Shown here: in pieces, positions 1 to 64,000 of the stretch | Numbering within the stretch: the stretch's first letter is position 1 | Layout: each line of letters begins with the position of its first letter | From: a virus | Reading direction: 5' to 3' (one strand) | DNA length: 64,000 bases | IMG/VR virus record: IMGVR_UViG_3300045988_122538 | Translations under genes and position numbers: made by a program | The notes under the pieces: model-generated | The model's database searches: none | The model's input: the letters and a program-made list of their open reading frames with translations, nothing else | Told to the model about the DNA's origin: nothing

Positions 1-1
1 A

Positions 2-226
2 GAGAGAGCTGTAGATACAAATCATGCGAATCTTACAGCTGTTGTTCTGTATGATGTGTTAATGGATACAGTTCTAAAACCTCTTTTAGATAAGAAGTCA
101 GACGGGTATTATCTATGCGATTCTGGAATATATGATATGGTCTATTCATCAAATTCATCATGTCTTGATAACTATACAAATTACAAGTATGACCCTAGCA
201 TATTAGAATCGTTAAAACTTATGTAA
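2..226 (+). CDS. partial ORF (3' end), hypothetical protein
   Basis: Frame 2 is open from the window edge to TAA at 224-226 (...YDPSILESLKLM*). The start lies upstream of the window. Confidence 0.4.
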   Translation, partial: ERAVDTNHANLTAVVLYDVLMDTVLKPLLDKKSDGYYLCDSGIYDMVYSSNSSCLDNYTNYKYDPSILESLKLM

Positions 227-246
227 TCTAAAAGAAAGGAGATGTT

Positions 247-1410
247 TTGACCATGGTGAAATTTACGCAGTTACCTGATAAGCTTATTTATCCAGCACGT
301 ATTAGAGCAAAGCTGTCAACATTACATTCTGATGTGATAACTTATGTAGTATCTAATTTCAAGAATACTGCTAAGTACAAGCGTCAAGTTGTTGATACAT
401 TGAATACAATTTCTGTGTATATTAAAAACAATGATGCTTTACCTTCTGATTGGAGTGTTTCTAATCCATTGACCAATCTAGAGTTGTTGGATTCTAGCTT
501 TTGTGAAGATACATTAGGTAACTTATGTATCAAAGTTAAGGATATAATTTGGGACGTTCAAGAGTCTGAAACAGATGAACAGATATCTACAGATACAGTT
601 GTTACTGCAAAAACTTCATCCGAAGATACTGTAACTTCGTCTAAGGTTGTAAATGTCAAACCTAAACGTGATATAGGTGTTGTTGTATCTCCAACTCCTA
701 AAGAAAATCTGTATATAAAGCCTCCGACCATTCCACAATTTGATGCGTCTAAACCTTGGTTACAGTCTCAATTAAATCAAAATGTATACACAATATATGA
801 ATCTCTTCCTATCATACCTGTTAATCAGAGTCAGATATCTGTAACTACTGATGTTTCAAAAATGACTATCATGGATATGATGAAATTGTATCCTAATCAT
901 TTTATTCGGACAAGAGCAGCAACTATGTATGAAAATCATAATGGTTTGACTCTTGATGATGACATTGGTATTATTTTGCCGATTGTAGGTTTCAGCCCGA
1001 CTCAGGTTAAAGATAACATTATCAAATATCCGCACATATACAAACTTACTCGATACATGAATAATAAATTCACTAGTTTTTATTCAAATATCGAGATTGA
1101 CGGTGAGTTACATGATACGCTTTCCATTTGGGATAGTTTACCTGATAGCAAGAAGATGCCTCGTAATTCAGAGTTCATAAAAGAGTATGTAGTTCGGAGA
1201 TATTTACTAGAACGTGATATTCTTGGAGTAGAGCATAAGTATCCGTTGTTTGGGACACTAGAACCGTTCTTAACATTATTCACAACATCTGATGATTATA
1301 TCCGACTTGGATATACAGATGTTACTGATATTGCAAAACAATGTGTGATATCTAGAGTAAGTTATAAGCGGTCAAGAAATCCAATACTAAGGATGGTGTA
1401 TAATGAATAA
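247..1410 (+). CDS. hypothetical protein; first gene of the replication module, possible initiator by position only
   Basis: 387-codon ORF. AGGAG at 237-241 lies ahead of TTG 247 (ATG 253 is an alternative start). Its stop overlaps the next start. I recognised no motif. Confidence 0.6.
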   Translation: MTMVKFTQLPDKLIYPARIRAKLSTLHSDVITYVVSNFKNTAKYKRQVVDTLNTISVYIKNNDALPSDWSVSNPLTNLELLDSSFCEDTLGNLCIKVKDIIWDVQESETDEQISTDTVVTAKTSSEDTVTSSKVVNVKPKRDIGVVVSPTPKENLYIKPPTIPQFDASKPWLQSQLNQNVYTIYESLPIIPVNQSQISVTTDVSKMTIMDMMKLYPNHFIRTRAATMYENHNGLTLDDDIGIILPIVGFSPTQVKDNIIKYPHIYKLTRYMNNKFTSFYSNIEIDGELHDTLSIWDSLPDSKKMPRNSEFIKEYVVRRYLLERDILGVEHKYPLFGTLEPFLTLFTTSDDYIRLGYTDVTDIAKQCVISRVSYKRSRNPILRMVYNE

Positions 1411-1990
1411 CTGTATATTTACTGCTCATTGCACAGAACCTGTTTGTGATAAATCTTGTCCTATATTGTCAGAGACATCTTATTTGCTAGAACGAAATGG
1501 GTTATCATTTGATAATGCAGTATTCCATTCTTCTACTAAAGACATCAACAATGCTTTATATGCATTGCATAAATCAGATGGTAAATTAGCTACAGTTGTT
1601 TCTGACGATACAATTAGATCAAGTAATCTGCTTACATACTGTGCAATATGCGAAAATTGGCAAGGTAATAGATTACATTGTAATGTATATCATTTGAAGT
1701 TCTCTAATCATGTTGAAGCAATACAACGAAGTTGGTCAAATAAGAATACATCAGATTCGCTTGAATATGAACAAATATGGTCGTCTAGTGCTAAAATACT
1801 GATCATTTCTAATATAGATTATGTTCAATTCAAGGACTTTCAGTCACAGACATTATTGAATCTCATTCATAACCGTATGAATAATAACCTTACTACTATA
1901 GTAGTATCACCTAACCTGTCAGCTCTTATTGGTAATGGTTTGTTTTTCAGTAAACTTGTTAAGATACTAGATAAGGCGGTGATTAAGTGA
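1403..1990 (+). CDS. hypothetical protein; possible degenerate DnaC/DnaI-like helicase loader
   Basis: Sits immediately upstream of the DnaB-like helicase and is translationally coupled to it (GTGA overlap). N-terminal Cys cluster CTEPVCDKSCP. C-terminal ILIISNIDYVQF...LLNLIHNRMNNNLTTIVVSPN resembles the Walker B/sensor region of DnaC/DnaI, but there is no Walker A GKT. Confidence 0.4.
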   Translation: MNNCIFTAHCTEPVCDKSCPILSETSYLLERNGLSFDNAVFHSSTKDINNALYALHKSDGKLATVVSDDTIRSSNLLTYCAICENWQGNRLHCNVYHLKFSNHVEAIQRSWSNKNTSDSLEYEQIWSSSAKILIISNIDYVQFKDFQSQTLLNLIHNRMNNNLTTIVVSPNLSALIGNGLFFSKLVKILDKAVIK

Positions 1991-3333
1991 TAACATCAAT
2001 TGAACTCCAAGTTATATCAAGAATCCTTACAAGCGATTCAATAAATGAGATAAATACATTATGTGGGTTTGATGATTCATATTATTCTGTATTTAAGGAA
2101 CATATTCAATTCATACTGAATCATAAAGAGCGGTACAATGATGTACCTGATGTATTTACCTTTCAATCACAATTCCCAGATATCACACTTGTAAAGGTTA
2201 CTGAAAGTTTATCTTATCTTGTAGATGAGTTAAACAAGAATAAGCAGCATATAATACTTTTGGAGACCTTCAATAAATTGAAGGATCTAGGTGCTGGGGA
2301 TGTTACAGACGCTTGGTCATACTTGAATGCTCAATGTGAAAAGGTTGCTCGGTTAGATTCAACTCAACCTTTGAACATTGTAAAAGACGCAAGAGAGCGA
2401 AGTAGACAAGTACAAGAATTCAGTAAACAACAAAGAATTCCTACTGGTTTTCCTGAGATTGATAAAGTAATGTACGGAGGGTTTTCAACAGTTGAGGAAC
2501 TTGTGATAGTAGTTGCACGTACTAACACCGGTAAGTCTTGGGTAGGTACAAGAATGATGGAGTCTGCTCAAGAGAACAAATTTCCAGCACTTTATTACTC
2601 TCCTGAGATGCAGGCTAGTTTCTTAGGTACACGTTTTGATACTTGGAGGGGTCATTTCAAAAATAGTGATCTACATCAAGGTAAATACGACGAACAGTAC
2701 TATAAATATCTAGATAATCTAGAGAAAGAAGAGACAGATGCATACATACTTGAGGATAAAGATGTACCAGGTGAAGTAGTAAACGTACCTGTACTTAGAA
2801 AAATAGTCAGAGCTAATAACATTAAGTTAGTTATAGTTGACGGCTTGTCTTATATGGAAGATAGCCAAGGTAAGGCAAGTGATTCTGATTACGTCAAATA
2901 TAAAAACTTATGTTCAGATCTATTTCGTATGAGCAAACAAGAGGGTTGTGCAGTTGTCGTTATGATGCAAGCGAATAGAGAATCTAAAGATAACAAAGAT
3001 GATAAAGGAGAAGTATTCCCAAATATTTATAATATCGAGGGATCTGACCATCCTGCACGTATAGCAACTCAAGTATTTGCAATGAGACAGATATTTGATA
3101 AGCATGTACTTGATATCCGTTTAGAAAAATCAAGAAATGCTAACAATCAAAAACCTGAATTCTCATATTCTTGGGATATCAATACAGGTAATATGCAATA
3201 TATACCCGGATCTCAAAGTGATTCTATCAGCACAGTAATTACACCACCTGTAAGCCCAGCTGGTATTGTATCTGCTCCTAAAGCTCCGGATGATATTGTT
3301 CTCGATGATTCTGATGACGAAGTTGAATTTTGA
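1987..3333 (+). CDS. dnaB: DnaB-family replicative DNA helicase
   Basis: Walker A VIVVARTNTGKSWVG, Walker B KLVIVDGLSYMED and an H3-like VVVMMQANRESK. Size of 448 aa and its position next to the primase fit. Confidence 0.85.
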   Translation: MITSIELQVISRILTSDSINEINTLCGFDDSYYSVFKEHIQFILNHKERYNDVPDVFTFQSQFPDITLVKVTESLSYLVDELNKNKQHIILLETFNKLKDLGAGDVTDAWSYLNAQCEKVARLDSTQPLNIVKDARERSRQVQEFSKQQRIPTGFPEIDKVMYGGFSTVEELVIVVARTNTGKSWVGTRMMESAQENKFPALYYSPEMQASFLGTRFDTWRGHFKNSDLHQGKYDEQYYKYLDNLEKEETDAYILEDKDVPGEVVNVPVLRKIVRANNIKLVIVDGLSYMEDSQGKASDSDYVKYKNLCSDLFRMSKQEGCAVVVMMQANRESKDNKDDKGEVFPNIYNIEGSDHPARIATQVFAMRQIFDKHVLDIRLEKSRNANNQKPEFSYSWDINTGNMQYIPGSQSDSISTVITPPVSPAGIVSAPKAPDDIVLDDSDDEVEF

Positions 3334-3351
3334 TAGGAGGTAGAATATTTT

Positions 3352-3816
3352 ATGAGTGACTTCATCATATACACAGATGGTGCTTGTAGTGGTAATCCAG
3401 GTCCTGGTGGGTGGGCGTTTGTTGCTGTCGAATCAAATGGTACAGGTACTAAGATTGAATCATCTGGTTCTGAATTAAATACTACAAATAATCGTATGGA
3501 GCTAACCGCTGTTATCAACGGTATATCGTTTATAAAGGCTATTGCATATAGTTCTATGCTCATTCTTACTGACAGTAAATATATTGTAGATGCTGTCAAT
3601 CAAGGTTGGCTGAATAGCTGGGTAAGTAAGAATTGGAAGAAGTCAGATGGTAAACCAGTGCTCAATCAAGATTTATGGTCTAAATTGCTTGAATTGATGT
3701 CTATTTACAATGTTTCATTTCAATGGGTAAAAAGTCATGCAGGTATTCCTGAGAATGAACGCTGTGATGAATTAGCTCGAAAAGAGATAAAGAAGTTGAG
3801 GGAGCTATATGGTTGA
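3352..3816 (+). CDS. rnhA: ribonuclease HI
   Basis: IYTDGACSGNPGPGGWAFV, TNNRMELTAV, LTDSKYIVDAV and VKSHAGIPENERCDELA give the full RNase HI DEDD signature. AGGAGG SD is present. Confidence 0.9.
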   Translation: MSDFIIYTDGACSGNPGPGGWAFVAVESNGTGTKIESSGSELNTTNNRMELTAVINGISFIKAIAYSSMLILTDSKYIVDAVNQGWLNSWVSKNWKKSDGKPVLNQDLWSKLLELMSIYNVSFQWVKSHAGIPENERCDELARKEIKKLRELYG

Positions 3817-4807
3817 TGTAGAATTGATACTTCAAAAGCTTGAATCATTCGGATTCATTCGAATACATAAACAAGCTGGTAACTACATGCAGATATACTG
3901 CCCATTTCATTCAGATGGTAATGAAAGAAAACCGTCATGCGGTGTATTACTGCACGAAGAATATAAAAATGGCAGACACTATCCTCAAGGTTGGACACAT
4001 TGTTTCACATGTGGTTATGCTGAATCTCTACCAGATATGATTACTGACTTGCTTAAGTTGAAGTCAATATCACAAACTGGCATTGATTGGTTAGTTCAAA
4101 ATATTCCTGGATTTGTTCCTGATTTTGAATCTGAATTTGAAGCATTGATACCAGATACACTTATGTCTACATTAAATGATAAATATGCTGTAAACTATAT
4201 TCAGTCTATAACTCAGCCTAAACCTGATTATATATCTGAAAGTGAACTTGCATCTTATAGATTCACTATACCATATATGTATGAACGCAAATTGACTGAT
4301 GAAATAATTGATAAATTTGATGTAGGATATGATGCAAATTGGGTAGCACCTGGAAGAACTAAACCTACTCCGTGTGTTACATTTCCAGTGAGAGATAAAT
4401 CTGGGAACACGTTATTTTTCTGTAGACGAAGTGTTAAAGGTAAATTTTTCAACTATCCTACAGGTGTTACAAAACCTGTATATGGTCTATATGAGTTACC
4501 TGAACACTGTAAATCCGTTGTAATCTGTGAAAGCTGCTTCAACGCACTTACTTGCTGGGTATACGGTAAACCAGCTGTTGCACTTTTAGGGACAGGTAAT
4601 TCATACCAGATACAGCAACTTAAGGAGCTTGGAGTACAAGAATTTATACTTGCATTTGATCCAGACGAAGCAGGTCAGCGTGCTACTGCTAAGTTGAAGA
4701 AAGCATTGAAGGGAGTAGCAATTGTTTGGTCATTTGTAGGTATACCTGCAGGTAAGGACATAAATGATTTGACCAAAGAAGAATTTGACTCACTAGAGTT
4801 AGAATGA
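3809..4807 (+). CDS. dnaG: DnaG-type DNA primase (CHC2 zinc finger plus Toprim)
   Basis: Zinc finger CPFHSDGNERKPSCGV...HCFTCGY. Toprim motifs VVICESCFNALTCW and AFDPDEAGQRA. Confidence 0.85.
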   Translation: MVDVELILQKLESFGFIRIHKQAGNYMQIYCPFHSDGNERKPSCGVLLHEEYKNGRHYPQGWTHCFTCGYAESLPDMITDLLKLKSISQTGIDWLVQNIPGFVPDFESEFEALIPDTLMSTLNDKYAVNYIQSITQPKPDYISESELASYRFTIPYMYERKLTDEIIDKFDVGYDANWVAPGRTKPTPCVTFPVRDKSGNTLFFCRRSVKGKFFNYPTGVTKPVYGLYELPEHCKSVVICESCFNALTCWVYGKPAVALLGTGNSYQIQQLKELGVQEFILAFDPDEAGQRATAKLKKALKGVAIVWSFVGIPAGKDINDLTKEEFDSLELE

Positions 4808-4811
4808 GGTA

Positions 4812-5210
4812 ATGCAAATGAATTCTAAAGAATCGGAACTTAAATTGTCAGAAGACTTGTCACATGTTTTAGCATTTCTTAGAAACATATTAACAATATA
4901 TTCTCAAAATAGAGAAATGCTATCTACATATGATAGAAAAACAAGTGATTTCAATCATGCTCTCGAATTATACAATCTGAGTTATAATGAAAGAGCGAAG
5001 TTAGCAACTAAACAGCGTGATAATCTGATTGAAAGACGTAAGTGTAAAGACATCATTTATGAGTATCAGCCTGTTGCTGACTTACTTGACTCTAAAGAGG
5101 GTCATAGATTTTTGAATCTACTGAGTGAAGCATTAGGGAAAGTTCGTAAAGAAGAGAAAGCTCATGAAAACAGAACATATCGAAAACGTATAGCTGATGA
5201 TAAGGAGTAA
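4812..5210 (+). CDS. hypothetical protein
   Basis: 132-codon ORF in the operon. GAGG at 4806-4809 favours the second ATG at 4818 as the true start. Charged, coiled-coil-like sequence. Confidence 0.6.
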   Translation: MQMNSKESELKLSEDLSHVLAFLRNILTIYSQNREMLSTYDRKTSDFNHALELYNLSYNERAKLATKQRDNLIERRKCKDIIYEYQPVADLLDSKEGHRFLNLLSEALGKVRKEEKAHENRTYRKRIADDKE

Positions 5211-5213
5211 TAC

Positions 5214-5693
5214 ATGAAGCGTAATGATTATATAAGTTGGGATACATATTTTATGGGAGTTGCTATGCTTGCGTCTAAACGAAGCAAAGATCCATCTACA
5301 CAGGTAGGTGCTTGCATTGTAAATAATAATGATATCATTGTAGGCGTAGGGTATAACGGTATGCCAAGAGGTTGTTCTGATGATACTATGCCTTGGGCAC
5401 GTTCTGCAACTAGCCCTTTACATACTAAATATCTATTTGTGTGTCATGCTGAGCTAAATGCTATACTTAATGCAAATACTGCAAGCTTAAAAGATTGTAC
5501 ACTGTATGCTACTTTGTTCCCTTGTAATGAATGTGCTAAAGCTATAATTCAAAGTGGTATCAAACGTGTTGTATATTATGAAGATAAATATGCAGATACT
5601 GATAGTGTTAAAGCATCAAAGCTTTTGTTTGCTACTAGCGGTATTTCTGTTGAAGCTTACACTAAATCTGATACTGTAACATTATTACTTTGA
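5214..5693 (+). CDS. dCMP (deoxycytidylate) deaminase
   Basis: Zinc-binding CDA motifs CHAELNAI and PCNECAKAI. Size and N-terminal YFMGVAMLASKRSKDPSTQVGA are typical of the ComEB/dCMP deaminase family. Confidence 0.85.
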   Translation: MKRNDYISWDTYFMGVAMLASKRSKDPSTQVGACIVNNNDIIVGVGYNGMPRGCSDDTMPWARSATSPLHTKYLFVCHAELNAILNANTASLKDCTLYATLFPCNECAKAIIQSGIKRVVYYEDKYADTDSVKASKLLFATSGISVEAYTKSDTVTLLL

Positions 5694-5737
5694 TAGTGTG
5701 ATCGTTATTATTAGTACAACAAAACATGGAGGTGCTT

Positions 5738-6307
5738 ATGTTGAAAATTTTCTTTGATACAGAGTTTACAGGATTACACCAAGGTACTACATTGATAAGC
5801 ATTGGGCTTATCACAGAAGCTGGTGAGACATTTTATGCAGAGTTTACAGATTATGATCAGTCTCAATTGACTGACTGGATCAGGGATAATGTTATTGCTA
5901 ATCTCCAATTAGTCAACAACCCTATAGCTGATCCGTTCATTTCATATAAATCTCCGTATCTACCAATATTTACTAATGTTAAAATGTATGGTAGTCGATA
6001 TGAGGTTGCAGATGCTTTACGAGATTGGCTTGAACAGTTTGGAGAAACAATTGAGATGTGGAGCGACTGTCTCGCATATGATTGGGTCTTATTTTGTGAG
6101 CTGTTCGGAGGCGCATTTCATATACCGTCTTGTGTATATTATATACCTTTTGATCTATCTACATTGTTTCAAATCAAAGGAATTGATCCTGATATTGATC
6201 GTGAATTATTTGCATTCAGCGGTTCTGATAAATCACCTGACAGTATGCTCAAACATAACAGTTTATGGGATGCTATTATCATCCGTAAGTGTTATGAAAA
6301 ATGCTAA
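5738..6307 (+). CDS. DEDDh 3'-5' exonuclease (Rv2179c-like exoribonuclease family)
   Basis: Exo motifs FFDTEFTGL, AYDWVLF and HNSLWDA. GGAGG at 5728-5732 supports ATG 5738 rather than the track start at 5726. Confidence 0.75.
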   Translation: MLKIFFDTEFTGLHQGTTLISIGLITEAGETFYAEFTDYDQSQLTDWIRDNVIANLQLVNNPIADPFISYKSPYLPIFTNVKMYGSRYEVADALRDWLEQFGETIEMWSDCLAYDWVLFCELFGGAFHIPSCVYYIPFDLSTLFQIKGIDPDIDRELFAFSGSDKSPDSMLKHNSLWDAIIIRKCYEKC

Positions 6308-6321
6308 ATGGAGGTTCATAA

Positions 6322-7188
6322 ATGAAATGTATATATCATAATGATATGGATGGTAGATGTGCAGGGGCATTAGTTGCTAGATATACTGGTAATTATAATA
6401 AAGATGATTTTATCGAGTGTAGCTATACACAATTTCCACTTCATAAAATTGAACGTGGTGAATCTGTTTACATTGTTGATTATTCATTCACAGATGCAAC
6501 TGTTCATATCCTTCGTCAGATGGTAGAAAAGCAGTGCAACATTGTATGGATAGATCATCATACATCTAGCATACAATTACAGAATAAGTATGAGTATGAA
6601 TGGTTAAAACGTATAGATGGTATACGTGATGAGAGTCAGAGTGGTGCTGGATTAACTTACAGCTATTTTCATTCTATGGAGGGTCATCTTGATGTTGAAA
6701 AGCTTCCTAGATTTGTTCAGCTTGTTGATGATTATGATAGATGGGTTTACCGTTTAGGGGAGGATACAACTTATTTCAAACTAGGTTTGGAAACTATTGA
6801 ATTTGATGCACTTGATAGTATTTGGAGAGAGCTCATGCTTTCTGATGAAAAGGTAGATTCTATCATTGCAGTAGGTGCTATAATAAAGCAATATATTGAC
6901 AAGTCAAATGCATCTTATCTCAAGAGCTACAGTTATGAGTCTACAATTTCGGGTTTACCTTGTCTTGTAATCAATAAACGCACTAACAGCTGGATATTTG
7001 CTGACAAGATTGATGAATATCCAATTGTAGCTACATTTGTTTTTGATGGTGAATGGTACCACTATTCATTATATTCATCTGATAAAACTGTAGATTGCAG
7101 CAAGATTGCAGAGCAGTATGGCGGAGGCGGCCATAAAGGGGCTGCTGGTTTCACATTAAACAGATTGATCTTTGACAAGCGTTCATAA
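6322..7188 (+). CDS. DHH-DHHA1 phosphoesterase (NrnA-like, stand-alone catalytic core)
   Basis: HNDMDGRCAG (motif I), VYIVDYS (II), WIDHHTSS (III) and DHHA1 GGGGHKGAAGF. At 288 aa it is too short for RecJ. Confidence 0.85.
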   Translation: MKCIYHNDMDGRCAGALVARYTGNYNKDDFIECSYTQFPLHKIERGESVYIVDYSFTDATVHILRQMVEKQCNIVWIDHHTSSIQLQNKYEYEWLKRIDGIRDESQSGAGLTYSYFHSMEGHLDVEKLPRFVQLVDDYDRWVYRLGEDTTYFKLGLETIEFDALDSIWRELMLSDEKVDSIIAVGAIIKQYIDKSNASYLKSYSYESTISGLPCLVINKRTNSWIFADKIDEYPIVATFVFDGEWYHYSLYSSDKTVDCSKIAEQYGGGGHKGAAGFTLNRLIFDKRS

Positions 7189-7318
7189 TATATAGTGCAG
7201 AACCTTACATATCTCTGCACTTAAGTTGCAAAGATATAAGATGTGGTAAGTTAGCGAATTCACTATATTTACTCAAAACAGTTTGCTAAAATACTATATG
7301 AATGTGAGGTAATTTGAA

Positions 7319-7627
7319 TTGAATACATCTGATATGTATACAACATTAAGCACACGTACTAAGAACAAGCTATCACGGATACAGCAGAATATATTTCAGC
7401 TGTATCCTGAAATATCTGAACTTGGAATTCAAATATATAATCACACCGGATTCAGAGGTGGTAAGTCTGGATTTGAACTTTGTTTCCAAATAAAATCTAA
7501 AAAGTTAAATGATACAGAAACAGATATATCTTGTGTGTTTACACGTGATATATCTCAGGTGGAATCTAGTAGCATAATGCGTCAATTCAGGCAAAGATAC
7601 ACCAGCTGTGTTTATAATATTCATTGA
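7319..7627 (+). CDS. hypothetical protein
   Basis: 102-codon ORF with a TTG start 9 nt after GAGG 7306-7309. No recognisable motif, so support is weaker than for its neighbours. Confidence 0.45.
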   Translation: MNTSDMYTTLSTRTKNKLSRIQQNIFQLYPEISELGIQIYNHTGFRGGKSGFELCFQIKSKKLNDTETDISCVFTRDISQVESSSIMRQFRQRYTSCVYNIH

Positions 7628-7653
7628 TCTGGTTCAAAAAAATATTATTAAGA

Positions 7654-7736
7654 AACTATTAAATTTTGCAAAAATGCTTGACTTTTTCTCCAAAATCGTA
7701 TATAATAATATATGTAGGGACAAGACAATACCTACA
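7654..7736 (+). promoter_or_regulatory. strong sigma-A-type promoter cassette, copy 1, with a 5' leader hairpin
   Basis: A/T-rich UP-like tract. -35 TTGACT at 7678-7683, a 17-nt spacer, and -10 TATAAT at 7701-7706. Leader hairpin TGTAGG(7713-7718)/CCTACA(7731-7736). Roughly 85-90% identical by eye to 20671-20755. Confidence 0.75.
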
Positions 7737-7778
7737 ACATATCAAAAAATCATAGATGTTAAAAAGGAGTAAAAAGTC

Positions 7779-8705
7779 ATGGGCACAAAAATGTTCAAAA
7801 ACAGGGAAACAAATTTCGAGGCAGCTCGCAGAAAGGCTATCGCACGTTGGTCTGATAACATTCCGGTATCTGAAACACCGTTCTACGCAGCACGTTCTCG
7901 CTTCAGGAGTGTAGTAGGTTATGAGCCGTTGTCTTATGAGGAGTGGTTGTCTTTGGATGACCAGTATAAGGCAGCGGCTCTTTTTGTTACCTTCTTCGAC
8001 CAGATCACTCTCGCATGGAGCAAGGCAAAAAGCTTCTACGTTCTCGAGGAGGATGGTGTATCTGAGATGATGAAATATCTCATGAAGAATACACCTCTGA
8101 TCGCTTCTAAGAAAAGCAAATACTCTCCGGCATACATCTACAGAGTGGCATATAACTGCCTGTACTGCATTAGTCGTGATATCAAGCGTGACAGACTGGC
8201 ATATGAAAATAATGTTCCGCAGTATGTTCAGTGCGGCGATGATGTATTGGATCTGTTCGATACTGTATGCGACACTGAGGATATGGACAACACTATCAGC
8301 AAGAAAAAGTTCTGGGCTCTGGTTGACAATCAGGAGTGGGATGTTAAGGCTATGATTGTCAAAATTCTCGAAGGTGGTGCTTTGCCTGCAGGTATCCCGA
8401 TGAAGCGTCGTGCTGAAATTATGGAGGAACTCAAAACTACTTTTGCAGATTATAAGGCACTCTTCTATGGTGAGTCTGAACAGAAACACGAACTGACATT
8501 TGCATATGTACTGCAGAACGACGACAAAATTGCTTCTGCAGTTGTAGAAATGCCGAACGGCGAGTCTGCTGTATATTATGGCCAGAAGCTGTACAGAAAC
8601 AACAAGGTGTACAGAATTGAATTCTTTGGATCTACTCAGGACTATCTGTTTGCAGCTGAGACAGCACGTGGCTTCAAGGTAACCGACATTGAGATGTACA
8701 GATAA
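7779..8705 (+). CDS. putative phage sigma-like transcription factor (otherwise hypothetical)
   Basis: EEDGVSEMMKYLMKN...SPAYIYRVAYNCLYCISRDIKRDR resembles sigma-70 region 2 (DAEDlvQe...WLyrIa.N...D..R). It is transcribed from the consensus promoter at 7678-7706. No clear region-4 HTH was seen. Confidence 0.4.
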   Translation: MGTKMFKNRETNFEAARRKAIARWSDNIPVSETPFYAARSRFRSVVGYEPLSYEEWLSLDDQYKAAALFVTFFDQITLAWSKAKSFYVLEEDGVSEMMKYLMKNTPLIASKKSKYSPAYIYRVAYNCLYCISRDIKRDRLAYENNVPQYVQCGDDVLDLFDTVCDTEDMDNTISKKKFWALVDNQEWDVKAMIVKILEGGALPAGIPMKRRAEIMEELKTTFADYKALFYGESEQKHELTFAYVLQNDDKIASAVVEMPNGESAVYYGQKLYRNNKVYRIEFFGSTQDYLFAAETARGFKVTDIEMYR

Positions 8706-8757
8706 TAGGAGATATAATCTCTGATACATATCTAATCATCAACTAGTCAATAAACAA

Positions 8758-8830
8758 ATCGTTATAATACATGTAGGTCGGACAGCCAATTCGGCTTACA
8801 TGTTTTATAATGTGCCTGATGAACAGGCAC
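8758..8830 (+). promoter_or_regulatory. structured intergenic region: two TATAAT boxes, each followed by a hairpin
   Basis: ATCGTTATAAT at 8758-8768 is followed by a 14-bp imperfect hairpin at 8769-8803. A second TATAAT at 8805-8810 is followed by the hairpin GTGCCTG-ATGAA-CAGGCAC at 8812-8830. No -35 element is present. It could be a terminator plus promoter, or a leader structure for the SSB gene. Confidence 0.35.
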
Positions 8831-8867
8831 ATATCATCATATCAAGAAACCAATAGGAGGTATTATT

Positions 8868-9587
8868 ATGGCATTCAAAAGCGTAGACGAATACAACAAG
8901 GAACAGTATGGTGGTCTTTTCAGACTTCCGAATGATCAGGATTGTGCAGATGTCATCTTCCTTTACAGACAGCATTCTGATGCACTCGTAGCTGACACAC
9001 ACTACATCAAAACAGCTGATTACAGTGGATATGTACACTGTACAGGTCGTGGCTGTCCTGCTTGTGCTAAGGGCATCAGAAAGCAGACAAAGATCTTTGT
9101 ACCGCTGTATAACATCACAGAGGGTGAACCGCAGTTTTGGGACAGAACACCGTCGTTTGAACCTCAGCTGAACACAGAGGTATTTTCACGTTTTCCAAAT
9201 CCAAGTGATTTCGTATTCCGTATCACAAGACATGGCGTTGCACGTGATGTTAACACTCGATATCAGATTGTTGCAACTAGCAACAACACCTTCAAGTCTT
9301 TTGATCAGATCTTGTCCGAAAACAACATCTCCTTCCCTGAATTCTATGAACAGATCTGCAAGGATGTCGATGCTGCTACACTTTCAAGCTGGCTCAGCAC
9401 AGCAGGATCAGCTGCAACTGGTTACAGCAATGAAGCGATGCCGGACTATACGCCTACACCACGAGCTAATCCGTCAGCCATTGCACCGTCAGCTCCTATT
9501 ACACCACCTCCGTCTCTTGATGAAGTTGGTATTGATCCGTCAATCAGCATGGGTGCTGAAGAAGTAGATCCTGACGTTAATTTCTAA
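8868..9587 (+). CDS. single-stranded DNA-binding protein (T4 gp32-like, zinc-containing)
   Basis: His/Cys cluster HCTGRGCPACAKG in a gp32-like position. Pro/Ser-rich linker and an acidic C-terminal tip EEVDPDVNF like SSB tails. Strong SD and expression-optimised codons. Confidence 0.6.
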   Translation: MAFKSVDEYNKEQYGGLFRLPNDQDCADVIFLYRQHSDALVADTHYIKTADYSGYVHCTGRGCPACAKGIRKQTKIFVPLYNITEGEPQFWDRTPSFEPQLNTEVFSRFPNPSDFVFRITRHGVARDVNTRYQIVATSNNTFKSFDQILSENNISFPEFYEQICKDVDAATLSSWLSTAGSAATGYSNEAMPDYTPTPRANPSAIAPSAPITPPPSLDEVGIDPSISMGAEEVDPDVNF

Positions 9588-9601
9588 TAGCAGATGATAG
9601 G

Positions 9602-9648
9602 TAGCTCTGTAGTTCGTTATTATAACAGCTACAGGGCTATTTATATAT
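9602..9648 (+). terminator. probable rho-independent terminator after the SSB gene
   Basis: 11-bp stem TAGCTCTGTAG(9602-9612)/CTACAGGGCTA(9629-9639) with one G-U pair, followed by TTTATATATTT. Confidence 0.5.
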
Positions 9649-9657
9649 TTATAGGAG

Positions 9658-12312
9658 GTGATGAGCTTGGGTTTATTTAGTAGAGCCCAAATTGCTCAAG
9701 TTAATGCAATTGCTGAAAAAAGTAAAGCATCTCTTGAACAGTCTGCTCCAAAAACAGCAAGATCGACAAAAGGATTGAATGCTGAGTTAAAAGCGATGTC
9801 AGATGCTGTAATAGAGTACTTCAAAGATTCTAAAGCTATATTGATCACAAGCAAAGAACAGCTACATGATTATGTAACTAATCTCATAGATTCTGGATAT
9901 GGTAGTCTAGATACAGAGACAACTGGACTTGATCGTATAAGAGATACTATTGTCGGAGCATCTCTATATTATCCAGGTGGTGTAGAATGCTACATACCTA
10001 GTAAACATCTTGTACCTATTTTTGATGCACCTTATAAAGATCAGTTGACATATGAAGAGATTGGCGAAGAGCTTCAGCGAATTGCAGATAGCAGTGTAAA
10101 ACTTATTTTTGCAAATGCTGACTTTGACTTATCTATGATTTACAAAGATCTTAAAGTTGATCTTATCAAGAATTGTTACTATGATGTTATTCTTGCTTGG
10201 AGATGCTTGAAGGAGAATGAACGAAACAATCGACTGAAAGAGCTGTATAACAAATATGTTCTTAAGGGTAAAGGAGATCCTAAAACCTTTAGTGATTTCT
10301 TCCCTCCAAAGCTATTCCCATATTGCAAGCCTGAAGTTGCAAAGCTATATGCTGCAAACGACGCAAAAATTACATATGAGTTGTTTACATGGCAATTACC
10401 ATATGTTATGAAAGATAATCCTAAATGTAAGAAGAATCATCTTGAAGCAATATCTGATCTTATTTGGGGTGTAGAATTTCCGTTGATGGGTGTGTGTCAG
10501 AAGATGCACAGAGATGGTATCTATATTGAACCGTCTATGGCGGAGATGCTGAATAGAAAATATCTCCCAATTGCAGATGCAGAACTTAAGAAACTTCAGG
10601 GTATGGTGCAAGAAATACTCGATAATCCTAAATACACAACACGTGTAAAAAGACCATTTTTACGTGCTACAGATTTTAATCCTGAGTCTACTCCTCATGT
10701 AGCTTGGTTATGCTATGATTTGATGAAACTTGATTCAGGTAAAGGTGGTAGAAGCACTAATAAAGAGATTCTAGGAACATTCAATGCTCCTGTTGCAAAA
10801 CAAATTCTAAAATGCAGAAGTTTAGGAGTTCTTATCAGCACATTTGTGAAGAAATTACCTAACGCTGTAGGTCCTGACGGTAAGATCCATTGTACATTCA
10901 AACAAATTGGTGCTGATACAGGACGATTTAGTTCTGCAGATCCTAATATGCAGAATATTCCATCAAAAGCTGGAGATATTCGTAGAATGTTCAGAGCTAT
11001 GCCGGGTCATGTTTTGATGTCTTCTGACTATTCTCAGCAAGAACCAAAACTCACAGCATATGTAAGCCAAGACGAGAAGATGGTTCAAGCTTTCAAAGAT
11101 AATAAGGATATTTATTCTATCATTGCTAGTATTGCATTTGGTGTTCCTTATGAGGACTGTCTTGAATTCAAGCCGACTGGTAAGTTTGATGAAGATGGTA
11201 ATCCTATTAAGGTATATAATGCTTCTGGTAAAGCTCGAAGAGGTGAGGCAAAGACCATTGTACTTGGAATTACATATGGTCGTTCTGTAGTTACAATTGC
11301 AGATCAGTTATATGCACATGAACCTTGGTCTGATGAGGAAAAAATCAAGAAAGCACAACATGTATTCGATTCTGTTTTGAATGCATTTCCATCACTTAGA
11401 AAGTTGATGATAAATGCACAGAATTGTGCAAAAACAAATGGATATGTTGAAACTATTCTAGGACGTAGACGTCATATACCTGATATGCAACTTCCTGAGT
11501 TTGAATTCAAGCCTATGAAAGGGTATGTTAACCCTGACATTGATCCGCTTGATGTATCTACACTCGATAATCAAGAATCTATACCACAGAGAGTTGTTGA
11601 TAGACTCTATAAGGAGCTTACAAGTTACAAATACTTCGGTCAAGTTGCAAAGCGTATAAGAGAATTAGCCGAGAACGATCATATTAAGGTTATAAATAAC
11701 CGATTCAAGATTCAAGAAGCTTCAAGAAAATGTGTAAATTCTATAATTCAAGGTAGTGCAGCTGAGCAGACAAAACTTGCTATGTTGCTCATCGATAATG
11801 ATCCAGAATGGAACGCATTAGGTGGACATGTTATACTTCCTGTACATGACGAACTTATCGCAGAAGTTCCTATTGAGAATTGGGAGGCTTGTGCAAATAG
11901 ACTGAGTAAATTGATGTGTGACGCAGCTAGTTTCTTACCGTTTGCAAGTAAATGTGATGTTACTGTATCTTATAGATGGAACGGTATGGAGTATCCTTGT
12001 AAATATCCTAAACCTAATTCATTGGATAATCTCACAGAAGATGAAGTAATGTGGGTTCAATATCATTTGTTTGAATGTGGATATGAATTACCTGTATTCA
12101 AAACTCCGGATGGTGATAAACCGGAGGGTGATGCAGCACTTGGTGTAAATGGTGTAGTAACAGATCAATATAATAGTTACATTCGTGACTATTGTAATCG
12201 TTATAATATTACAGAAGATGAGTTTATCTATCATATTCATACCAAGGTGCATACAGGTTCGGCACCTGTTAAACAGCTTGGAGATTATAAACAAATCTCA
12301 TCTAAATCATAA
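9658..12312 (+). CDS. polA: family-A DNA polymerase with a 3'-5' exonuclease domain and a C-terminal extension
   Basis: Exo I LDTETTGL, then RFSSADPNMQNIP. Motif A SSDYSQQEPKL, motif B RRGEAKTIVLGITYG, motif C LPVHDELIAEV. The start is ambiguous: GTG 9658, ATG 9661, or TTG 9667, which has the best SD spacing. Confidence 0.9.
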   Translation: MMSLGLFSRAQIAQVNAIAEKSKASLEQSAPKTARSTKGLNAELKAMSDAVIEYFKDSKAILITSKEQLHDYVTNLIDSGYGSLDTETTGLDRIRDTIVGASLYYPGGVECYIPSKHLVPIFDAPYKDQLTYEEIGEELQRIADSSVKLIFANADFDLSMIYKDLKVDLIKNCYYDVILAWRCLKENERNNRLKELYNKYVLKGKGDPKTFSDFFPPKLFPYCKPEVAKLYAANDAKITYELFTWQLPYVMKDNPKCKKNHLEAISDLIWGVEFPLMGVCQKMHRDGIYIEPSMAEMLNRKYLPIADAELKKLQGMVQEILDNPKYTTRVKRPFLRATDFNPESTPHVAWLCYDLMKLDSGKGGRSTNKEILGTFNAPVAKQILKCRSLGVLISTFVKKLPNAVGPDGKIHCTFKQIGADTGRFSSADPNMQNIPSKAGDIRRMFRAMPGHVLMSSDYSQQEPKLTAYVSQDEKMVQAFKDNKDIYSIIASIAFGVPYEDCLEFKPTGKFDEDGNPIKVYNASGKARRGEAKTIVLGITYGRSVVTIADQLYAHEPWSDEEKIKKAQHVFDSVLNAFPSLRKLMINAQNCAKTNGYVETILGRRRHIPDMQLPEFEFKPMKGYVNPDIDPLDVSTLDNQESIPQRVVDRLYKELTSYKYFGQVAKRIRELAENDHIKVINNRFKIQEASRKCVNSIIQGSAAEQTKLAMLLIDNDPEWNALGGHVILPVHDELIAEVPIENWEACANRLSKLMCDAASFLPFASKCDVTVSYRWNGMEYPCKYPKPNSLDNLTEDEVMWVQYHLFECGYELPVFKTPDGDKPEGDAALGVNGVVTDQYNSYIRDYCNRYNITEDEFIYHIHTKVHTGSAPVKQLGDYKQISSKS

Positions 12313-12324
12313 GGAGGTTATATT

Positions 12325-12723
12325 TTGGAAAATTCTACATTTGTAGCTGTACGTAAGTTAAGTACAATTCAGAAACGTGAAAAACTCAATGACGTCTATG
12401 CAATGGACGAACCAGGAAACGGCGGAGCTAATCATACTTATGCTGTATATAAGTCTGGTGAAACGCCTACCATTCTCAATGAGCCGCTTGTAATCATTCA
12501 GCTTCAGAATGGAGCAAGGAAAATTCCGGATAGCATTCATGGCGTAATTGATACTGACCTGCTGGAAATTGTTCGTGACCGACTTAAGTCATTTCAGAAT
12601 GGTGAGTTTGCTACAAGGGAAAATGCTTGTGCTTTGACTCATATCGAAGAGGCACTTATGTGGTTGAATCGTCGTGTTGAGGACAGAATCGAGAGAAATG
12701 TTCTCGGAACAGATAACAAGTAA
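12325..12723 (+). CDS. conserved-looking small phage protein of unknown function
   Basis: TTG start 7 nt after AAGGAGG. GGANHTY...QLQNG...[51 protein letters not shown] recalls a widespread uncharacterised phage family. That recollection comes from memory only. Confidence 0.6.
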
Positions 12724-12736
12724 TGGAGGTTATATA

Positions 12737-13840
12737 ATGTCACAAAAATTTACAGTGAGCACAAAACCGCTGATTGATGGTTTGAATCTTGGTATCTTAA
12801 ATGCTAACATCTCAAACTTCTTTCAGAGAAGCACAATGGCACAAGTAACAGCTAACAAAAACAGTCTTATCATCAACCTTGAAGCTGCATTTATCTATTC
12901 AGAAGTTGAGTTCAAGGGGATGGGTACAGAAGATACATCTTCTACTATATTTGTAAGCAGTTCTCTTCTGAAACAGCTTGTTTCTACATTTGAAGCAAGT
13001 ACAACTACTTTTGAGTTTGATGAAAGTGGTCTCATTTTACATTCAGGTAAATCTAAGTTCACCCTTCCAAAAGTAATTGATGCTGATATGACATTCCAGC
13101 GTCCTGGTAGTTTGTCATCTGATATCATCGACATCAAGAAAGAAGATTGGAAGTTCATCAAGGACTATCAGCTGTATGCTATTGCAATGTCTTTTGTTCA
13201 TCCTGTTTATACAAAGGCTTGGTGCGGTGAGTCTGGTGATGTACTTGTTGGCGATTTTGATATTGGCTTGTTTACGCATTCTAAGAAGGGCAACCTTAGA
13301 CGCACTTGTCTGCTTTCTGATACAATTATCAATCTTATCACATCTCTTCCTGAGGGTGCAAAGATGTATAAAGCTGAAAACAGCTATATTGTACATGTAA
13401 AGACTGATGGATTCACATTTACATCTGAATTTGAACCTAAGTATGAATCTGATGAAGATATGGGCAGTTACAATGCCGATATGATTTTGTCTATCATGAA
13501 TGTAGACGGTGAGTCTGTTAAGGTGAATGTTGCAGCTATCATGAAGATTCTAAATCAGGCTGATTTGCTTTCTACAAAGAGCGAGGATTCTATTAAACTT
13601 TCTGTAAGCACTGGACAGATTACATTCACTGATGTAAATGTAAATTGTTCAATTCCAGCTGAGGGTACTATTACTAATCCATACTCTGTAGAATTCAACA
13701 TTGACTCGCTTAAGAAGGTAATGTCTAATTGTTCTGAAGATGTTGTAAGTATCTTTGCTGCACAGAATGAAGGAGAAGTGTCTGGTATTACAATCTTCAG
13801 CAAGGACTTGATTACATCTATTGCGGCGGTAGAAGAATAA
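12737..13840 (+). CDS. dnaN: DNA polymerase sliding clamp, beta (DnaN)-like
   Basis: 367 aa from ATG 12737 (SD GGAGG at 12725-12729), the same length as bacterial DnaN. It sits next to clamp-loader genes and is highly expression-biased. No strong diagnostic motif is visible by eye. Confidence 0.55.
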   Translation: MSQKFTVSTKPLIDGLNLGILNANISNFFQRSTMAQVTANKNSLIINLEAAFIYSEVEFKGMGTEDTSSTIFVSSSLLKQLVSTFEASTTTFEFDESGLILHSGKSKFTLPKVIDADMTFQRPGSLSSDIIDIKKEDWKFIKDYQLYAIAMSFVHPVYTKAWCGESGDVLVGDFDIGLFTHSKKGNLRRTCLLSDTIINLITSLPEGAKMYKAENSYIVHVKTDGFTFTSEFEPKYESDEDMGSYNADMILSIMNVDGESVKVNVAAIMKILNQADLLSTKSEDSIKLSVSTGQITFTDVNVNCSIPAEGTITNPYSVEFNIDSLKKVMSNCSEDVVSIFAAQNEGEVSGITIFSKDLITSIAAVEE

Positions 13841-14610
13841 TGAGTTTCCAACCATTGAATTTTGCGTCTGTTGCAAAGTTCAATTCGGCAACAAGCAGTG
13901 AATTCCTCTCTTTTTATCAAGATTATGTTCTTCAGAAATTAAGGGAGGACAGCTTGAAGCCGAAAAACAAAACATTTGCTCCTTCAAGTTTTCGATGTGC
14001 TAGAAAATGTTGGTTCAGATTACGTGGTGTCGAAACTGATATGTTAACTAATCCTGATCCAGTATTGAACTTCAAGGCTGAGGTTGGAACAGCACGACAC
14101 GAAATAATTCAATCTAATCTCAAAGAAGCACTTGGAGATGACTGGATTGAAGTACCTGATTATTTAAGCAAGCATCCTATACCATACGAATATACATTGA
14201 CACAGAAAAATCTGGAAACCTTGATAGAAATATCAGATCCTCCAATTCGTTTCGCATGTGATGGTATTATCCGATGGAAAGATAAGATATACTTGCTTGA
14301 AATAAAAACAGCTGACTATGATAGTTGGAACTCATTAACTGACTGGAAGGCTGTACACAAAGATCAAATTCAATGCTATAGCACTCTTTTAGGTCTACCT
14401 CATGTAATCGTTATATATGAGGACAGACAATACGGCGATTTGAAAGTCTATGAAGAGTTTGTCAATCAACTTGAATCCCAAGCTGTATTAGACAGAATGC
14501 ACTATATTCAGGAAATGGTTGAATGTAATCTAGCACCTGACAGAGTTCCTAATGGTGATTACATGTGCAACAATTGTGAATATCGCGTAAAGTGTAAGCA
14601 GTGGGGTTGA
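13840..14610 (+). CDS. Cas4/RecB-family PD-(D/E)XK exonuclease with a 4-Cys (Fe-S) cluster
   Basis: DGIIRW...LLEIKT gives D...ExK. There is one N-terminal Cys (CARKCWF) and a C-terminal CNNCEYRVKC (Cx2Cx5C), as in Cas4/AddB nuclease domains. Confidence 0.75.
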   Translation: MSFQPLNFASVAKFNSATSSEFLSFYQDYVLQKLREDSLKPKNKTFAPSSFRCARKCWFRLRGVETDMLTNPDPVLNFKAEVGTARHEIIQSNLKEALGDDWIEVPDYLSKHPIPYEYTLTQKNLETLIEISDPPIRFACDGIIRWKDKIYLLEIKTADYDSWNSLTDWKAVHKDQIQCYSTLLGLPHVIVIYEDRQYGDLKVYEEFVNQLESQAVLDRMHYIQEMVECNLAPDRVPNGDYMCNNCEYRVKCKQWG

Positions 14611-14629
14611 GAAATCAACCCCATTTTGT
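14603..14629 (+). terminator. rho-independent terminator overlapping the stop codon
   Basis: GGGGTTGA-GAAA-TCAACCCC: an 8-bp GC-rich stem with a GNRA loop, followed by ATTTTGT. Confidence 0.6.
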
Positions 14630-14650
14630 ATAAAAGAAAGGTGTGTTAAA

Positions 14651-15667
14651 ATGTCACTTGCTACAAAATATCGTCCTAAATCATTTTCAGATGTAGTAGA
14701 GCAATCACTTATTGTAGATATGCTCAGTAATATCTGTAAAAGTGATTTGAATAACCGAAATTTCTTATTCATTGGTCCGGCAGGGTGTGGCAAAACTACA
14801 CTTGGTCGAATTGTAGGAAACGTATTGAATAATAATACAGGTGAACCTATTGAAATTGATGCTGCGTCTCATAGTGGTGTAGATAAGATGCGTGATATCA
14901 TTCAGCAAGCACGAACTTACCCTATTGGTTGTGCTTACAAGATATTTATCATTGATGAGTGCCATAGCTTATCGTCACAAGCTTGGCAGGCTCTGCTTAA
15001 GACACTTGAAGAATCTCCAGCAAAAAGTGTTTTTATTTTCTGCACTACAAATCCAGAGAAAATTCCAGCTACAATTTTATCTCGTGTTCAGACATTTCAG
15101 TTGAGTAAGATCAGTCTTGACAGCATCTGTAACAGACTTGTATATGTATTGGATTCTGAAATTGCAGAAGGTAGAGATATAACATATGAGAAAGAAGCTA
15201 TCAACTACATTGCGAAGCTTGCTAATGGCGGTATGCGTGACGCTTTAACATTGCTGGATAAAGCATTGGCGTATAGTACTAACATTTCATCTCATACATT
15301 ATCAAAGGCGCTAGGCCTACCTAACTATGATGATTATTTTATGTTATTGTCTGCTATTGCAAAAAGAGATAATGAAACTATCACAAAGGTAGTTGATGAA
15401 GTTTACAATTCAGGTGTTAACTTTGTGAAATGGTTTGAGAATTTCCATTCATTTGTAATCAACATCGTAAAATATATCTTCCTTCAAGACATCAATAAGA
15501 CAATGATTCCAGCACATTATGCAGATAAGATATCTAAATATAGTACAGCTCATTCTAACATCTGCTTGAAGTTAGCTAATACACTTATCAAATTGAATCA
15601 AGAGTTGAAGTCTACTAACTACCAACAAGAGATTGCACTTACATATTTGTGTAGTCCTAAAAAATAA
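14651..15667 (+). CDS. dnaX: clamp-loader ATPase, DNA polymerase III gamma/tau-like
   Basis: KYRPKSFSDVVEQ, Walker A GPAGCGKTT, Walker B IIDECHSLS and sensor SRVQTFQL. Confidence 0.85.
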   Translation: MSLATKYRPKSFSDVVEQSLIVDMLSNICKSDLNNRNFLFIGPAGCGKTTLGRIVGNVLNNNTGEPIEIDAASHSGVDKMRDIIQQARTYPIGCAYKIFIIDECHSLSSQAWQALLKTLEESPAKSVFIFCTTNPEKIPATILSRVQTFQLSKISLDSICNRLVYVLDSEIAEGRDITYEKEAINYIAKLANGGMRDALTLLDKALAYSTNISSHTLSKALGLPNYDDYFMLLSAIAKRDNETITKVVDEVYNSGVNFVKWFENFHSFVINIVKYIFLQDINKTMIPAHYADKISKYSTAHSNICLKLANTLIKLNQELKSTNYQQEIALTYLCSPKK

Positions 15668-15679
15668 TGAGGTGTTACT

Positions 15680-16240
15680 GTGTTGAATTTACAGAATGTT
15701 CAAAATGAGTTTTCAGATGATATTGAAGCTGTATCTGATTGGTGTGAAGAAATCTATCAAAATAATTTCGCATCGCATTTTTCAGAATCAAGAGAGTTAT
15801 TCTTAAGGCTTAAATCAAAAACACAACCAATTACTGATGAGGAACTAAGCTGGATCTTAATAAACCTTCCACTCAATTTGTTTGATGTATCTGAAGTTCT
15901 TAATAAGTTCAAAGTTAATCAAGAAGTAGTTAAATTGCGTAATAAGCAGAAAGAATCTGATCTTGTTAAAGCGTCTATTGAAACAACAGCTACAAAGCGT
16001 CAAGAAGAAGCATCTATCAAAATGCTTGAAAATAAATTACTTGTAACAGCATATTCGTCTGTTATGTCGAGAGTAGAAAGCGAAATTTCATTTTGCAGAG
16101 AGCTTATCATGGGAGCAAAGAAAATCTGGGATGCACGTAGACGTTCTGAGTCTGCTAATCCTGTAGGTCTTGTAACTGATGATTCTCATACAGATCTACC
16201 AGATTACCAACAAGATGTTTATATCAAAGGAGGTAAATAA
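15680..16240 (+). CDS. hypothetical protein
   Basis: 186-codon ORF with a GTG start 7 nt after GAGG 15669-15672. Sits between the clamp loader and RecA. Confidence 0.55.
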   Translation: MLNLQNVQNEFSDDIEAVSDWCEEIYQNNFASHFSESRELFLRLKSKTQPITDEELSWILINLPLNLFDVSEVLNKFKVNQEVVKLRNKQKESDLVKASIETTATKRQEEASIKMLENKLLVTAYSSVMSRVESEISFCRELIMGAKKIWDARRRSESANPVGLVTDDSHTDLPDYQQDVYIKGGK

Positions 16241-16242
16241 CT

Positions 16243-17424
16243 TTGGCAAGTTATAAAGATATTATAAAGAAGAAAAAGAAAGAGTGGAATTGTGAAGGGT
16301 TGATGGACGGTGCTCATGCGGCACGTGGAGAGAAGTTACCATTTTCGTCACCTTTGATGAATTGGTGCACCTACGGTGGTATTCCTAGAAACAAGATTTC
16401 AGAGTTCTTTGGCGATCCAGGTGGTGGTAAAACTACTACATCTGTCGACATCTGTAAAAATGCTATTGCAATATTCAAAAATGAGTTTGAAGCTAAGGCA
16501 GCTGAATTACGAGATAAGATTGCACAAGGTGTAAAGTCTGCATATTCTGAGCTTGAGGACTTGAATGATAAAGGTCCAAAACGTGTATTGTATATTGATC
16601 TAGAGCACGCATTTGATGGTGCTTGGTCTAAAACACTTGGAATTGATGAAGCTGATATGGATATAATGCAGCCGCCTGATGTATTTGCTGAAGATGTTTT
16701 ACAGACAATTCTGGAGATTGTAGAAACAGGTGAAGTTGGTCTAATTGTTACGGACTCTATTCCTTCATTAGTACCTAAAACAGAACTTGAAAAGAAAATA
16801 GGTGAGCGAACAGTTGCAGTACTTGCTGGGCTATTAAGTGTATTCTGCAGAAAGATTGTTTCTTTGCTTACAAGATATGAATGTACACTTCTCTTGATAA
16901 ATCAGACTCGTGATAACATGGATAATCCATATGTTGTAAAAACACCTGGTGGAAAAGCTCCTAAATTTTATGCATCACTTCGTATTCAGTTCAGAGTAGG
17001 ATCTCCGGTAGATTTCCTAGGAAACGAGTTACCTATGAATACAGATAATCCTGCTGGCTATATCATAAATGCTAAACTAGTTAAACAGAAAAGTGCTCCG
17101 TGGGATAGAAAACAAGGTACATATTACCTCATGTGCCAATCTGGTATTAGACCTGATTTCGACTATGCACTACTTGCAGTAAATAAGTATGGAATCATTC
17201 AAAAAGGCGGAGCTTGGTTCACAATATGCGATCCGTTTACAGGCGAAGTTCTTATGGTTGATGATCCATCTAATCCTGGTAAGCAGAAGCCTCTAAAACT
17301 CAACGGTCTTGCAAGAGTATATGAATATCTCAATTCTAATCCTGAATATTATCATAAACTTCAAAAATTTATCTTAGATGATATAAATGGTAAAACTGAT
17401 GAAACGGAGGATTCTGATGAGTGA
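16243..17424 (+). CDS. recA: RecA-family recombinase
   Basis: Walker A FGDPGGGKTT, Walker B LIVTDSIPSLVPK, and LINQTRDNM...KTPGGKAPKFYASLRIQFR (L2-like region). TTG start 9 nt after AAGGAGGT. Confidence 0.85.
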   Translation: MASYKDIIKKKKKEWNCEGLMDGAHAARGEKLPFSSPLMNWCTYGGIPRNKISEFFGDPGGGKTTTSVDICKNAIAIFKNEFEAKAAELRDKIAQGVKSAYSELEDLNDKGPKRVLYIDLEHAFDGAWSKTLGIDEADMDIMQPPDVFAEDVLQTILEIVETGEVGLIVTDSIPSLVPKTELEKKIGERTVAVLAGLLSVFCRKIVSLLTRYECTLLLINQTRDNMDNPYVVKTPGGKAPKFYASLRIQFRVGSPVDFLGNELPMNTDNPAGYIINAKLVKQKSAPWDRKQGTYYLMCQSGIRPDFDYALLAVNKYGIIQKGGAWFTICDPFTGEVLMVDDPSNPGKQKPLKLNGLARVYEYLNSNPEYYHKLQKFILDDINGKTDETEDSDE

Positions 17425-17950
17425 ACCAACTAAATATTATAGTTCAAGACAAGAACATATGGTAGCTGATTACCTCGGTTGGTCAGTTGTATCTGGCAGC
17501 GGTGCTCGTTCATTTAATCCAGGAGATATACGTTCAGATGATTTCTTAGGTGAGTGTAAAACATTCACTAAGGAATCTGATGACGTTTACTGCTATAATT
17601 CAGTATGGTCTAAGATAACAGAAGAAGCGACATCTGTTATGAAAAAGCCGGTTCTGTTTGTAGATAATGGTACACAACAATCTCAAAATACTTGGTGTGT
17701 AGTTCCAGAAAGGTTCATTTCTTCTGCACCTTCAGTGAGTATTATGGATTCTAAAGTTGCTAATTCGTTATTAAAAACATCTAAAACACGTGTCAGATTT
17801 TCTCATATGAATGTTAAATATGAATTTATGATGTATCGTAGAGTAGTCAATACAGATATGATAGCTTTACCATTTCATCTTGCTGATACAAATGTTGCTT
17901 TAATTTCATTAGCAACACTAAAACATGTGTTGGAAGGAGATGTTGACTAA
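17417..17950 (+). CDS. PD-(D/E)XK nuclease, possible Holliday-junction resolvase
   Basis: GSGARSFNPGDIRSDDFLGECKTF gives a GD...ExK core similar to Hjc/RecU-type resolvases. Located directly after recA. ATG 17417 is supported by GGAGG at 17406-17410. Confidence 0.45.
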   Translation: MSEPTKYYSSRQEHMVADYLGWSVVSGSGARSFNPGDIRSDDFLGECKTFTKESDDVYCYNSVWSKITEEATSVMKKPVLFVDNGTQQSQNTWCVVPERFISSAPSVSIMDSKVANSLLKTSKTRVRFSHMNVKYEFMMYRRVVNTDMIALPFHLADTNVALISLATLKHVLEGDVD

Positions 17951-18867
17951 TGTTAAGCATACAAGAAGCTGGTAAAGAAATACTTACAGGACATCCAGGC
18001 AAATTTTATGTATTTGCAGGAGATGAGTATGGTGTTAAGGACAAATATTTATTAGCTCTAAAATCTCATTATTCTGATTATGTAGAAGCAGATGATGTTG
18101 AGTCTATATTCAAGCTAATGACTACTAAACACCTTATTCCATTACCACCTAAACTTTACATTGTACGATATGATGAAAACTTCATATCATCATTAACTAA
18201 TGTGACAGCGTCTAAAATAAAATCTATGAAGATATTAGGTACATTGGTATGTATTTATGAGTCACCTAAGCATACTGCTAAATGTGACAAACTGCTTCCA
18301 GAATATACTGTATCATTTGATCATGTAAGCCCAGAATTCGTCAAGAAATATTTATCGTCTGATTTTCCAGAATTATCAAAGTCTATCATTGATTTTGCAG
18401 TAAGCACTCGTCCTGATTATAAATCGGCTTGGAACATATGCAATTGTTTATCGCATGTAGACGCTACTAAAATCAATTTTGCAAATATGTCCGGACTTGC
18501 AACTACATTTGGTTGTTCAGCATCATCTAATGAAGCTCAATTACGGTTAGGTATTGCATCTAGAAATTTTGCATATTCACTGAGTGTTTTAGATTCATAT
18601 GGAGATGATATCAATGCTGCATTTTATACTATATTAAGTACATTGATTGATATTGAAAAGATCATTGATAGTACTTACAGTCAGTCAGATTTGCATAAGT
18701 ATGTGAAAGTATGGACACATGCTGACATCTATTACATGTTTATGAACACTTATGATGCATTGAAGAAATCTCGTTCATATACATCACATGACATATATGA
18801 CAGCTTAGTATATTTACTTGGATTGACACAGTTCTCTCCTATACCTAGTCCAGAATCTATGAATTAA
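17950..18867 (+). CDS. possible clamp-loader delta (HolA-like) subunit
   Basis: N-terminal GKFYVFAGDEYGVKDKYLLALKSHY resembles the HolA start (yll.G.e..l). It lies adjacent to the delta-prime-like gene. The call is otherwise positional. Confidence 0.4.
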   Translation: MLSIQEAGKEILTGHPGKFYVFAGDEYGVKDKYLLALKSHYSDYVEADDVESIFKLMTTKHLIPLPPKLYIVRYDENFISSLTNVTASKIKSMKILGTLVCIYESPKHTAKCDKLLPEYTVSFDHVSPEFVKKYLSSDFPELSKSIIDFAVSTRPDYKSAWNICNCLSHVDATKINFANMSGLATTFGCSASSNEAQLRLGIASRNFAYSLSVLDSYGDDINAAFYTILSTLIDIEKIIDSTYSQSDLHKYVKVWTHADIYYMFMNTYDALKKSRSYTSHDIYDSLVYLLGLTQFSPIPSPESMN

Positions 18868-18881
18868 GGTGGTGATTTATA

Positions 18882-19664
18882 ATGCAGCTTATCAATCAAA
18901 AGATTGGAATTGCTGAATTGGAAAGGCTCGCTAAAGACGATAAACACAGTATAATGATTGAAGGTATTGAAGGATCTGGCAAATCATATCTTGCAAAGCA
19001 GTATGCGTCTATGTTGAACATTCCCGATTTTCAAGTAGTTGAACCTAAGGTACAGAACATTAAAGATGCAATAAATGCTTGTTACTTGATTGAAAATCCA
19101 GTTGTAATTTGTATTGAGAATCTTGATACCGGAGTTCTTGCAGCATCTTATGCACTATTGAAATTTCTTGAAGAACCTGCTTCTCATGTATACATTGTTG
19201 TAACATGTAGAAATCTACAACATGTACCTGATACTATCATAAGCAGAAGTGCTGTTGTATCAGTTTCACCTCCTATTGAGTCAGATTTAGTTTCTTATGC
19301 TTCTGAGAAAGATTCTGCTCAATATCTTTATCTTCAAGATAAATCTATCTGGAAATGTGCAAAGACATTCAAAGATGTTGAAACATTGTTAGAGTTAGAT
19401 TCTACTAAGATTGAATATTTCAATACTTTGTCAGAGTTGTTAACTAAACAAGGGTCTGTTTCTAATATCGTATGGTCATTGCAAAAATATCCTGATAATT
19501 CTTCTACACCTATACAGCTTGTAATTCGTTATATAATGTATATTACAAATTCAAGTACTATTTGGCGTGCAGGGCATGATTGTTTGAAGGAGTTATCTCT
19601 TGGACGAATTTCTACTCATGCAGTTTTAGCTAAATTTGCATTTGAACTGAAATACCTTAAATAA
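18882..19664 (+). CDS. holB: clamp-loader delta-prime (HolB-like) subunit
   Basis: IEGIEGSGKSYLAK (P-loop-like), LKFLEEPASHVYIVVT and TIISRSAVV match the HolB/RFC box pattern LK.LEEP...TI.SRC. Confidence 0.7.
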   Translation: MQLINQKIGIAELERLAKDDKHSIMIEGIEGSGKSYLAKQYASMLNIPDFQVVEPKVQNIKDAINACYLIENPVVICIENLDTGVLAASYALLKFLEEPASHVYIVVTCRNLQHVPDTIISRSAVVSVSPPIESDLVSYASEKDSAQYLYLQDKSIWKCAKTFKDVETLLELDSTKIEYFNTLSELLTKQGSVSNIVWSLQKYPDNSSTPIQLVIRYIMYITNSSTIWRAGHDCLKELSLGRISTHAVLAKFAFELKYLK

Positions 19665-19699
19665 CTTATATTGTAACATTATTAAGGAGGATGCTGTAT

Positions 19700-20659
19700 A
19701 TGGTGTATTTTTTCAGCGGCGGTCTTACAAAAGATATGGTTAAATATTTAACTAATATGCCTGACTTTGAACCTATTGATGTGCTTGTATCTCAGCTGGA
19801 CAGAAATTCTATCAAAGAAATGATCAAATATCAAAGTGAAGGTGTTGTTAAACAGCTTTTTATTGATAGCGGTGCTTTTTCTGTACATACAGGCAAGGCT
19901 ACAGTAGATTTGGATGAATATATTTCGTTCGTCAATTCTATTGACGATCATATTCATGCTATCGCACAGGTTGATACTATTCCTGGTGTGTTTGGTCAGC
20001 CTAAATCTAGAGAGGATTATGAAAAGTCTGCAAAATTGTCTTGGGAGAACTTCCTTTATATGTATAGAAATCTCAAATCTCCTGAAAAGCTTATTCCTGT
20101 ATTCCACTATGGTGAGTCTTTTGACGCTCTTAAGAATATGCTTGATTGGAAGGATGAAAACGGGAAGCCTTTGACTTATCTTGGAATTTCTCCTGCTAAT
20201 GATACTTCTCAAAGTACTAAGAATGTGTATATGAGGGAAGTATATGATTTCATTGCAAATTCAAGTAATCCAAACGTAAGAACTCACTTATTTGGTATGA
20301 CTGCTTTAGATGCTTTGTCTAAAGTTCCTACGTATTCAGCAGACAGTGTAAGTCATAGGCTTATTGGCGCATACAATAAAATCTATCATCCGGAGTTTGG
20401 AGTTATCAGCTTATCAAAGAAATCTAGAACTTCAAGAAGTAAATCTAGTATGAGTTTTGTAGAAACTTGTGATGACATCGCACTTAAGAAGCTTACGGAT
20501 TATCTTGAACATCTTGGAGTTACACTTGAAGAGGTACAAGACAGTCATTCTGCAAGATGTGCAGTTTCAATGTATGGAATCATTCAGCATTTGAAAACAC
20601 ATCCTTACAAACCAGAGAATGTCAAGCGTACCAAGAAGCTGTTTAGCTTGCCTAACTAA
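19700..20659 (+). CDS. hypothetical protein; possible TIM-barrel TGT/DpdA-like transglycosylase
   Basis: AAGGAGG at 19684-19690 favours ATG 19700. LFIDSGAFSV...YLGISPAND recalls DpdA/TGT-like phage proteins from memory. There is no Cys-rich zinc site. Confidence 0.3.
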   Translation: MVYFFSGGLTKDMVKYLTNMPDFEPIDVLVSQLDRNSIKEMIKYQSEGVVKQLFIDSGAFSVHTGKATVDLDEYISFVNSIDDHIHAIAQVDTIPGVFGQPKSREDYEKSAKLSWENFLYMYRNLKSPEKLIPVFHYGESFDALKNMLDWKDENGKPLTYLGISPANDTSQSTKNVYMREVYDFIANSSNPNVRTHLFGMTALDALSKVPTYSADSVSHRLIGAYNKIYHPEFGVISLSKKSRTSRSKSSMSFVETCDDIALKKLTDYLEHLGVTLEEVQDSHSARCAVSMYGIIQHLKTHPYKPENVKRTKKLFSLPN

Positions 20660-20670
20660 TTTCTAAATAA

Positions 20671-20755
20671 ACTATTAAATTTTATAAAAACTATTGACTT
20701 TTTCTCTAAAATCGTATATAATATAATTGTAGGGCAAAAAAAATAATACCTACAA
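20671..20755 (+). promoter_or_regulatory. strong sigma-A-type promoter cassette, copy 2, with a 5' leader hairpin
   Basis: -35 TTGACT at 20694-20699, a 17-nt spacer, and -10 TATAAT at 20717-20722. Hairpin TTGTAGG(20727-20733)/CCTACAA(20749-20755). Near-duplicate of 7654-7736. Confidence 0.75.
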
Positions 20756-20784
20756 CATATCAAAACATTTGGAGGTACAATAGT

Positions 20785-21027
20785 ATGAAAAATTTAGAAG
20801 TATTCAATCAGCGTGGTTTTGGTGATTACAGCTGTAGTTCATGTAGAACTCCTCTCCTTGGTACATTTACCGCTATAGGAGAAGTTGGTGATGAGAATGG
20901 TTATGAGTGGAGAAGTTTTTGTCCTCGTTGTGCATCAAAATTAGGTATTGCAACTATTTCAGACAATGATCCGAAATTGAACGAAATTTACAGTAACTAT
21001 CCTATTCCCGATTATTTAGGAAACTAA
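20785..21027 (+). CDS. small zinc-ribbon protein (early, monocistronic)
   Basis: 80 aa with CSSC...CPRC (a 4-Cys ribbon). GGAGG SD. Bracketed by the consensus promoter and a strong terminator. Confidence 0.65.
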   Translation: MKNLEVFNQRGFGDYSCSSCRTPLLGTFTAIGEVGDENGYEWRSFCPRCASKLGIATISDNDPKLNEIYSNYPIPDYLGN

Positions 21028-21054
21028 TATAATCAATAACATAATCAATAACAT

Positions 21055-21088
21055 AAAAGCAGCTGTTGAAGCTGCTTTTATTTTATGT
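21055..21088 (+). terminator. rho-independent terminator
   Basis: AAAGCAGC-TGTTGAA-GCTGCTTT stem-loop followed by TATTTTATGTTT. Confidence 0.8.
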
Positions 21089-21146
21089 TTGAAAACCTTT
21101 TATATGATATGTAACATATTCATTTGTTGGAGAAGGAGTGATTCAA

Positions 21147-21413
21147 ATGATCAAACCTGAGAATCTAAGTACATTATTATCTGCTTCTGAAGCAGCGGCT
21201 GTTGCTGATGCAGCTATTGATGAACAAGAAGAATGTGCAGTTGCACGTGCTATAAATTACAATGCAAATACAGGTGAAACTTGTACTGAATGGACTAGTG
21301 GTTTATCAGATAAGATGAAAGCTAAATTAAAATCAAAAAAGTACAAGGTAATCCCGAAAACTGATGCATATGGAGTAGAAATTCCTAACATGTACTATAT
21401 AAAGAGCAGGTGA
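21147..21413 (+). CDS. hypothetical protein
   Basis: AGGAG at 21134-21138 overlaps the track GTG start, and ATG 21147 has an 8-nt spacing. The box AACCTTTTATAT at 21094-21105 lies upstream. Confidence 0.55.
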   Translation: MIKPENLSTLLSASEAAAVADAAIDEQEECAVARAINYNANTGETCTEWTSGLSDKMKAKLKSKKYKVIPKTDAYGVEIPNMYYIKSR

Positions 21414-21419
21414 TAGTTG

Positions 21420-21950
21420 ATGTTTGATAACAGATTCAAACTTCACAAGTATGACGAAGCATCTATAAATTCAGTTGTATTGAATGTTAATCAGCTTGAA
21501 TACTTCACATACCTAGAGCTGCCACATGACATCGCTAAGTTCTTGTCATTGTATTGTGTACAGGAATTTAATACTCCTAAAGGACCTATTGAACTCGATT
21601 ATTCTGATAAAATAACTAGAGAGTGTTTACGTCCATGGTTGAAAATCGAAACATCTATTTTCAATACAGAATGCGGATTTCACATGTATAAGTTTCAGTT
21701 TGTTGATACAAGAACGACTGATGTAGTATCGTTATACTTTGCATATAATTTACAAAATAGTAATCCTGATAAGACATCATACATCTATATGAAAGGCAGA
21801 AACGCTGAAGGATTCAATCCATTTGAAGATGGTAATGGGGCAGGCTCTGCTAGTAATACATCTGATAATTCTGACAGTGATTCAGACGATAGCAAAAATG
21901 ATTCATCTAGTTGTTGCTGTTGCGGTAAATGTAAGTATTGTAGTAAGTAA
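21420..21950 (+). CDS. hypothetical protein with an acidic Ser/Asp linker and a C-terminal poly-Cys tail
   Basis: Ends ...GNGAGSASNTSDNSDSDSDDSKNDSSSCCCCGKCKYCSK. ATG 21420 (TTG 21417 is an alternative). Confidence 0.6.
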   Translation: MFDNRFKLHKYDEASINSVVLNVNQLEYFTYLELPHDIAKFLSLYCVQEFNTPKGPIELDYSDKITRECLRPWLKIETSIFNTECGFHMYKFQFVDTRTTDVVSLYFAYNLQNSNPDKTSYIYMKGRNAEGFNPFEDGNGAGSASNTSDNSDSDSDDSKNDSSSCCCCGKCKYCSK

Positions 21951-21962
21951 GGAGGTTTACAT

Positions 21963-22997
21963 ATGAAACGAAGAATTATATGTTCCTTCAGACAATACAA
22001 TGCTAATACCAAAGATATAAGAAAAGGTGACTGTTCTGTACGTGCATTATCACTAGCATATGGTATTGATTATGAACTTGTATACAAGTCTCTCAAAACA
22101 TATCAAAGAGAACTTGGTTATGGAATTTACAATGACTTAAGAAATATAGAGTACTTTATAGAAGGTAACAACAGTCAAAAGATACAAGTTGATAAGAGTG
22201 TAGATACTGTAGATGATTTTTGTAATTCTTACACCATAGGTACGTATTTGTTATTTACAAGTAAAACAGATACATCACGTATAAATCATATAGTTGCTGT
22301 AATAGATGGTGATCTGTATGATACATGGGATTCTTTGAATCAACATGTGCGTGAAGTTTACTGTGTAAGTTCTGATACTACTCATATGTATTCTGATGAG
22401 TTCAATATCAACGATGCAGCTTCGCAGATATGGGAACCTTTAGATAATTACATACAGTCTCAGAATAAAAAAGTAGAATTCATGTATGTAGATTTACAAG
22501 AGTTAGGAGTTAAGGGTAATGATACTGTTGTAATTGTATTAAAATGCATTCTAGATGATAGCATACCTATTTATTCTAAATATAAAAAATCCTCTGTAAT
22601 TACTCAAAGATTCATTGCAAAATTCAACCTCAAGAAGGATCAAACACAAAATGTGAAAGTTCTTGTACCCAAGCTCAGAACTAAGATATATGACTGGATG
22701 TATAATATACGAAAAGATATCCAAGATGCAAAGAAAGCTGAAACTATAAATCGTAAAGATTTTCTAGGTGATAAAACACTAGTTGCTAAATTACCAGAAT
22801 GGTCTCACCCTTATGTGACATATGCAAGTACATTAAATTATTCATCTGCATATTCAGTAGATATGGATGCACTAGATGGTGATCCTAGAAAGTCAGAAGC
22901 ACCTACGGTATATTTTCGTGCTGATTCTTTGAGAGAGTTGAAACAACAATTAGCATCATATAAATCTAATTTCTCTAGATTAGGGTATGACTATTAG
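21963..22997 (+). CDS. hypothetical protein with a possible N-terminal papain/C39-like cysteine peptidase fold
   Basis: KGDCSVRALSLAYG (Cys motif like the C39 dCG.a.l.m), INHIVAVIDGDLYDTWD (His...Asp). AAGGAGG SD. Confidence 0.45.
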   Translation: MKRRIICSFRQYNANTKDIRKGDCSVRALSLAYGIDYELVYKSLKTYQRELGYGIYNDLRNIEYFIEGNNSQKIQVDKSVDTVDDFCNSYTIGTYLLFTSKTDTSRINHIVAVIDGDLYDTWDSLNQHVREVYCVSSDTTHMYSDEFNINDAASQIWEPLDNYIQSQNKKVEFMYVDLQELGVKGNDTVVIVLKCILDDSIPIYSKYKKSSVITQRFIAKFNLKKDQTQNVKVLVPKLRTKIYDWMYNIRKDIQDAKKAETINRKDFLGDKTLVAKLPEWSHPYVTYASTLNYSSAYSVDMDALDGDPRKSEAPTVYFRADSLRELKQQLASYKSNFSRLGYDY

Positions 22998-22999
22998 TA

Positions 23000-23028
23000 T
23001 TGCATAACCTATCATATTATTGTATAAT
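23000..23028 (+). promoter_or_regulatory. sigma-A-type promoter
   Basis: -35 TTGCAT at 23000-23005, a 17-nt spacer, and -10 TATAAT at 23023-23028. It is followed by TACATGTAG, as at the other early promoters. Confidence 0.6.
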
Positions 23029-23052
23029 TACATGTAGAAGGAGGTAATCTGC

Positions 23053-23823
23053 ATGAAAGCAATATTTGCATGTAAGCTTTATAAATCAAGTAGACGTAAG
23101 GACAAAATAAAAGCAGCATTACAGAATCCTATAAATGCTGAGCTTGTAGAACAGATAGATGAATATCTAGGTGAAGAATATAGACCTGTAACTAAAATTG
23201 ACGGTGACGTCATGAAAACTGTTCCTAAACATGATAATAAATCAGGTTCATCTAATACACAAACAAGGTCAAGTGGTCATGGTCCTTCAAGTGGTGGACT
23301 AGGTGGTTTAAGTTCTGCATTATCTGGTCTAGACGATGATACTACCATATCGGAAAAATATGGTGACGAATTAGATGATGATGGAAATGCTGCATTTGAT
23401 GCTACTCAGGGTACAAGTTCGTCTGATGATGACACTTCTGATGATAATTCTGATACTACAGCAAATTCAGCTACAGCAGTGAAGAAATCATCTATCGTTG
23501 CTGATACAGTTGTAACTAAACCGTTTGTTGAAACACAAGTTTCCTTAAATGGTCTTGCAGGTGAACTTAAGGGAACATTGAATGCACGGTCATCGACTAC
23601 CGGTGTAAATCGTGTATGCGTAAAGAACAATGAGATATGGATTCATTATAATGATGATATCAATCTTAACAATGTTATGACTGCTGTAATAGACACATTG
23701 AATTCAGCAAATTATCATTACTTGATATTCAATCGTCTAGCAAGAACAGATAATGCAATTGTTTTTACAATCAACGGTAATGATACAGATAATGTGATGG
23801 AGCCGATATCTAATGAAAAATGA
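23053..23823 (+). CDS. hypothetical protein (Gly/Ser- and Asp-rich central low-complexity region)
   Basis: 256-codon ORF with a GAAGGAGG SD, directly behind the promoter at 23000-23028. Confidence 0.6.
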   Translation: MKAIFACKLYKSSRRKDKIKAALQNPINAELVEQIDEYLGEEYRPVTKIDGDVMKTVPKHDNKSGSSNTQTRSSGHGPSSGGLGGLSSALSGLDDDTTISEKYGDELDDDGNAAFDATQGTSSSDDDTSDDNSDTTANSATAVKKSSIVADTVVTKPFVETQVSLNGLAGELKGTLNARSSTTGVNRVCVKNNEIWIHYNDDINLNNVMTAVIDTLNSANYHYLIFNRLARTDNAIVFTINGNDTDNVMEPISNEK

Positions 23824-24139
23824 ACTTCCAATAACTGAAGATTTAGATTTTCACTATCTACTAGAATTGATGCCTCCACTGCAAGACGAGGCTGAATTTT
23901 CTTGGCTGCCAGAATTATTTTCTACAGTAGGTTATGGTAGTTTGATTAAATTATGCAAATTCGCTGGTGGTGAGGTTATCAAGATACCAACACTTGAACA
24001 ACTTACTTCCAGTATAGAATCTCTACAGTGGTTCTATGATGTAGAAATATCTAAATGTAAGACATCTGATGAAATACCTTTACAATATCGAAATCTTGTA
24101 TCTAAAATAAAGGAGATATATGATGCTGGATACTGTTAA
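23813..24139 (+). CDS. hypothetical protein
   Basis: 108-codon ORF. Its start overlaps the end of the preceding gene. Confidence 0.55.
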   Translation: MKNELPITEDLDFHYLLELMPPLQDEAEFSWLPELFSTVGYGSLIKLCKFAGGEVIKIPTLEQLTSSIESLQWFYDVEISKCKTSDEIPLQYRNLVSKIKEIYDAGYC

Positions 24140-24320
24140 GCAATGTATAAAAGATGTTCCTGATATCTCATTTCAACAATTCTTTCAGATGTATGTAACA
24201 TCTGTACAAGATTCTAACATAGATAGAGAGGTCAGCTACTTAATAAACAGAAACATATTAGGTGTAAACTCTATGGGAATGTTAATCCATAATACAATTG
24301 AAAGGTTGAAACATGTATGA
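24120..24320 (+). CDS. hypothetical protein
   Basis: 66-codon ORF with AGGAG at 24111-24115 upstream. Confidence 0.5.
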   Translation: MMLDTVKQCIKDVPDISFQQFFQMYVTSVQDSNIDREVSYLINRNILGVNSMGMLIHNTIERLKHV

Positions 24321-24622
24321 TTACAGCTACAAATATACAAAGTGCATATAATGATTTGTATAAAGAAGTGCGAAGATACATATGGGATTTCGATACAGTA
24401 AGTGCTCTTGCAGATTTGGAAGTTGAAACTTATCAAACCTTTCCAGATATAGAGCAGCTTATTAAGAAATTTGATACGTTCAAACGATATGTTAATGATA
24501 CAGATGTACTTCGTGAGGACGAAGATGTCAAGAAGGCATTTGACGAATTCGAGGAAATCATAAATGATGATAACATAGAGTTATATGCAAACTTAAAAGA
24601 TTTTCAGGAGGTACCAGTATGA
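24317..24622 (+). CDS. hypothetical protein (acidic)
   Basis: 101-codon ORF with an ATGA overlap to the previous stop. Confidence 0.5.
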   Translation: MITATNIQSAYNDLYKEVRRYIWDFDTVSALADLEVETYQTFPDIEQLIKKFDTFKRYVNDTDVLREDEDVKKAFDEFEEIINDDNIELYANLKDFQEVPV

Positions 24623-24825
24623 GTGTCAAGAGAATGAAGATAATGAAGTCTAAATCAACTGTAAAGTCTGCAACAGATGCAACTGTTTCTAAATCTGCTT
24701 ATGCAGAAGCTATCAACAACATCCAGTCTGCAATTCAAGCATTGAGTAAAGCTGCACAAGATGGTGATACTCTTGCTAAAGAATCAATTGCTAACTTAAG
24801 TGTTGTATTGTTTGATTTGAAGTAA
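24619..24825 (+). CDS. hypothetical protein
   Basis: 68-codon ORF with a CAGGAGG SD. Confidence 0.5.
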   Translation: MSVKRMKIMKSKSTVKSATDATVSKSAYAEAINNIQSAIQALSKAAQDGDTLAKESIANLSVVLFDLK

Positions 24826-24845
24826 ACAAAATTCGGAGGTGCTTT

Positions 24846-25361
24846 ATGGACGATATCAAAACTGTTGATAGTTCAGAAGTAGTGTATGATCCTGTATACC
24901 AACGACAAAAAGAGGGCGTCACGAAAATGCGTACGTCCTTGTTGGCGTGTACTGCTGAAAACGGTGTTACTATAAGAAACACATTAGATTCAATAACAGC
25001 TATGCGAATATATCATCAGATGATGCGTATAATCAAATATACAGAGTTGATGGATAAGCTTGAAGATAAGCTTTACAGGTCCATTGATAATATGTTAGAT
25101 AACTCTCCCGATGATGAACGAACTCTATTATCACTCTTACATATTCAAGAGCGTTTACAAAAGTCAATGATTGAATCTCATAAATTGATTCAGCCATATC
25201 TTGATATAAAAGAGTTTTCAGTTGTTGATCTTGTACCTCAAGAGTCTACAGCTGCTTCTAGTACTCAGTTTAACATGAAGTCTGAGGATCGTGATAGATT
25301 GCGTTCTAATGCTCAACAAGTTCTACTTCAATTAAAGGAAGGTGGGCTAGTTGCAAAATAA
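24846..25361 (+). CDS. hypothetical protein; small terminase candidate by position only
   Basis: 171 aa, immediately upstream of TerL and overlapping it. GGAGGTG SD. No motif support. Confidence 0.3.
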   Translation: MDDIKTVDSSEVVYDPVYQRQKEGVTKMRTSLLACTAENGVTIRNTLDSITAMRIYHQMMRIIKYTELMDKLEDKLYRSIDNMLDNSPDDERTLLSLLHIQERLQKSMIESHKLIQPYLDIKEFSVVDLVPQESTAASSTQFNMKSEDRDRLRSNAQQVLLQLKEGGLVAK

Positions 25362-27306
25362 CATCACAGATCTATCGCTACCTGAAAGAATTCAAAAGAT
25401 ATTTTCGAGCTGTAATGAAGTAGAACAGTCATACTTGCTTCAAATTCTAGAAGAATTGAGTGAGTCGGATTGTGGATACTCTAAAACATATGAAGACATA
25501 TGGTTATCTGATTACAAAGAGATACCAGTAGACATTGACACATTCTTAGATTCTGAAACATATCTAGGAAAAACTAACAGATGCGGTAAGGCTGTATTTC
25601 CATTTTGGCGTACAGAGTTGAGGAACTTCTTCAATGCTGGTAATCAATTTCATGAATGGATTCTAACAGGAGCTACTCGTATTGGTAAATCATCTACTGG
25701 TATATCAGCAACATCATACATGTTGTATAGATTGATGTGTTTGCGAGATCCTCAAAAATACTTCAATAAGAAAGACGTATCTAAGTTTTCTATACTGTTT
25801 TTCAACATTACAAAAGACTTGGCAAAGGGTGTAGCTTATCGTGAATTCAATGATACATTGAAAGCAAGCCCTTGGTTCAATGCACACGGAACCTTTTCTA
25901 GTAGTGAAAGAGATTTCTACTATATACCAGAGGGTGGAAAGATAATCATAGATTATGGTTCAGACGCTTCACATGGTCTAGGACAACAGGTATTTGTTGG
26001 GTTCATGGATGAGTGTAACTTCAGCAAAGCAGGTGTTAAAGACGTTAACAAAGCAAAATCACATATGAAAGAAACTTACAACACAATATCAGCCCGTGTT
26101 AAAGGTACATTTAAGCATGGTGGTGAAGTATTCGGAAAGATATTCGCTGTAAGCTCTAAACGTAGTGATAGTGATTTCATGGAAGCTTATGTGCAAGAGC
26201 AGTTAGATGCTGGTGCAGGCGATCATATGTATATATCTGATGCACCTCAGTGGGAAGTACTTCCTAAAGATACATTTGCAAGTGAAACATTCTACATTGC
26301 AGTTGGTGACAGATATCATAAGGGTTTTGTAGTACCTGATAATCAATGTTTTCCTGAAGCACTTGATGATTTACGAAAGCAAGGTTATAAAATACTGGAA
26401 CCACCAGTTGATATGAAATCTGATTTCTTAGCTGACTTTGAGATTGCATTGAGAGATCTTGCTGGTATTGCAGTAACAGGTGCATTGTCTTTCATAACAC
26501 AAGCAGCTATAACTCCTTGTATTTCTAAGACTCGAAAAAATCCTTTCTATTCTGATATTTTAGAAATTGGTACAAAGGATAATTTCAGTATCGAAGAATT
26601 TTTCCATATGAAAGAAGTTCCACCTGAACTCAAACGAATACCTATATTTATACATCTTGACTTGTCACTTACTACTGACCGAACAGGTATATCAGGCGGT
26701 GGTATAACAGGTCGTAAAGATATTGTAAATAAGGATGGTGCTAAAGTATCAATGCCGTTCTTATCGCATCTGTTTTCAGTAGCTATTCAAGCTCCAAGAG
26801 GTGATAAGATTGCATATGGTAAAATAGTTGCATTTATATGTTGGTTGCGTAAATCTGGATTCCATATTGAGCGTATAAGTCGAGATCAATTTCAAAGTGA
26901 ATATCTTGCACAAGAGCTTGAACAAAAGGGCTTCACAGTAGATAAGATATCACTTGATAGAACGTCAGACGGATACACAGCATTACGTTCTGTATTGTTA
27001 GAAGAGCGTATAGATCAACTTGATCATAAACTTCTACAAGATGAACTTGTACATCTACAGCGAGATAGTGTAACTGATAGAGTAGACCACCCTGCCGGCG
27101 GTAGTAAGGATGTTGCTGATAGTCATGCAGGTTGGGTATGGAACGCAATACGTCATAATCCAGGAATTACTATTCCAGCTAAAAAGGTTGTATCAGCAAT
27201 AGCAGCTGTCAACCAAAATACTAATCGTCAACGTGGGGCAACTCTTCCGAGTATGTTCCCTGGATTGAATACAATCAATACGTCTAAAAACAAATTCAAA
27301 CGATGA
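25351..27306 (+). CDS. terL: terminase large subunit
   Basis: Walker A LTGATRIGKSSTG and Walker B VGFMDECNF. C-terminal nuclease-type acidic motifs IHLDLSLTTDRTG and DHPAGGSKDVADS. TTG start after GGTGG. Confidence 0.85.
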   Translation: MQNNITDLSLPERIQKIFSSCNEVEQSYLLQILEELSESDCGYSKTYEDIWLSDYKEIPVDIDTFLDSETYLGKTNRCGKAVFPFWRTELRNFFNAGNQFHEWILTGATRIGKSSTGISATSYMLYRLMCLRDPQKYFNKKDVSKFSILFFNITKDLAKGVAYREFNDTLKASPWFNAHGTFSSSERDFYYIPEGGKIIIDYGSDASHGLGQQVFVGFMDECNFSKAGVKDVNKAKSHMKETYNTISARVKGTFKHGGEVFGKIFAVSSKRSDSDFMEAYVQEQLDAGAGDHMYISDAPQWEVLPKDTFASETFYIAVGDRYHKGFVVPDNQCFPEALDDLRKQGYKILEPPVDMKSDFLADFEIALRDLAGIAVTGALSFITQAAITPCISKTRKNPFYSDILEIGTKDNFSIEEFFHMKEVPPELKRIPIFIHLDLSLTTDRTGISGGGITGRKDIVNKDGAKVSMPFLSHLFSVAIQAPRGDKIAYGKIVAFICWLRKSGFHIERISRDQFQSEYLAQELEQKGFTVDKISLDRTSDGYTALRSVLLEERIDQLDHKLLQDELVHLQRDSVTDRVDHPAGGSKDVADSHAGWVWNAIRHNPGITIPAKKVVSAIAAVNQNTNRQRGATLPSMFPGLNTINTSKNKFKR

Positions 27307-28892
27307 AAGGTATGATTACTATGAAAATGAGAAACCTTCTCAAACCCGGAGATTTTGTAACCTTAGTTCCTGCTGGTATACACATTACACTTCAGTACAA
27401 TGCTGAAGGTAATCTTGAAAAAGTATACACAGGATTTCAGTCAGATAGGGTTGACTGTTCTAATGAATTGCGTACTTTATTGGTTCAGAATCATACAGTA
27501 CCAGGTACTGTGCACATCAAAAGAGGTACAAGTTGGGTACGTGGTGTGCTATATACAAATGCTGTACAAAATGCACCTGGCAAGCTTCCAGCTTGTATTC
27601 AACAGTCATTGATGAAATTGTATCATTCAAATCCGTCGCAATTCAATTTCTTTGCAGCTACATTTGAAAGTACAATGACTGATTTCAAAGGAGCTACTCC
27701 TACTCGTCATGCACTGTCTATGTCAAAGTTTAAGCTGCTGCCAGGTTGGCTTGTTCCTGGTAATGTTACAGATAATTTGACTGACACATGGGTAAATAGC
27801 CCACAGTTTACGTTCAATAAGATAGTAACTGATTACATTATCTTTCACAGAGGCAAAGTGAATTATCTATCTGCTAATTCTTCACAGTTCATTGTCAATA
27901 AAGTAGTTAGATATACAGACGATAATGGATATGTTAAGGGTAGAATTTATCAAGACGTAAAAAGTCCTATCAGTGTTGATTATTCTGATATTGTACGTTT
28001 TGATATACAGCCTAATACACTAGTTGTATTAGATTCCGAAAATCAGATAATGCTTACTAAACCTACTGATAATAAAAAGCGTGATAAAAGATCTCGTACT
28101 ATTACTTGTAAGTATTGTGGTAAGTCTTATCAATCACCTTTATTTGGTACAGTTCAATGCCCAGATACACATTGCGTATCAAAGATGCTTCCTAATATCA
28201 GACAGTTCTTATCAAAACTGAATTTAACAGTTCCATCTAATGAAGAAATTCATAAGTGGTTAGAAGATAAAACTATCCTGTGTATACCCGATATCTTATT
28301 ACTTCCAGATTATCAACATTTGCAGATAGAGGTATCATTATCATCTCTATTACGTGCAATAGTACCAATTTCTGCTGTTCCTAGAGATGATATATTTGTT
28401 CTGTTTGCAAATGCATGCACAAACAATGCTAGAACAATGCGTTATTATGTTACTAATCCTGCACTCATTACTGCAGATTTAGGGCTAAATCATGCTGATT
28501 TGCCGAAATTGCTAAATTGGTTCAACGATAATTGCAATGCATCTGATGTTCAATCTTTACTAGATGCACCTCAATTCATTTTCAAGGACAAAGATAAACG
28601 TTTTGACGGACCGCCTATCTTCCGTAACAAAGTAATCTTCTTGACTGGTGATTTTATAAGAGGTAATTTTGCTGAAATCTCAGCTATCCTCCAAAGTTAT
28701 TCAGCAAGAGTAACTCTACAATTCACAGATGATGTTCATTGTGTACTTATTGGTGGTAAGCATGAAAACATTGACGGTAGAGCAATCAATGCTGCACACA
28801 ATTTAGGTATATCTGTTATGCAAGAAGAGGATTTCTTCAAGTATTATCAAATTGATGAAGACCTCAAAGCGAACCTTGTATATAAACAGTAA
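27303..28892 (+). CDS. LigA-like protein lacking ligase catalytic residues (NTase-like, C4 zinc finger, BRCT)
   Basis: LVPAGIHITLQYNAEGNLEKVYTGFQSD...WVRGVLYT parallels LigA KLDGLA...TRGDG...VRGEV, but without the Lys, RGDG or Glu. Zinc finger CKYCGKSYQSPLFGTVQCPDTHC. BRCT-like VIFLTGDFIRGNFAEISAILQSYSARV...VLIGG...LGISVMQEEDFF. Confidence 0.6.
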   Translation: MKGMITMKMRNLLKPGDFVTLVPAGIHITLQYNAEGNLEKVYTGFQSDRVDCSNELRTLLVQNHTVPGTVHIKRGTSWVRGVLYTNAVQNAPGKLPACIQQSLMKLYHSNPSQFNFFAATFESTMTDFKGATPTRHALSMSKFKLLPGWLVPGNVTDNLTDTWVNSPQFTFNKIVTDYIIFHRGKVNYLSANSSQFIVNKVVRYTDDNGYVKGRIYQDVKSPISVDYSDIVRFDIQPNTLVVLDSENQIMLTKPTDNKKRDKRSRTITCKYCGKSYQSPLFGTVQCPDTHCVSKMLPNIRQFLSKLNLTVPSNEEIHKWLEDKTILCIPDILLLPDYQHLQIEVSLSSLLRAIVPISAVPRDDIFVLFANACTNNARTMRYYVTNPALITADLGLNHADLPKLLNWFNDNCNASDVQSLLDAPQFIFKDKDKRFDGPPIFRNKVIFLTGDFIRGNFAEISAILQSYSARVTLQFTDDVHCVLIGGKHENIDGRAINAAHNLGISVMQEEDFFKYYQIDEDLKANLVYKQ

Positions 28893-28904
28893 GGAGTGAT
28901 ATTG

Positions 28905-30395
28905 ATGTCAAGAATTGTTGATAGATTGTTAAGACGTGGTAAGAAGTACAACAAGACAGTATCGTGGCTCCGTAATGTTACATCAGGATCATTCCTGAAA
29001 ATGTCAGATTTACGTGGTGCTACAAGTATTGATGATATAAAGACTAAAATTGATACAATGCGTGCTTTAGCAAAGGATTCTCAGATAAGCACAGCATTGT
29101 CGTATTATGCTACAGATGCTACTACAACAAATACGAAGGGTCAAATTATATGGGCAGATTCTAAAGATAAGAATTGTGCAAACATTATAAATGGACTTTT
29201 CAAACGATGGAATGTAAATATGTATGTTCGAGATCATATACTTGAACTTGCTACTATTGGTAATTTCTATATGCCAACTACTTGGATGTATAATGCACCT
29301 TCTAAACAAACCATTCATGTTGGAGTAGGGCTTGATAACAATACTATCCCTGATGATAAGTATGACATTATTCCAGCTTATATGATACCACCTGAAGATA
29401 TTATTCATATTTGGTATCAAGGTAAGCCACAAGGTTATATTTATCAGCCTGAGGATGGTGTACAAGACTATATTTCATATCCTGAGGATGCTGTTATACA
29501 CTTCTCATTAGGCGGATTATTAGGTGAGTATACAATTGATACTCGTAATTCTGACGGTGATGAAGAAACATTTGATATTCAATTTGCTGAACCTCTTATG
29601 AGTAATGCCGTATCTCCTACACAGACATTAAGTTTGTTGGAGGACTCATTGTTGTTAGCTTCTTTGATAAGAACTATTAAGTTCATAAATGTAGATTGTC
29701 AAGACGCTGAGGAAGAAGAAGTTCAAGATATACTTCAGCGTATGAAGGATATTGTTGAACAGCAGATTTCTATAAATACTGCTACAGGTGATGCTCAAAG
29801 TTTCGTCAATCCACAAAGTCCTAACAATCTTGTTTACTTAGCAAAGGTAAACGGAAATGATGCTATATCTGTAACTGATCTTAACATGGCAGAAGCTACT
29901 GAAGCTGATAATAAATTGCTTGATTACTATCAGAACAAGAAGCTATCTGTACTCGGTGTTCCAAAGGAAGCGATGAACTTCTCTTCTGCAGAGGGTCTAG
30001 GTAATGCAGGTACTGTAATGTCACAGCGTTCTGCTCTTTATGCTAACATCTTAAATCGTCTTATGACTGCATATAAAGAGGGATGGCGTACAGCTCTTAA
30101 TGCTTATTTCAAAGTAAACGGTTACAGCGGATATGTTGATAACTTTGAACTTCACATGAATCCTATAGTTACAACACAGTCTACTGTACAATTTGAAAAG
30201 CGAGATGCTGCATTGAACCAAGCAACTACACTTGTACAGCTACTCAGAGATACAGGAGTTAGTCATAAAGAAGCTTATACAATAGCACTTACTGAGATAC
30301 TTTCAGAGGTATTTCCTCAGATTGGTTCTGATATACCTACTTGGGACATAGCTTCAGAAGCAACAGGAGAAGGAGGCGGCGATGATGTTCTCTAA
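28905..30395 (+). CDS. putative portal protein
   Basis: About 496 aa, in the packaging operon downstream of TerL, with an acidic C-terminus. AGGAG at 28892-28896 supports ATG 28905. The call is positional and size-based. Confidence 0.5.
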   Translation: MSRIVDRLLRRGKKYNKTVSWLRNVTSGSFLKMSDLRGATSIDDIKTKIDTMRALAKDSQISTALSYYATDATTTNTKGQIIWADSKDKNCANIINGLFKRWNVNMYVRDHILELATIGNFYMPTTWMYNAPSKQTIHVGVGLDNNTIPDDKYDIIPAYMIPPEDIIHIWYQGKPQGYIYQPEDGVQDYISYPEDAVIHFSLGGLLGEYTIDTRNSDGDEETFDIQFAEPLMSNAVSPTQTLSLLEDSLLLASLIRTIKFINVDCQDAEEEEVQDILQRMKDIVEQQISINTATGDAQSFVNPQSPNNLVYLAKVNGNDAISVTDLNMAEATEADNKLLDYYQNKKLSVLGVPKEAMNFSSAEGLGNAGTVMSQRSALYANILNRLMTAYKEGWRTALNAYFKVNGYSGYVDNFELHMNPIVTTQSTVQFEKRDAALNQATTLVQLLRDTGVSHKEAYTIALTEILSEVFPQIGSDIPTWDIASEATGEGGGDDVL

Positions 30396-30747
30396 TCCTA
30401 AATTATTATCACATCAGTTCTTCAGTGAATTGAAGCAATACAATAGTACAAACTTCAAAGCTCTTCATACTGCACAACTTACAGAAGATGACCCTGTAAT
30501 TATGAAGGCATTTAGTAGTGTTATCACACGATTCTTTATCTTTTGTGAAAAGCATCCTGAGTTGTCTGAAACTGAGCGTAGAATGCTTTATTTTCAGTTA
30601 AAGGTGGATATGATAGCTCGTTTCTTCTCTAACTATCCAAATACAAATACTGATGATTTAGTAGCATTTCAAACTGAATTGCGTTACTTTGTTAAAGAAA
30701 ATGAAAACGGTGGTGATAAAAATGCTGAGTCAGCCATTGCAGTATAA
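30382..30747 (+). CDS. hypothetical protein
   Basis: 121-codon ORF with AGGAGG 5 nt upstream. Overlaps the end of the portal gene. Confidence 0.55.
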   Translation: MMFSNPKLLSHQFFSELKQYNSTNFKALHTAQLTEDDPVIMKAFSSVITRFFIFCEKHPELSETERRMLYFQLKVDMIARFFSNYPNTNTDDLVAFQTELRYFVKENENGGDKNAESAIAV

Positions 30748-31333
30748 CATCTCAGATTGGCATCAGTTATCTGATGCCAAATCTAATAATAGTAGAGATT
30801 TGAGTATCTCTGTTTCTGATATCATACAGGATGCTAGGCTTACTGGACTTAGAATTCAATTAAATCATACTCAATTTGGTGTGCTATTTGCTTGTGTATT
30901 GAACGCACAGGGTAGTATGGTTACAGAATTCAATGAAAATCTTGTTGTTGAATTTACTACAAAACAGATTCTTGCTGAGCTTAAGAAATACGGTTTCTTG
31001 ATTACGTTTGAACCTAGGGCACATCTTCCCGGTAATCAGATTCAATATCTAATGACATTAAAGGGACTAGGCTATGATAAGCTCAGAATAATGAATGTTT
31101 ATAAGTACAACATTCAAGGAACAAAACAATTTCAGTGGTATGTTATAGCATTCAATATTCATGATGAAAATTGGCTTAATAATGGATATTCAATTTCAGA
31201 GACTGAATTCATGAAAGCTCTTAAAGATGGTAGATGCATAAATATATCTGCTATTAGTAAGACTCAAAGATGGTCATGGAGTTGGTTAGACTATGTAGCT
31301 AACATTGATGACATATTGGAGGATAACGCATGA
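30722..31333 (+). CDS. hypothetical protein
   Basis: GGTGGTGA at 30709-30716 supports ATG 30722. The track start TTG 30689 has no SD. Confidence 0.55.
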   Translation: MLSQPLQYNISDWHQLSDAKSNNSRDLSISVSDIIQDARLTGLRIQLNHTQFGVLFACVLNAQGSMVTEFNENLVVEFTTKQILAELKKYGFLITFEPRAHLPGNQIQYLMTLKGLGYDKLRIMNVYKYNIQGTKQFQWYVIAFNIHDENWLNNGYSISETEFMKALKDGRCINISAISKTQRWSWSWLDYVANIDDILEDNA

Positions 31334-31572
31334 GAGATAAGTTCAACAAAGAGCATGTATTGAGTTTGTGCAAACCTGGTGACTATGGTATAATGGCACC
31401 GCCTATGGATGCTCAAGTTGCATTGCAGGAATTGTGTCGATACTTTTTAGGTAAAGATTGGTATGATAGTTCTGGTGCAAGTAATCCAGAGCAGGTAAAC
31501 ACAGCAATTGTTGCTGAAATTGAGATGAATTACAGAGGTGCTAAATTAAAGCGTAAAGTAGTATATGAATGA
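31330..31572 (+). CDS. hypothetical protein
   Basis: 80-codon ORF with GGAGG 8 nt upstream. Confidence 0.5.
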   Translation: MRDKFNKEHVLSLCKPGDYGIMAPPMDAQVALQELCRYFLGKDWYDSSGASNPEQVNTAIVAEIEMNYRGAKLKRKVVYE

Positions 31573-31584
31573 GTGGTGATATTG

Positions 31585-32124
31585 ATGTCTATCAATCTTA
31601 TAGGCGAAGATATAAAACTTATGAGAGCTAGATACAATGAAGCTCTCGAAATGCAAGGAATACCTTGTAAGTATCAATTTCCTAATATGGCTACTACAAA
31701 TGAACAAGGAGAACCTCTAGTAGACAGTTATTCTGATATGATTGATACTCATATATTCTTTGAAGGGTCTCCTAAAGTAAAAACATTCAAGCGTTTAGGT
31801 TGGGTAGTTGAAAATGATAAGGACTTACCGTTCTTGCTCCATTGTAGTTTTGATTTGCCTAACTTACAAAAAGATAGTCTATTTCATATGTCAGGTCAAT
31901 ACACAGGTATGCCTGATAGAACATTCAGAGTAACTGAGCTCACATGCGATTTTCAAGCACCTGATCATATGATTGCACAAGTAGTGCCTGTATATGATAA
32001 AAAACAGACTGTTGGTCGCACTAAGAAAGAGCGTCAGAATACATTTAAGACAAGCAACCATTTCTTAACAGAACCTGTAGATTATAGAGGTCAGTATATA
32101 TCTGAACAAGAAGGTGAGCAGTAA
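31585..32124 (+). CDS. hypothetical virion (neck/connector) protein by position
   Basis: GGTGA at 31575-31579 supports ATG 31585. Located between the portal and the sheath. Confidence 0.4.
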   Translation: MSINLIGEDIKLMRARYNEALEMQGIPCKYQFPNMATTNEQGEPLVDSYSDMIDTHIFFEGSPKVKTFKRLGWVVENDKDLPFLLHCSFDLPNLQKDSLFHMSGQYTGMPDRTFRVTELTCDFQAPDHMIAQVVPVYDKKQTVGRTKKERQNTFKTSNHFLTEPVDYRGQYISEQEGEQ

Positions 32125-32741
32125 TGATATATCTATATGATGAAGCAATTGTAAATGATTTGAAAAATTCATTCAATCCAAATGCAGTAGAAAATCCTGT
32201 TGTAAGTGTTGTATCACCTGACAAAGTTATTGATATAGCTGCACAGCTACAGAATGATGAGATAACATTTCCGATAGTGGCATTGACACGAAATGATGAT
32301 ATCTCTATTGATACAAATCTTACAAACTTCACTCGTATGCATAAAGGTGTAGCGGCTGTTATAGATCCTAAAACTAATAATCTGTATTATGAACATGCAA
32401 TTCCGCTGAACCTCGAATATTCATTAACTGTACTTGCTACTAATACTGCTGATATGGATGAGCTAATACGAGAGCTAATATTCAAATACACAAGAATGTA
32501 TTTCTTGACAATAACATTACCATATGAAGGTCAACGAAAAGTACGGTTTGGTGTAACAATAAATTCTGATTCTGCTATTGAACGATCATCTGGTGTTGTA
32601 GAATATTTAGAATCAGGGCAGATATATCAGTCAATAATTCGATTGAAATGTGAGGGTTGTGTATATGTGAAGTATACACCTGTACATCTCAAACGTACTG
32701 CTCATGAAATTGTCCCAGCAGTGCCTACTAAAAGTAAGTAA
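32124..32741 (+). CDS. hypothetical virion protein; possible tail completion/terminator protein by position
   Basis: 205-codon ORF with a TAATG overlap. It is the last sizeable gene before the sheath. Confidence 0.35.
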   Translation: MIYLYDEAIVNDLKNSFNPNAVENPVVSVVSPDKVIDIAAQLQNDEITFPIVALTRNDDISIDTNLTNFTRMHKGVAAVIDPKTNNLYYEHAIPLNLEYSLTVLATNTADMDELIRELIFKYTRMYFLTITLPYEGQRKVRFGVTINSDSAIERSSGVVEYLESGQIYQSIIRLKCEGCVYVKYTPVHLKRTAHEIVPAVPTKSK

Positions 32742-32750
32742 ACCTTATAT
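32741..32750 (+). promoter_or_regulatory. AACCTTATAT box (candidate phage middle/late promoter element)
   Basis: Exact 10-mer, 28 nt upstream of ATG 32779. Identical copies occur at 36597-36606 and 60718-60727. Confidence 0.35.
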
Positions 32751-32778
32751 ATCTACATAACATAGTGAGGTGAGAAGT

Positions 32779-33033
32779 ATGATTTATAAAAATTTGTCAT
32801 TCACCACAAAAACTTTTTATGGTGTGACATTCAAGCCTGGCGAAGAGCATGAAGTGCCTGGTTATATCAACCATCCAAAGTTTTTGAGATTGACGGCCTT
32901 CTCTGCCAAACATGATGATCAGAAAAATCCTGAGAAGGATACTAAATCTGAATCTTCTAAGAAAACTACAACGTCGTCTAAGACAACGACTAAAAAGGAG
33001 GTAAATTTAGATGGCGCAAATAACAATCAATGA
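32779..33033 (+). CDS. hypothetical protein (Lys/Ser/Thr-rich C-terminus)
   Basis: GAGGTGA at 32767-32773 supports ATG 32779. Overlaps the sheath start. Confidence 0.5.
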   Translation: MIYKNLSFTTKTFYGVTFKPGEEHEVPGYINHPKFLRLTAFSAKHDDQKNPEKDTKSESSKKTTTSSKTTTKKEVNLDGANNNQ

Positions 33034-35104
33034 GATCAGTCAGAATTACACATATAATATCGGCAGTAACGCTTTTGCTACTGTAGCATTGCCTATTACT
33101 GCTATGTGGGGTCCTGCATATATGGAGCCTACTACAATGGGTGTAACTAAAGACGAGATGCTCGAGATGACTACATGGAATCATTTTCCAGCTACTCAGT
33201 CTGGATTAGAGTCTTTTGTAGCTACTTACAGAGGTCCTGCATCAAATTTCAGAATGTACAATGATTATTCTTACCAGATGGCGATGACATTGCTTACAGC
33301 TGGTTATGACGTACTCGTATGTCGCGTGTGCCCAGGTACACTTGCTCAAGGTACATTGATTATCGATTCTGGAATGAATACTCCTCTTGCAGTGTCTGCA
33401 AAGTATCCTGGAACTTTTGGTAATCAGATCAGAGTTACACTTAAGAAGGTTACAAAGAAAGAATATGACTCTGTCAAAAAGACATATGTTGAACTTCCAT
33501 ATTACTGGAATGCTATTGTATATGTTTGTGATTCATCTGGAGTTCAGACTGCTGTAGAAAATCTGATATTTGTATTTGATATCAATAATTCTACAGATAA
33601 CATTCCGCACATCAGTGAAGTTGAATCTAAATTTATCACTTTTGCATATGATAACATTACATCAGACAATCAAAATCCGGCTGATGACTTGTCTTGTTAT
33701 TTAGCTGGTGGTACAGATAACATCAATTCGGTAACTTCAAAAGTTCCTACAGATGCTGTAAAGGGTGTCTACAACGGTCAGGAAAAATGGTTTACACCTA
33801 TCTACAAAGAACCAGCTAATTGGAATACTGTATATACTGATACAGTTACTTTTGTAGGGTATGCTGATGCAACTAATGAACCTACATTTGTAACAACATC
33901 AGCTGGTTCTCAAGGTAAGGCTCCTGAATTCCGAGAAGGTGTTTATTACAATAAACTTGAAGTAGATGTATCTAATGAATTCTCGACAGAATTAACAAAA
34001 ATTGCAGTGATCCGTTATGGTGATGAGAAGGCTAATTATGTTGTTCAGTTGAAGAACGCTGCTGCTAATATTTCAGATATTACAAAGCTTACTTCTTTCT
34101 ATCACATGGAATGGATCTATAATGCTGCTTGTGATGTTTATGATCTGCTTAAGGATAAGCTCAATTATAATCCACAGCGTATTATCAGCCCAGGTTGGGA
34201 TGATCAGGATTACTTGAAGCTTACAGGTGATTATGGTACTGTTTTCCAAGTATCTCCTATTCACCAGAAAATCCTTGAAGTTTCATATTACAGTAGATGT
34301 GCTGCTGGTATGATCGACATCCCTCGTTCGTGTCCAAGACGTCTTGTGTACAATGATGATGTTGAAAATCCTGGATATGCTCAGATGCTGTCTCGCAATG
34401 AAGTACCAGCAGGCGGTAATGATGTAAACGCTGTATTGTTCAATACACATTGTGCATTGTTTGCACCTTGGGGTCAGTATAAGTATGTAGGTATGGGTAA
34501 GCAATGTATTGCTCCTCCTGCTTTACTTGCATTACTGATTCAACGAGCAATGATTCTAAATCAATCTTTGCAGTATGAATGGGCTCTTCCTACAAACAGA
34601 ACTCATAATCTAAACATCGGAAAGATGGATTATAAGGTTCCGAAGAAGCTGCTTGATATTTGGCAGAAGCTTGAAGGTGTAGGTGTAAACGTAATCACCG
34701 AGATTCCAGAACTTGGTTTAAGTATCTGGGGCAACTCTACATTATATGAAGTACCACCTGCAACTTATCAGGCACTTGCAAATCTATCTACTCGTTTCCT
34801 TGTAAATGCTGTAGAAGATATCGCATATAAGTGCGGTCTTGCTATCACATTCCAGTACAATAATGAACAAGCATACAATAAGTTCTATGCTGGTGTTACA
34901 CCAACTCTTGATACTATGAAGAATGTCGGTGCTATTGATGACTATTATGTCAAGATGGCTGCTGATATCAATGGTCTTGATCAAGTGAATGCTAACACAG
35001 TAATTGGTAAGATTTATCTTGTCATCAACGGTGTTATCAATGACATTATCATTGATCTTATTGCTCTCCCGCCTGGGACAGATCTAAATCAGTACAGATC
35101 ATAA
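33011..35104 (+). CDS. tail sheath protein
   Basis: 697 aa. The N-terminus MAQITINEISQNYTYNIGSNAFATVALPITAMWGP follows the sheath pattern (T4 gp18-like ...ALAGKFQWGP). A tube-sized gene follows. Expression-biased codons. Confidence 0.75.
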   Translation: MAQITINEISQNYTYNIGSNAFATVALPITAMWGPAYMEPTTMGVTKDEMLEMTTWNHFPATQSGLESFVATYRGPASNFRMYNDYSYQMAMTLLTAGYDVLVCRVCPGTLAQGTLIIDSGMNTPLAVSAKYPGTFGNQIRVTLKKVTKKEYDSVKKTYVELPYYWNAIVYVCDSSGVQTAVENLIFVFDINNSTDNIPHISEVESKFITFAYDNITSDNQNPADDLSCYLAGGTDNINSVTSKVPTDAVKGVYNGQEKWFTPIYKEPANWNTVYTDTVTFVGYADATNEPTFVTTSAGSQGKAPEFREGVYYNKLEVDVSNEFSTELTKIAVIRYGDEKANYVVQLKNAAANISDITKLTSFYHMEWIYNAACDVYDLLKDKLNYNPQRIISPGWDDQDYLKLTGDYGTVFQVSPIHQKILEVSYYSRCAAGMIDIPRSCPRRLVYNDDVENPGYAQMLSRNEVPAGGNDVNAVLFNTHCALFAPWGQYKYVGMGKQCIAPPALLALLIQRAMILNQSLQYEWALPTNRTHNLNIGKMDYKVPKKLLDIWQKLEGVGVNVITEIPELGLSIWGNSTLYEVPPATYQALANLSTRFLVNAVEDIAYKCGLAITFQYNNEQAYNKFYAGVTPTLDTMKNVGAIDDYYVKMAADINGLDQVNANTVIGKIYLVINGVINDIIIDLIALPPGTDLNQYRS

Positions 35105-35134
35105 GTAATGTCATATGAAAGTCTGTATAGAGAA

Positions 35135-35152
35135 TGCAACAGTATTGTTGCA
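35135..35152 (+). terminator. hairpin after the sheath gene (weak terminator or mRNA-stabilising element)
   Basis: TGCAACA-GTAT-TGTTGCA, a 7-bp stem. The downstream U-tract is poor. Confidence 0.3.
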
Positions 35153-35167
35153 ATTGTACTGATATAT

Positions 35168-35177
35168 GATCGTTATA
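35168..35177 (+). promoter_or_regulatory. ATCGTTATAT box (candidate promoter element)
   Basis: Exact 10-mer, 43 nt upstream of the tube gene. An identical copy occurs at 35770-35779. Confidence 0.3.
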
Positions 35178-35220
35178 TTGAATAATCAGTAAAAAATAAC
35201 TCATAGAAAGGAATGATATT

Positions 35221-35766
35221 ATGTTTACTCCTTTACAGATGGGTACAAACCACATGTTAGGCATAGATAACTACGTACCTCTTACAACAAATAACTTTGA
35301 AGTAAGAATCTACAACATGGACGGGTCTGCACCTACAGAGTTTTCAGATGTATTAACTTTATCTACAGATGAAGTTGGTTCTATTTCTGAGTCTCAAGAT
35401 ATCATTACTATTCACTACGGTAATGGTGTTATTAAGTTCCCAAGTAAGGTTGACTTCGCTGAAACTGATTGGACACTCAATTGTTTCTGTGAGCCTAACG
35501 TCATTGAAAATCTTCGTGCTTGGAGACGACTGGTCTATGATCCAGATACTCAGAAGATGGGATTACCGTCACAGTACATGAAGCAAGTATACTTCATTAA
35601 GTATGACGGACAAGGTAATGTTCGAGATGTTATCAAATGCCCCGGCACTTGGATTGGTGCACTTGATAATGGTGGTGGTAGTCAGTCTGGCGGTGATGTC
35701 GTTAAGGTTAAGGTACCATTCATCATTTCAAGAGCTATCTATCTCAAGCCTGAGGACTTACGATAA
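35221..35766 (+). CDS. tail tube protein
   Basis: 181 aa, immediately downstream of the sheath. Size and position are typical. Confidence 0.6.
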   Translation: MFTPLQMGTNHMLGIDNYVPLTTNNFEVRIYNMDGSAPTEFSDVLTLSTDEVGSISESQDIITIHYGNGVIKFPSKVDFAETDWTLNCFCEPNVIENLRAWRRLVYDPDTQKMGLPSQYMKQVYFIKYDGQGNVRDVIKCPGTWIGALDNGGGSQSGGDVVKVKVPFIISRAIYLKPEDLR

Positions 35767-35769
35767 CTA

Positions 35770-35779
35770 ATCGTTATAT
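35770..35779 (+). promoter_or_regulatory. ATCGTTATAT box (candidate promoter element)
   Basis: Exact 10-mer, 32 nt upstream of ATG 35812. Confidence 0.3.
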
Positions 35780-35811
35780 ATTATATCAAAAACAATATTG
35801 GAGGTATCATT

Positions 35812-36156
35812 ATGAAGCATTTCAAAGCGGTTCCTGGCAAAGGCATTGTTGCAAGCAGCAATATCAAGGGCAGTAAACGCAGATCTATCAAAGCATCCAC
35901 AGTCGATGAAATTGTACCTGGATACAGCGAGTATGATATCCAGGATGCAGCGTACAATTATATCTTAAGTGAGCTTGACGGTGATATAAATCATAGACTC
36001 ACAGCTGAATCTGCTGCAGATAATGCATTACGTGCATTTATTAAAGAATGTAAACAATACGAGGATCTTACAATCAGTGCAGATGAAGAGGCTCAGCTTC
36101 GTCCAATCTTCTATGATGTAGCTAATACTGAATTCAGCTTTGACGAAGATATGTAA
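35812..36156 (+). CDS. hypothetical protein
   Basis: 114-codon ORF with a GGAGG SD, followed by a strong terminator. Confidence 0.55.
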   Translation: MKHFKAVPGKGIVASSNIKGSKRRSIKASTVDEIVPGYSEYDIQDAAYNYILSELDGDINHRLTAESAADNALRAFIKECKQYEDLTISADEEAQLRPIFYDVANTEFSFDEDM

Positions 36157-36216
36157 TTTTCAGATATGTCGTGATTACATCTAATCAGCGATTTTATAAT
36201 TCGATAACTTAACACT

Positions 36217-36266
36217 AAAGCTTCAATTGTGTAATATCTGAAATACACAGTTGAAGCTTTTATATT
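36217..36266 (+). terminator. rho-independent terminator
   Basis: 17-bp stem AAAGCTTCAATTGTGTA(36217-36233)/TACACAGTTGAAGCTTT(36244-36260) with one G-U pair, followed by TATATT. Confidence 0.75.
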
Positions 36267-36284
36267 ATGTAAGGAGTAACTAAT

Positions 36285-36581
36285 ATGAAGAAACTAATAT
36301 TATGTGCTACTATTGATACAGTGTCAGTAACTTTATCTAGAGGTGATGATTCAAGAACAAAAGGAACCGATTACTGGTTCATATACCCGAGTCGTTATGA
36401 TTCCATTGTCCCAAATAATATATGGGACGATTTAGGTGTATCTAAAGACGGAGCTGGTCATTTTTGGAATGATTCAGAAGCATTGGAATATATACAAGAT
36501 AACATTGCAAACTATTATAATGTAAATGTAAATGTGTATAGTGAAACTGGATACCTTATAACTACACTATATCCAGAGTAA
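36285..36581 (+). CDS. hypothetical protein
   Basis: 98-codon ORF with an AAGGAG SD. Confidence 0.55.
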   Translation: MKKLILCATIDTVSVTLSRGDDSRTKGTDYWFIYPSRYDSIVPNNIWDDLGVSKDGAGHFWNDSEALEYIQDNIANYYNVNVNVYSETGYLITTLYPE

Positions 36582-36596
36582 TGCTAAAGTATAAAG

Positions 36597-36606
36597 AACC
36601 TTATAT
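36597..36606 (+). promoter_or_regulatory. AACCTTATAT box (candidate promoter element)
   Basis: Exact 10-mer, 49 nt upstream of ATG 36656. Confidence 0.35.
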
Positions 36607-36655
36607 AAAGATGTAGATAAACTCACCTAAAAACTTTTTAAGGAGTGTAATTTTA

Positions 36656-37471
36656 ATGATTTCAGAAAAGATTGAACTGTTAGGCAAAAGACTATACTCA
36701 AACATTCCACCAGTGTTAACACTTAAGAATGTTCCTACTGCGTCTGAGCTAGATATGGTAGGTAGTGAGGACTTCGACAGAACAATGATAGAAACTATCT
36801 TACCTGCGTCTATCGAAGAGGAAGTTGATTTCAATGAACTGCTGGAGATTGATTATCAGTGGATCTGCAGATGTTTGCGTATCCTTAACTTCGGTCCATA
36901 TTATACTACAAATGCTATCTTCTGTAAGCATTGTGGTAAAACTTCATATGGAGAATATCAAGTTAATCTGAATACAATCGCTTGTAATCCAATCCCTGAT
37001 GACTTCGTGAACGAAATCAAGATTACAAGAGATGAATTCATTGATTTCAAAGGAGACATCATAATCAAGTTGCCTTCAATTCGTTCTATCTTGAATGCAT
37101 ATAAAGACAAGGCATTTCAGTCACCTACAGGGCAGACAAACAGAGAACTTGCAAGAATTTGTTACATGATTTCTTCAATCAAAGGTAAGTCTAATCTTAC
37201 ACCTATTGATATTAAGATGATGCTTCAGCAACAGCTCTCCGCTGCAGATTATATCATTCTGAAGAATAAGGTAACAGAGCTTACAGACTTTGGTCTGCGT
37301 GCTGGTGGTGTAGCTCAGTGTCCGGCGTGTGGCAGCGAAGATGCTGCATTTATCGCGTTGCCGGACGACCGTTTCTTTCGTCCGACCGTGGGAAATCTCA
37401 AACAGTGGAAGCTCGATAGAAGTGCAAGGGCAACTAAAGACGTTTCAGGAGATACGTCAGCAGATGTATGA
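36656..37471 (+). CDS. putative tail assembly chaperone-like protein with two zinc-ribbon motifs
   Basis: 271 aa, directly upstream of the tape measure. CKHCGKTSYGEY... and ...CPACGSEDAAF Cys pairs. AAGGAG SD. Confidence 0.4.
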   Translation: MISEKIELLGKRLYSNIPPVLTLKNVPTASELDMVGSEDFDRTMIETILPASIEEEVDFNELLEIDYQWICRCLRILNFGPYYTTNAIFCKHCGKTSYGEYQVNLNTIACNPIPDDFVNEIKITRDEFIDFKGDIIIKLPSIRSILNAYKDKAFQSPTGQTNRELARICYMISSIKGKSNLTPIDIKMMLQQQLSAADYIILKNKVTELTDFGLRAGGVAQCPACGSEDAAFIALPDDRFFRPTVGNLKQWKLDRSARATKDVSGDTSADV

Positions 37472-37640
37472 AAACATCATTGATGAAACATTATTTATCG
37501 CTAGAGCATCTGAGGGTGCTGTATCTGCAGAATGGATAATGGATCAACCAATATTCATACGTAAGAAATATGTAGATTCATTCACTAAAGAACTTAAAGA
37601 GCGTGAACGTGCTTTGAAGAGTTCAAGTAGAAAGCGGTAA
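37464..37640 (+). CDS. small ORF overlapping the chaperone-like gene stop (ATGTATGA); possibly the distal part of a frameshift product
   Basis: The +1 frame relative to 36656-37471 is open from 37329. ATG 37464 overlaps the upstream stop. Charged C-terminus KELKERERALKSSSRKR. Confidence 0.3.
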   Translation: MYENIIDETLFIARASEGAVSAEWIMDQPIFIRKKYVDSFTKELKERERALKSSSRKR

Positions 37641-37645
37641 CCAAC

Positions 37646-37680
37646 AGGGATGGGATTATACAATCCTGTCCCTATTTTTA
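37646..37680 (+). terminator. possible terminator/attenuator hairpin before the tape-measure gene
   Basis: AGGGA-TG-GGATT-ATAC-AATCC-TG-TCCCT followed by ATTTTTA. It would engulf the track start at 37650, which favours ATG 37707. Confidence 0.4.
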
Positions 37681-37706
37681 ATACTCAATCAGGAGGTGTG
37701 TACGAT

Positions 37707-40700
37707 ATGCCAGATACTAACAGTGAAAATACTAACACTTCTACAGGTGGTGCTGATATACTATCGTCTTTGAATAATTACTTCAATAGTACTACTGCAA
37801 GTAGGAATGATACTATAGCATTGTTGAAATCTATAGACCAAACCACTAAACAGATACTTCAATCCGGTGGTGGAATGTCAGCATCTAATGCACAAAACAT
37901 GATGCCTGGATACCGAAGCAGTAACACATATTTCCAAAGTCGTGCTGGATACAGTAGTCGTGGTGGCGGTAGTTCGTTTTCTAAATTCACTGACGGTCTA
38001 GAATCTGTACTACTAGATGAGTTAGTAGGTAGAGAATTCAAAGATAAACTTCGTGGTATACGTGATAAGTTAGCACGTGACATAGGAGTAAACATTGAAG
38101 ATGTACCAAACGCATTAGGTAAAGCATTAGGCAGTAAGCTTGCTGGGGCTATAAAAAACACTGACATATTCAAAAATGTAATGGGCAGTGTTCGTTCATA
38201 TGGTGGTGGTCTATACACCCGTATGCACGATGCATATGTTAATGGGCGTAATGCAAGCTATACTAAAGCTACTGGTAAAGCTTTTAATGCTTCTAGTACA
38301 AGTGCATCTGCATTCCGAAGTATTTTAGGTGGTAGCGGTACTAAAACATCTACTGGAGGTTCTGCTGCATTCAAAACAGCTAATTCATCTGCATTTAGTA
38401 TGAATGTTCATACTGTTATATTAAAAGCTGATCAGTTGATTACTACTTCAGATACAGATCAATTTGGTGATGCATTATCTAACATATTTGACTTGATAAC
38501 AGGTAGTAGTACATCTGCAGGGGCATCAGGAGCAGCTGGAGCTGGAGCAGCTAAGGTTGGAGCAGCTGGCGCTGGAGCTGGAGCAGTAGGAACTGGAGCT
38601 GGAGCAGCAGGAGCTGGAGCAGGTCTAGTAGAAGCAGGAGCTGGAGCCGGTCTAGTAGAAGCAGGGGCAGCATTATCAGGTCTAGCTTCAGTTGTTGTAG
38701 CAGCTCTCCCTGAAATTTTAATTGTAGTAGCCGCTATAGCTGCTGTTACACTTGCATTACGTGCACTTGAACCTGCAGTAGAAAATACTAAAAAGCTGCT
38801 AAGTTCGTTAGAGAAAGCAGCTGATCGTTATGAATCTAGTAGAGAAGCTAGTTTAGAAGCAGCAGAAGCTAGAATGAAGGCTGACTTTGAAACAATGGTC
38901 AGAAAGCCTTTTGAGATTTTAGAAGAAGCTGCACAGAATCTATATGATGCATGGGACCAGAATGTAAGAATCATCAATGGTACTCAAGGATATAACAAGG
39001 ATGAGTTATATGAGTTGATGGGTGACTTCGCAAATCGCTTACGTAGTGAAGGTCTTGAAAGAGTTGTTAGTACCGATACTGTTACTAACAATTTAGCAAA
39101 GGTTCTTGAATCTGGTTTAAGCGGTCAAGTTGCAGAAGAGTTTGCATATCTTGCTACTAAACTGAATGCAGCTATCCCTACTCAAGATTTCTTTGAGTAT
39201 GCAAGCACATATAGCTCAATCGCTGCTAATGCAATTCAAAAAGGTTCCTCTCAAGCAGATGCTATCGAGTATGCTAACAATCAACTTGAATCTTTCGCTA
39301 GTAACTTACTATATGCAAGTAGAGAAATATCAGGTGGATTTACAACCGGTCTGCAAAATGCGAACGAATTATTTCAACAATCTGTTCAGATAGCTCAAGC
39401 AAGTAAAACAAACAACGCTTCTGAAATATCTGGTGTTATGACTGCTGTAGCGTCTATAGTAGGTGCAGTCGCTCCTGACCTTGCAACTTCTATGACAGAT
39501 GCTATATACAAAGCAGCAACTGGTGGTAATAGTTCTGAGATTGTAGCACTACGTTCACTTGCAGGTATCAATGCGTCTAATACTGAATTTCTAAAAAAAC
39601 TAGCAGAAAATCCACAGAAGGTATTCACTTCACTATTTGAGAATCTTGGCAGCATGCAAAAGATGTCAGAAGATGCTTACATGGAAGTAGCTGAGGGCTT
39701 ATCTAGTGTATTTGGTGTATCTATGGATGCGTTTGCTCGTGTAGATTTCAACTATCTTGCACAGGCTATTTCATCTATGAATACATCTAATGGTGCATTG
39801 AATGAAAACTTAGAGTTACTTGCATCTGGTGAAACTACTACAAGTGCTGAACAACTTAGAATGCAGCAAATCAATGAATATATGTGGGAGGAAGGACTTG
39901 CATATGTAATGGACAATGCTGCTGCTAGAGAAATTCAGAAACACATGTGGGATGAACAAATAGCAAAGGAGCTCATGGAATCTACATATGGTGTAGAGAT
40001 TGAGGGTGCAGCACTTGAATTCCTAGAAGGTATACGAAAGACTATTGATAACATACTTGGATTCTTGAACCCATTCAAAGTTCTGAGTAAAGTTGCAAAT
40101 GTAATAGGAAGTATATCTGAAGCAAGAGCACAAGATGTTGATGTTACACAGATGCTCGAATTAGGTAAGCTTGGTGGGGGCAACGCTCGAGCACTTTATA
40201 ATTTAACTACAAGAAATGCAGATCTTAATTTGACTGAAAATCTAGTAGACCTGATGGGTGGTGTATCAGAATACAACATTGCATCTACAGGTCGTAAACT
40301 TGTAAGCGATCTTCTATATACAGGATGGAATAGTTCATTTGATGCTACTTACGGTGGACAAGGTCTGAATGCTTTATATGCACTAGTATCTTCAGGTGCA
40401 GGTAAAGCTGGTAGAGCTTTATCGTCAATGTTTAGTGGTAAGTCTGCATATAGTTGGGGGACCATTGGTAAGAGCACAGCTAACGCATTATCCACAGCTG
40501 CTAACTCATACACATATACACCTAGTGGATTAGCTAAAATATCGGAACAAGCTACTCAAGCATCTTCAACAGCACAAGCACAGCAGAAAGCAACAGCTCA
40601 ATTAACTGCTATGTTGCAGTCTATGGATGATTATGTAGCACAGGCTACAGCTAATGGTGAATCGGCTGATTATGATGACTGGGTGAAGTCATCTTCTTCT

Positions 40701-41225
40701 GCAAATCATATATCTGATTTCTCAGCAGCATTACAAGATGCAGGTTTAACAGAGGAAGCTGTTAGATCTCAATTCGATGCAGCTACTACACAAGCAGCAC
40801 AAACAGCTGAAAAAGAACGTAAACTTAGAGAAGAGAAATTCTGGACTGATACAGTGGATCTGTTAACTGTAAATAATACAATCCTTCAAGATATATTCGA
40901 CAAACAAGCTGAATTCTTCCAGTCAGTTGTGGATTACTTCATAAACCATCTAGTTTATTCAGATTCTTACAGTCATGAAGATGTAACAAAAGTTCAGAAG
41001 AGAGAAAAGAGTAAATCTGAAACAGCAATATATGCATTAGCACAAGCACTTACACAGAACACTACAGATTTACTTGATCCAACAGTGCAGACAAACACAT
41101 TATTAGCTCAAATATTGAAACTTGTCAATGTACTTGTACAACAAGGTAGCTTAAATACAGAATCTGGTGCTATGTCTAACATACTATCAAACATGGCAAC
41201 AGGTAATTGGGAGATTAAGGTATAA
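37707..41225 (+). CDS. tail tape measure protein
   Basis: About 1172 aa, mostly helical and Ala/Ser/Gln-rich. Contains a Gly-Ala repeat plus a hydrophobic segment (ALPEILIVVAAIAAVTLAL). Lies downstream of the sheath, tube and chaperone genes. AGGAGG at 37691-37696. Confidence 0.8.
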   Translation: MPDTNSENTNTSTGGADILSSLNNYFNSTTASRNDTIALLKSIDQTTKQILQSGGGMSASNAQNMMPGYRSSNTYFQSRAGYSSRGGGSSFSKFTDGLESVLLDELVGREFKDKLRGIRDKLARDIGVNIEDVPNALGKALGSKLAGAIKNTDIFKNVMGSVRSYGGGLYTRMHDAYVNGRNASYTKATGKAFNASSTSASAFRSILGGSGTKTSTGGSAAFKTANSSAFSMNVHTVILKADQLITTSDTDQFGDALSNIFDLITGSSTSAGASGAAGAGAAKVGAAGAGAGAVGTGAGAAGAGAGLVEAGAGAGLVEAGAALSGLASVVVAALPEILIVVAAIAAVTLALRALEPAVENTKKLLSSLEKAADRYESSREASLEAAEARMKADFETMVRKPFEILEEAAQNLYDAWDQNVRIINGTQGYNKDELYELMGDFANRLRSEGLERVVSTDTVTNNLAKVLESGLSGQVAEEFAYLATKLNAAIPTQDFFEYASTYSSIAANAIQKGSSQADAIEYANNQLESFASNLLYASREISGGFTTGLQNANELFQQSVQIAQASKTNNASEISGVMTAVASIVGAVAPDLATSMTDAIYKAATGGNSSEIVALRSLAGINASNTEFLKKLAENPQKVFTSLFENLGSMQKMSEDAYMEVAEGLSSVFGVSMDAFARVDFNYLAQAISSMNTSNGALNENLELLASGETTTSAEQLRMQQINEYMWEEGLAYVMDNAAAREIQKHMWDEQIAKELMESTYGVEIEGAALEFLEGIRKTIDNILGFLNPFKVLSKVANVIGSISEARAQDVDVTQMLELGKLGGGNARALYNLTTRNADLNLTENLVDLMGGVSEYNIASTGRKLVSDLLYTGWNSSFDATYGGQGLNALYALVSSGAGKAGRALSSMFSGKSAYSWGTIGKSTANALSTAANSYTYTPSGLAKISEQATQASSTAQAQQKATAQLTAMLQSMDDYVAQATANGESADYDDWVKSSSSANHISDFSAALQDAGLTEEAVRSQFDAATTQAAQTAEKERKLREEKFWTDTVDLLTVNNTILQDIFDKQAEFFQSVVDYFINHLVYSDSYSHEDVTKVQKREKSKSETAIYALAQALTQNTTDLLDPTVQTNTLLAQILKLVNVLVQQGSLNTESGAMSNILSNMATGNWEIKV
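38529..38670 (+). repeat. GCTGGAGCA-type tandem repeats, including a 27-bp tandem duplication
   Basis: 38607-38633 and 38634-38660 are identical apart from one base and encode AGAGAGLVE twice. The surrounding repeats encode (GA)n. Confidence 0.8.
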
Positions 41226-41270
41226 CCTTCTATATTTATAAACATATCAATAGGGCGGAGGTAAAATTCT

Positions 41271-44084
41271 ATGAATTTTGTTAGATTTCCAGTAAGTGCA
41301 ACAAATATATTCCCTATAGCTAATACTAAGAAGGGCGGTCAGTTAGTAACTGAATTCAACCTTCGTTGTATAGATAGTGTAAGTACAGATGAATCTATTC
41401 AGTATATGGTGGGTCCGTCTTTTGTGCATGGTGCTTCTGATTTTGAAGTTAAGTGTCAAGGTTCTACAGGTTCATTCTTTGCAGACCAAGATGATATATC
41501 AGGTTCAACATCTGTGATAACAATAATGCCAGGTAGAGGTGTTATCAATGGTCACTTTGTAGAGCTTCTAACACCGATTGAAGTTGATATGACTGAGGCA
41601 TATGCTTTAGCTACTAAGAATGGTGAGAATTTCAGCGGTTCACTTGCAATTGGACTGAAAGCAATGTATAGCACAGAAACTACATTGGCTGGTGCACTAT
41701 TGCCTGAGTCTGTTGCAAAGATCAATGTAGATAATCCTGAAGATAGCATAAGTTCTTTATATGAAGGTATTCAAGTTGTTATACTACCTGTAGAAGAATT
41801 TATACTTCCAATTGATTCTCCGTCTGATGTATCGCAAGTAACAGCACATATCAAGTTAGCAGAATTTACATACATCAATGGTGCAGTAAAGGGTCTGACT
41901 AATAACTATCCTGCAAAATGTATCATGTTACCTGCAAGTAGAGTAGGTACTATAGGGAATGGAGATAGTAGTGCTTCAAGTGAGTTCATTAGTAAGAAAG
42001 GGCTTGATCCAAAGAAGCTATATACATATGCGGGGTATAGTACTAAGGTAAATGCTGATGGTACTCCTGTAGTAGCTGATACTTGGTGCGATTCTATGGA
42101 TTCTTTGATGGTATGGGATGCAGATCCTAAACTTGTAACTAAGGGTTCTGAAGAAGATATTCAACCGTACAATGAGGCTACATTTGGTGTTTCTGGTAAT
42201 CGTGTTCAGCTGTTCTTACCTCATAAACAGCCTGATATCAATGGTAAGGAATTTATCACAGATCAAACTGGTGCTCCTCAACGATACAAAGCAAAAACAT
42301 ATCCATTACCTGTAGCAGACTTTGTAAATGGTACTCCAGGTACAGTTGACTCTAAGTATACTAACAACATCAAGAACATCAAAAATATGATATTCAATTT
42401 GTATAACCTTGCACAAGTTAAAGGTGTACAAAGAGCATATATTGAGAACTTAAAATTTGATGATAACGGTGAAAGACCTCTTCCTGAAATCAATTCAAAG
42501 TGGGAGGTAGGAGACTATGTTCTTGTAGGTACAGATGATACTGTAAATGAAACCACAGAAACTGTTACTACATGGATACGCAACCCATCTACTTTATATG
42601 TTGTAATTCCAGGAATTGTAAATCAGATTGCAACTGCTGGTGGTCTTGCTAAACCTGAAGGGCTTGAGCTAGCACGAAAGGAATTAACACCTGAAGATGC
42701 TACTCAGTTAGGTATCACAGATAAATTACATGTTAATGATGATGTATTGTTATCTGTTTTTGGTTATGATACACAGTCATACAGAGGGCTTGTAAATTCT
42801 GATTATTTTACTATCGAATATCTAGATGATACTGGTATTGTAACTACATATGTATACTACAGAGTAGCAGCTACATCTGAGAGAGAATATACTGTACCAC
42901 CAATTATGCTCACAGGTCAAATACCATTAGCATCTACATCTCAAATCGGTGGATTCATTGATGTAGAAGAAACTGCATTAGATCAAGGATATGTACACAT
43001 TGATAGCAATGGTAATCTTGTTTTACTAGATTACGCATTATTGCGTACAGGTGTTTTAGCATATCAGCTTGGCGAAGATTTTACAACCCCTGCTGGTATA
43101 AGCTATGAAGAGGTTCAGTCATTGCTCAATGAATATGTTAATGAACGAGTTGCATTTCCTAATGCTTCTCATATTGAAAAGTCTGAACATCCTCATGTTA
43201 TCTATATCAATCTCAACTTATCTAAATCCGAAGAACTTGTTACACTCAACCTTGGTGACATCGATTCAAGATTTGGTACATCTATATGTGTTAACATCTA
43301 CGGTGAAGTAGATTCTAACACAACTATCAACATCAGTAATTGTGAGAAAATCCGTATTGGTAATATTCCGATATCTACAAATGGTGGTCCTCAAATCAAT
43401 TTGTATCGTTGTAACTTGTATTATGATTCTGGTGTACTCAATTGGGTACGTAATATTGAAAATCTTGAATTATGGTATGAGAAGTATGCAGTTGATGGAG
43501 AAGACCTATCTACCCTGCCAGACCTTATGGTTGATGGGTTGACTGTTACAGAGATTGGAATTCCACCTGTAGGTCAAGATGTAGGTTACTGGACAGAGGA
43601 TACTCCTAACGATAACCATTTCAGATATGCTTTGAAGAGTGTAACATTTGATACACACGGAATGGTTACAGGTTGTTCTGTTCTTATCAAAAATTCAAGT
43701 ACAGCTAATGTAGAAACTGGTAAAGTTATAATCTCAGGAAAGTGTGATTTCCCAACTGGTAATGGTCTTGATATGCCGTTAGCTCGTATTGATAAGCCAG
43801 TAAAGATAACTGGTGATTTTGTAGTAGCGTATTCATCAATGTATGATAGTACTTCAAAGCGAATGCTTGTTCAAGATACAAAATTCACAATGATTACTCC
43901 ATATTATGATGGTCTTGATATTGCAAACAATAAAGCAGGTACACTTGTAGATGGTAAGATTCATTTTCTCTGTGATGTATTCTATATATCTAGAACAGAG
44001 GGGTTAGATCCTGCTACAACAATGTCGCTTGATGGTTGGGATACACAAACTTATCATAGATTTGAAGGATATACTCTTTCTTAA
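41271..44084 (+). CDS. large virion structural protein (function unknown)
   Basis: 937-codon ORF right after the tape measure. GGAGG SD, and the box AACCTTCTATAT at 41224-41235 lies upstream. Confidence 0.5.
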   Translation: MNFVRFPVSATNIFPIANTKKGGQLVTEFNLRCIDSVSTDESIQYMVGPSFVHGASDFEVKCQGSTGSFFADQDDISGSTSVITIMPGRGVINGHFVELLTPIEVDMTEAYALATKNGENFSGSLAIGLKAMYSTETTLAGALLPESVAKINVDNPEDSISSLYEGIQVVILPVEEFILPIDSPSDVSQVTAHIKLAEFTYINGAVKGLTNNYPAKCIMLPASRVGTIGNGDSSASSEFISKKGLDPKKLYTYAGYSTKVNADGTPVVADTWCDSMDSLMVWDADPKLVTKGSEEDIQPYNEATFGVSGNRVQLFLPHKQPDINGKEFITDQTGAPQRYKAKTYPLPVADFVNGTPGTVDSKYTNNIKNIKNMIFNLYNLAQVKGVQRAYIENLKFDDNGERPLPEINSKWEVGDYVLVGTDDTVNETTETVTTWIRNPSTLYVVIPGIVNQIATAGGLAKPEGLELARKELTPEDATQLGITDKLHVNDDVLLSVFGYDTQSYRGLVNSDYFTIEYLDDTGIVTTYVYYRVAATSEREYTVPPIMLTGQIPLASTSQIGGFIDVEETALDQGYVHIDSNGNLVLLDYALLRTGVLAYQLGEDFTTPAGISYEEVQSLLNEYVNERVAFPNASHIEKSEHPHVIYINLNLSKSEELVTLNLGDIDSRFGTSICVNIYGEVDSNTTINISNCEKIRIGNIPISTNGGPQINLYRCNLYYDSGVLNWVRNIENLELWYEKYAVDGEDLSTLPDLMVDGLTVTEIGIPPVGQDVGYWTEDTPNDNHFRYALKSVTFDTHGMVTGCSVLIKNSSTANVETGKVIISGKCDFPTGNGLDMPLARIDKPVKITGDFVVAYSSMYDSTSKRMLVQDTKFTMITPYYDGLDIANNKAGTLVDGKIHFLCDVFYISRTEGLDPATTMSLDGWDTQTYHRFEGYTLS

Positions 44085-44099
44085 TTTGGAGGCGGTTTG

Positions 44100-44735
44100 A
44101 TGTATATACATGACCTTATCAAAATACATTTAGTTAGAGAGGGTTATCTTCCTAACTATCCATACCATCTCATATCAGATGCTGAAATGTGTGATGCATT
44201 TTTTAACGAAGAAGATGAGTCAAAAAGCTATTTCCATGTTACATATCCACGTAGCATGGCATCATACTTAAGCGAGCCTTATGTATTGAAAGATTGTAAG
44301 GGTAAGCCTATTCTTGATAAGGATGGAAATCAAATTGAAGAGACGCCATATGAGGGCCTAGAGCGTGTCATTCGTTATTATATGAATAAACTCAAAACTA
44401 CTAAGGACGATACATGTGTATTGCCTGATTGGGTTTATTCATATATGTTAGGCTCAGTAATAAGCATTCAAAGTGATCCTTTAGATGTTCATGATCTAAT
44501 CAAACCATTAGGTGCAGATAACATAGATGATGAATTCACTCCAGAGGCTGCTTTAGCTTGTTATAAAACAAGTAAGTTATGGATACGAAATACACTCATT
44601 GATGTTTGGGAGCATAATGCTAATGGTGTAAAGTCTACAGATTGTCCTGGATGTCAGAATCTAAGACCACCTACGATGTTTGGTGAGCCTCATATCATAA
44701 AGAGTATCCGGTTATCTGATGCGTCTCCGATATAA
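44100..44735 (+). CDS. hypothetical protein
   Basis: GGAGG at 44088-44092. ATG 44100 has a 7-nt spacing (TTG 44097 is an alternative). Confidence 0.55.
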   Translation: MYIHDLIKIHLVREGYLPNYPYHLISDAEMCDAFFNEEDESKSYFHVTYPRSMASYLSEPYVLKDCKGKPILDKDGNQIEETPYEGLERVIRYYMNKLKTTKDDTCVLPDWVYSYMLGSVISIQSDPLDVHDLIKPLGADNIDDEFTPEAALACYKTSKLWIRNTLIDVWEHNANGVKSTDCPGCQNLRPPTMFGEPHIIKSIRLSDASPI

Positions 44736-44749
44736 AGGAGTGATGACAT

Positions 44750-45745
44750 ATGCAATACTTGAAGATAACAGAGTCTACTACATTGTCTGAGTTAATATCA
44801 CAAGTAGGTGCTCGTAATGTAGACGCTATTCTGTCATTAAATATGATAGAACGTACACCTAACATCGGAGCTGCATATACAGCTAATTTTGATTCAGCTC
44901 AATCTCGTGAGTCTGTAAAATCTCAGACAAAGATTACACGTCTGAATACAATGACTTCTGATTCTGATGTATTTGAAACTGCTTTATTATTAAGCGAAAG
45001 CGGCTGGAAATACTTAGAAGCAACTGGTAGTTTACCTGGTACGCTTAAGATACCTGAAACAATAACGCTACCAAGTTCGACATCTATACTCGGTGATGGT
45101 CAACCAGTATCTCGTGTAACTTATGATAAGACAGTTGCTATGCTCAAAGCGTCAGCTTCAATAGATCCTTCTGTACTCAACGAGTATAGTTCACGTAAAG
45201 GATCAACAATTGTAGACACTACTGCATCAACTGGAACTATTCAATGGTTCAAATTACCATGGGGACTCATAACATTACATTCTTCATTGAGTGATAAATC
45301 TGTTGATTTTCCTGTTTATCCAGACGAGTTTGAAGATGGTATCAAAGCTAACTACGAAAATATGCCAGATACGCTGTATCAATATGAACCTTGGCAGATA
45401 TACAAAAGTTCAGGACCTAGAACTAACACGTATACATTCAAGATGCACAGAGATATGTGGACTGGTGATCACAGAGACGGTAAATGCAATGAACTTATAC
45501 GTTTCTGTCAAGCTAATTGCTACCCACTATTTCAAGGAGCTGCTGTACACACATCAACAGTTACTTTGTATATTGCAGGGGATCCAATCATTTCTGGTAT
45601 AATGACTGATGTCAAAACATCATTTGATGGTCCTATTGGACTTGATGATTTTCCACTCGTATGTAAGTTAAGTATAACAATCACAGAGGTATCACCTGAA
45701 CCTTTGAACTATACTAAAGTATTAGAGAAAGGGTTGATTGGATGA
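44750..45745 (+). CDS. hypothetical tail protein (weak N-terminal LysM-like segment)
   Basis: 331 aa. LKITESTTLSELISQVGARNVDAILSLNMIE loosely resembles LysM. AAGGAG SD. Confidence 0.4.
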   Translation: MQYLKITESTTLSELISQVGARNVDAILSLNMIERTPNIGAAYTANFDSAQSRESVKSQTKITRLNTMTSDSDVFETALLLSESGWKYLEATGSLPGTLKIPETITLPSSTSILGDGQPVSRVTYDKTVAMLKASASIDPSVLNEYSSRKGSTIVDTTASTGTIQWFKLPWGLITLHSSLSDKSVDFPVYPDEFEDGIKANYENMPDTLYQYEPWQIYKSSGPRTNTYTFKMHRDMWTGDHRDGKCNELIRFCQANCYPLFQGAAVHTSTVTLYIAGDPIISGIMTDVKTSFDGPIGLDDFPLVCKLSITITEVSPEPLNYTKVLEKGLIG

Positions 45746-46302
45746 GAACAAGTTCTGATTTGACTTATCAAGAGAAAGAAGATATAAAGAAATATCAAGA
45801 TGAACATGGTATAAAGCAATATCAAGAGGGAAAAGCTCTAGAGCAGTATCTTGAGAAAAAGAATATACCATTTTATAAGCCTATATATTATGATACGCTT
45901 GTACCATATCAGACAATTGAGCATACAGGTATTCAGTATAATGTTTGTTATGACTTTGACCATATCAGCAGATACAAAGGTCTACGACAGCTTACACATA
46001 ATCCGGGTGACGAAGATAGATTCATAACACTGGAAACACCTAATCCGATATTAAGTAATGCAAAGTTCAAATATTATGATGTACCTCGTATGGAAGAAAA
46101 TCGCCTTGACCTTATTGCATATAAGTTCTATGGTTCTGCACAGTATAGTTGGATAGTAGCGTATTTCAATGGTATTGAAGATGGATTCACAGTAAGTGAA
46201 GGTCAACGATTGAGGATATTAGAGAACTTCACAGATCTATTCAACAATGGAGAGCTGCTTGCAGCTATACCAGCATTACAGCTAAATTTAGGTTCAGAAT
46301 AA
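45742..46302 (+). CDS. LysM-domain tail protein (XkdP / P2 gpX-like)
   Basis: YYDVPRMEENRLDLIAYKFYGSAQYSWIVAYFNGIEDGFTVSEGQRLRI matches the gpX/XkdP-type LysM pattern. Confidence 0.65.
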   Translation: MRTSSDLTYQEKEDIKKYQDEHGIKQYQEGKALEQYLEKKNIPFYKPIYYDTLVPYQTIEHTGIQYNVCYDFDHISRYKGLRQLTHNPGDEDRFITLETPNPILSNAKFKYYDVPRMEENRLDLIAYKFYGSAQYSWIVAYFNGIEDGFTVSEGQRLRILENFTDLFNNGELLAAIPALQLNLGSE

Positions 46303-46336
46303 TTCGTGTATACTTCATAGCAGGAGGTGATAATTC

Positions 46337-47794
46337 ATGAAAAAACAGCCATTTGTAAATTTCACACTTGCTGGTGTTAACTTAACAGAGTTTGGTCTAA
46401 AAATTCCTAATCCAGTATCATCACTAGACGTTGCTAACAGTGAAATTGCTAGTATGACATCATGGACACTTAACTGTGTTGTAGGCGGTGATACAGATAA
46501 GAAAATAAATGTAGCTGCATTTGAAGCGTTGTTATATAGTGCTGCACAGTCCGCAAGTCAGTATGCTAATTCAAGTGGTATACCGGTTGCATTTATTTTT
46601 GGATGGTTAGATGAGTATGGTAATGTTGCAGAGTATAAATCATATCAAGGATTCACATTGAAATTCAATGTTACTACAAACGGTATGTATATGCAGTATA
46701 AGTTAACAGGATATGCTACACTATCGTTACAAAGTAGTATGCCTGTACTTAGAATACCAGCAATAAGCGGAATTGTTCAACCATCTGCTATTGTAGTAGC
46801 ACTCGCACAATCTACCAAAGCTACATCTTACTATGAACTAGATGTAGATAGAAATGATGCACCTACATTAGTAAGTCATGGTCCTCTTACTACAAGCTTC
46901 AATAAGTATGTTAGAGGAGAATTCACTGGGGAAGATGATTATGATGATTTTCCAGGACTTCTACCGTTATCTAAATCGTATAGTGCATCTAAAGATGCTG
47001 CTGGGTTGAAATATCCATACAGAAAATTGAGCCAGATAATGAATAATGTATCTATATCACCAGTAAGTGATTTCCTCAAAACAAGTAATGTAGATACAAC
47101 CCCTCAATGTTCTTCGTTTAGTTACTGGGTAGATGAACCTACTATGACACGACCTGGTGTTATACATTATAAGAGTAATGCAGGACTTACATCTGCACAG
47201 AGTAAAGATATACTTGAGTTTGGGACATCTAACACTAACATACTATCATTAACTGGTACATATGATGGTGTAGCATATAACATGTCGAACATGAATTTCA
47301 CTCAAGTTGGTTTTGCTGTAGATGGCAGTGGTAACACTATAATGCAGGGTGCAGAAGTCGTCAATAGCTGGAGCAGTTCATTAGCTCAAGTGTTCCAATC
47401 TGCTAACATTATCAATGATATAAATGCCCTTGCAACGCAGTTCAGTGGTGATTTTGCTGTTACTATTCCAGGTGCTGTAAAGCAATATGAATTAGCTCAG
47501 CCTGTATCGTTGTTAGTTATGATGGGTGGTACACTGTCACCTATTTCAGGAATCTACAGTGTAATATCTGTAAGTCATACTATCAGCACAACATTCTTAA
47601 CTACATTGAAATTACAGCGACTAGTAATGAGTAGTGCAAATCAAGTAGCAACTTCTCAAGGAATATATGTAGCTGGTAGCGGAAATTATGCTCCATCATC
47701 TTACAGCACTACAAAGAATATAATTACTCCTTATAAAGTAGACCTAGGTGATATGTATCCAAACTTTGAGCATATGTCTACAGTGTCTTTATAA
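46337..47794 (+). CDS. putative baseplate hub protein (XkdQ / P2 gpD-like)
   Basis: Position after the LysM protein. C-terminal GIYSVISVSHTISTTFLTTLKLQR resembles the gpD-family end (G.y.i..v.H......T.l.l). Confidence 0.4.
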   Translation: MKKQPFVNFTLAGVNLTEFGLKIPNPVSSLDVANSEIASMTSWTLNCVVGGDTDKKINVAAFEALLYSAAQSASQYANSSGIPVAFIFGWLDEYGNVAEYKSYQGFTLKFNVTTNGMYMQYKLTGYATLSLQSSMPVLRIPAISGIVQPSAIVVALAQSTKATSYYELDVDRNDAPTLVSHGPLTTSFNKYVRGEFTGEDDYDDFPGLLPLSKSYSASKDAAGLKYPYRKLSQIMNNVSISPVSDFLKTSNVDTTPQCSSFSYWVDEPTMTRPGVIHYKSNAGLTSAQSKDILEFGTSNTNILSLTGTYDGVAYNMSNMNFTQVGFAVDGSGNTIMQGAEVVNSWSSSLAQVFQSANIINDINALATQFSGDFAVTIPGAVKQYELAQPVSLLVMMGGTLSPISGIYSVISVSHTISTTFLTTLKLQRLVMSSANQVATSQGIYVAGSGNYAPSSYSTTKNIITPYKVDLGDMYPNFEHMSTVSL

Positions 47795-47814
47795 TATGTG
47801 GAGGTAAATTATCA

Positions 47815-48369
47815 ATGGCAATCTATAAGAAACTTTCTTATTCAATACTTACAAGATCAGCTACTAACATACTAGTTCCATACATATCTAATGACCAAGA
47901 TGATTGGTACAAAGTATATGGTGGTTATCATACAGGTTTAGATATAGAAGGGTCAGAAATATACTCATTCCAATCCGGTGTCGTTACTCAGATTGGTGAT
48001 ATGGGAAATGGCCTATGTTCTGTTGTTATTCAATATACCGCTAAAACATCCCTCAGATATGCAAATATGTCTAGTACTTGCATACATGAGGGTGATGTTA
48101 TACGTCAAGGTCAAATGATAGGTGTTGCTAAGAAGTTTGTGCATTTTGAATACCTAACTTCTGAAAAAGAAGATTCTATGTGGCCCGTAAGAGTAGGATC
48201 TAATACTTATTTCAAACACAACCCTGAATTACTTATTGATGGAACAGTTAAACTAGATGCTAATGACTGGTCGCAGATTCAAAGAGCTGATACAACTAGT
48301 ATACCATATGCACTCAGAGAGTCACAGAAATCTGAATTTGGTGTTAATGGTAAGGAGGATTCTGAATAA
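47815..48369 (+). CDS. M23 family metallopeptidase
   Basis: YHTGLDIEG (HxxxD) and VHFEY (the HxH-position His). Confidence 0.8.
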   Translation: MAIYKKLSYSILTRSATNILVPYISNDQDDWYKVYGGYHTGLDIEGSEIYSFQSGVVTQIGDMGNGLCSVVIQYTAKTSLRYANMSSTCIHEGDVIRQGQMIGVAKKFVHFEYLTSEKEDSMWPVRVGSNTYFKHNPELLIDGTVKLDANDWSQIQRADTTSIPYALRESQKSEFGVNGKEDSE

Positions 48370-50081
48370 TGTCGAACTCAAACTTAGTAAGTTATGTTGA
48401 TTCAGGATCAAGTAACTACAACCAACGAACAGGTCCTATATCTAAGATCACAATTCACCATGCAGCTGGTAAGTTAACATTACAACAATTTTCAAACATA
48501 ATGCATTCACCAAGTCGAGAAGTAAGTTGGAATTATGCTATTGCATATGATGGATCAATTGGGCTATTCATACCTGAAGCATATAGAGCATGGACTACAT
48601 CTAACAGAGATAATGATATGGTTGCTATAACTATAGAAGTGTCTAACTCGTCAAATGGTGAACCTTGGCCTATTTCTGATGAATCATACAAATCACTCAT
48701 AAACTTGTGTGAGGATATTTGTAGACGTAATAACATAACAGCTATCAAGTATACAGGTGATAAGTCAGGAAACCTAACAATGCACAAGTGGTTTGCATCT
48801 ACAGGATGTCCTGGAACTACTTTATCTGCGAAATTTCCTGAAATAATGAACGAGGTAAACAAGCGTTTAGGTCAACCTTGTACATTGCAGTATGTTACAA
48901 ACCCACTTACAGGAGAGGTAACAGCTGCTGGGTTAGGTCAAAACGCTTCTATTATATCTGTAGATTCTCTTATTGATTATTCTGCATTTACACCTTATGT
49001 TGCAACAATAGACAGAAATGTAAAATCTGTTGATTTTGATAAGCTTAAAGAATCTGGTGTATGTATTGTAATGATAGAAGCTGGTAGACTATACAACGAT
49101 AATCATCAAGAAGTAGAGTTGTATTCAAACCCACTCATTGATAGTCAAGTAGTAGGTGCTGGTAAAGCATCAATTGATTATGGATTAGTTGCAGATGTAA
49201 GAGCTCATAGTGTAGAAGAAGCTAATAAAGAGCTTAAAGAGCTAACACGTATTATTCAAAAATATACTCCACCGTATGGTATATGGCTAAACATCAATCT
49301 ATCATCTGATAGAGCAACTAATAACAAAATTATAGATAGGTATGAATTTGTTTTACAAGCATTAGGTCTAAAAGATAAGATAGGTCTATATGCAACTAGA
49401 GCTCAAATGAAACGTATTGACTGGACTGAGAAAAGACAGAATGTATTGTACTTATGGCTTAATGATCATGTAGAAGAATCTGAACATCTATCACAAATAC
49501 TGTCACCAGAATTCTTCATGTTCGATGAGTCGAAGGCAAGTGATGTACCTGTAATAAATAATACAATATATACATCATCTGGAACAAGTAGCACAACATT
49601 CAATTATACAGATTGGTTGTTTGTAGGAGATTCTAGAACTGTCGGAATGAGCAATGCTGTTGGTAACATTGACTTTGTTGCTAAGGTAGGTTCTGGCTAC
49701 AATTTCATGACTTCACAACTTACAAATATCAAGAATACATATCACAATGCAAATATTGTATTCTGGTTTGGAGTTAATGATCTAGGTAATATAGATAAAT
49801 ATATAGCAGCTTACAATGATCTATGTATGAGTATGTCAGATTGTAAGATTGTTGTAGCTACAGTAGGACCTACATCTGGAAGTTATACTAATCTTATGCC
49901 TGACATACAAGATTTCAATGCAGAGCTTAAAACTGGTTTGAATCCTAATATAGCATTGATTGATGTATTCAGCAAAATGGTAAGTGATACATTCAATTCG
50001 TCTGATGGTCTACATTACGACACAAAAACATACAAATGTGTATACAATTACATTGTGAAAGGAACATATACAGAACAGTAA
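48369..50081 (+). CDS. multi-domain wall hydrolase: N-acetylmuramoyl-L-alanine amidase (amidase_2), GH25-like domain, SGNH esterase
   Basis: Amidase_2: ITIHHAAG...WNYAI...STGCPG. Central VDFDKLKESGVCIVMIEAG is GH25-like, with uncertain catalytic residues. SGNH blocks VGDSRTVG, FGVNDLG and SDGLHYD. Confidence 0.8.
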   Translation: MSNSNLVSYVDSGSSNYNQRTGPISKITIHHAAGKLTLQQFSNIMHSPSREVSWNYAIAYDGSIGLFIPEAYRAWTTSNRDNDMVAITIEVSNSSNGEPWPISDESYKSLINLCEDICRRNNITAIKYTGDKSGNLTMHKWFASTGCPGTTLSAKFPEIMNEVNKRLGQPCTLQYVTNPLTGEVTAAGLGQNASIISVDSLIDYSAFTPYVATIDRNVKSVDFDKLKESGVCIVMIEAGRLYNDNHQEVELYSNPLIDSQVVGAGKASIDYGLVADVRAHSVEEANKELKELTRIIQKYTPPYGIWLNINLSSDRATNNKIIDRYEFVLQALGLKDKIGLYATRAQMKRIDWTEKRQNVLYLWLNDHVEESEHLSQILSPEFFMFDESKASDVPVINNTIYTSSGTSSTTFNYTDWLFVGDSRTVGMSNAVGNIDFVAKVGSGYNFMTSQLTNIKNTYHNANIVFWFGVNDLGNIDKYIAAYNDLCMSMSDCKIVVATVGPTSGSYTNLMPDIQDFNAELKTGLNPNIALIDVFSKMVSDTFNSSDGLHYDTKTYKCVYNYIVKGTYTEQ

Positions 50082-50093
50082 AGAGGTGATATC

Positions 50094-52277
50094 ATGAGCT
50101 TTGTTCCTAGATTAGATGCCCCTCCTGCTTCTAGTCCATATTGGAAAACTACAGGTTCAGGCGGTTATAACAAGTGTATCAACATATCTGGTGGTTCTGT
50201 ATTACCTAACTGTGTAGGATACGCATATGGTAGATTCATGGAAATAATGAATGCTACATCATGTAATCTATCTACACATAATGCAGGACTTTGGTATGGA
50301 AATACTAGCGATGGGTATACTCGAAGTGATAAACCTCAGTTAGGTGCTGTAGTGTGTTGGAGTAGACCTGGTGAAGCTGGTCACGTAGCTATTGTAGAGC
50401 AAATAAATGCTGATGGTAGTATAGTTACATCTAACAGTGCATATGGTGGTAAACGATTCTATACACAAACATTATCACCACCAGGATATACCTGGAGCGG
50501 TAATTATCATCTACAAGGTTTCATATGTAATCCATCTGTATCTAGTAGCACTACTGGTACAACTACAGGTAATGCTAGTAAGTTATATCAATTCATAAAT
50601 TGTGCAAAATCTCAAATAGGTAAAAAACAGGAATGGGTAAGAGAAACAATTGGTTGTGGTGATATTGAATGGTGTGGTGCATTTGTAGCATCGTGTGCAA
50701 AAGTTGCAGGTATATTAGATATTTTGATTCCGAATAGCTGTAGCTCTGAATATCTAGCTACAGCAGGTGTAGATAAAGGTTGGGGTACTTATCATGAAGG
50801 ACCTTATCAAGGTTGTGTATTTACACCACAAGCTGGGGACTTAATCACATTTCGATGGGAGAATCACTATCCTACTAAATATTCATGTGATCATATTGGT
50901 ATAGTGACAGATTGTGATGGTACTACAATACATACAGTTGAAGGTAATACTGGTACATGGGATAGACACACAAGCTCAATAAAATCTAAAGAGTATGATA
51001 TAAACTACAAATGTATAAATGGGTATTATAGACCTAATTGGTCTCTAGTTGGTGCTAGTGTAAATGATGTTTTATTAGGTGGTGCTGCTGGCGGTGCTGC
51101 ATTTTCGTTGTATAATACACAGAATACTAGAGAGGACGCGATGATACGTGAGATAGGCTACTTAGATAGTAATTATAAACCTTCTATATCTACATCTAAG
51201 ATAAAATTGTCTGTTATAAACTACACATCAAGATTAGCTGAAATGTTCTCTCGATTCACAGTTTCAAGCGACGCTGTTGATAATGTATCCATTGATGGTA
51301 TCGACAATCCAAGTGCTAAAGCTGCAATTGAATTTCTTATGGGAAAGGGTCTAAATGCAGCAGCAGCTTGTGGTATATGTGGTAACGTAGAACATGAATC
51401 TGTACCTCCATACAACACAGCATCTGTAGGTGACTATGGTACGTCTTTTGGTATATGTCAGTGGCACAATGAGCGTGGAACTGCTATGAAGCGTATGGTA
51501 GGTGACGATTGGGCATCAAATTTAACCGGACAATTAGAGTATCTTTGGTATGAGTTAAATAATGGTTATACGTCTGTTTTAGCAGCTATAAAGCAAGTAC
51601 CTAATACAGTTGAAGGTGCAAAGTCAGCTGCTGATGTATTTGTTAGAAAATTTGAAGTTCCAGCATATGTAGATCAGCAATCTTTGATACGTCAAGCATC
51701 TGCTGCTGAATTATTTTCTAAATGTATAGTTCAGCAAACATCTTATGGTGGTGGTATAGCTACGCAAGTGAAAACACAGTCAGGTAGAACACCTGGTAAT
51801 GCTGTAACACATAACATACCATCGTCTGTTAGGCAAGCTGGCATAACAGCTAACTACACAAACTACCCATATTTCTTTAATATATGGGCAAGAAGTAGTG
51901 TTCAAAGAAAACTAGCAGATATATGGGCACAACAAGGTAGGCCTAGCGATAGAAATATAGCTACTATAAGTGGATATTACTGCATAGCTATTACATTAAC
52001 ACTAGGTACTACCGGTGATATAGTAACTGTTGTTTTAGAAGATGGTACATCTTTCAACTGCATTGTAGCTGATTCTAAAGGTGCTAATCCTGCATTGAAG
52101 GGTGAGTCTGGTAATGAGTACGGACACTCATTCGGCAATGGTACAATCGACATTATTGAGTGGGAGAAAAATGGTACTTCTTCTTCTAATGAAGATAATC
52201 ATACACAGATAGATCTAACAGGATGGAAAGGGAAGAAAGTATCTAAAATCATAAATCATGGACCATACTTATCATGA
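50094..52277 (+). CDS. multi-domain tail-associated lysin: CHAP, second CHAP/NlpC-like domain, phage tail lysozyme domain, 3D/DPBB-like C-terminus
   Basis: CHAP1: NCVGYAYGRF...GHVAIVEQ. CHAP2: EWCGAFVASC...DHIGIVTDCDGTTIHTVEGNTG. Lysozyme: CGICGNVEHES...FGICQWHNERG. The C-terminal GDIVTVVLEDGTSFNCIVADSKG is 3D/RlpA-like. Confidence 0.8.
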   Translation: MSFVPRLDAPPASSPYWKTTGSGGYNKCINISGGSVLPNCVGYAYGRFMEIMNATSCNLSTHNAGLWYGNTSDGYTRSDKPQLGAVVCWSRPGEAGHVAIVEQINADGSIVTSNSAYGGKRFYTQTLSPPGYTWSGNYHLQGFICNPSVSSSTTGTTTGNASKLYQFINCAKSQIGKKQEWVRETIGCGDIEWCGAFVASCAKVAGILDILIPNSCSSEYLATAGVDKGWGTYHEGPYQGCVFTPQAGDLITFRWENHYPTKYSCDHIGIVTDCDGTTIHTVEGNTGTWDRHTSSIKSKEYDINYKCINGYYRPNWSLVGASVNDVLLGGAAGGAAFSLYNTQNTREDAMIREIGYLDSNYKPSISTSKIKLSVINYTSRLAEMFSRFTVSSDAVDNVSIDGIDNPSAKAAIEFLMGKGLNAAAACGICGNVEHESVPPYNTASVGDYGTSFGICQWHNERGTAMKRMVGDDWASNLTGQLEYLWYELNNGYTSVLAAIKQVPNTVEGAKSAADVFVRKFEVPAYVDQQSLIRQASAAELFSKCIVQQTSYGGGIATQVKTQSGRTPGNAVTHNIPSSVRQAGITANYTNYPYFFNIWARSSVQRKLADIWAQQGRPSDRNIATISGYYCIAITLTLGTTGDIVTVVLEDGTSFNCIVADSKGANPALKGESGNEYGHSFGNGTIDIIEWEKNGTSSSNEDNHTQIDLTGWKGKKVSKIINHGPYLS

Positions 52278-52288
52278 GGTGATATATA

Positions 52289-52588
52289 ATGATTACATAC
52301 GGGTATGCAAAGGCATACAAATATGCAGGTGACGGTACATTATCGGTCAAAGTACGAATACCATCTGTTCATGGACCATATAAACAGTCTAATGCAAAAG
52401 GGAAGACCATTAAGAATTATGTGTTGGACAACGATTTACCTTGGTATCCGTCTTTGTTGTTACCGCACCTGCCTCAAGAGGGTGAAGTAGTTGCTATTGC
52501 ATCACTGGATAAAGGAAACAATGACTTCATTGTTATTGGACTAACTGGTGGTAGCTACAATGCAGGTGCAACTAATGTAGGAGGTTGA
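52289..52588 (+). CDS. baseplate spike/gpV-like OB-fold protein
   Basis: GTLSVKVRIPSVHGP...LPWYPSLLLPHLPQEGEVVAIASLDKGNNDFIVIGL follows the gpV/Mu gp45 pattern (v.V.ip...W.p...P..Gd.V.v.f..gd...p.v.G). Confidence 0.5.
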   Translation: MITYGYAKAYKYAGDGTLSVKVRIPSVHGPYKQSNAKGKTIKNYVLDNDLPWYPSLLLPHLPQEGEVVAIASLDKGNNDFIVIGLTGGSYNAGATNVGG

Positions 52589-52594
52589 TGAATA

Positions 52595-53041
52595 ATGACG
52601 AATTCTTTATCGTTTCCAAACATGTTTGATGTAGCACGAAACAAAGTAGGTGTATTGTCTGATAATGAATCTATAGTAAACCGATCTAGATTGCTTATAT
52701 TGACAGAGCCAACAGAGCTCTATCATAATCCTAATTTTGGTGTAGGTTTGAAACGTCATTTATGGCATTATAATACTGAGAACGAGAAAGCTATTCTAAA
52801 GGATAGAATTGTAGAACAGTTACGTCTACATGAGCCATGTTGTGCACCTGATAAAACATCATTTGCAGATGGATTACTATTTACAGGTGTAGAAGATGAC
52901 CTAGCTGCTCAAAAGTACAATCGACTTACAATGACAGTAGGTATTCAGACTGTATTTGGTGATAATGTCAGTGTGGACATATCAGATTTACAGTCTGTTC
53001 TTGATGCTGGTCAAGAAACATACAAAGAATTGCATAAATAA
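52595..53041 (+). CDS. baseplate wedge protein, gp25/GpW-like
   Basis: ESIVNRSRLLILTEPTELYHNPNFGVGL matches the gp25-family core (i.qsi..iL.T..GE....p.fG..l). Confidence 0.7.
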   Translation: MTNSLSFPNMFDVARNKVGVLSDNESIVNRSRLLILTEPTELYHNPNFGVGLKRHLWHYNTENEKAILKDRIVEQLRLHEPCCAPDKTSFADGLLFTGVEDDLAAQKYNRLTMTVGIQTVFGDNVSVDISDLQSVLDAGQETYKELHK

Positions 53042-53062
53042 GAAACGGAGGTACAGTAAACT

Positions 53063-55045
53063 ATGTCAGATAATTTAAGAGGTATGATTAAATATACAAG
53101 TAGGGATTATGAGTCTATCATGTCAGAATTCTGGGAACTAGTTCCAAAGCTCACAGAATTATGGAGACCTGAGGCAGATGCAGACCCTGGCGTTGTACTT
53201 GGTAAATTCCTTGCAAGTATTGCAGATATGTTAGGTGTTAATCTAGATTGGCTTGCAAATGAGATTTTTGGTCCATCTGTTACACAAAGAAAGAATGCAG
53301 AGAAAATCTTTGGGCTAGTAGGTTATACACTTGGTTGGTATACAGCTGCAAGAACAGAAGTAACTTTTGTAAACAATCTTGAGCATGCTATTACTCTTGA
53401 TTTTGGTTTCAATGGAGAAAACTTCTGCACACTGAATGCTTATACAGACATAACACAGCAGCCTCGTGTTATCACATACAACATTCTTCCTAGAACACAT
53501 GAATATGGTGCACAAGAAACTCGTAGTAAGCGAGAAATAATTGCATCTGCTGTAGATACATTTGAAGAGTATGACCAAGTTACACTTAATCCTGGTGAAA
53601 AGGTTACACGTGTAGCAATTGAAGGTGAATTACGTCAAGTATCATACAAAGTATCTGAGGTCAAAGCTAATAATTACATTATCAAGTTACCATCTCAGCA
53701 TATTGATACTACAGCTGTGTGGATGAAAGCAAGAACTTCCCTTAATTTTTCAGATGGTTATGCTAATACTAACTGGAAGCAGGTAGAATCTGCATCTGAA
53801 TTTGTAACTCCAGAACCAAGATTCGCTGTTACATATGATAACTATAGTAATGCTCAGATTCAAGTATCTAACTATCTAAATCAGCTTGAAAATTACAACG
53901 ATAACTACTTGACTGTTTATTGGATTGAATGTTCAGGTGCAATTGGTTCAGTAAGTGAAAATGTACTCGGTAATTTCCAGCCTGCAAAGCCTGCAGGATA
54001 TGGTGGTAGTGAAAATCCTACAAGTATGGATGGTATTCTTATATCTAACTTGTCAAATACTACAGAACTTCCTCATACTCATACAGTTACAGGTAAAAGT
54101 CCAGAATCTGCAAAAGAAGCATATGTTAACAGTCGTAATTATGTGAATACTTGGGACAGCTTGATAACTATTCCTGATTATAATAGATTCATCAAACGTG
54201 AACCTGGTGTTGATTGCGGTATTGTCATTGATTGCCAGAAAGCATTGGAAATCAACCTTGCTATTTACAAAAATACGTCGCTTACAGATGATCAAAAGTC
54301 TAAGATGTATATCACATATCATGATTTCCCTGAGAATGATAATGATATGTTTGATTGGGAAAACATCTTGAAGTTAGGCTTTGACCCTGTAGATCCAAAT
54401 AAGTTTATTTTCGCAACTAATTTCAAAACCTACACAGCAATGTGTTTTGCTATATACAATGACTTTGAATCTTCATCATATGGACAAAATACAATTGCAA
54501 CATTAAACAAACCTAATCCTACATGGGAATCTCCTACTATGGAACAAGCTTGTTTCAAACGATATAAGATGCCAGGAGATGTAATTGATGGTATTATACA
54601 GGATTACACACCTATTGGTGCTATGTCTGTTGATTTACAGTTTGGATATGCAAGAATCTTCCCTTGGTATGTAGTAGGTGAAATTTATCCAAAGAATCCT
54701 GTATCTCAAGATGTAGCTGCTAACATTGTTGCTCGTGTCAAGGAAGCGTTAGCATTGTACTTCTCTCCTGCTAATCGTGAATTTGGTCAGAAGCCTACTG
54801 TCATGGAAGTAGTAGATGTAATTGAGAATGCAGATAATCGCATTAAGTACTTTGATGCAGGAAGCTTAAAAAATCCAGTTATTGTGTATAAAGAATTCGT
54901 GAAGAATCAATTTGGTAACACAATGCACATAACATATGATATTGAGTATTTCAATCCTATTTCATTTGCTCAATACAAAGATCCAGGAGCACTTGCTACT
55001 AACCCTAACATCCGAATTGCACCTGATTGGGTTCTATCTAAATAA
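53063..55045 (+). CDS. baseplate J-like protein (gpJ/gp6 family)
   Basis: N-terminal YTSRDYESIMSEFWELVPKLTELWRPEADADPGVVLGKFLASIADML is typical of Baseplate_J. Follows the gp25-like gene. Confidence 0.75.
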   Translation: MSDNLRGMIKYTSRDYESIMSEFWELVPKLTELWRPEADADPGVVLGKFLASIADMLGVNLDWLANEIFGPSVTQRKNAEKIFGLVGYTLGWYTAARTEVTFVNNLEHAITLDFGFNGENFCTLNAYTDITQQPRVITYNILPRTHEYGAQETRSKREIIASAVDTFEEYDQVTLNPGEKVTRVAIEGELRQVSYKVSEVKANNYIIKLPSQHIDTTAVWMKARTSLNFSDGYANTNWKQVESASEFVTPEPRFAVTYDNYSNAQIQVSNYLNQLENYNDNYLTVYWIECSGAIGSVSENVLGNFQPAKPAGYGGSENPTSMDGILISNLSNTTELPHTHTVTGKSPESAKEAYVNSRNYVNTWDSLITIPDYNRFIKREPGVDCGIVIDCQKALEINLAIYKNTSLTDDQKSKMYITYHDFPENDNDMFDWENILKLGFDPVDPNKFIFATNFKTYTAMCFAIYNDFESSSYGQNTIATLNKPNPTWESPTMEQACFKRYKMPGDVIDGIIQDYTPIGAMSVDLQFGYARIFPWYVVGEIYPKNPVSQDVAANIVARVKEALALYFSPANREFGQKPTVMEVVDVIENADNRIKYFDAGSLKNPVIVYKEFVKNQFGNTMHITYDIEYFNPISFAQYKDPGALATNPNIRIAPDWVLSK

Positions 55046-55059
55046 GGAGGTTCAAGTAT

Positions 55060-56337
55060 ATGGATATCAAAAACATATCACTTCCTGAAATATACAAAGA
55101 AAGTGCAGATTTCAGATTCTTCTGTAAATGGTTTGAAGAAGCTCTTGGTAAGATAAAATATGACACAGAGAACTTCTTTGATCTTTATGATCCATTAAAA
55201 TGCCCAGAAGATTTACTCTGGGCTCTTGCAGATACTATGGGATACAAGTATGATGATCGCCTTCCTACATCATTCAATAGACTTGTACTATTGTATTTCA
55301 TGTCTATGATACGGAACAGAGGTAGTAAAGATGGTGTAACATTAGCTGCGGAAACTAATCTTGCACAATTTCCTATCTTAATGAAAGCACAAGGTTATAC
55401 CGATGAATATACTGTGAAACATGAAGGTAAAGAAATTTTATATAACCGACTTGAGGATACATCTATACCTGTAAACTCTGTATATGTAACTGCACATACT
55501 CCAGAAGGATATATTGATGTAGTTTACTTCTCTACTAAGATACCGTTAGATGCTTGTATTGAGTATGTAAGACCGCTTGGAATGTTTTTATTCCAAACAG
55601 CTGGAGTTCGCTTCGATACTCGTACTAAAATTACAGTAGATGCTCGTCTTACACATACAGCAGAGCTTGGAATATCTATAGGACCTACACATGTTGGTCA
55701 TTATCGCAGAGAAGATTATGCTCGTTTACAAAAAACTGTTGATCATGAAGATACTATGCCTACAAACGATAAAACTCATGTTCGTAATCCAGTTTGGTAT
55801 AGAAATAGTGACTATGAGGATGATACTTATGGTGACGGTGAATATGGTAGCGGTGCTGGTATGTATCCTAACGGTAAAGGTCCTGGTTGTGATCCTGGAT
55901 ATCGTTCATTATTCTCATTACAGATGTCAAATAATGAGGAAATAGTCAAAGCGTTGATAGATCCTATATTCAGTTTAGGATATCAGCCTCAGTCTGTAGA
56001 TACTATGGTACCAATGGATTACTTGAATCCTCCGTACAGAGATACAGATAAACCTAGAGTCAATTTACGATATGACAAACACATAGACGAATTATCAACT
56101 CCGGGTTCTGGTATCGGTAAGTATGATGTTGTTACTGTAGAACCAAATCGCAGTAAGGATATATTGAATCCTAGACCTGCTGTAAATCCTGTTATGTCTT
56201 CACTTGGTGATTCAATATCATTAAATGATACAAACACTAAGTATACAAAGGTTACAGATGCAGATGCTGGAACTATTAAATCGGCTGATGTAGTAGACGG
56301 TGATATCGTGATTGATACAAATAAATCGTCATCTTAA
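55060..56337 (+). CDS. baseplate/tail protein, P2 gpI-like
   Basis: LPEIYKESADFRFFCKWFEEAL start and the position after the gpJ-like gene. Confidence 0.55.
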   Translation: MDIKNISLPEIYKESADFRFFCKWFEEALGKIKYDTENFFDLYDPLKCPEDLLWALADTMGYKYDDRLPTSFNRLVLLYFMSMIRNRGSKDGVTLAAETNLAQFPILMKAQGYTDEYTVKHEGKEILYNRLEDTSIPVNSVYVTAHTPEGYIDVVYFSTKIPLDACIEYVRPLGMFLFQTAGVRFDTRTKITVDARLTHTAELGISIGPTHVGHYRREDYARLQKTVDHEDTMPTNDKTHVRNPVWYRNSDYEDDTYGDGEYGSGAGMYPNGKGPGCDPGYRSLFSLQMSNNEEIVKALIDPIFSLGYQPQSVDTMVPMDYLNPPYRDTDKPRVNLRYDKHIDELSTPGSGIGKYDVVTVEPNRSKDILNPRPAVNPVMSSLGDSISLNDTNTKYTKVTDADAGTIKSADVVDGDIVIDTNKSSS

Positions 56338-56365
56338 CCTTTAATAAATACATGGAGGTGTTCGT

Positions 56366-56635
56366 ATGCCTACAGATATATTCAATGAAAAATACCCTAA
56401 ATTAGGTCAAGGACCTGCTACTAAAGTAAGCGAAGATGCTAAAGTAGTAGATCCTAAAGCTAAGGCAAAAGATGATGTAGGGTTTACACATCCTAATCTT
56501 CATAGAAGAATATACACACCATCTGATGGTAGTTTACATCATAAATACGAACTAGGTATAGAAGGTACATGTTCTTACAGAACTACTGAAACAATTACAC
56601 ATGATGAAGAATCAAAAACTTCTGAAATACCGTAA
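56366..56635 (+). CDS. hypothetical protein
   Basis: 89-codon ORF with a GGAGGTG SD. Confidence 0.5.
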   Translation: MPTDIFNEKYPKLGQGPATKVSEDAKVVDPKAKAKDDVGFTHPNLHRRIYTPSDGSLHHKYELGIEGTCSYRTTETITHDEESKTSEIP

Positions 56636-56662
56636 GTCCAATATAGAAAGTAGGTGATTACA

Positions 56663-58981
56663 ATGAAGTTAGATTCAGTTCAATGTTCTAAAGATCTTGG
56701 TGTTAAATACAATGTAACATTTAAGGTGTTAGATGCTGCAACAGGAGAACTAGTATCTGAACATATTGGTCATAACCAAGCTACTAATTCAATGCTTACT
56801 GGTATAGCACATTACCTAAAAGGTGATGGTATCTTAAATCAAGCAACACATATGTTATCTCGACATATACCAAGATACATATCGCTTGGAACTATGGGTC
56901 TATTTTCTCAAGACGAAGAGATAGTAGCTGAAATTGGTGATGACGGAAAGATTCAATATGTGAATACTGGTTTACCTGCCGGTATCGGGGATAAACAATA
57001 TGAAGATGATGGTACGACAGTAAGAAGTGAGACAAGACGTTTCACTTCTTATATTGATACCATGCCTGGCTATGGTGCAGACGGATATGATAGTAATCGT
57101 AATAACAACAGAAGTAAATTAGGTCTTGGTCCAGTATTTGCAAATCGTAGTTCAGCAAACACAGAACATCCTAAAACTGTTGAATGTGAGCTTATATCGG
57201 ATACATTCCCTCGAGCTTCTATTACTTACAGAGAGCTGGTACCAGAATGTAATGCAGAAATTGCAGAGACAATTGATATCATTTATAGTGCTATGATTTC
57301 TACAGGTGCACTTGCACAGTTCAGAGAACCTGACAAGGATTATGTTTTCATAACAGAAGCTGGCCTATGGTCAAATGATGTATGGACAGACACTGCAAGC
57401 AATGGTCTATTAGCTGGTTACAGAATTGCTCCTCCTGATGAAAAGAATTGGGACATGACTGTAGCAGCGAATCGTGAACTGCTAAAGCGTAACATAATTA
57501 AAGTAAAGAAAAATCAAGTTGTACAGGTAATATGGAAGATACAATTAGGCTCTCATAGGCAACTAATTGGTAAGGATATGCACTGTGATTGTACATGTCC
57601 ATCATCTGATTGTCCTTGTCATGGTGGTAACAAGCCTAAACCTACTTATCCACAAATCCGCATAAATATTGTACAAGAAAACTGTACAATGAATATAGGT
57701 GAATCTGTTAAGCTTGATCTAGATATCATAACAACTTATGAGGACGGTACAACATCTACGGTTAGATGGACTCCTGATTCTGAGACAAAGATAATATGGT
57801 CATCTAACAAACCTTCTGTAATATCTGTTGATACAGCTGGTACAATTACATCATTAGTAGCGGGTGATGCAACAATAACTGCAAAGCTTTCTAGTGACAA
57901 TGCAATTTATGATACTTGTAGAGCTCAGAGTAAAGTAGATCTTCCTCTTGATGATGAAGTTACATCCTATGCCATTTTCTCAACTGGTAGCTTGCATCTT
58001 GGTGCTCGTGTACAGATTACTGCAAATAAACTTGCAGTTAGCGAACGATTGATTTGGGAAGCTTCTGGAAATCCTAATGGTTCTATAACTGGTACAGGTA
58101 CTGACTCATCATTTTACATTCTTGGAGAAAATACGTCTGAAGCAGTTCCTGCTATTGTATCTAGCGGTGGTAATTATTTCGACATTGATGTTTATGCACC
58201 TGAAGGTATAACACATTCGTTGTCTAATTATTCAAAACCATATGGTATATATCGTGGAGGTTCACTACACAAGTTACCGGATGATTATACGATACCATCT
58301 ATTCGATTGATAAATGTAACAGATAATTTACAAGAGTTACCTCATGTAGACGCAAGTCTAGGACATTCTGTTGTAATAACAGAAAATTGTGCTACAATAC
58401 TATCACAGGTACAACCTAGTAGCTCAAGCTCATTTGTACAGTTATCATTGTCTGATGGTAGAAAGGTATCTGGATATATTGTTGGTACAATTGAGTCTAC
58501 TGATATTGTAGCAACATCTTTAGATAATGGTGTATCAACTACAATGACATTACATGGGTATGGTTCAATACACATGAACTCATCTTCGGATGCTCAAGTT
58601 CACATATATGTAGAACCTGGTAACTATGCAATACATCAATTACTTCATAGTGGTAACTATGCTTATTTTGAGTTTGTAAGTGCTTCACCTGCAACACCTG
58701 TGTTCATGTATGTACAAGAACGAGTTCAGTTAGCAGATGATGGTTACATTATAAATAAGGGTGATACACGATCTGGATTGATATACTGTGATGGAGGAAA
58801 CTTAACAGAATCTGATGGTAGAAGTTATCCTGCATTCAGCTGCGGCACTGGTAATGAGCTGCGTCTTTATGTTGAAGCTCCTAACGGTACAATCAATATT
58901 CGTAATGATTCAGTTGTTAGAGGCTGCTTGTATGCTAACAATGTTGTAATTGGTAACGATGTACAGGTTATCATTGAGTAG
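56663..58981 (+). CDS. tail fibre / receptor-binding protein with a Big_2 Ig-like domain
   Basis: ISVDTAGTITSLVAGDATITAK (Big_2). Cys-rich CDCTCPSSDCPCHGG. Located after the baseplate genes. ATG 56663 follows AGGTGA. Confidence 0.6.
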   Translation: MKLDSVQCSKDLGVKYNVTFKVLDAATGELVSEHIGHNQATNSMLTGIAHYLKGDGILNQATHMLSRHIPRYISLGTMGLFSQDEEIVAEIGDDGKIQYVNTGLPAGIGDKQYEDDGTTVRSETRRFTSYIDTMPGYGADGYDSNRNNNRSKLGLGPVFANRSSANTEHPKTVECELISDTFPRASITYRELVPECNAEIAETIDIIYSAMISTGALAQFREPDKDYVFITEAGLWSNDVWTDTASNGLLAGYRIAPPDEKNWDMTVAANRELLKRNIIKVKKNQVVQVIWKIQLGSHRQLIGKDMHCDCTCPSSDCPCHGGNKPKPTYPQIRINIVQENCTMNIGESVKLDLDIITTYEDGTTSTVRWTPDSETKIIWSSNKPSVISVDTAGTITSLVAGDATITAKLSSDNAIYDTCRAQSKVDLPLDDEVTSYAIFSTGSLHLGARVQITANKLAVSERLIWEASGNPNGSITGTGTDSSFYILGENTSEAVPAIVSSGGNYFDIDVYAPEGITHSLSNYSKPYGIYRGGSLHKLPDDYTIPSIRLINVTDNLQELPHVDASLGHSVVITENCATILSQVQPSSSSSFVQLSLSDGRKVSGYIVGTIESTDIVATSLDNGVSTTMTLHGYGSIHMNSSSDAQVHIYVEPGNYAIHQLLHSGNYAYFEFVSASPATPVFMYVQERVQLADDGYIINKGDTRSGLIYCDGGNLTESDGRSYPAFSCGTGNELRLYVEAPNGTINIRNDSVVRGCLYANNVVIGNDVQVIIE

Positions 58982-58993
58982 GAGGTGTAGATA

Positions 58994-59341
58994 GTGGACG
59001 AAATTGTATTTACTCCTGCAGCTGTATTAGATCTTTTAACACAGATTGAAGAGTTGAAAGATTATGAAATCGGAATTAAGGACGGAGTGTCTGGCAAACT
59101 TCAAGTAACCGTAGGCGAATCGGTTTACACTATTGATACAAACAACGTTGCTGAGGTTCATGTAGATGAATCTACAGTTAATGATGTAGAAGATGTAAAT
59201 CAAGACGCATATTCGTCAATGTCAGATTCAGGTGAGGTTGAGCTTGAACCTATAAATTCGGGCATTATAAAACAATTTGCTAAAACATTACTTGTAGGTG
59301 GGCTTGTTCGACTTACATCTAAGATTTTAAGTAAGGAGTGA
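58994..59341 (+). CDS. hypothetical acidic protein
   Basis: 115-codon ORF with a GTG start 8 nt after GGAGG 58981-58985. Confidence 0.5.
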   Translation: MDEIVFTPAAVLDLLTQIEELKDYEIGIKDGVSGKLQVTVGESVYTIDTNNVAEVHVDESTVNDVEDVNQDAYSSMSDSGEVELEPINSGIIKQFAKTLLVGGLVRLTSKILSKE

Positions 59342-59346
59342 TTCAT

Positions 59347-60708
59347 ATGAAAGCTAATGTGAAGAATGCTAAACCTATTAACGCCGCATCATCTTCTTCT
59401 CCTATACTTGGTACCTATGAAGGTGAAGCACTTGATACTAACATCACAAATAACAATGGTCTTGATATTACTTCTGAAGTGATTGAAGCTGTACTTGAAT
59501 CTGAGGATTATGCTGTTGGTATTGAAAATGGCTGGTTCATTGGATTCTTAGGACATCCAGAAGATCCAAATTGCATGGACTTCAAAGACGGTTGTATTGT
59601 GTTAACAGATATGGAACTCAATTCAGATGGAAAAGTACATGCGTCATTTAATCTACTTGATACACCTGTAGGTCGGGTTGTAAAGACCTTACAAGATGCG
59701 GGTGTCAAGTTTGGTATATCCATAAGAGGTGCAGGTGACATCATTGATCAATCTGTAGATCCTGATACATTTGTATTCAGGGGTTATGACCTTGTATCAT
59801 TTCCTGCATATCCAAATTCCATTCCTACATTCACTGAAATTGCAGCTTCTACAAACATTGAAACTCAGAAGAAATACAAAGCTGTATGTGCAGCTGTAAG
59901 AAAGAATCTTTCTTCTATTACAAGTGCATCTACAATTAATGTCATTCAGTCACAGTTTGCTCCTCAGTCAGAAGAATATGCTATGATGAACCGTAGAAAA
60001 GCTGAGATTGAAAATTGTCAAGATGATAACCTTGATATCAGTGATCAAAAGATTGAAGCTATGACACAGTTGTATTTAGATACATTACAAAATGTATCTG
60101 TACTAGCATCACAGCTTGAATCTATGAAACAACGTAATGCTGCTATTTCATCTGCTTCACGTAGAAAAATATCTGCATTGAAGCGAATTACAGCAAGTCA
60201 ACTGCATGATGCCTTATCTGGTCTAGATAGCGTAACAGCTTCATGCGACGAGTTGAAGCATAAGAATGCTATCTTATGTGCACAGTTAGCAGACCAAAAA
60301 GAAGCTAACCTTATATATAAGCAGAAGGTCGAAAACAGTACAAATGAACTCAAAAAGAAGAACAAAATTATTGCAAGCTTACAATCTGAGCTTCGTGAAA
60401 CCGTCACAGCAAGTTCAAAGATTAAGGCGAGCGCATCTAACCTGGGTGTAACTAATGATGAACTTCAAAATGAGCTTCTAGTGTGCAAGAAACAGCTAGG
60501 TGATTTCCAAAATGCGTATGCAAGTATGTATGCAGCAGCTCTCGGAGTTGACCTAGCACCTATGTCTATTAAATCATCTACTTCTGTAGACGAATTGCAA
60601 GATATTGTAGCTGGTGCTACCAACACTATAAATATGCCGTCTGCAGTTACTGTAGAACCAGTATACCTTGATGACGAAGTAGACAATGATGACCTTGCAA
60701 CATTGTAA
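59347..60708 (+). CDS. putative prohead protease / scaffold fusion
   Basis: The N-terminal FLGHPEDPN...DGKVHASFNLLDTPVGRVVKTLQDAGVKFGISIRGAG resembles prohead protease cores. The C-terminal half is coiled-coil and Gln/Ser/Ala-rich. Lies directly upstream of the MCP. Confidence 0.45.
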   Translation: MKANVKNAKPINAASSSSPILGTYEGEALDTNITNNNGLDITSEVIEAVLESEDYAVGIENGWFIGFLGHPEDPNCMDFKDGCIVLTDMELNSDGKVHASFNLLDTPVGRVVKTLQDAGVKFGISIRGAGDIIDQSVDPDTFVFRGYDLVSFPAYPNSIPTFTEIAASTNIETQKKYKAVCAAVRKNLSSITSASTINVIQSQFAPQSEEYAMMNRRKAEIENCQDDNLDISDQKIEAMTQLYLDTLQNVSVLASQLESMKQRNAAISSASRRKISALKRITASQLHDALSGLDSVTASCDELKHKNAILCAQLADQKEANLIYKQKVENSTNELKKKNKIIASLQSELRETVTASSKIKASASNLGVTNDELQNELLVCKKQLGDFQNAYASMYAAALGVDLAPMSIKSSTSVDELQDIVAGATNTINMPSAVTVEPVYLDDEVDNDDLATL

Positions 60709-60717
60709 TTTATTCAT

Positions 60718-60727
60718 AACCTTATAT
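60718..60727 (+). promoter_or_regulatory. AACCTTATAT box (candidate promoter element)
   Basis: Exact 10-mer, 32 nt upstream of the MCP start. Confidence 0.35.
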
Positions 60728-60759
60728 GTATCTAAATAAATAAATAGGAGTGATTCCAA

Positions 60760-62241
60760 ATGGCAATTAAGAGAACAACTCGTAAGCCGACAGCATCTCG
60801 TTCTCGTATGATCAACCGTAGACCGATTACTGCTGGCACAAGTATTACTTCTGGTGTAAGAAGCAAGCAAGCTCCTAAGTCTAAGGTAATGGCAAGCTTC
60901 AATGCACTGAACCCTGCACAGAAGGCATTTGTTCGTCAGTTGCAGGCAACTTCTCGTAGACATGCATCTATCATGGGTGCAACTAATACGAGTAACATCG
61001 CAGCAAGACCTGAATTCATGGAACTTCTTCCGTTATTTGTACAGAAGCTCTTGATTCTTGATGTTTTTGGTTCTGTTGCAATGAAGTCTAGACAGCAGAT
61101 GATTCCATACTTCAAGTTTATCGCAGAAAACACTAAGGGTGAAACTCACGCAGGTGATATTCTTTCTAGCCCAATGGTTCAGCGTCAGGGTCTAGATCCA
61201 AATTTCACAGGCAGAGTTGTTAAGAACGAAGTTATTGGTTCTGGTGTATTAACTGCAACTGCTAACACTGTTCTTACTTCTTTCGCTTATTTACCTGTTC
61301 TTCCAGGTTCTGTTACAATTGAGACTAACATCAGCGGTACTACTACATCTTATGTAGATAACGGTATGGGTGAAATTCTCGACAGCACTCAGAAGACTAT
61401 TGCTACAATTGATTACAGCACTGGTGAAATTACACCTACTACTGATGGTGCAACTCCACTTACACTTGCTGATGGCGATACAATGAGAGCTACTTATCAG
61501 TATGATAACGAGACAGTAGGTCCAAATGCACAAGGCGATTATGGTGCTCAGATGGGCAAGGGCTATTTACAGCTTGATGAATTCAACTTAATCGCTGAAG
61601 CACATCAGCTTGCTTGTTATTGGTCTGTATATTCTGCTTTCGCAGCTCAGACCGAATACGGTAGCAACATTGCAGATATTGCAAAGGAAGCAGCTTTTTC
61701 TGAACTTACTGCTGAAATCAACACTAAGGGATTCCAAGAACTTGCAAAGGCTGCAAGCTTCAAGCCGCAGTATAACTGGGACGCATCTCCTGTACTTTCT
61801 GGTTCTGTTGTTCCTTCTGACTATCTGAACATGTTCAAGCTCAAGCTGAATCAGGCATCTTCTGCTATTTATCAGGCAACTAGACTCTCTCGTGGTAACA
61901 GACTTGTAGTCGGAACTAACGTAGCTGCTTATGTTGCAATGATTGATGGTTTCGCTGCTGATAGCACTGAAGATACTGTTGGTCCGTACAAGGCTGGTCG
62001 TCTTGATCAGATGGAAATCTACGTTGATCCGTCTTATGATCCGAACAAGTGGGTAATGTGCTGCAAGTCTAACGACATCAGACGTAACTCTGCACTATTC
62101 GGCGAATATATGCCTTTCACTGATACACAGGCAATTGGTCTTGCTAACTCCAGCGTTCAGCAGGGCTACGCTACAATGTATGCTATGAAGGTTGTAAACC
62201 CGGCGACCGTTGTCAGCGGTAAGATCACAGGCGTATTTTAA
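60760..62241 (+). CDS. major capsid protein (with a basic N-terminal propeptide-like region)
   Basis: 493 aa with the strongest expression-type codon bias in the window. LILDVFGSVAMKSRQQMIPYFKFI resembles the conserved vQpM..p.g.i segment of T4/SPO1-type MCPs. Follows the protease/scaffold-like gene. Confidence 0.8.
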   Translation: MAIKRTTRKPTASRSRMINRRPITAGTSITSGVRSKQAPKSKVMASFNALNPAQKAFVRQLQATSRRHASIMGATNTSNIAARPEFMELLPLFVQKLLILDVFGSVAMKSRQQMIPYFKFIAENTKGETHAGDILSSPMVQRQGLDPNFTGRVVKNEVIGSGVLTATANTVLTSFAYLPVLPGSVTIETNISGTTTSYVDNGMGEILDSTQKTIATIDYSTGEITPTTDGATPLTLADGDTMRATYQYDNETVGPNAQGDYGAQMGKGYLQLDEFNLIAEAHQLACYWSVYSAFAAQTEYGSNIADIAKEAAFSELTAEINTKGFQELAKAASFKPQYNWDASPVLSGSVVPSDYLNMFKLKLNQASSAIYQATRLSRGNRLVVGTNVAAYVAMIDGFAADSTEDTVGPYKAGRLDQMEIYVDPSYDPNKWVMCCKSNDIRRNSALFGEYMPFTDTQAIGLANSSVQQGYATMYAMKVVNPATVVSGKITGVF

Positions 62242-62289
62242 TCAATACCCTCTGGTATCTAACATAAAATAATATGGAGGTTATGCAAA

Positions 62290-62700
62290 ATGGCAACTAC
62301 CTATAAAGTTAAAATTATATACAATGGTCCTGCAAATCCTGAAAACATTCGATTTGTATCTCCTATCTGCCCTGTATACTGCCCGTGTAACAGTTATGTT
62401 GATACGGCAGCTTATAAGGACACTTGCTATGATACAAACATTGAAGGATTCGGCAAGATTGATGTATTAGAACCTTATGCTTCTACATCATTCCCGTTCC
62501 CTGTACCGCTTTCTCAGTTCAAGATTGCTGTTATCGGCAAGCCTGTTAGTGCTGAAGCACCTAACGGTCCTAAGTATGTTGAATTCAACGTTGATTCTTA
62601 CATGGAAGCATTCTGGTATACACAAGCAGGTATTGCACTTGCTGATCAGGGCTTCGTTGTTGAGATCACTACTCCTAGCACAACTGAAGGCGGCAAGTAA
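62290..62700 (+). CDS. hypothetical protein (capsid-associated/decoration candidate by position)
   Basis: 136-codon ORF with GGAGG 9 nt upstream and expression-type codons like the MCP. Confidence 0.55.
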   Translation: MATTYKVKIIYNGPANPENIRFVSPICPVYCPCNSYVDTAAYKDTCYDTNIEGFGKIDVLEPYASTSFPFPVPLSQFKIAVIGKPVSAEAPNGPKYVEFNVDSYMEAFWYTQAGIALADQGFVVEITTPSTTEGGK

Positions 62701-62742
62701 GTTATCAACAAAATTATCTATTTGTAAGGAGGTCTATCAGAT

Positions 62743-63453
62743 ATGACTATAGACGAAGTTGTTAGTCAGGTAGCATTTATGTTAGGCCTACCTGCAAATA
62801 ATAATGTAGAACAGCTTGATATAAGAGAAGCTGTTAACATAGCATTTCGTGAGTTAAAGAGATACATGAAGACTCCTGTAGATAAGACTGTACCATATGC
62901 TCCTAGATTGGACTTGGTAAAGCTTGGTATCAACACTAAAAGGGTCTTGAATGTGCAAGCAGCATATCCAAGGCTAGGTCTTACATTAGGCTCTATAGAA
63001 AGCGGAAACGTCTTTCAAGTAGCAGCATCGGTCAATACATCTAGTACCGGTAATTCAGGTACATCGATCAACATTGACCCTATAATGAATGAACTAGCAC
63101 TTGCACAAGTTCGAAATTGTCTCGCAACTGATTTCCAATGGAAACACGATACACTTAACAAGGTAGTCTATTGTGCGCACAGGGCTCCTGTACCCGCCGC
63201 AGTTACAATCCGATATGTACCAATATATCAAGATGTATCTGAGATCGAAAGTGATACCTGGATAGACTATTTAATAAGGATGAGTGAGGCTAATGTGAAA
63301 AAAGCATTAGGTCGTTCTCGTTCTAAATACAAAATCGACGGGTCTAATGTTTCACTTGATGGCGATACTCTTCTAAATGAAGCTAACGCAGAGCTTGAAG
63401 CTATTCGCAATGAGCTTAAGGAGAAGGGTAGTAAACTTGTCATCTTAAATTAA
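62743..63453 (+). CDS. hypothetical head-module protein
   Basis: 236-codon ORF with an AAGGAGG SD. Confidence 0.55.
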   Translation: MTIDEVVSQVAFMLGLPANNNVEQLDIREAVNIAFRELKRYMKTPVDKTVPYAPRLDLVKLGINTKRVLNVQAAYPRLGLTLGSIESGNVFQVAASVNTSSTGNSGTSINIDPIMNELALAQVRNCLATDFQWKHDTLNKVVYCAHRAPVPAAVTIRYVPIYQDVSEIESDTWIDYLIRMSEANVKKALGRSRSKYKIDGSNVSLDGDTLLNEANAELEAIRNELKEKGSKLVILN

Positions 63454-63484
63454 ATTTATTTGTAATTACAAGGAGGAAACGCAT

Positions 63485-63823
63485 ATGTTCATTCAGAAGA
63501 AGAGAGGTTCCAGAAGAGTAATGGCTGAAACTGATGTAGCTCCGGAAGCAGCAGAGTTGCTGTTCCAGGCTGAAGACGTTGCTGAGCTTGTTGCAGAAGT
63601 AACTGGCGAAGTTGTTGAAGTTGAAGCTGACGACCAGGGTGAAGCTGTTACATTCAATGTAGGCGACGATGCTTTCACTGTTGAAGCAGAAGGCGACGAG
63701 GAAGCAGTTGAATCTTCTACTCGTGTATCTCGTTCTAAGAGACCAGTTTCTGCATCTACCAGACGTGGTGCTGTATCTAGAGGCCGCAACGGCAGAGTTG
63801 TTCGTAAGGCTCCTCGTAGATAA
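63485..63823 (+). CDS. hypothetical protein with an acidic N-terminal two-thirds and an Arg-rich C-terminal tail
   Basis: AAGGAGG SD. ...AEDVAELVAEVTGEVVEVEADDQGE... is followed by SRSKRPVSASTRRGAVSRGRNGRVVRKAPRR. A terminator follows. Confidence 0.6.
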   Translation: MFIQKKRGSRRVMAETDVAPEAAELLFQAEDVAELVAEVTGEVVEVEADDQGEAVTFNVGDDAFTVEAEGDEEAVESSTRVSRSKRPVSASTRRGAVSRGRNGRVVRKAPRR

Positions 63824-63850
63824 GACAATCGTTAAATAACATGTACAATC

Positions 63851-63890
63851 AAAAGGCTTCTAGGCATTTGTGCGTAGGAGCCTTTTATTA
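63851..63890 (+). terminator. rho-independent terminator
   Basis: AAAAGGCTTCTAGG / CGTAGGAGCCTTTT stem with one mismatch and one G-U pair, followed by ATTA. The T-run is part of the 3' arm. Confidence 0.7.
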
Positions 63891-63909
63891 CAATTTGAGG
63901 TGATTTATA

Positions 63910-64000
63910 ATGAATGTTAAACGACAAAAACGTCAACCTATTGTAGCTGAAAGTACATTATCTAAGCTGACTAACTTCTTAAAGAACATTTCAGAAAAGC
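63910..64000 (+). CDS. partial ORF (5' end), hypothetical basic protein
   Basis: ATG 63910 lies 5 nt after GAGGTGA. The frame is open to the window edge (MNVKRQKRQPIVAEST...). Confidence 0.4.
   Translation, partial: MNVKRQKRQPIVAESTLSKLTNFLKNISEK

Follow-up and report, generated by a model that had tools for sequence, protein, structure and literature searches.

A predicted catalytically dead LigA homologue encoded between the large terminase and portal genes of uncultured myophages

The locus considered here, within a window of 64,000 nucleotides of viral DNA (IMG/VR record IMGVR_UViG_3300045988_122538), raises the question of why a gene resembling that of a bacterial NAD+-dependent DNA ligase (LigA) should lie between the genes for the large terminase (TerL) and the portal protein, and of what its product, referred to below as the pseudo-ligase, may still be able to do. 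The genes concerned, in window coordinates, are:

24846 to 25361, + strand: 171-aa ORF, conserved and all-helical, that overlaps the start of TerL; candidate by position for the small terminase (TerS)
25351 to 27306, + strand: large terminase TerL, 651 aa, directly upstream of the pseudo-ligase gene (tblastn and PHROG terL matches)
27303 to 28892, + strand: LigA-derived pseudoenzyme gene (longest ORF, 529 codons plus stop)
28905 to 30395, + strand: T4-like portal protein, directly downstream (PF07230, Portal_T4, E 4.9e-13)

A sequence-only reading had described a 529-aa ORF at 27303-28892 that overlaps the TerL stop codon, ends 12 nt before the portal gene and belongs to the packaging operon. 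All of these features are present and the assignment to a TerL-portal operon is borne out, with a correction of the start codon. The first ATG of the ORF is the one that overlaps the TerL stop (ATGA, 27303-27306), but because the start residue is equivalent to M7 in 65 of the 68 aligned homologues, the true start is probably ATG 27321, giving a product of 523 aa. This ATG is 14 nt past the TerL stop and is preceded by GAAAGG at 27305-27310, and the gene remains operonic even with the start so moved. Between its TAA (28890-28892) and the portal ATG at 28905 there are 12 nt, which include GGAG; the gene is co-oriented with the late structural genes, and no terminator-like site is present on the + strand between 23800 and 33200. 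TerL is 30-36% identical to annotated large terminases over about 90% of its length (tblastn); the TerL proteins of relatives house homing endonucleases and inteins. A small terminase is an oligomeric DNA-recognition protein of about 100-200 aa that is usually encoded just upstream of TerL. No convincing TerS had been visible in the sequence-only reading, but at every locus examined the start of TerL is overlapped by the 171-aa ORF (164-185 aa across loci), which has 320 homologues and is a TerS candidate by position. In its AF2 model (pLDDT 66) residues 16-33, 40-86, 91-128 and 146-165 are helical; it has no fold or profile match in PDB, Pfam or PHROG, and TerS profiles match none of the ORFs of the packaging module.

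Comparison of the family profile of the pseudo-ligase with nine diverse LigAs by hhalign gave a probability of 99.2% and an E value of 1.6e-19 over 483 aligned columns, with residues 11-516 of the query spanning residues 103-670 of Escherichia coli LigA. The AF2 model of the pseudo-ligase (pLDDT 90.1) matched full-length LigA entries of the PDB with Foldseek E values of 3e-19 to 1e-10 over about 500 aligned columns, entries containing the adenylation domain only being found at about 1e-4; a structure search of BFVD gave the same ranking, with two family members at a TM of about 0.75. Judged from profile alignment and predicted model, the colinearity with LigA is far above chance, and it upholds the earlier view of a protein colinear with LigA minus domain Ia. 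The order of the domains (NTase-like, OB-like, Cys4 zinc finger, helical domain derived from the HhH domain, BRCT) is kept, but domain Ia, the NMN-binding domain needed for the reaction with NAD+, is absent: the first LigA residue in the alignment is 103, the NTase-like domain has only about 10 residues ahead of it, and the homologues start at M7. The NTase and HhH regions are also shorter than those of LigA, by about 80 and 27 residues, respectively. Among Pfam profiles, PF00533 (BRCT) matches 61 of 68 members (best E 2.2e-9), whereas PF01653 (adenylation) and PF03120 (OB), which had been named beside it as profiles to search with, gave no match to the family at E<=0.1. Residues are numbered here from the first codon of the 529-codon ORF, and the parts of the protein are:

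27324 to 27818, + strand: shrunken NTase-like domain, aa 8-172, compared with about 247 aa in E. coli LigA (motif mapping, census)
27819 to 28064, + strand: remnant of motifs IV and V, then an OB-like beta domain, aa 173-254 (motif mapping; model strands 175-254)
28098 to 28184, + strand: Cys4 zinc finger, C269, C272, C286 and C291 (HMM match to LigA 399-473)
28188 to 28568, + strand: helical domain from LigA HhH, aa 296-422 (hhalign colinearity; nine model helices)
28569 to 28622, + strand: conserved basic pre-BRCT linker, aa 423-440 (conservation census)
28623 to 28850, + strand: BRCT domain, aa 441-516 (Pfam PF00533, profile match, conservation)
28851 to 28889, + strand: conserved acidic C-terminal tail, with I517, D518 and D520 (conservation census)

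The NTase and OB region also matches ATP-dependent ligases and poxvirus A22 in Foldseek. The zinc finger and C-terminal BRCT domain that had been proposed by eye are confirmed: C269, C272, C286 and C291 align with C408, C411, C426 and C432 of LigA and are invariant in the 68 aligned sequences (about 303 of 307 in the larger census), and the BRCT part has a profile match to the LigA BRCT domain 1l7b (E 2.3e-4).

The catalytic residues were followed in a motif census of 307 unique family sequences. The adenylated lysine of motif I, K115 of E. coli LigA, corresponds to a gap or V22 and is V, I, L, M or A across the family, with no lysine among the 307 sequences; D117 is replaced by A24 (V/I/L/A), and G118 is the sole residue of KxDG to be retained, G25 and G81 being invariant structural glycines. 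The arginine of RGDG, R136, becomes T43 (T/L/I), the motif III glutamate, E173, a gap or V82 (V/I), R200 becomes V88 and is variable, D285 becomes T176 (T/S/M/A), K290 becomes F181 (F/Y), and K314 a gap or Q195 (Q). R208 and R277 were also mapped, and the residues of motifs IIIa, IV and V are lost as well. The replacements are mostly hydrophobic or polar, while the nine diverse LigAs and the phage's own LigA keep these residues, the exceptions being K290 in two sequences and R208 and R277 in the phage's own. The earlier statement that the KxDG lysine, RGDG and the motif III glutamate are replaced thus extends to further motifs, and its motif equivalences (KxDG to VPAG, RGDG to TGFQ, RGE to RGV) agree with the profile alignment within one residue. 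Since domain Ia and all of the residues for adenylation and nick sealing are gone, the protein is predicted to be unable to ligate; the sequences strongly support its being catalytically dead, and it is almost certainly an inactive homologue of LigA. Ligation in this phage appears from its motifs to be served by a separate enzyme. A 125.5-kb contig of the same phage encodes both the pseudo-ligase (99% identity) and a 638-aa LigA with near-complete catalytic motifs, in which the K, D, G, R, E, D and K motif residues and the Cys4 site are intact and only the R208, R277 and K290 positions are not aligned to the canonical residue. Both proteins are also present in phage ctgN495 (BFVD).

The sequence-only reading had expected a protein that binds nicks, ends or DNA without sealing them. 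The residues through which LigA contacts DNA are, however, gone: R333, T334 and R379 of the OB domain are replaced, and the hairpin glycines of the HhH domain, G455, G489, G521 and G553, correspond to S312, I342, N374 and N396, although this is a region of low identity in which the mapping relies on hhalign. Within the helical domain, aa 296-422, no glycine is conserved, but four acidic residues are (D330, D392, D409 and D415); neither this domain nor the OB domain has a conserved basic residue, and the median pI is 4.9 for the helical domain and 4.7 for the BRCT domain, both of them acidic. Nick binding is therefore unsupported, and recognition of nicks in the manner of LigA is very doubtful at best; direct DNA binding of any kind has a somewhat less than even chance. 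What basic conservation there is lies elsewhere, 6 of the 10 conserved basic positions being at the zinc finger, which is flanked by K274 and K294, and at the pre-BRCT linker (conserved residues K432, R433, F434, G436, P438, I439 and F440), with the conserved R441 and K443 falling just within the BRCT part. In the 2OWO complex of LigA, the zinc finger and the pre-BRCT linker face the DNA. The linker, the BRCT domain and the tail, which adjoins the conserved Y515 at the BRCT end, have a mean pairwise identity of 47-55%, compared with 28-38% for the other domains. A phosphate-binding BRCT pocket consists of S/T-G in the beta1-alpha1 loop and T/S-x-K at the start of alpha2 (PMC10386641). The first of these motifs is present as the invariant T448-G449, but at the position of the lysine of the second (K635 of LigA) the family has a variable D, S, T or N, so that only half of the pocket is kept.

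The family comprises 256 clusters at 50% identity (E<=1e-30), of which the top 150 are all 507-554 aa long. The pseudo-ligase gene is directly 5' of the portal gene in 73 of 73 IMG/VR loci, with portals that are 55-99% identical, the C-terminal part of TerL ends less than 400 nt upstream of it in 68 of 69 related loci, and the intergenic gaps are 5-53 nt across five independently fetched loci. The gene has a fixed place in the TerL-X-portal string of a large, uncultured clade of myophages, whose portals are of the T4-like kind and whose contigs measure about 100-250 kb. The breadth of the clusters, together with the invariant structural glycines and Cys4 site, indicates at the sequence level that the whole ligase-derived fold is under purifying selection. 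In the closest cultured relative, Bacillus phage vB_BceM-HSE3 (TerL 36% identical), the portal gene starts at 34124, just after the end of TerL at 34092; as the two are adjacent there, the pseudo-ligase is an add-on and not a universal part of the module. In agreement with the earlier impression, the literature searched held no description of a pseudo-ligase in a head-packaging operon.

The best explanation of these observations, to which we assign a probability of about one in two, is that the pseudo-ligase is a non-catalytic accessory of the packaging or portal machinery. In the broad sense, gene order makes it probable that the protein has a function in the virion, in head assembly or in packaging, and suggests that a ligase fold has been recruited to work non-enzymatically in the assembly of heads or the packaging of DNA. 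As a counterpoint, the structural operons of phages also host unrelated cargo genes. The protein would be made late, with TerL and the portal. Because conservation is highest in the linker, BRCT domain and tail, these most likely form its business end, which might dock a partner such as TerL, the portal or a phosphate-bearing ligand, for example, a DNA 5'-phosphate end, and the zinc-stabilised ligase body would provide either a rigid scaffold or a clasp for duplex DNA, evolved anew and blind to nicks. In a more specific form of this proposal, which we regard as improbable, the pseudo-ligase would be a third integral component of the motor, a LigA-derived ring or clasp holding duplex DNA or a 5'-phosphate end at the TerL-portal junction, with DNA loading, prevention of slippage, or retention or marking of genome ends as possible functions; if true, it would represent a new class of terminase/portal accessory exapted from a repair enzyme. 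The versions that involve DNA handling are weakened by the loss of the canonical DNA contacts and by the acidity of the helical and BRCT domains.

The same losses fit a pure protein scaffold, a minor head protein or ejected internal protein that binds the portal or the capsid interior with no specific DNA contact and that may be packaged and released on infection, comparable to the portal-adjacent minor head proteins of other phages. That the best conserved elements, the BRCT domain and a short acidic tail, are typical of protein docking also favors a scaffold, as does the strict adjacency to the portal gene, but a need for a docking module alone would hardly explain the five domains and invariant zinc finger that are kept in >250 diverged clusters, and the conserved Lys/Arg cluster lies in the regions that face DNA in LigA; we consider this reading possible, though unlikely. 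If the pseudo-ligase were the DNA-recognition subunit that guides TerL to the site where packaging starts, in place of the small terminase or together with it, this would account for the lack of a TerS profile match in the module and for a gene that abuts TerL and derives from that of a DNA-binding enzyme. The product is, however, a monomer-sized protein of 523 aa and five domains, encoded downstream of TerL and deprived of the DNA contacts of LigA; the position and size expected of a TerS are those of the 171-aa ORF, and vB_BceM-HSE3 packages its DNA without a pseudo-ligase. A TerS function is accordingly very unlikely.

Two further readings place the protein outside the motor. It might be an anti-defence or host-takeover factor, for which the late-operon position is incidental, such as a mimic that titrates a host partner of the BRCT domain or body of LigA. 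Counter-defence genes are usually patchy and mobile, whereas this one has a single fixed position with short gaps in all 73 loci, next to portals down to 55% identity, and is co-oriented with late structural genes without an intervening terminator; moreover, the residues of the NAD/AMP pocket are now hydrophobic and the protein therefore cannot sequester NAD-derived signals. Although pseudoenzymes are often decoys, the gene counts as an insertion when the closest cultured relative is the reference, and LigA BRCT domains mediate protein contacts, as is reported for the LigA of Mycobacterium tuberculosis with XthA (PMC7530888), we find this quite unlikely; the decoy suggested earlier finds no support, given the strict TerL/portal linkage and the phage's possession of its own LigA. 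The protein might, on the other hand, still be an enzyme, active in ligation, other nucleotidyl transfer or end modification through relocated residues. Migrated catalytic residues are described for some pseudoenzymes in a review (PMC10211241), and K40, in the strand following the motif I position, is conserved in 91% of members, but the N-terminal 250 residues contain no invariant Lys, Asp, Glu or Arg, and the positions lining the pocket are now V/I/L, F/Y or T/S/M/A. With domain Ia absent, the NTase domain so reduced and a LigA with near-complete catalytic motifs already encoded by the phage, retained catalysis is hardly credible.

The packaging motor of a tailed phage is believed to require nothing beyond TerS, TerL and the portal; that a fourth gene is fixed between TerL and portal in hundreds of diverged phages, none of them with a close relative in culture, suggests an unstudied accessory function. 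To our knowledge, there are only two cases in which a whole DNA ligase has been turned into a non-enzyme in a virus, the pseudo-ligase and poxvirus A20/A22. The retention of the zinc, HhH-derived and BRCT modules makes the family a natural experiment on a ligase scaffold that is free of chemistry. It should also be noted that automated annotation names some members "DNA ligase" (for example, BFVD A0A8S5UEV8), a label that is wrong for this family and that inflates counts of phage-encoded ligases.

The closest known system is LigA itself (E. coli 2OWO, Thermus filiformis 1DGS and the LigAs of phages), in which the NTase, OB, Cys4, helical and BRCT domains are homologous and have the same order; the pseudo-ligase retains the cysteines of the zinc finger and the structural glycines in motifs I and III, as well as Thr-Gly in the BRCT domain. 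Unlike LigA, it is without domain Ia, the catalytic motifs, the HhH glycines and the OB arginines, is encoded in a packaging operon instead of with replication genes, and coexists with a real LigA. The T5-like split NAD+-dependent ligase of PR1 (heterodimeric, 9HU3/9I5I) is likewise a rearranged phage derivative of LigA, and both of its subunits are structural matches, but the entry titles describe it as a DNA ligase with nicked DNA, whereas in the pseudo-ligase the chain is intact and the chemistry is gone. The middle domain of the DNA polymerase processivity factors A20 (vaccinia) and A22 (monkeypox virus) has been described as "an inactive DNA ligase" (PMC11142717), and these proteins offer a precedent for the pseudo-ligase, which they resemble in using an inactive ligase fold (NTase and OB) as a structural part of a viral DNA machine; A22 (8wpf_B) is a structural match at E 2e-6 in Foldseek, and poxvirus processivity factors are also matched in BFVD. 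However, in A20/A22 the NTase and OB domains are flanked by D4- and E9-binding domains with no zinc finger, HhH or BRCT domain, and the proteins act in replication in eukaryotic viruses; the match is far weaker than that to LigA, and the resemblance is an analogy and not a specific relationship. A parallel in concept only is provided by catalytically inactive DNA ligase IV, which is reported to act structurally in NHEJ (PMC9638927, PMC10858965): there, a DNA-end complex is supported noncatalytically by a ligase body that has BRCT domains, but that enzyme is ATP-dependent and eukaryotic, was inactivated by engineered mutations instead of being fixed in nature as a pseudoenzyme, and has no link to packaging. 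What is new beyond the sequence-only reading is that the DNA contacts are also lost, that a separate LigA is encoded in the genome, and that the gene is strictly linked to that of the portal.

The ORF at 27303..28892 is real, and the identities that the sequence-only reading gave to its neighbors, the large terminase (TerL) upstream and the portal downstream, are supported by sequence matches. At the 5' end, the first ATG shares the sequence ATGA with the stop codon of the 651-aa ORF before it; at the 3' end, a 12-nt spacer that includes GGAG separates the TAA from the neighboring gene, which starts at ATG 28905. The true start is probably ATG 27321, which lies 14 nt past the TerL stop and has GAAAGG ahead of it at 27305-27310, because 65 of 68 aligned homologues begin at the residue equivalent to M7. 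A scan of the window found no terminator-like site on the + strand between 23800 and 33200, and the TerL, pseudo-ligase, and portal genes therefore look co-transcribed; sites found in a promoter scan were no more numerous than in shuffled sequence. With the ATGA overlap or 14-nt spacing and the 12-nt gap to the portal, the gene belongs to the packaging operon, as proposed.

Features of the window and of flanking contigs of the same phage
24846..25361: 171-aa ORF overlapping the TerL start, candidate small terminase (TerS) by size and position
Directly upstream of the pseudo-ligase: 651-aa ORF, TerL (30-36% identity to annotated TerLs over ~90% of length; PHROG terL matches)
27303..28892, + strand: pseudo-ligase ORF, 529 codons, TAA at 28890-28892
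From ATG 28905, directly downstream of the pseudo-ligase: T4-type portal (PF07230, E 4.9e-13)
33011-35104: sheath
35221-35766: tube
48369-50081 and 50094-52277: lysin-domain proteins of the tail region (Amidase_2; CHAP plus phage tail lysozyme)
60760-62241: T4 gp23-like major capsid protein (PF07068)
62743-63453: gp13-like neck protein (PF26809)
L018 (contig downstream of the window) 13760-14803: CW_7 amidase
L022 (contig IMGVR_UViG_3300045988_101827) 3313-5241, - strand: 638-aa LigA, matched end to end by the LigA profile (E 8.2e-87)

The pseudo-ligase is a homologue of LigA over its whole length. The query alone gives a borderline BRCT match (PF00533, E 3.4e-4) and weak PHROG ligase matches, and a profile of 68 family members matches the LigA structures 1DGS (E 1.5e-6) and 2OWO (E 8.5e-6) in two colinear pieces, the zinc finger with the first HhH and then the BRCT domain. 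A set of E. coli LigA homologues was rejected as the source of a diverse profile, since it held only enterobacterial LigAs of at least 89% identity; because of this lack of diversity the reference set was rebuilt from eight phage LigAs, obtained by tblastn, which with E. coli LigA make nine diverse sequences. In profile-profile comparison (hhalign) the family aligns with these nine over 483 columns with a probability of 99.2% (E 1.6e-19), query residues 11-516 corresponding to 103-670 of E. coli LigA. An AlphaFold2 model of the query, made on the family alignment, has a mean pLDDT of 90.1 and a pTM of 0.69, and its top Foldseek matches are to LigA structures of full length (E 3e-19 to 1e-10, ~500 columns), followed by the NTase and OB domains of the PR1 phage ligase and of ASFV, T4, and other ATP-dependent ligases. 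These matches, and those to LigA entries with the adenylation domain only (E ~1e-4), indicate that the N-terminal half is ligase-like too and not the C-terminal half alone. Domain Ia is absent and the NTase-like part (residues 8-172) is ~80 residues shorter than that of E. coli LigA, so that the earlier description of the protein as LigA minus domain Ia is upheld by both the profile and the structural comparison. Among the Pfam models BRCT is matched, and the catalytic ones are not.

The residues of ligase chemistry are replaced. All nine reference LigAs have the Lys of motifs I and V, the Glu of motif III, and the Asp of motif IV, and none of these is found at the corresponding positions of the query.

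Equivalents of E. coli LigA residues, read through the hhalign alignment
K115: query, gap beside V22; family, never K
D117: query A24; family V/I/L
R136: query T43; family mainly T/L/I
E173: query, gap beside V82; family V/I
R200: query V88; family variable
R208: query S102; family variable
R277: query Q168; family variable
D285: query T176; family T/S/M/A
K290: query F181; family F/Y
K314: query, gap beside Q195; family mainly Q

In a census of 307 unique family sequences, drawn from protein searches and 73 independent IMG/VR loci, the motif I position is never Lys (Val in 192, Ile in 50, Leu in 23, Met in 17, Ala in 9) and the adjoining P23 is present in 300 of 300 ungapped sequences; Val or Ile stands at the E173 position, Phe or Tyr at that of K290, and Gln at that of K314. 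Over residues 1-250 the family alignments contain no invariant charged residue (Lys, Arg, Asp, or Glu). Two glycines with a structural role in LigA, G118 and G172, correspond to G25 and G81 of the query and are invariant, as are the four zinc cysteines; in the census the Cys4 set is kept in ~303 of 307 sequences and the BRCT T448-G449 pair in ~300 of 307. The claim that the adenylatable Lys, the RGDG Arg, and the motif III Glu are all lost is therefore correct, and the pseudo-ligase, with its entire family, is on the evidence of these substitutions catalytically dead. Nucleotide binding is also unlikely, as the pocket positions are now hydrophobic.

The same reading expected the protein to bind nicks, ends, or DNA, and here the residues point the other way. 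The residues with which LigA reportedly contacts DNA, as listed from mutational work of the Shuman laboratory, are not retained in the OB domain (R333, T334, R379), and the HhH hairpin glycines G455, G489, G521, and G553, which 6-8 of the 9 reference LigAs share, map to S312, I342, N374, and N396 of the query, positions that are never Gly in the family. Independently of the alignment to LigA, neither the OB-like region (173-254) nor the helical one (296-422) has a Gly or basic residue conserved at ≥75%, and the helical one has four conserved acidic residues. The ten conserved basic positions of the pseudo-ligase lie in the NTase-like domain (R10, K40, R49, R135), on either side of the zinc finger (K274, K294), and at the junction with the BRCT domain (K432, R433, R441, K443). 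Judged from sequence, then, the ligase fold is kept and both the chemistry and the known grip on nicked DNA are lost, which argues against nick recognition in the manner of LigA; any DNA binding would need re-evolved surfaces. Per-domain net charge and pI were rejected as a criterion, as they do not discriminate, LigA itself being acidic.

Conservation is greatest in the linker, BRCT domain, and C-terminal tail, where mean pairwise identity is 47-55% as opposed to 28-38% elsewhere, and the tail has conserved Y515, I517, D518, and D520. Of the classical phosphate pocket, as defined in PMC10386641, the family BRCT domain retains the Ser/Thr-Gly half but has lost the Thr/Ser-x-Lys half, and its median pI is 4.7 (acidic) compared with 8.2 in the LigA set.

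The family is large. A word-indexed search returned 101 full-length homologues with 31-98% identity, and an exhaustive search of representatives gave 256 clusters (50% identity) at E ≤1e-30, the best 150 matches being all family members of 507-554 aa; among 134 further matches at E 1e-30 to 1e-10 there might be transitional forms with an intact KxDG. No relative was found among 50,697 GenBank phage records. BFVD contains two members, from uncultured human-virome phages (TM ~0.75), labeled "BRCT domain-containing protein" and "DNA ligase." The second label, carried by A0A8S5UEV8 (Siphoviridae sp. ctX5W26), is wrong given that the family is catalytically dead: although homologous to LigA, the pseudo-ligase fails its defining features (domain Ia, motifs I and III-V, the HhH glycines, and the Pfam catalytic models) and should not carry a ligase annotation.

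Five loci fetched independently, on contigs of 101-139 kb and with 32-48% identity to the query, all have the order 164-185-aa ORF, TerL, pseudo-ligase, T4-like portal; the intergenic gaps are 5-53 nt, and neck and sheath genes come next. TerL in these loci may be intact, carry an intein, or be split by a homing-endonuclease gene: one relative (L002 4750-7947) has a 1065-aa TerL with an intein (PF14890), and in another (L014 6487-9995) a 368-aa NUMOD3 homing-endonuclease gene divides it into 308-aa and 440-aa parts; the 651-aa TerL of the window is uninterrupted. A portal-profile fetch gave 80 IMG/VR loci, on contigs of up to 253 kb and with portals 55-99% identical, and the pseudo-ligase directly precedes the portal in all 73 that have enough upstream sequence; in 68 of 69 the C-terminal part of TerL ends <400 nt before the pseudo-ligase. 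In Bacillus phage vB_BceM-HSE3, the closest cultured relative by TerL (36% identity), TerL (end 34092) and portal (start 34124) are directly adjacent, so the pseudo-ligase is an addition specific to its clade and not a universal component of the module.

Other genes were noted in passing. The major capsid and gp13-like neck genes lie ~30 kb downstream of the portal, and since sheath, tube, and tail genes intervene, the head genes form two separate blocks. The Amidase_2, CHAP/tail lysozyme, and CW_7 amidase domains point to a Gram-positive (Firmicutes) host. Just upstream of the left end of the window, ENA contig k119_35040 (L016 1-1985) has genes for QueC, a QueD-like PTPS, a radical-SAM QueE-like protein, and GTP cyclohydrolase I, a cluster that suggests 7-deazaguanine modification of the phage DNA. 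An 80-aa ORF at 31330-31572 is equated, by position alone, with one in a relative (L013 14000-14242) that has a precomputed Pfam match to Tad8 (PF25189), and a 230-aa ORF at L014 20227-20919 has one to Tad3 (PF25185). ORFs of 356 aa (7659-8729, - strand) and 308 aa (7779-8705, + strand) overlap almost fully; the gene called in relatives is the latter, which has no Pfam match. A 256-aa protein at 23053-23823, ~1 kb upstream of the candidate TerS ORF with four small ORFs between, has a long acidic low-complexity center rich in Ser, Asp, Thr, and Gly and no Pfam or PHROG match, and could be scaffold-like or internal.

The window has no other LigA-like gene, but an outward walk from its genes leads to 125-kb contigs carrying the same phage, in which a separate LigA of 638 aa lies at least 30 kb upstream of the left end of the window, on a contig that also carries the pseudo-ligase (99% identity). 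In this LigA motifs I (AKLDG), III (VRGE), IV (IDG), and V (AFKF), RGDG, and Cys4 are intact; by MAFFT the positions of R208, R277, and K290 are Asn, a gap, and Thr. The same pairing occurs in phage ctgN495 in BFVD. A recent duplication of this gene was rejected as the origin of the pseudo-ligase, as BLASTP finds no similarity between the two (best E 2.4) and the family profile scores the phage's own LigA worst of ten (E 0.036).

These data show a protein under purifying selection and fixed between TerL and portal, alongside a separate LigA. We favor the reading that it is a late protein acting as a non-catalytic accessory of the packaging or portal machinery. The conserved basic linker, BRCT domain, and acidic tail would form its docking end, which would bind TerL, the portal, or a ligand carrying a phosphate, for example the 5' end of DNA, and the zinc-stabilized body may serve as a scaffold or as a DNA clasp evolved anew. 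Since all five domains are retained, the architecture of the ligase as a whole presumably matters.

Among the alternatives, a head or ejection protein that binds proteins only is somewhat unlikely and an anti-defense factor improbable. Substitution for TerS, akin to the DNA-recognition partner for TerL that the sequence-only reading suggested when it saw no convincing TerS, is less probable still: every locus has the 171-aa ORF at the TerL start (47-52% identity in the five loci, and 320 homologues), which takes away the main reason to think that the pseudo-ligase must stand in for TerS. The model of the 171-aa protein is helical throughout, with helices 40-86 and 91-128 in a long hairpin, and has a pLDDT of only 66; the protein has no sequence match in PDB, Pfam, or PHROG and, at that pLDDT, no fold match in Foldseek, but its size and position make TerS a plausible assignment. 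That the pseudo-ligase is a cryptic enzyme is very improbable. Part of the earlier interpretation is convincingly corrected, and the family is a solid, widespread oddity that so far touches no open question of long standing.

The full-text literature searched yielded no account of a pseudoenzyme derived from LigA in the packaging module of a phage, in keeping with the earlier statement that none was known from a head-packaging operon. The closest functional analogy is with the middle domain of the poxvirus processivity factor A20/A22, an inactive ligase consisting of NTase and OB domains (PMC11142717), which is also a structural match to the query. A looser analogy is with ligase IV, which when catalytically dead has a structural part in end joining.
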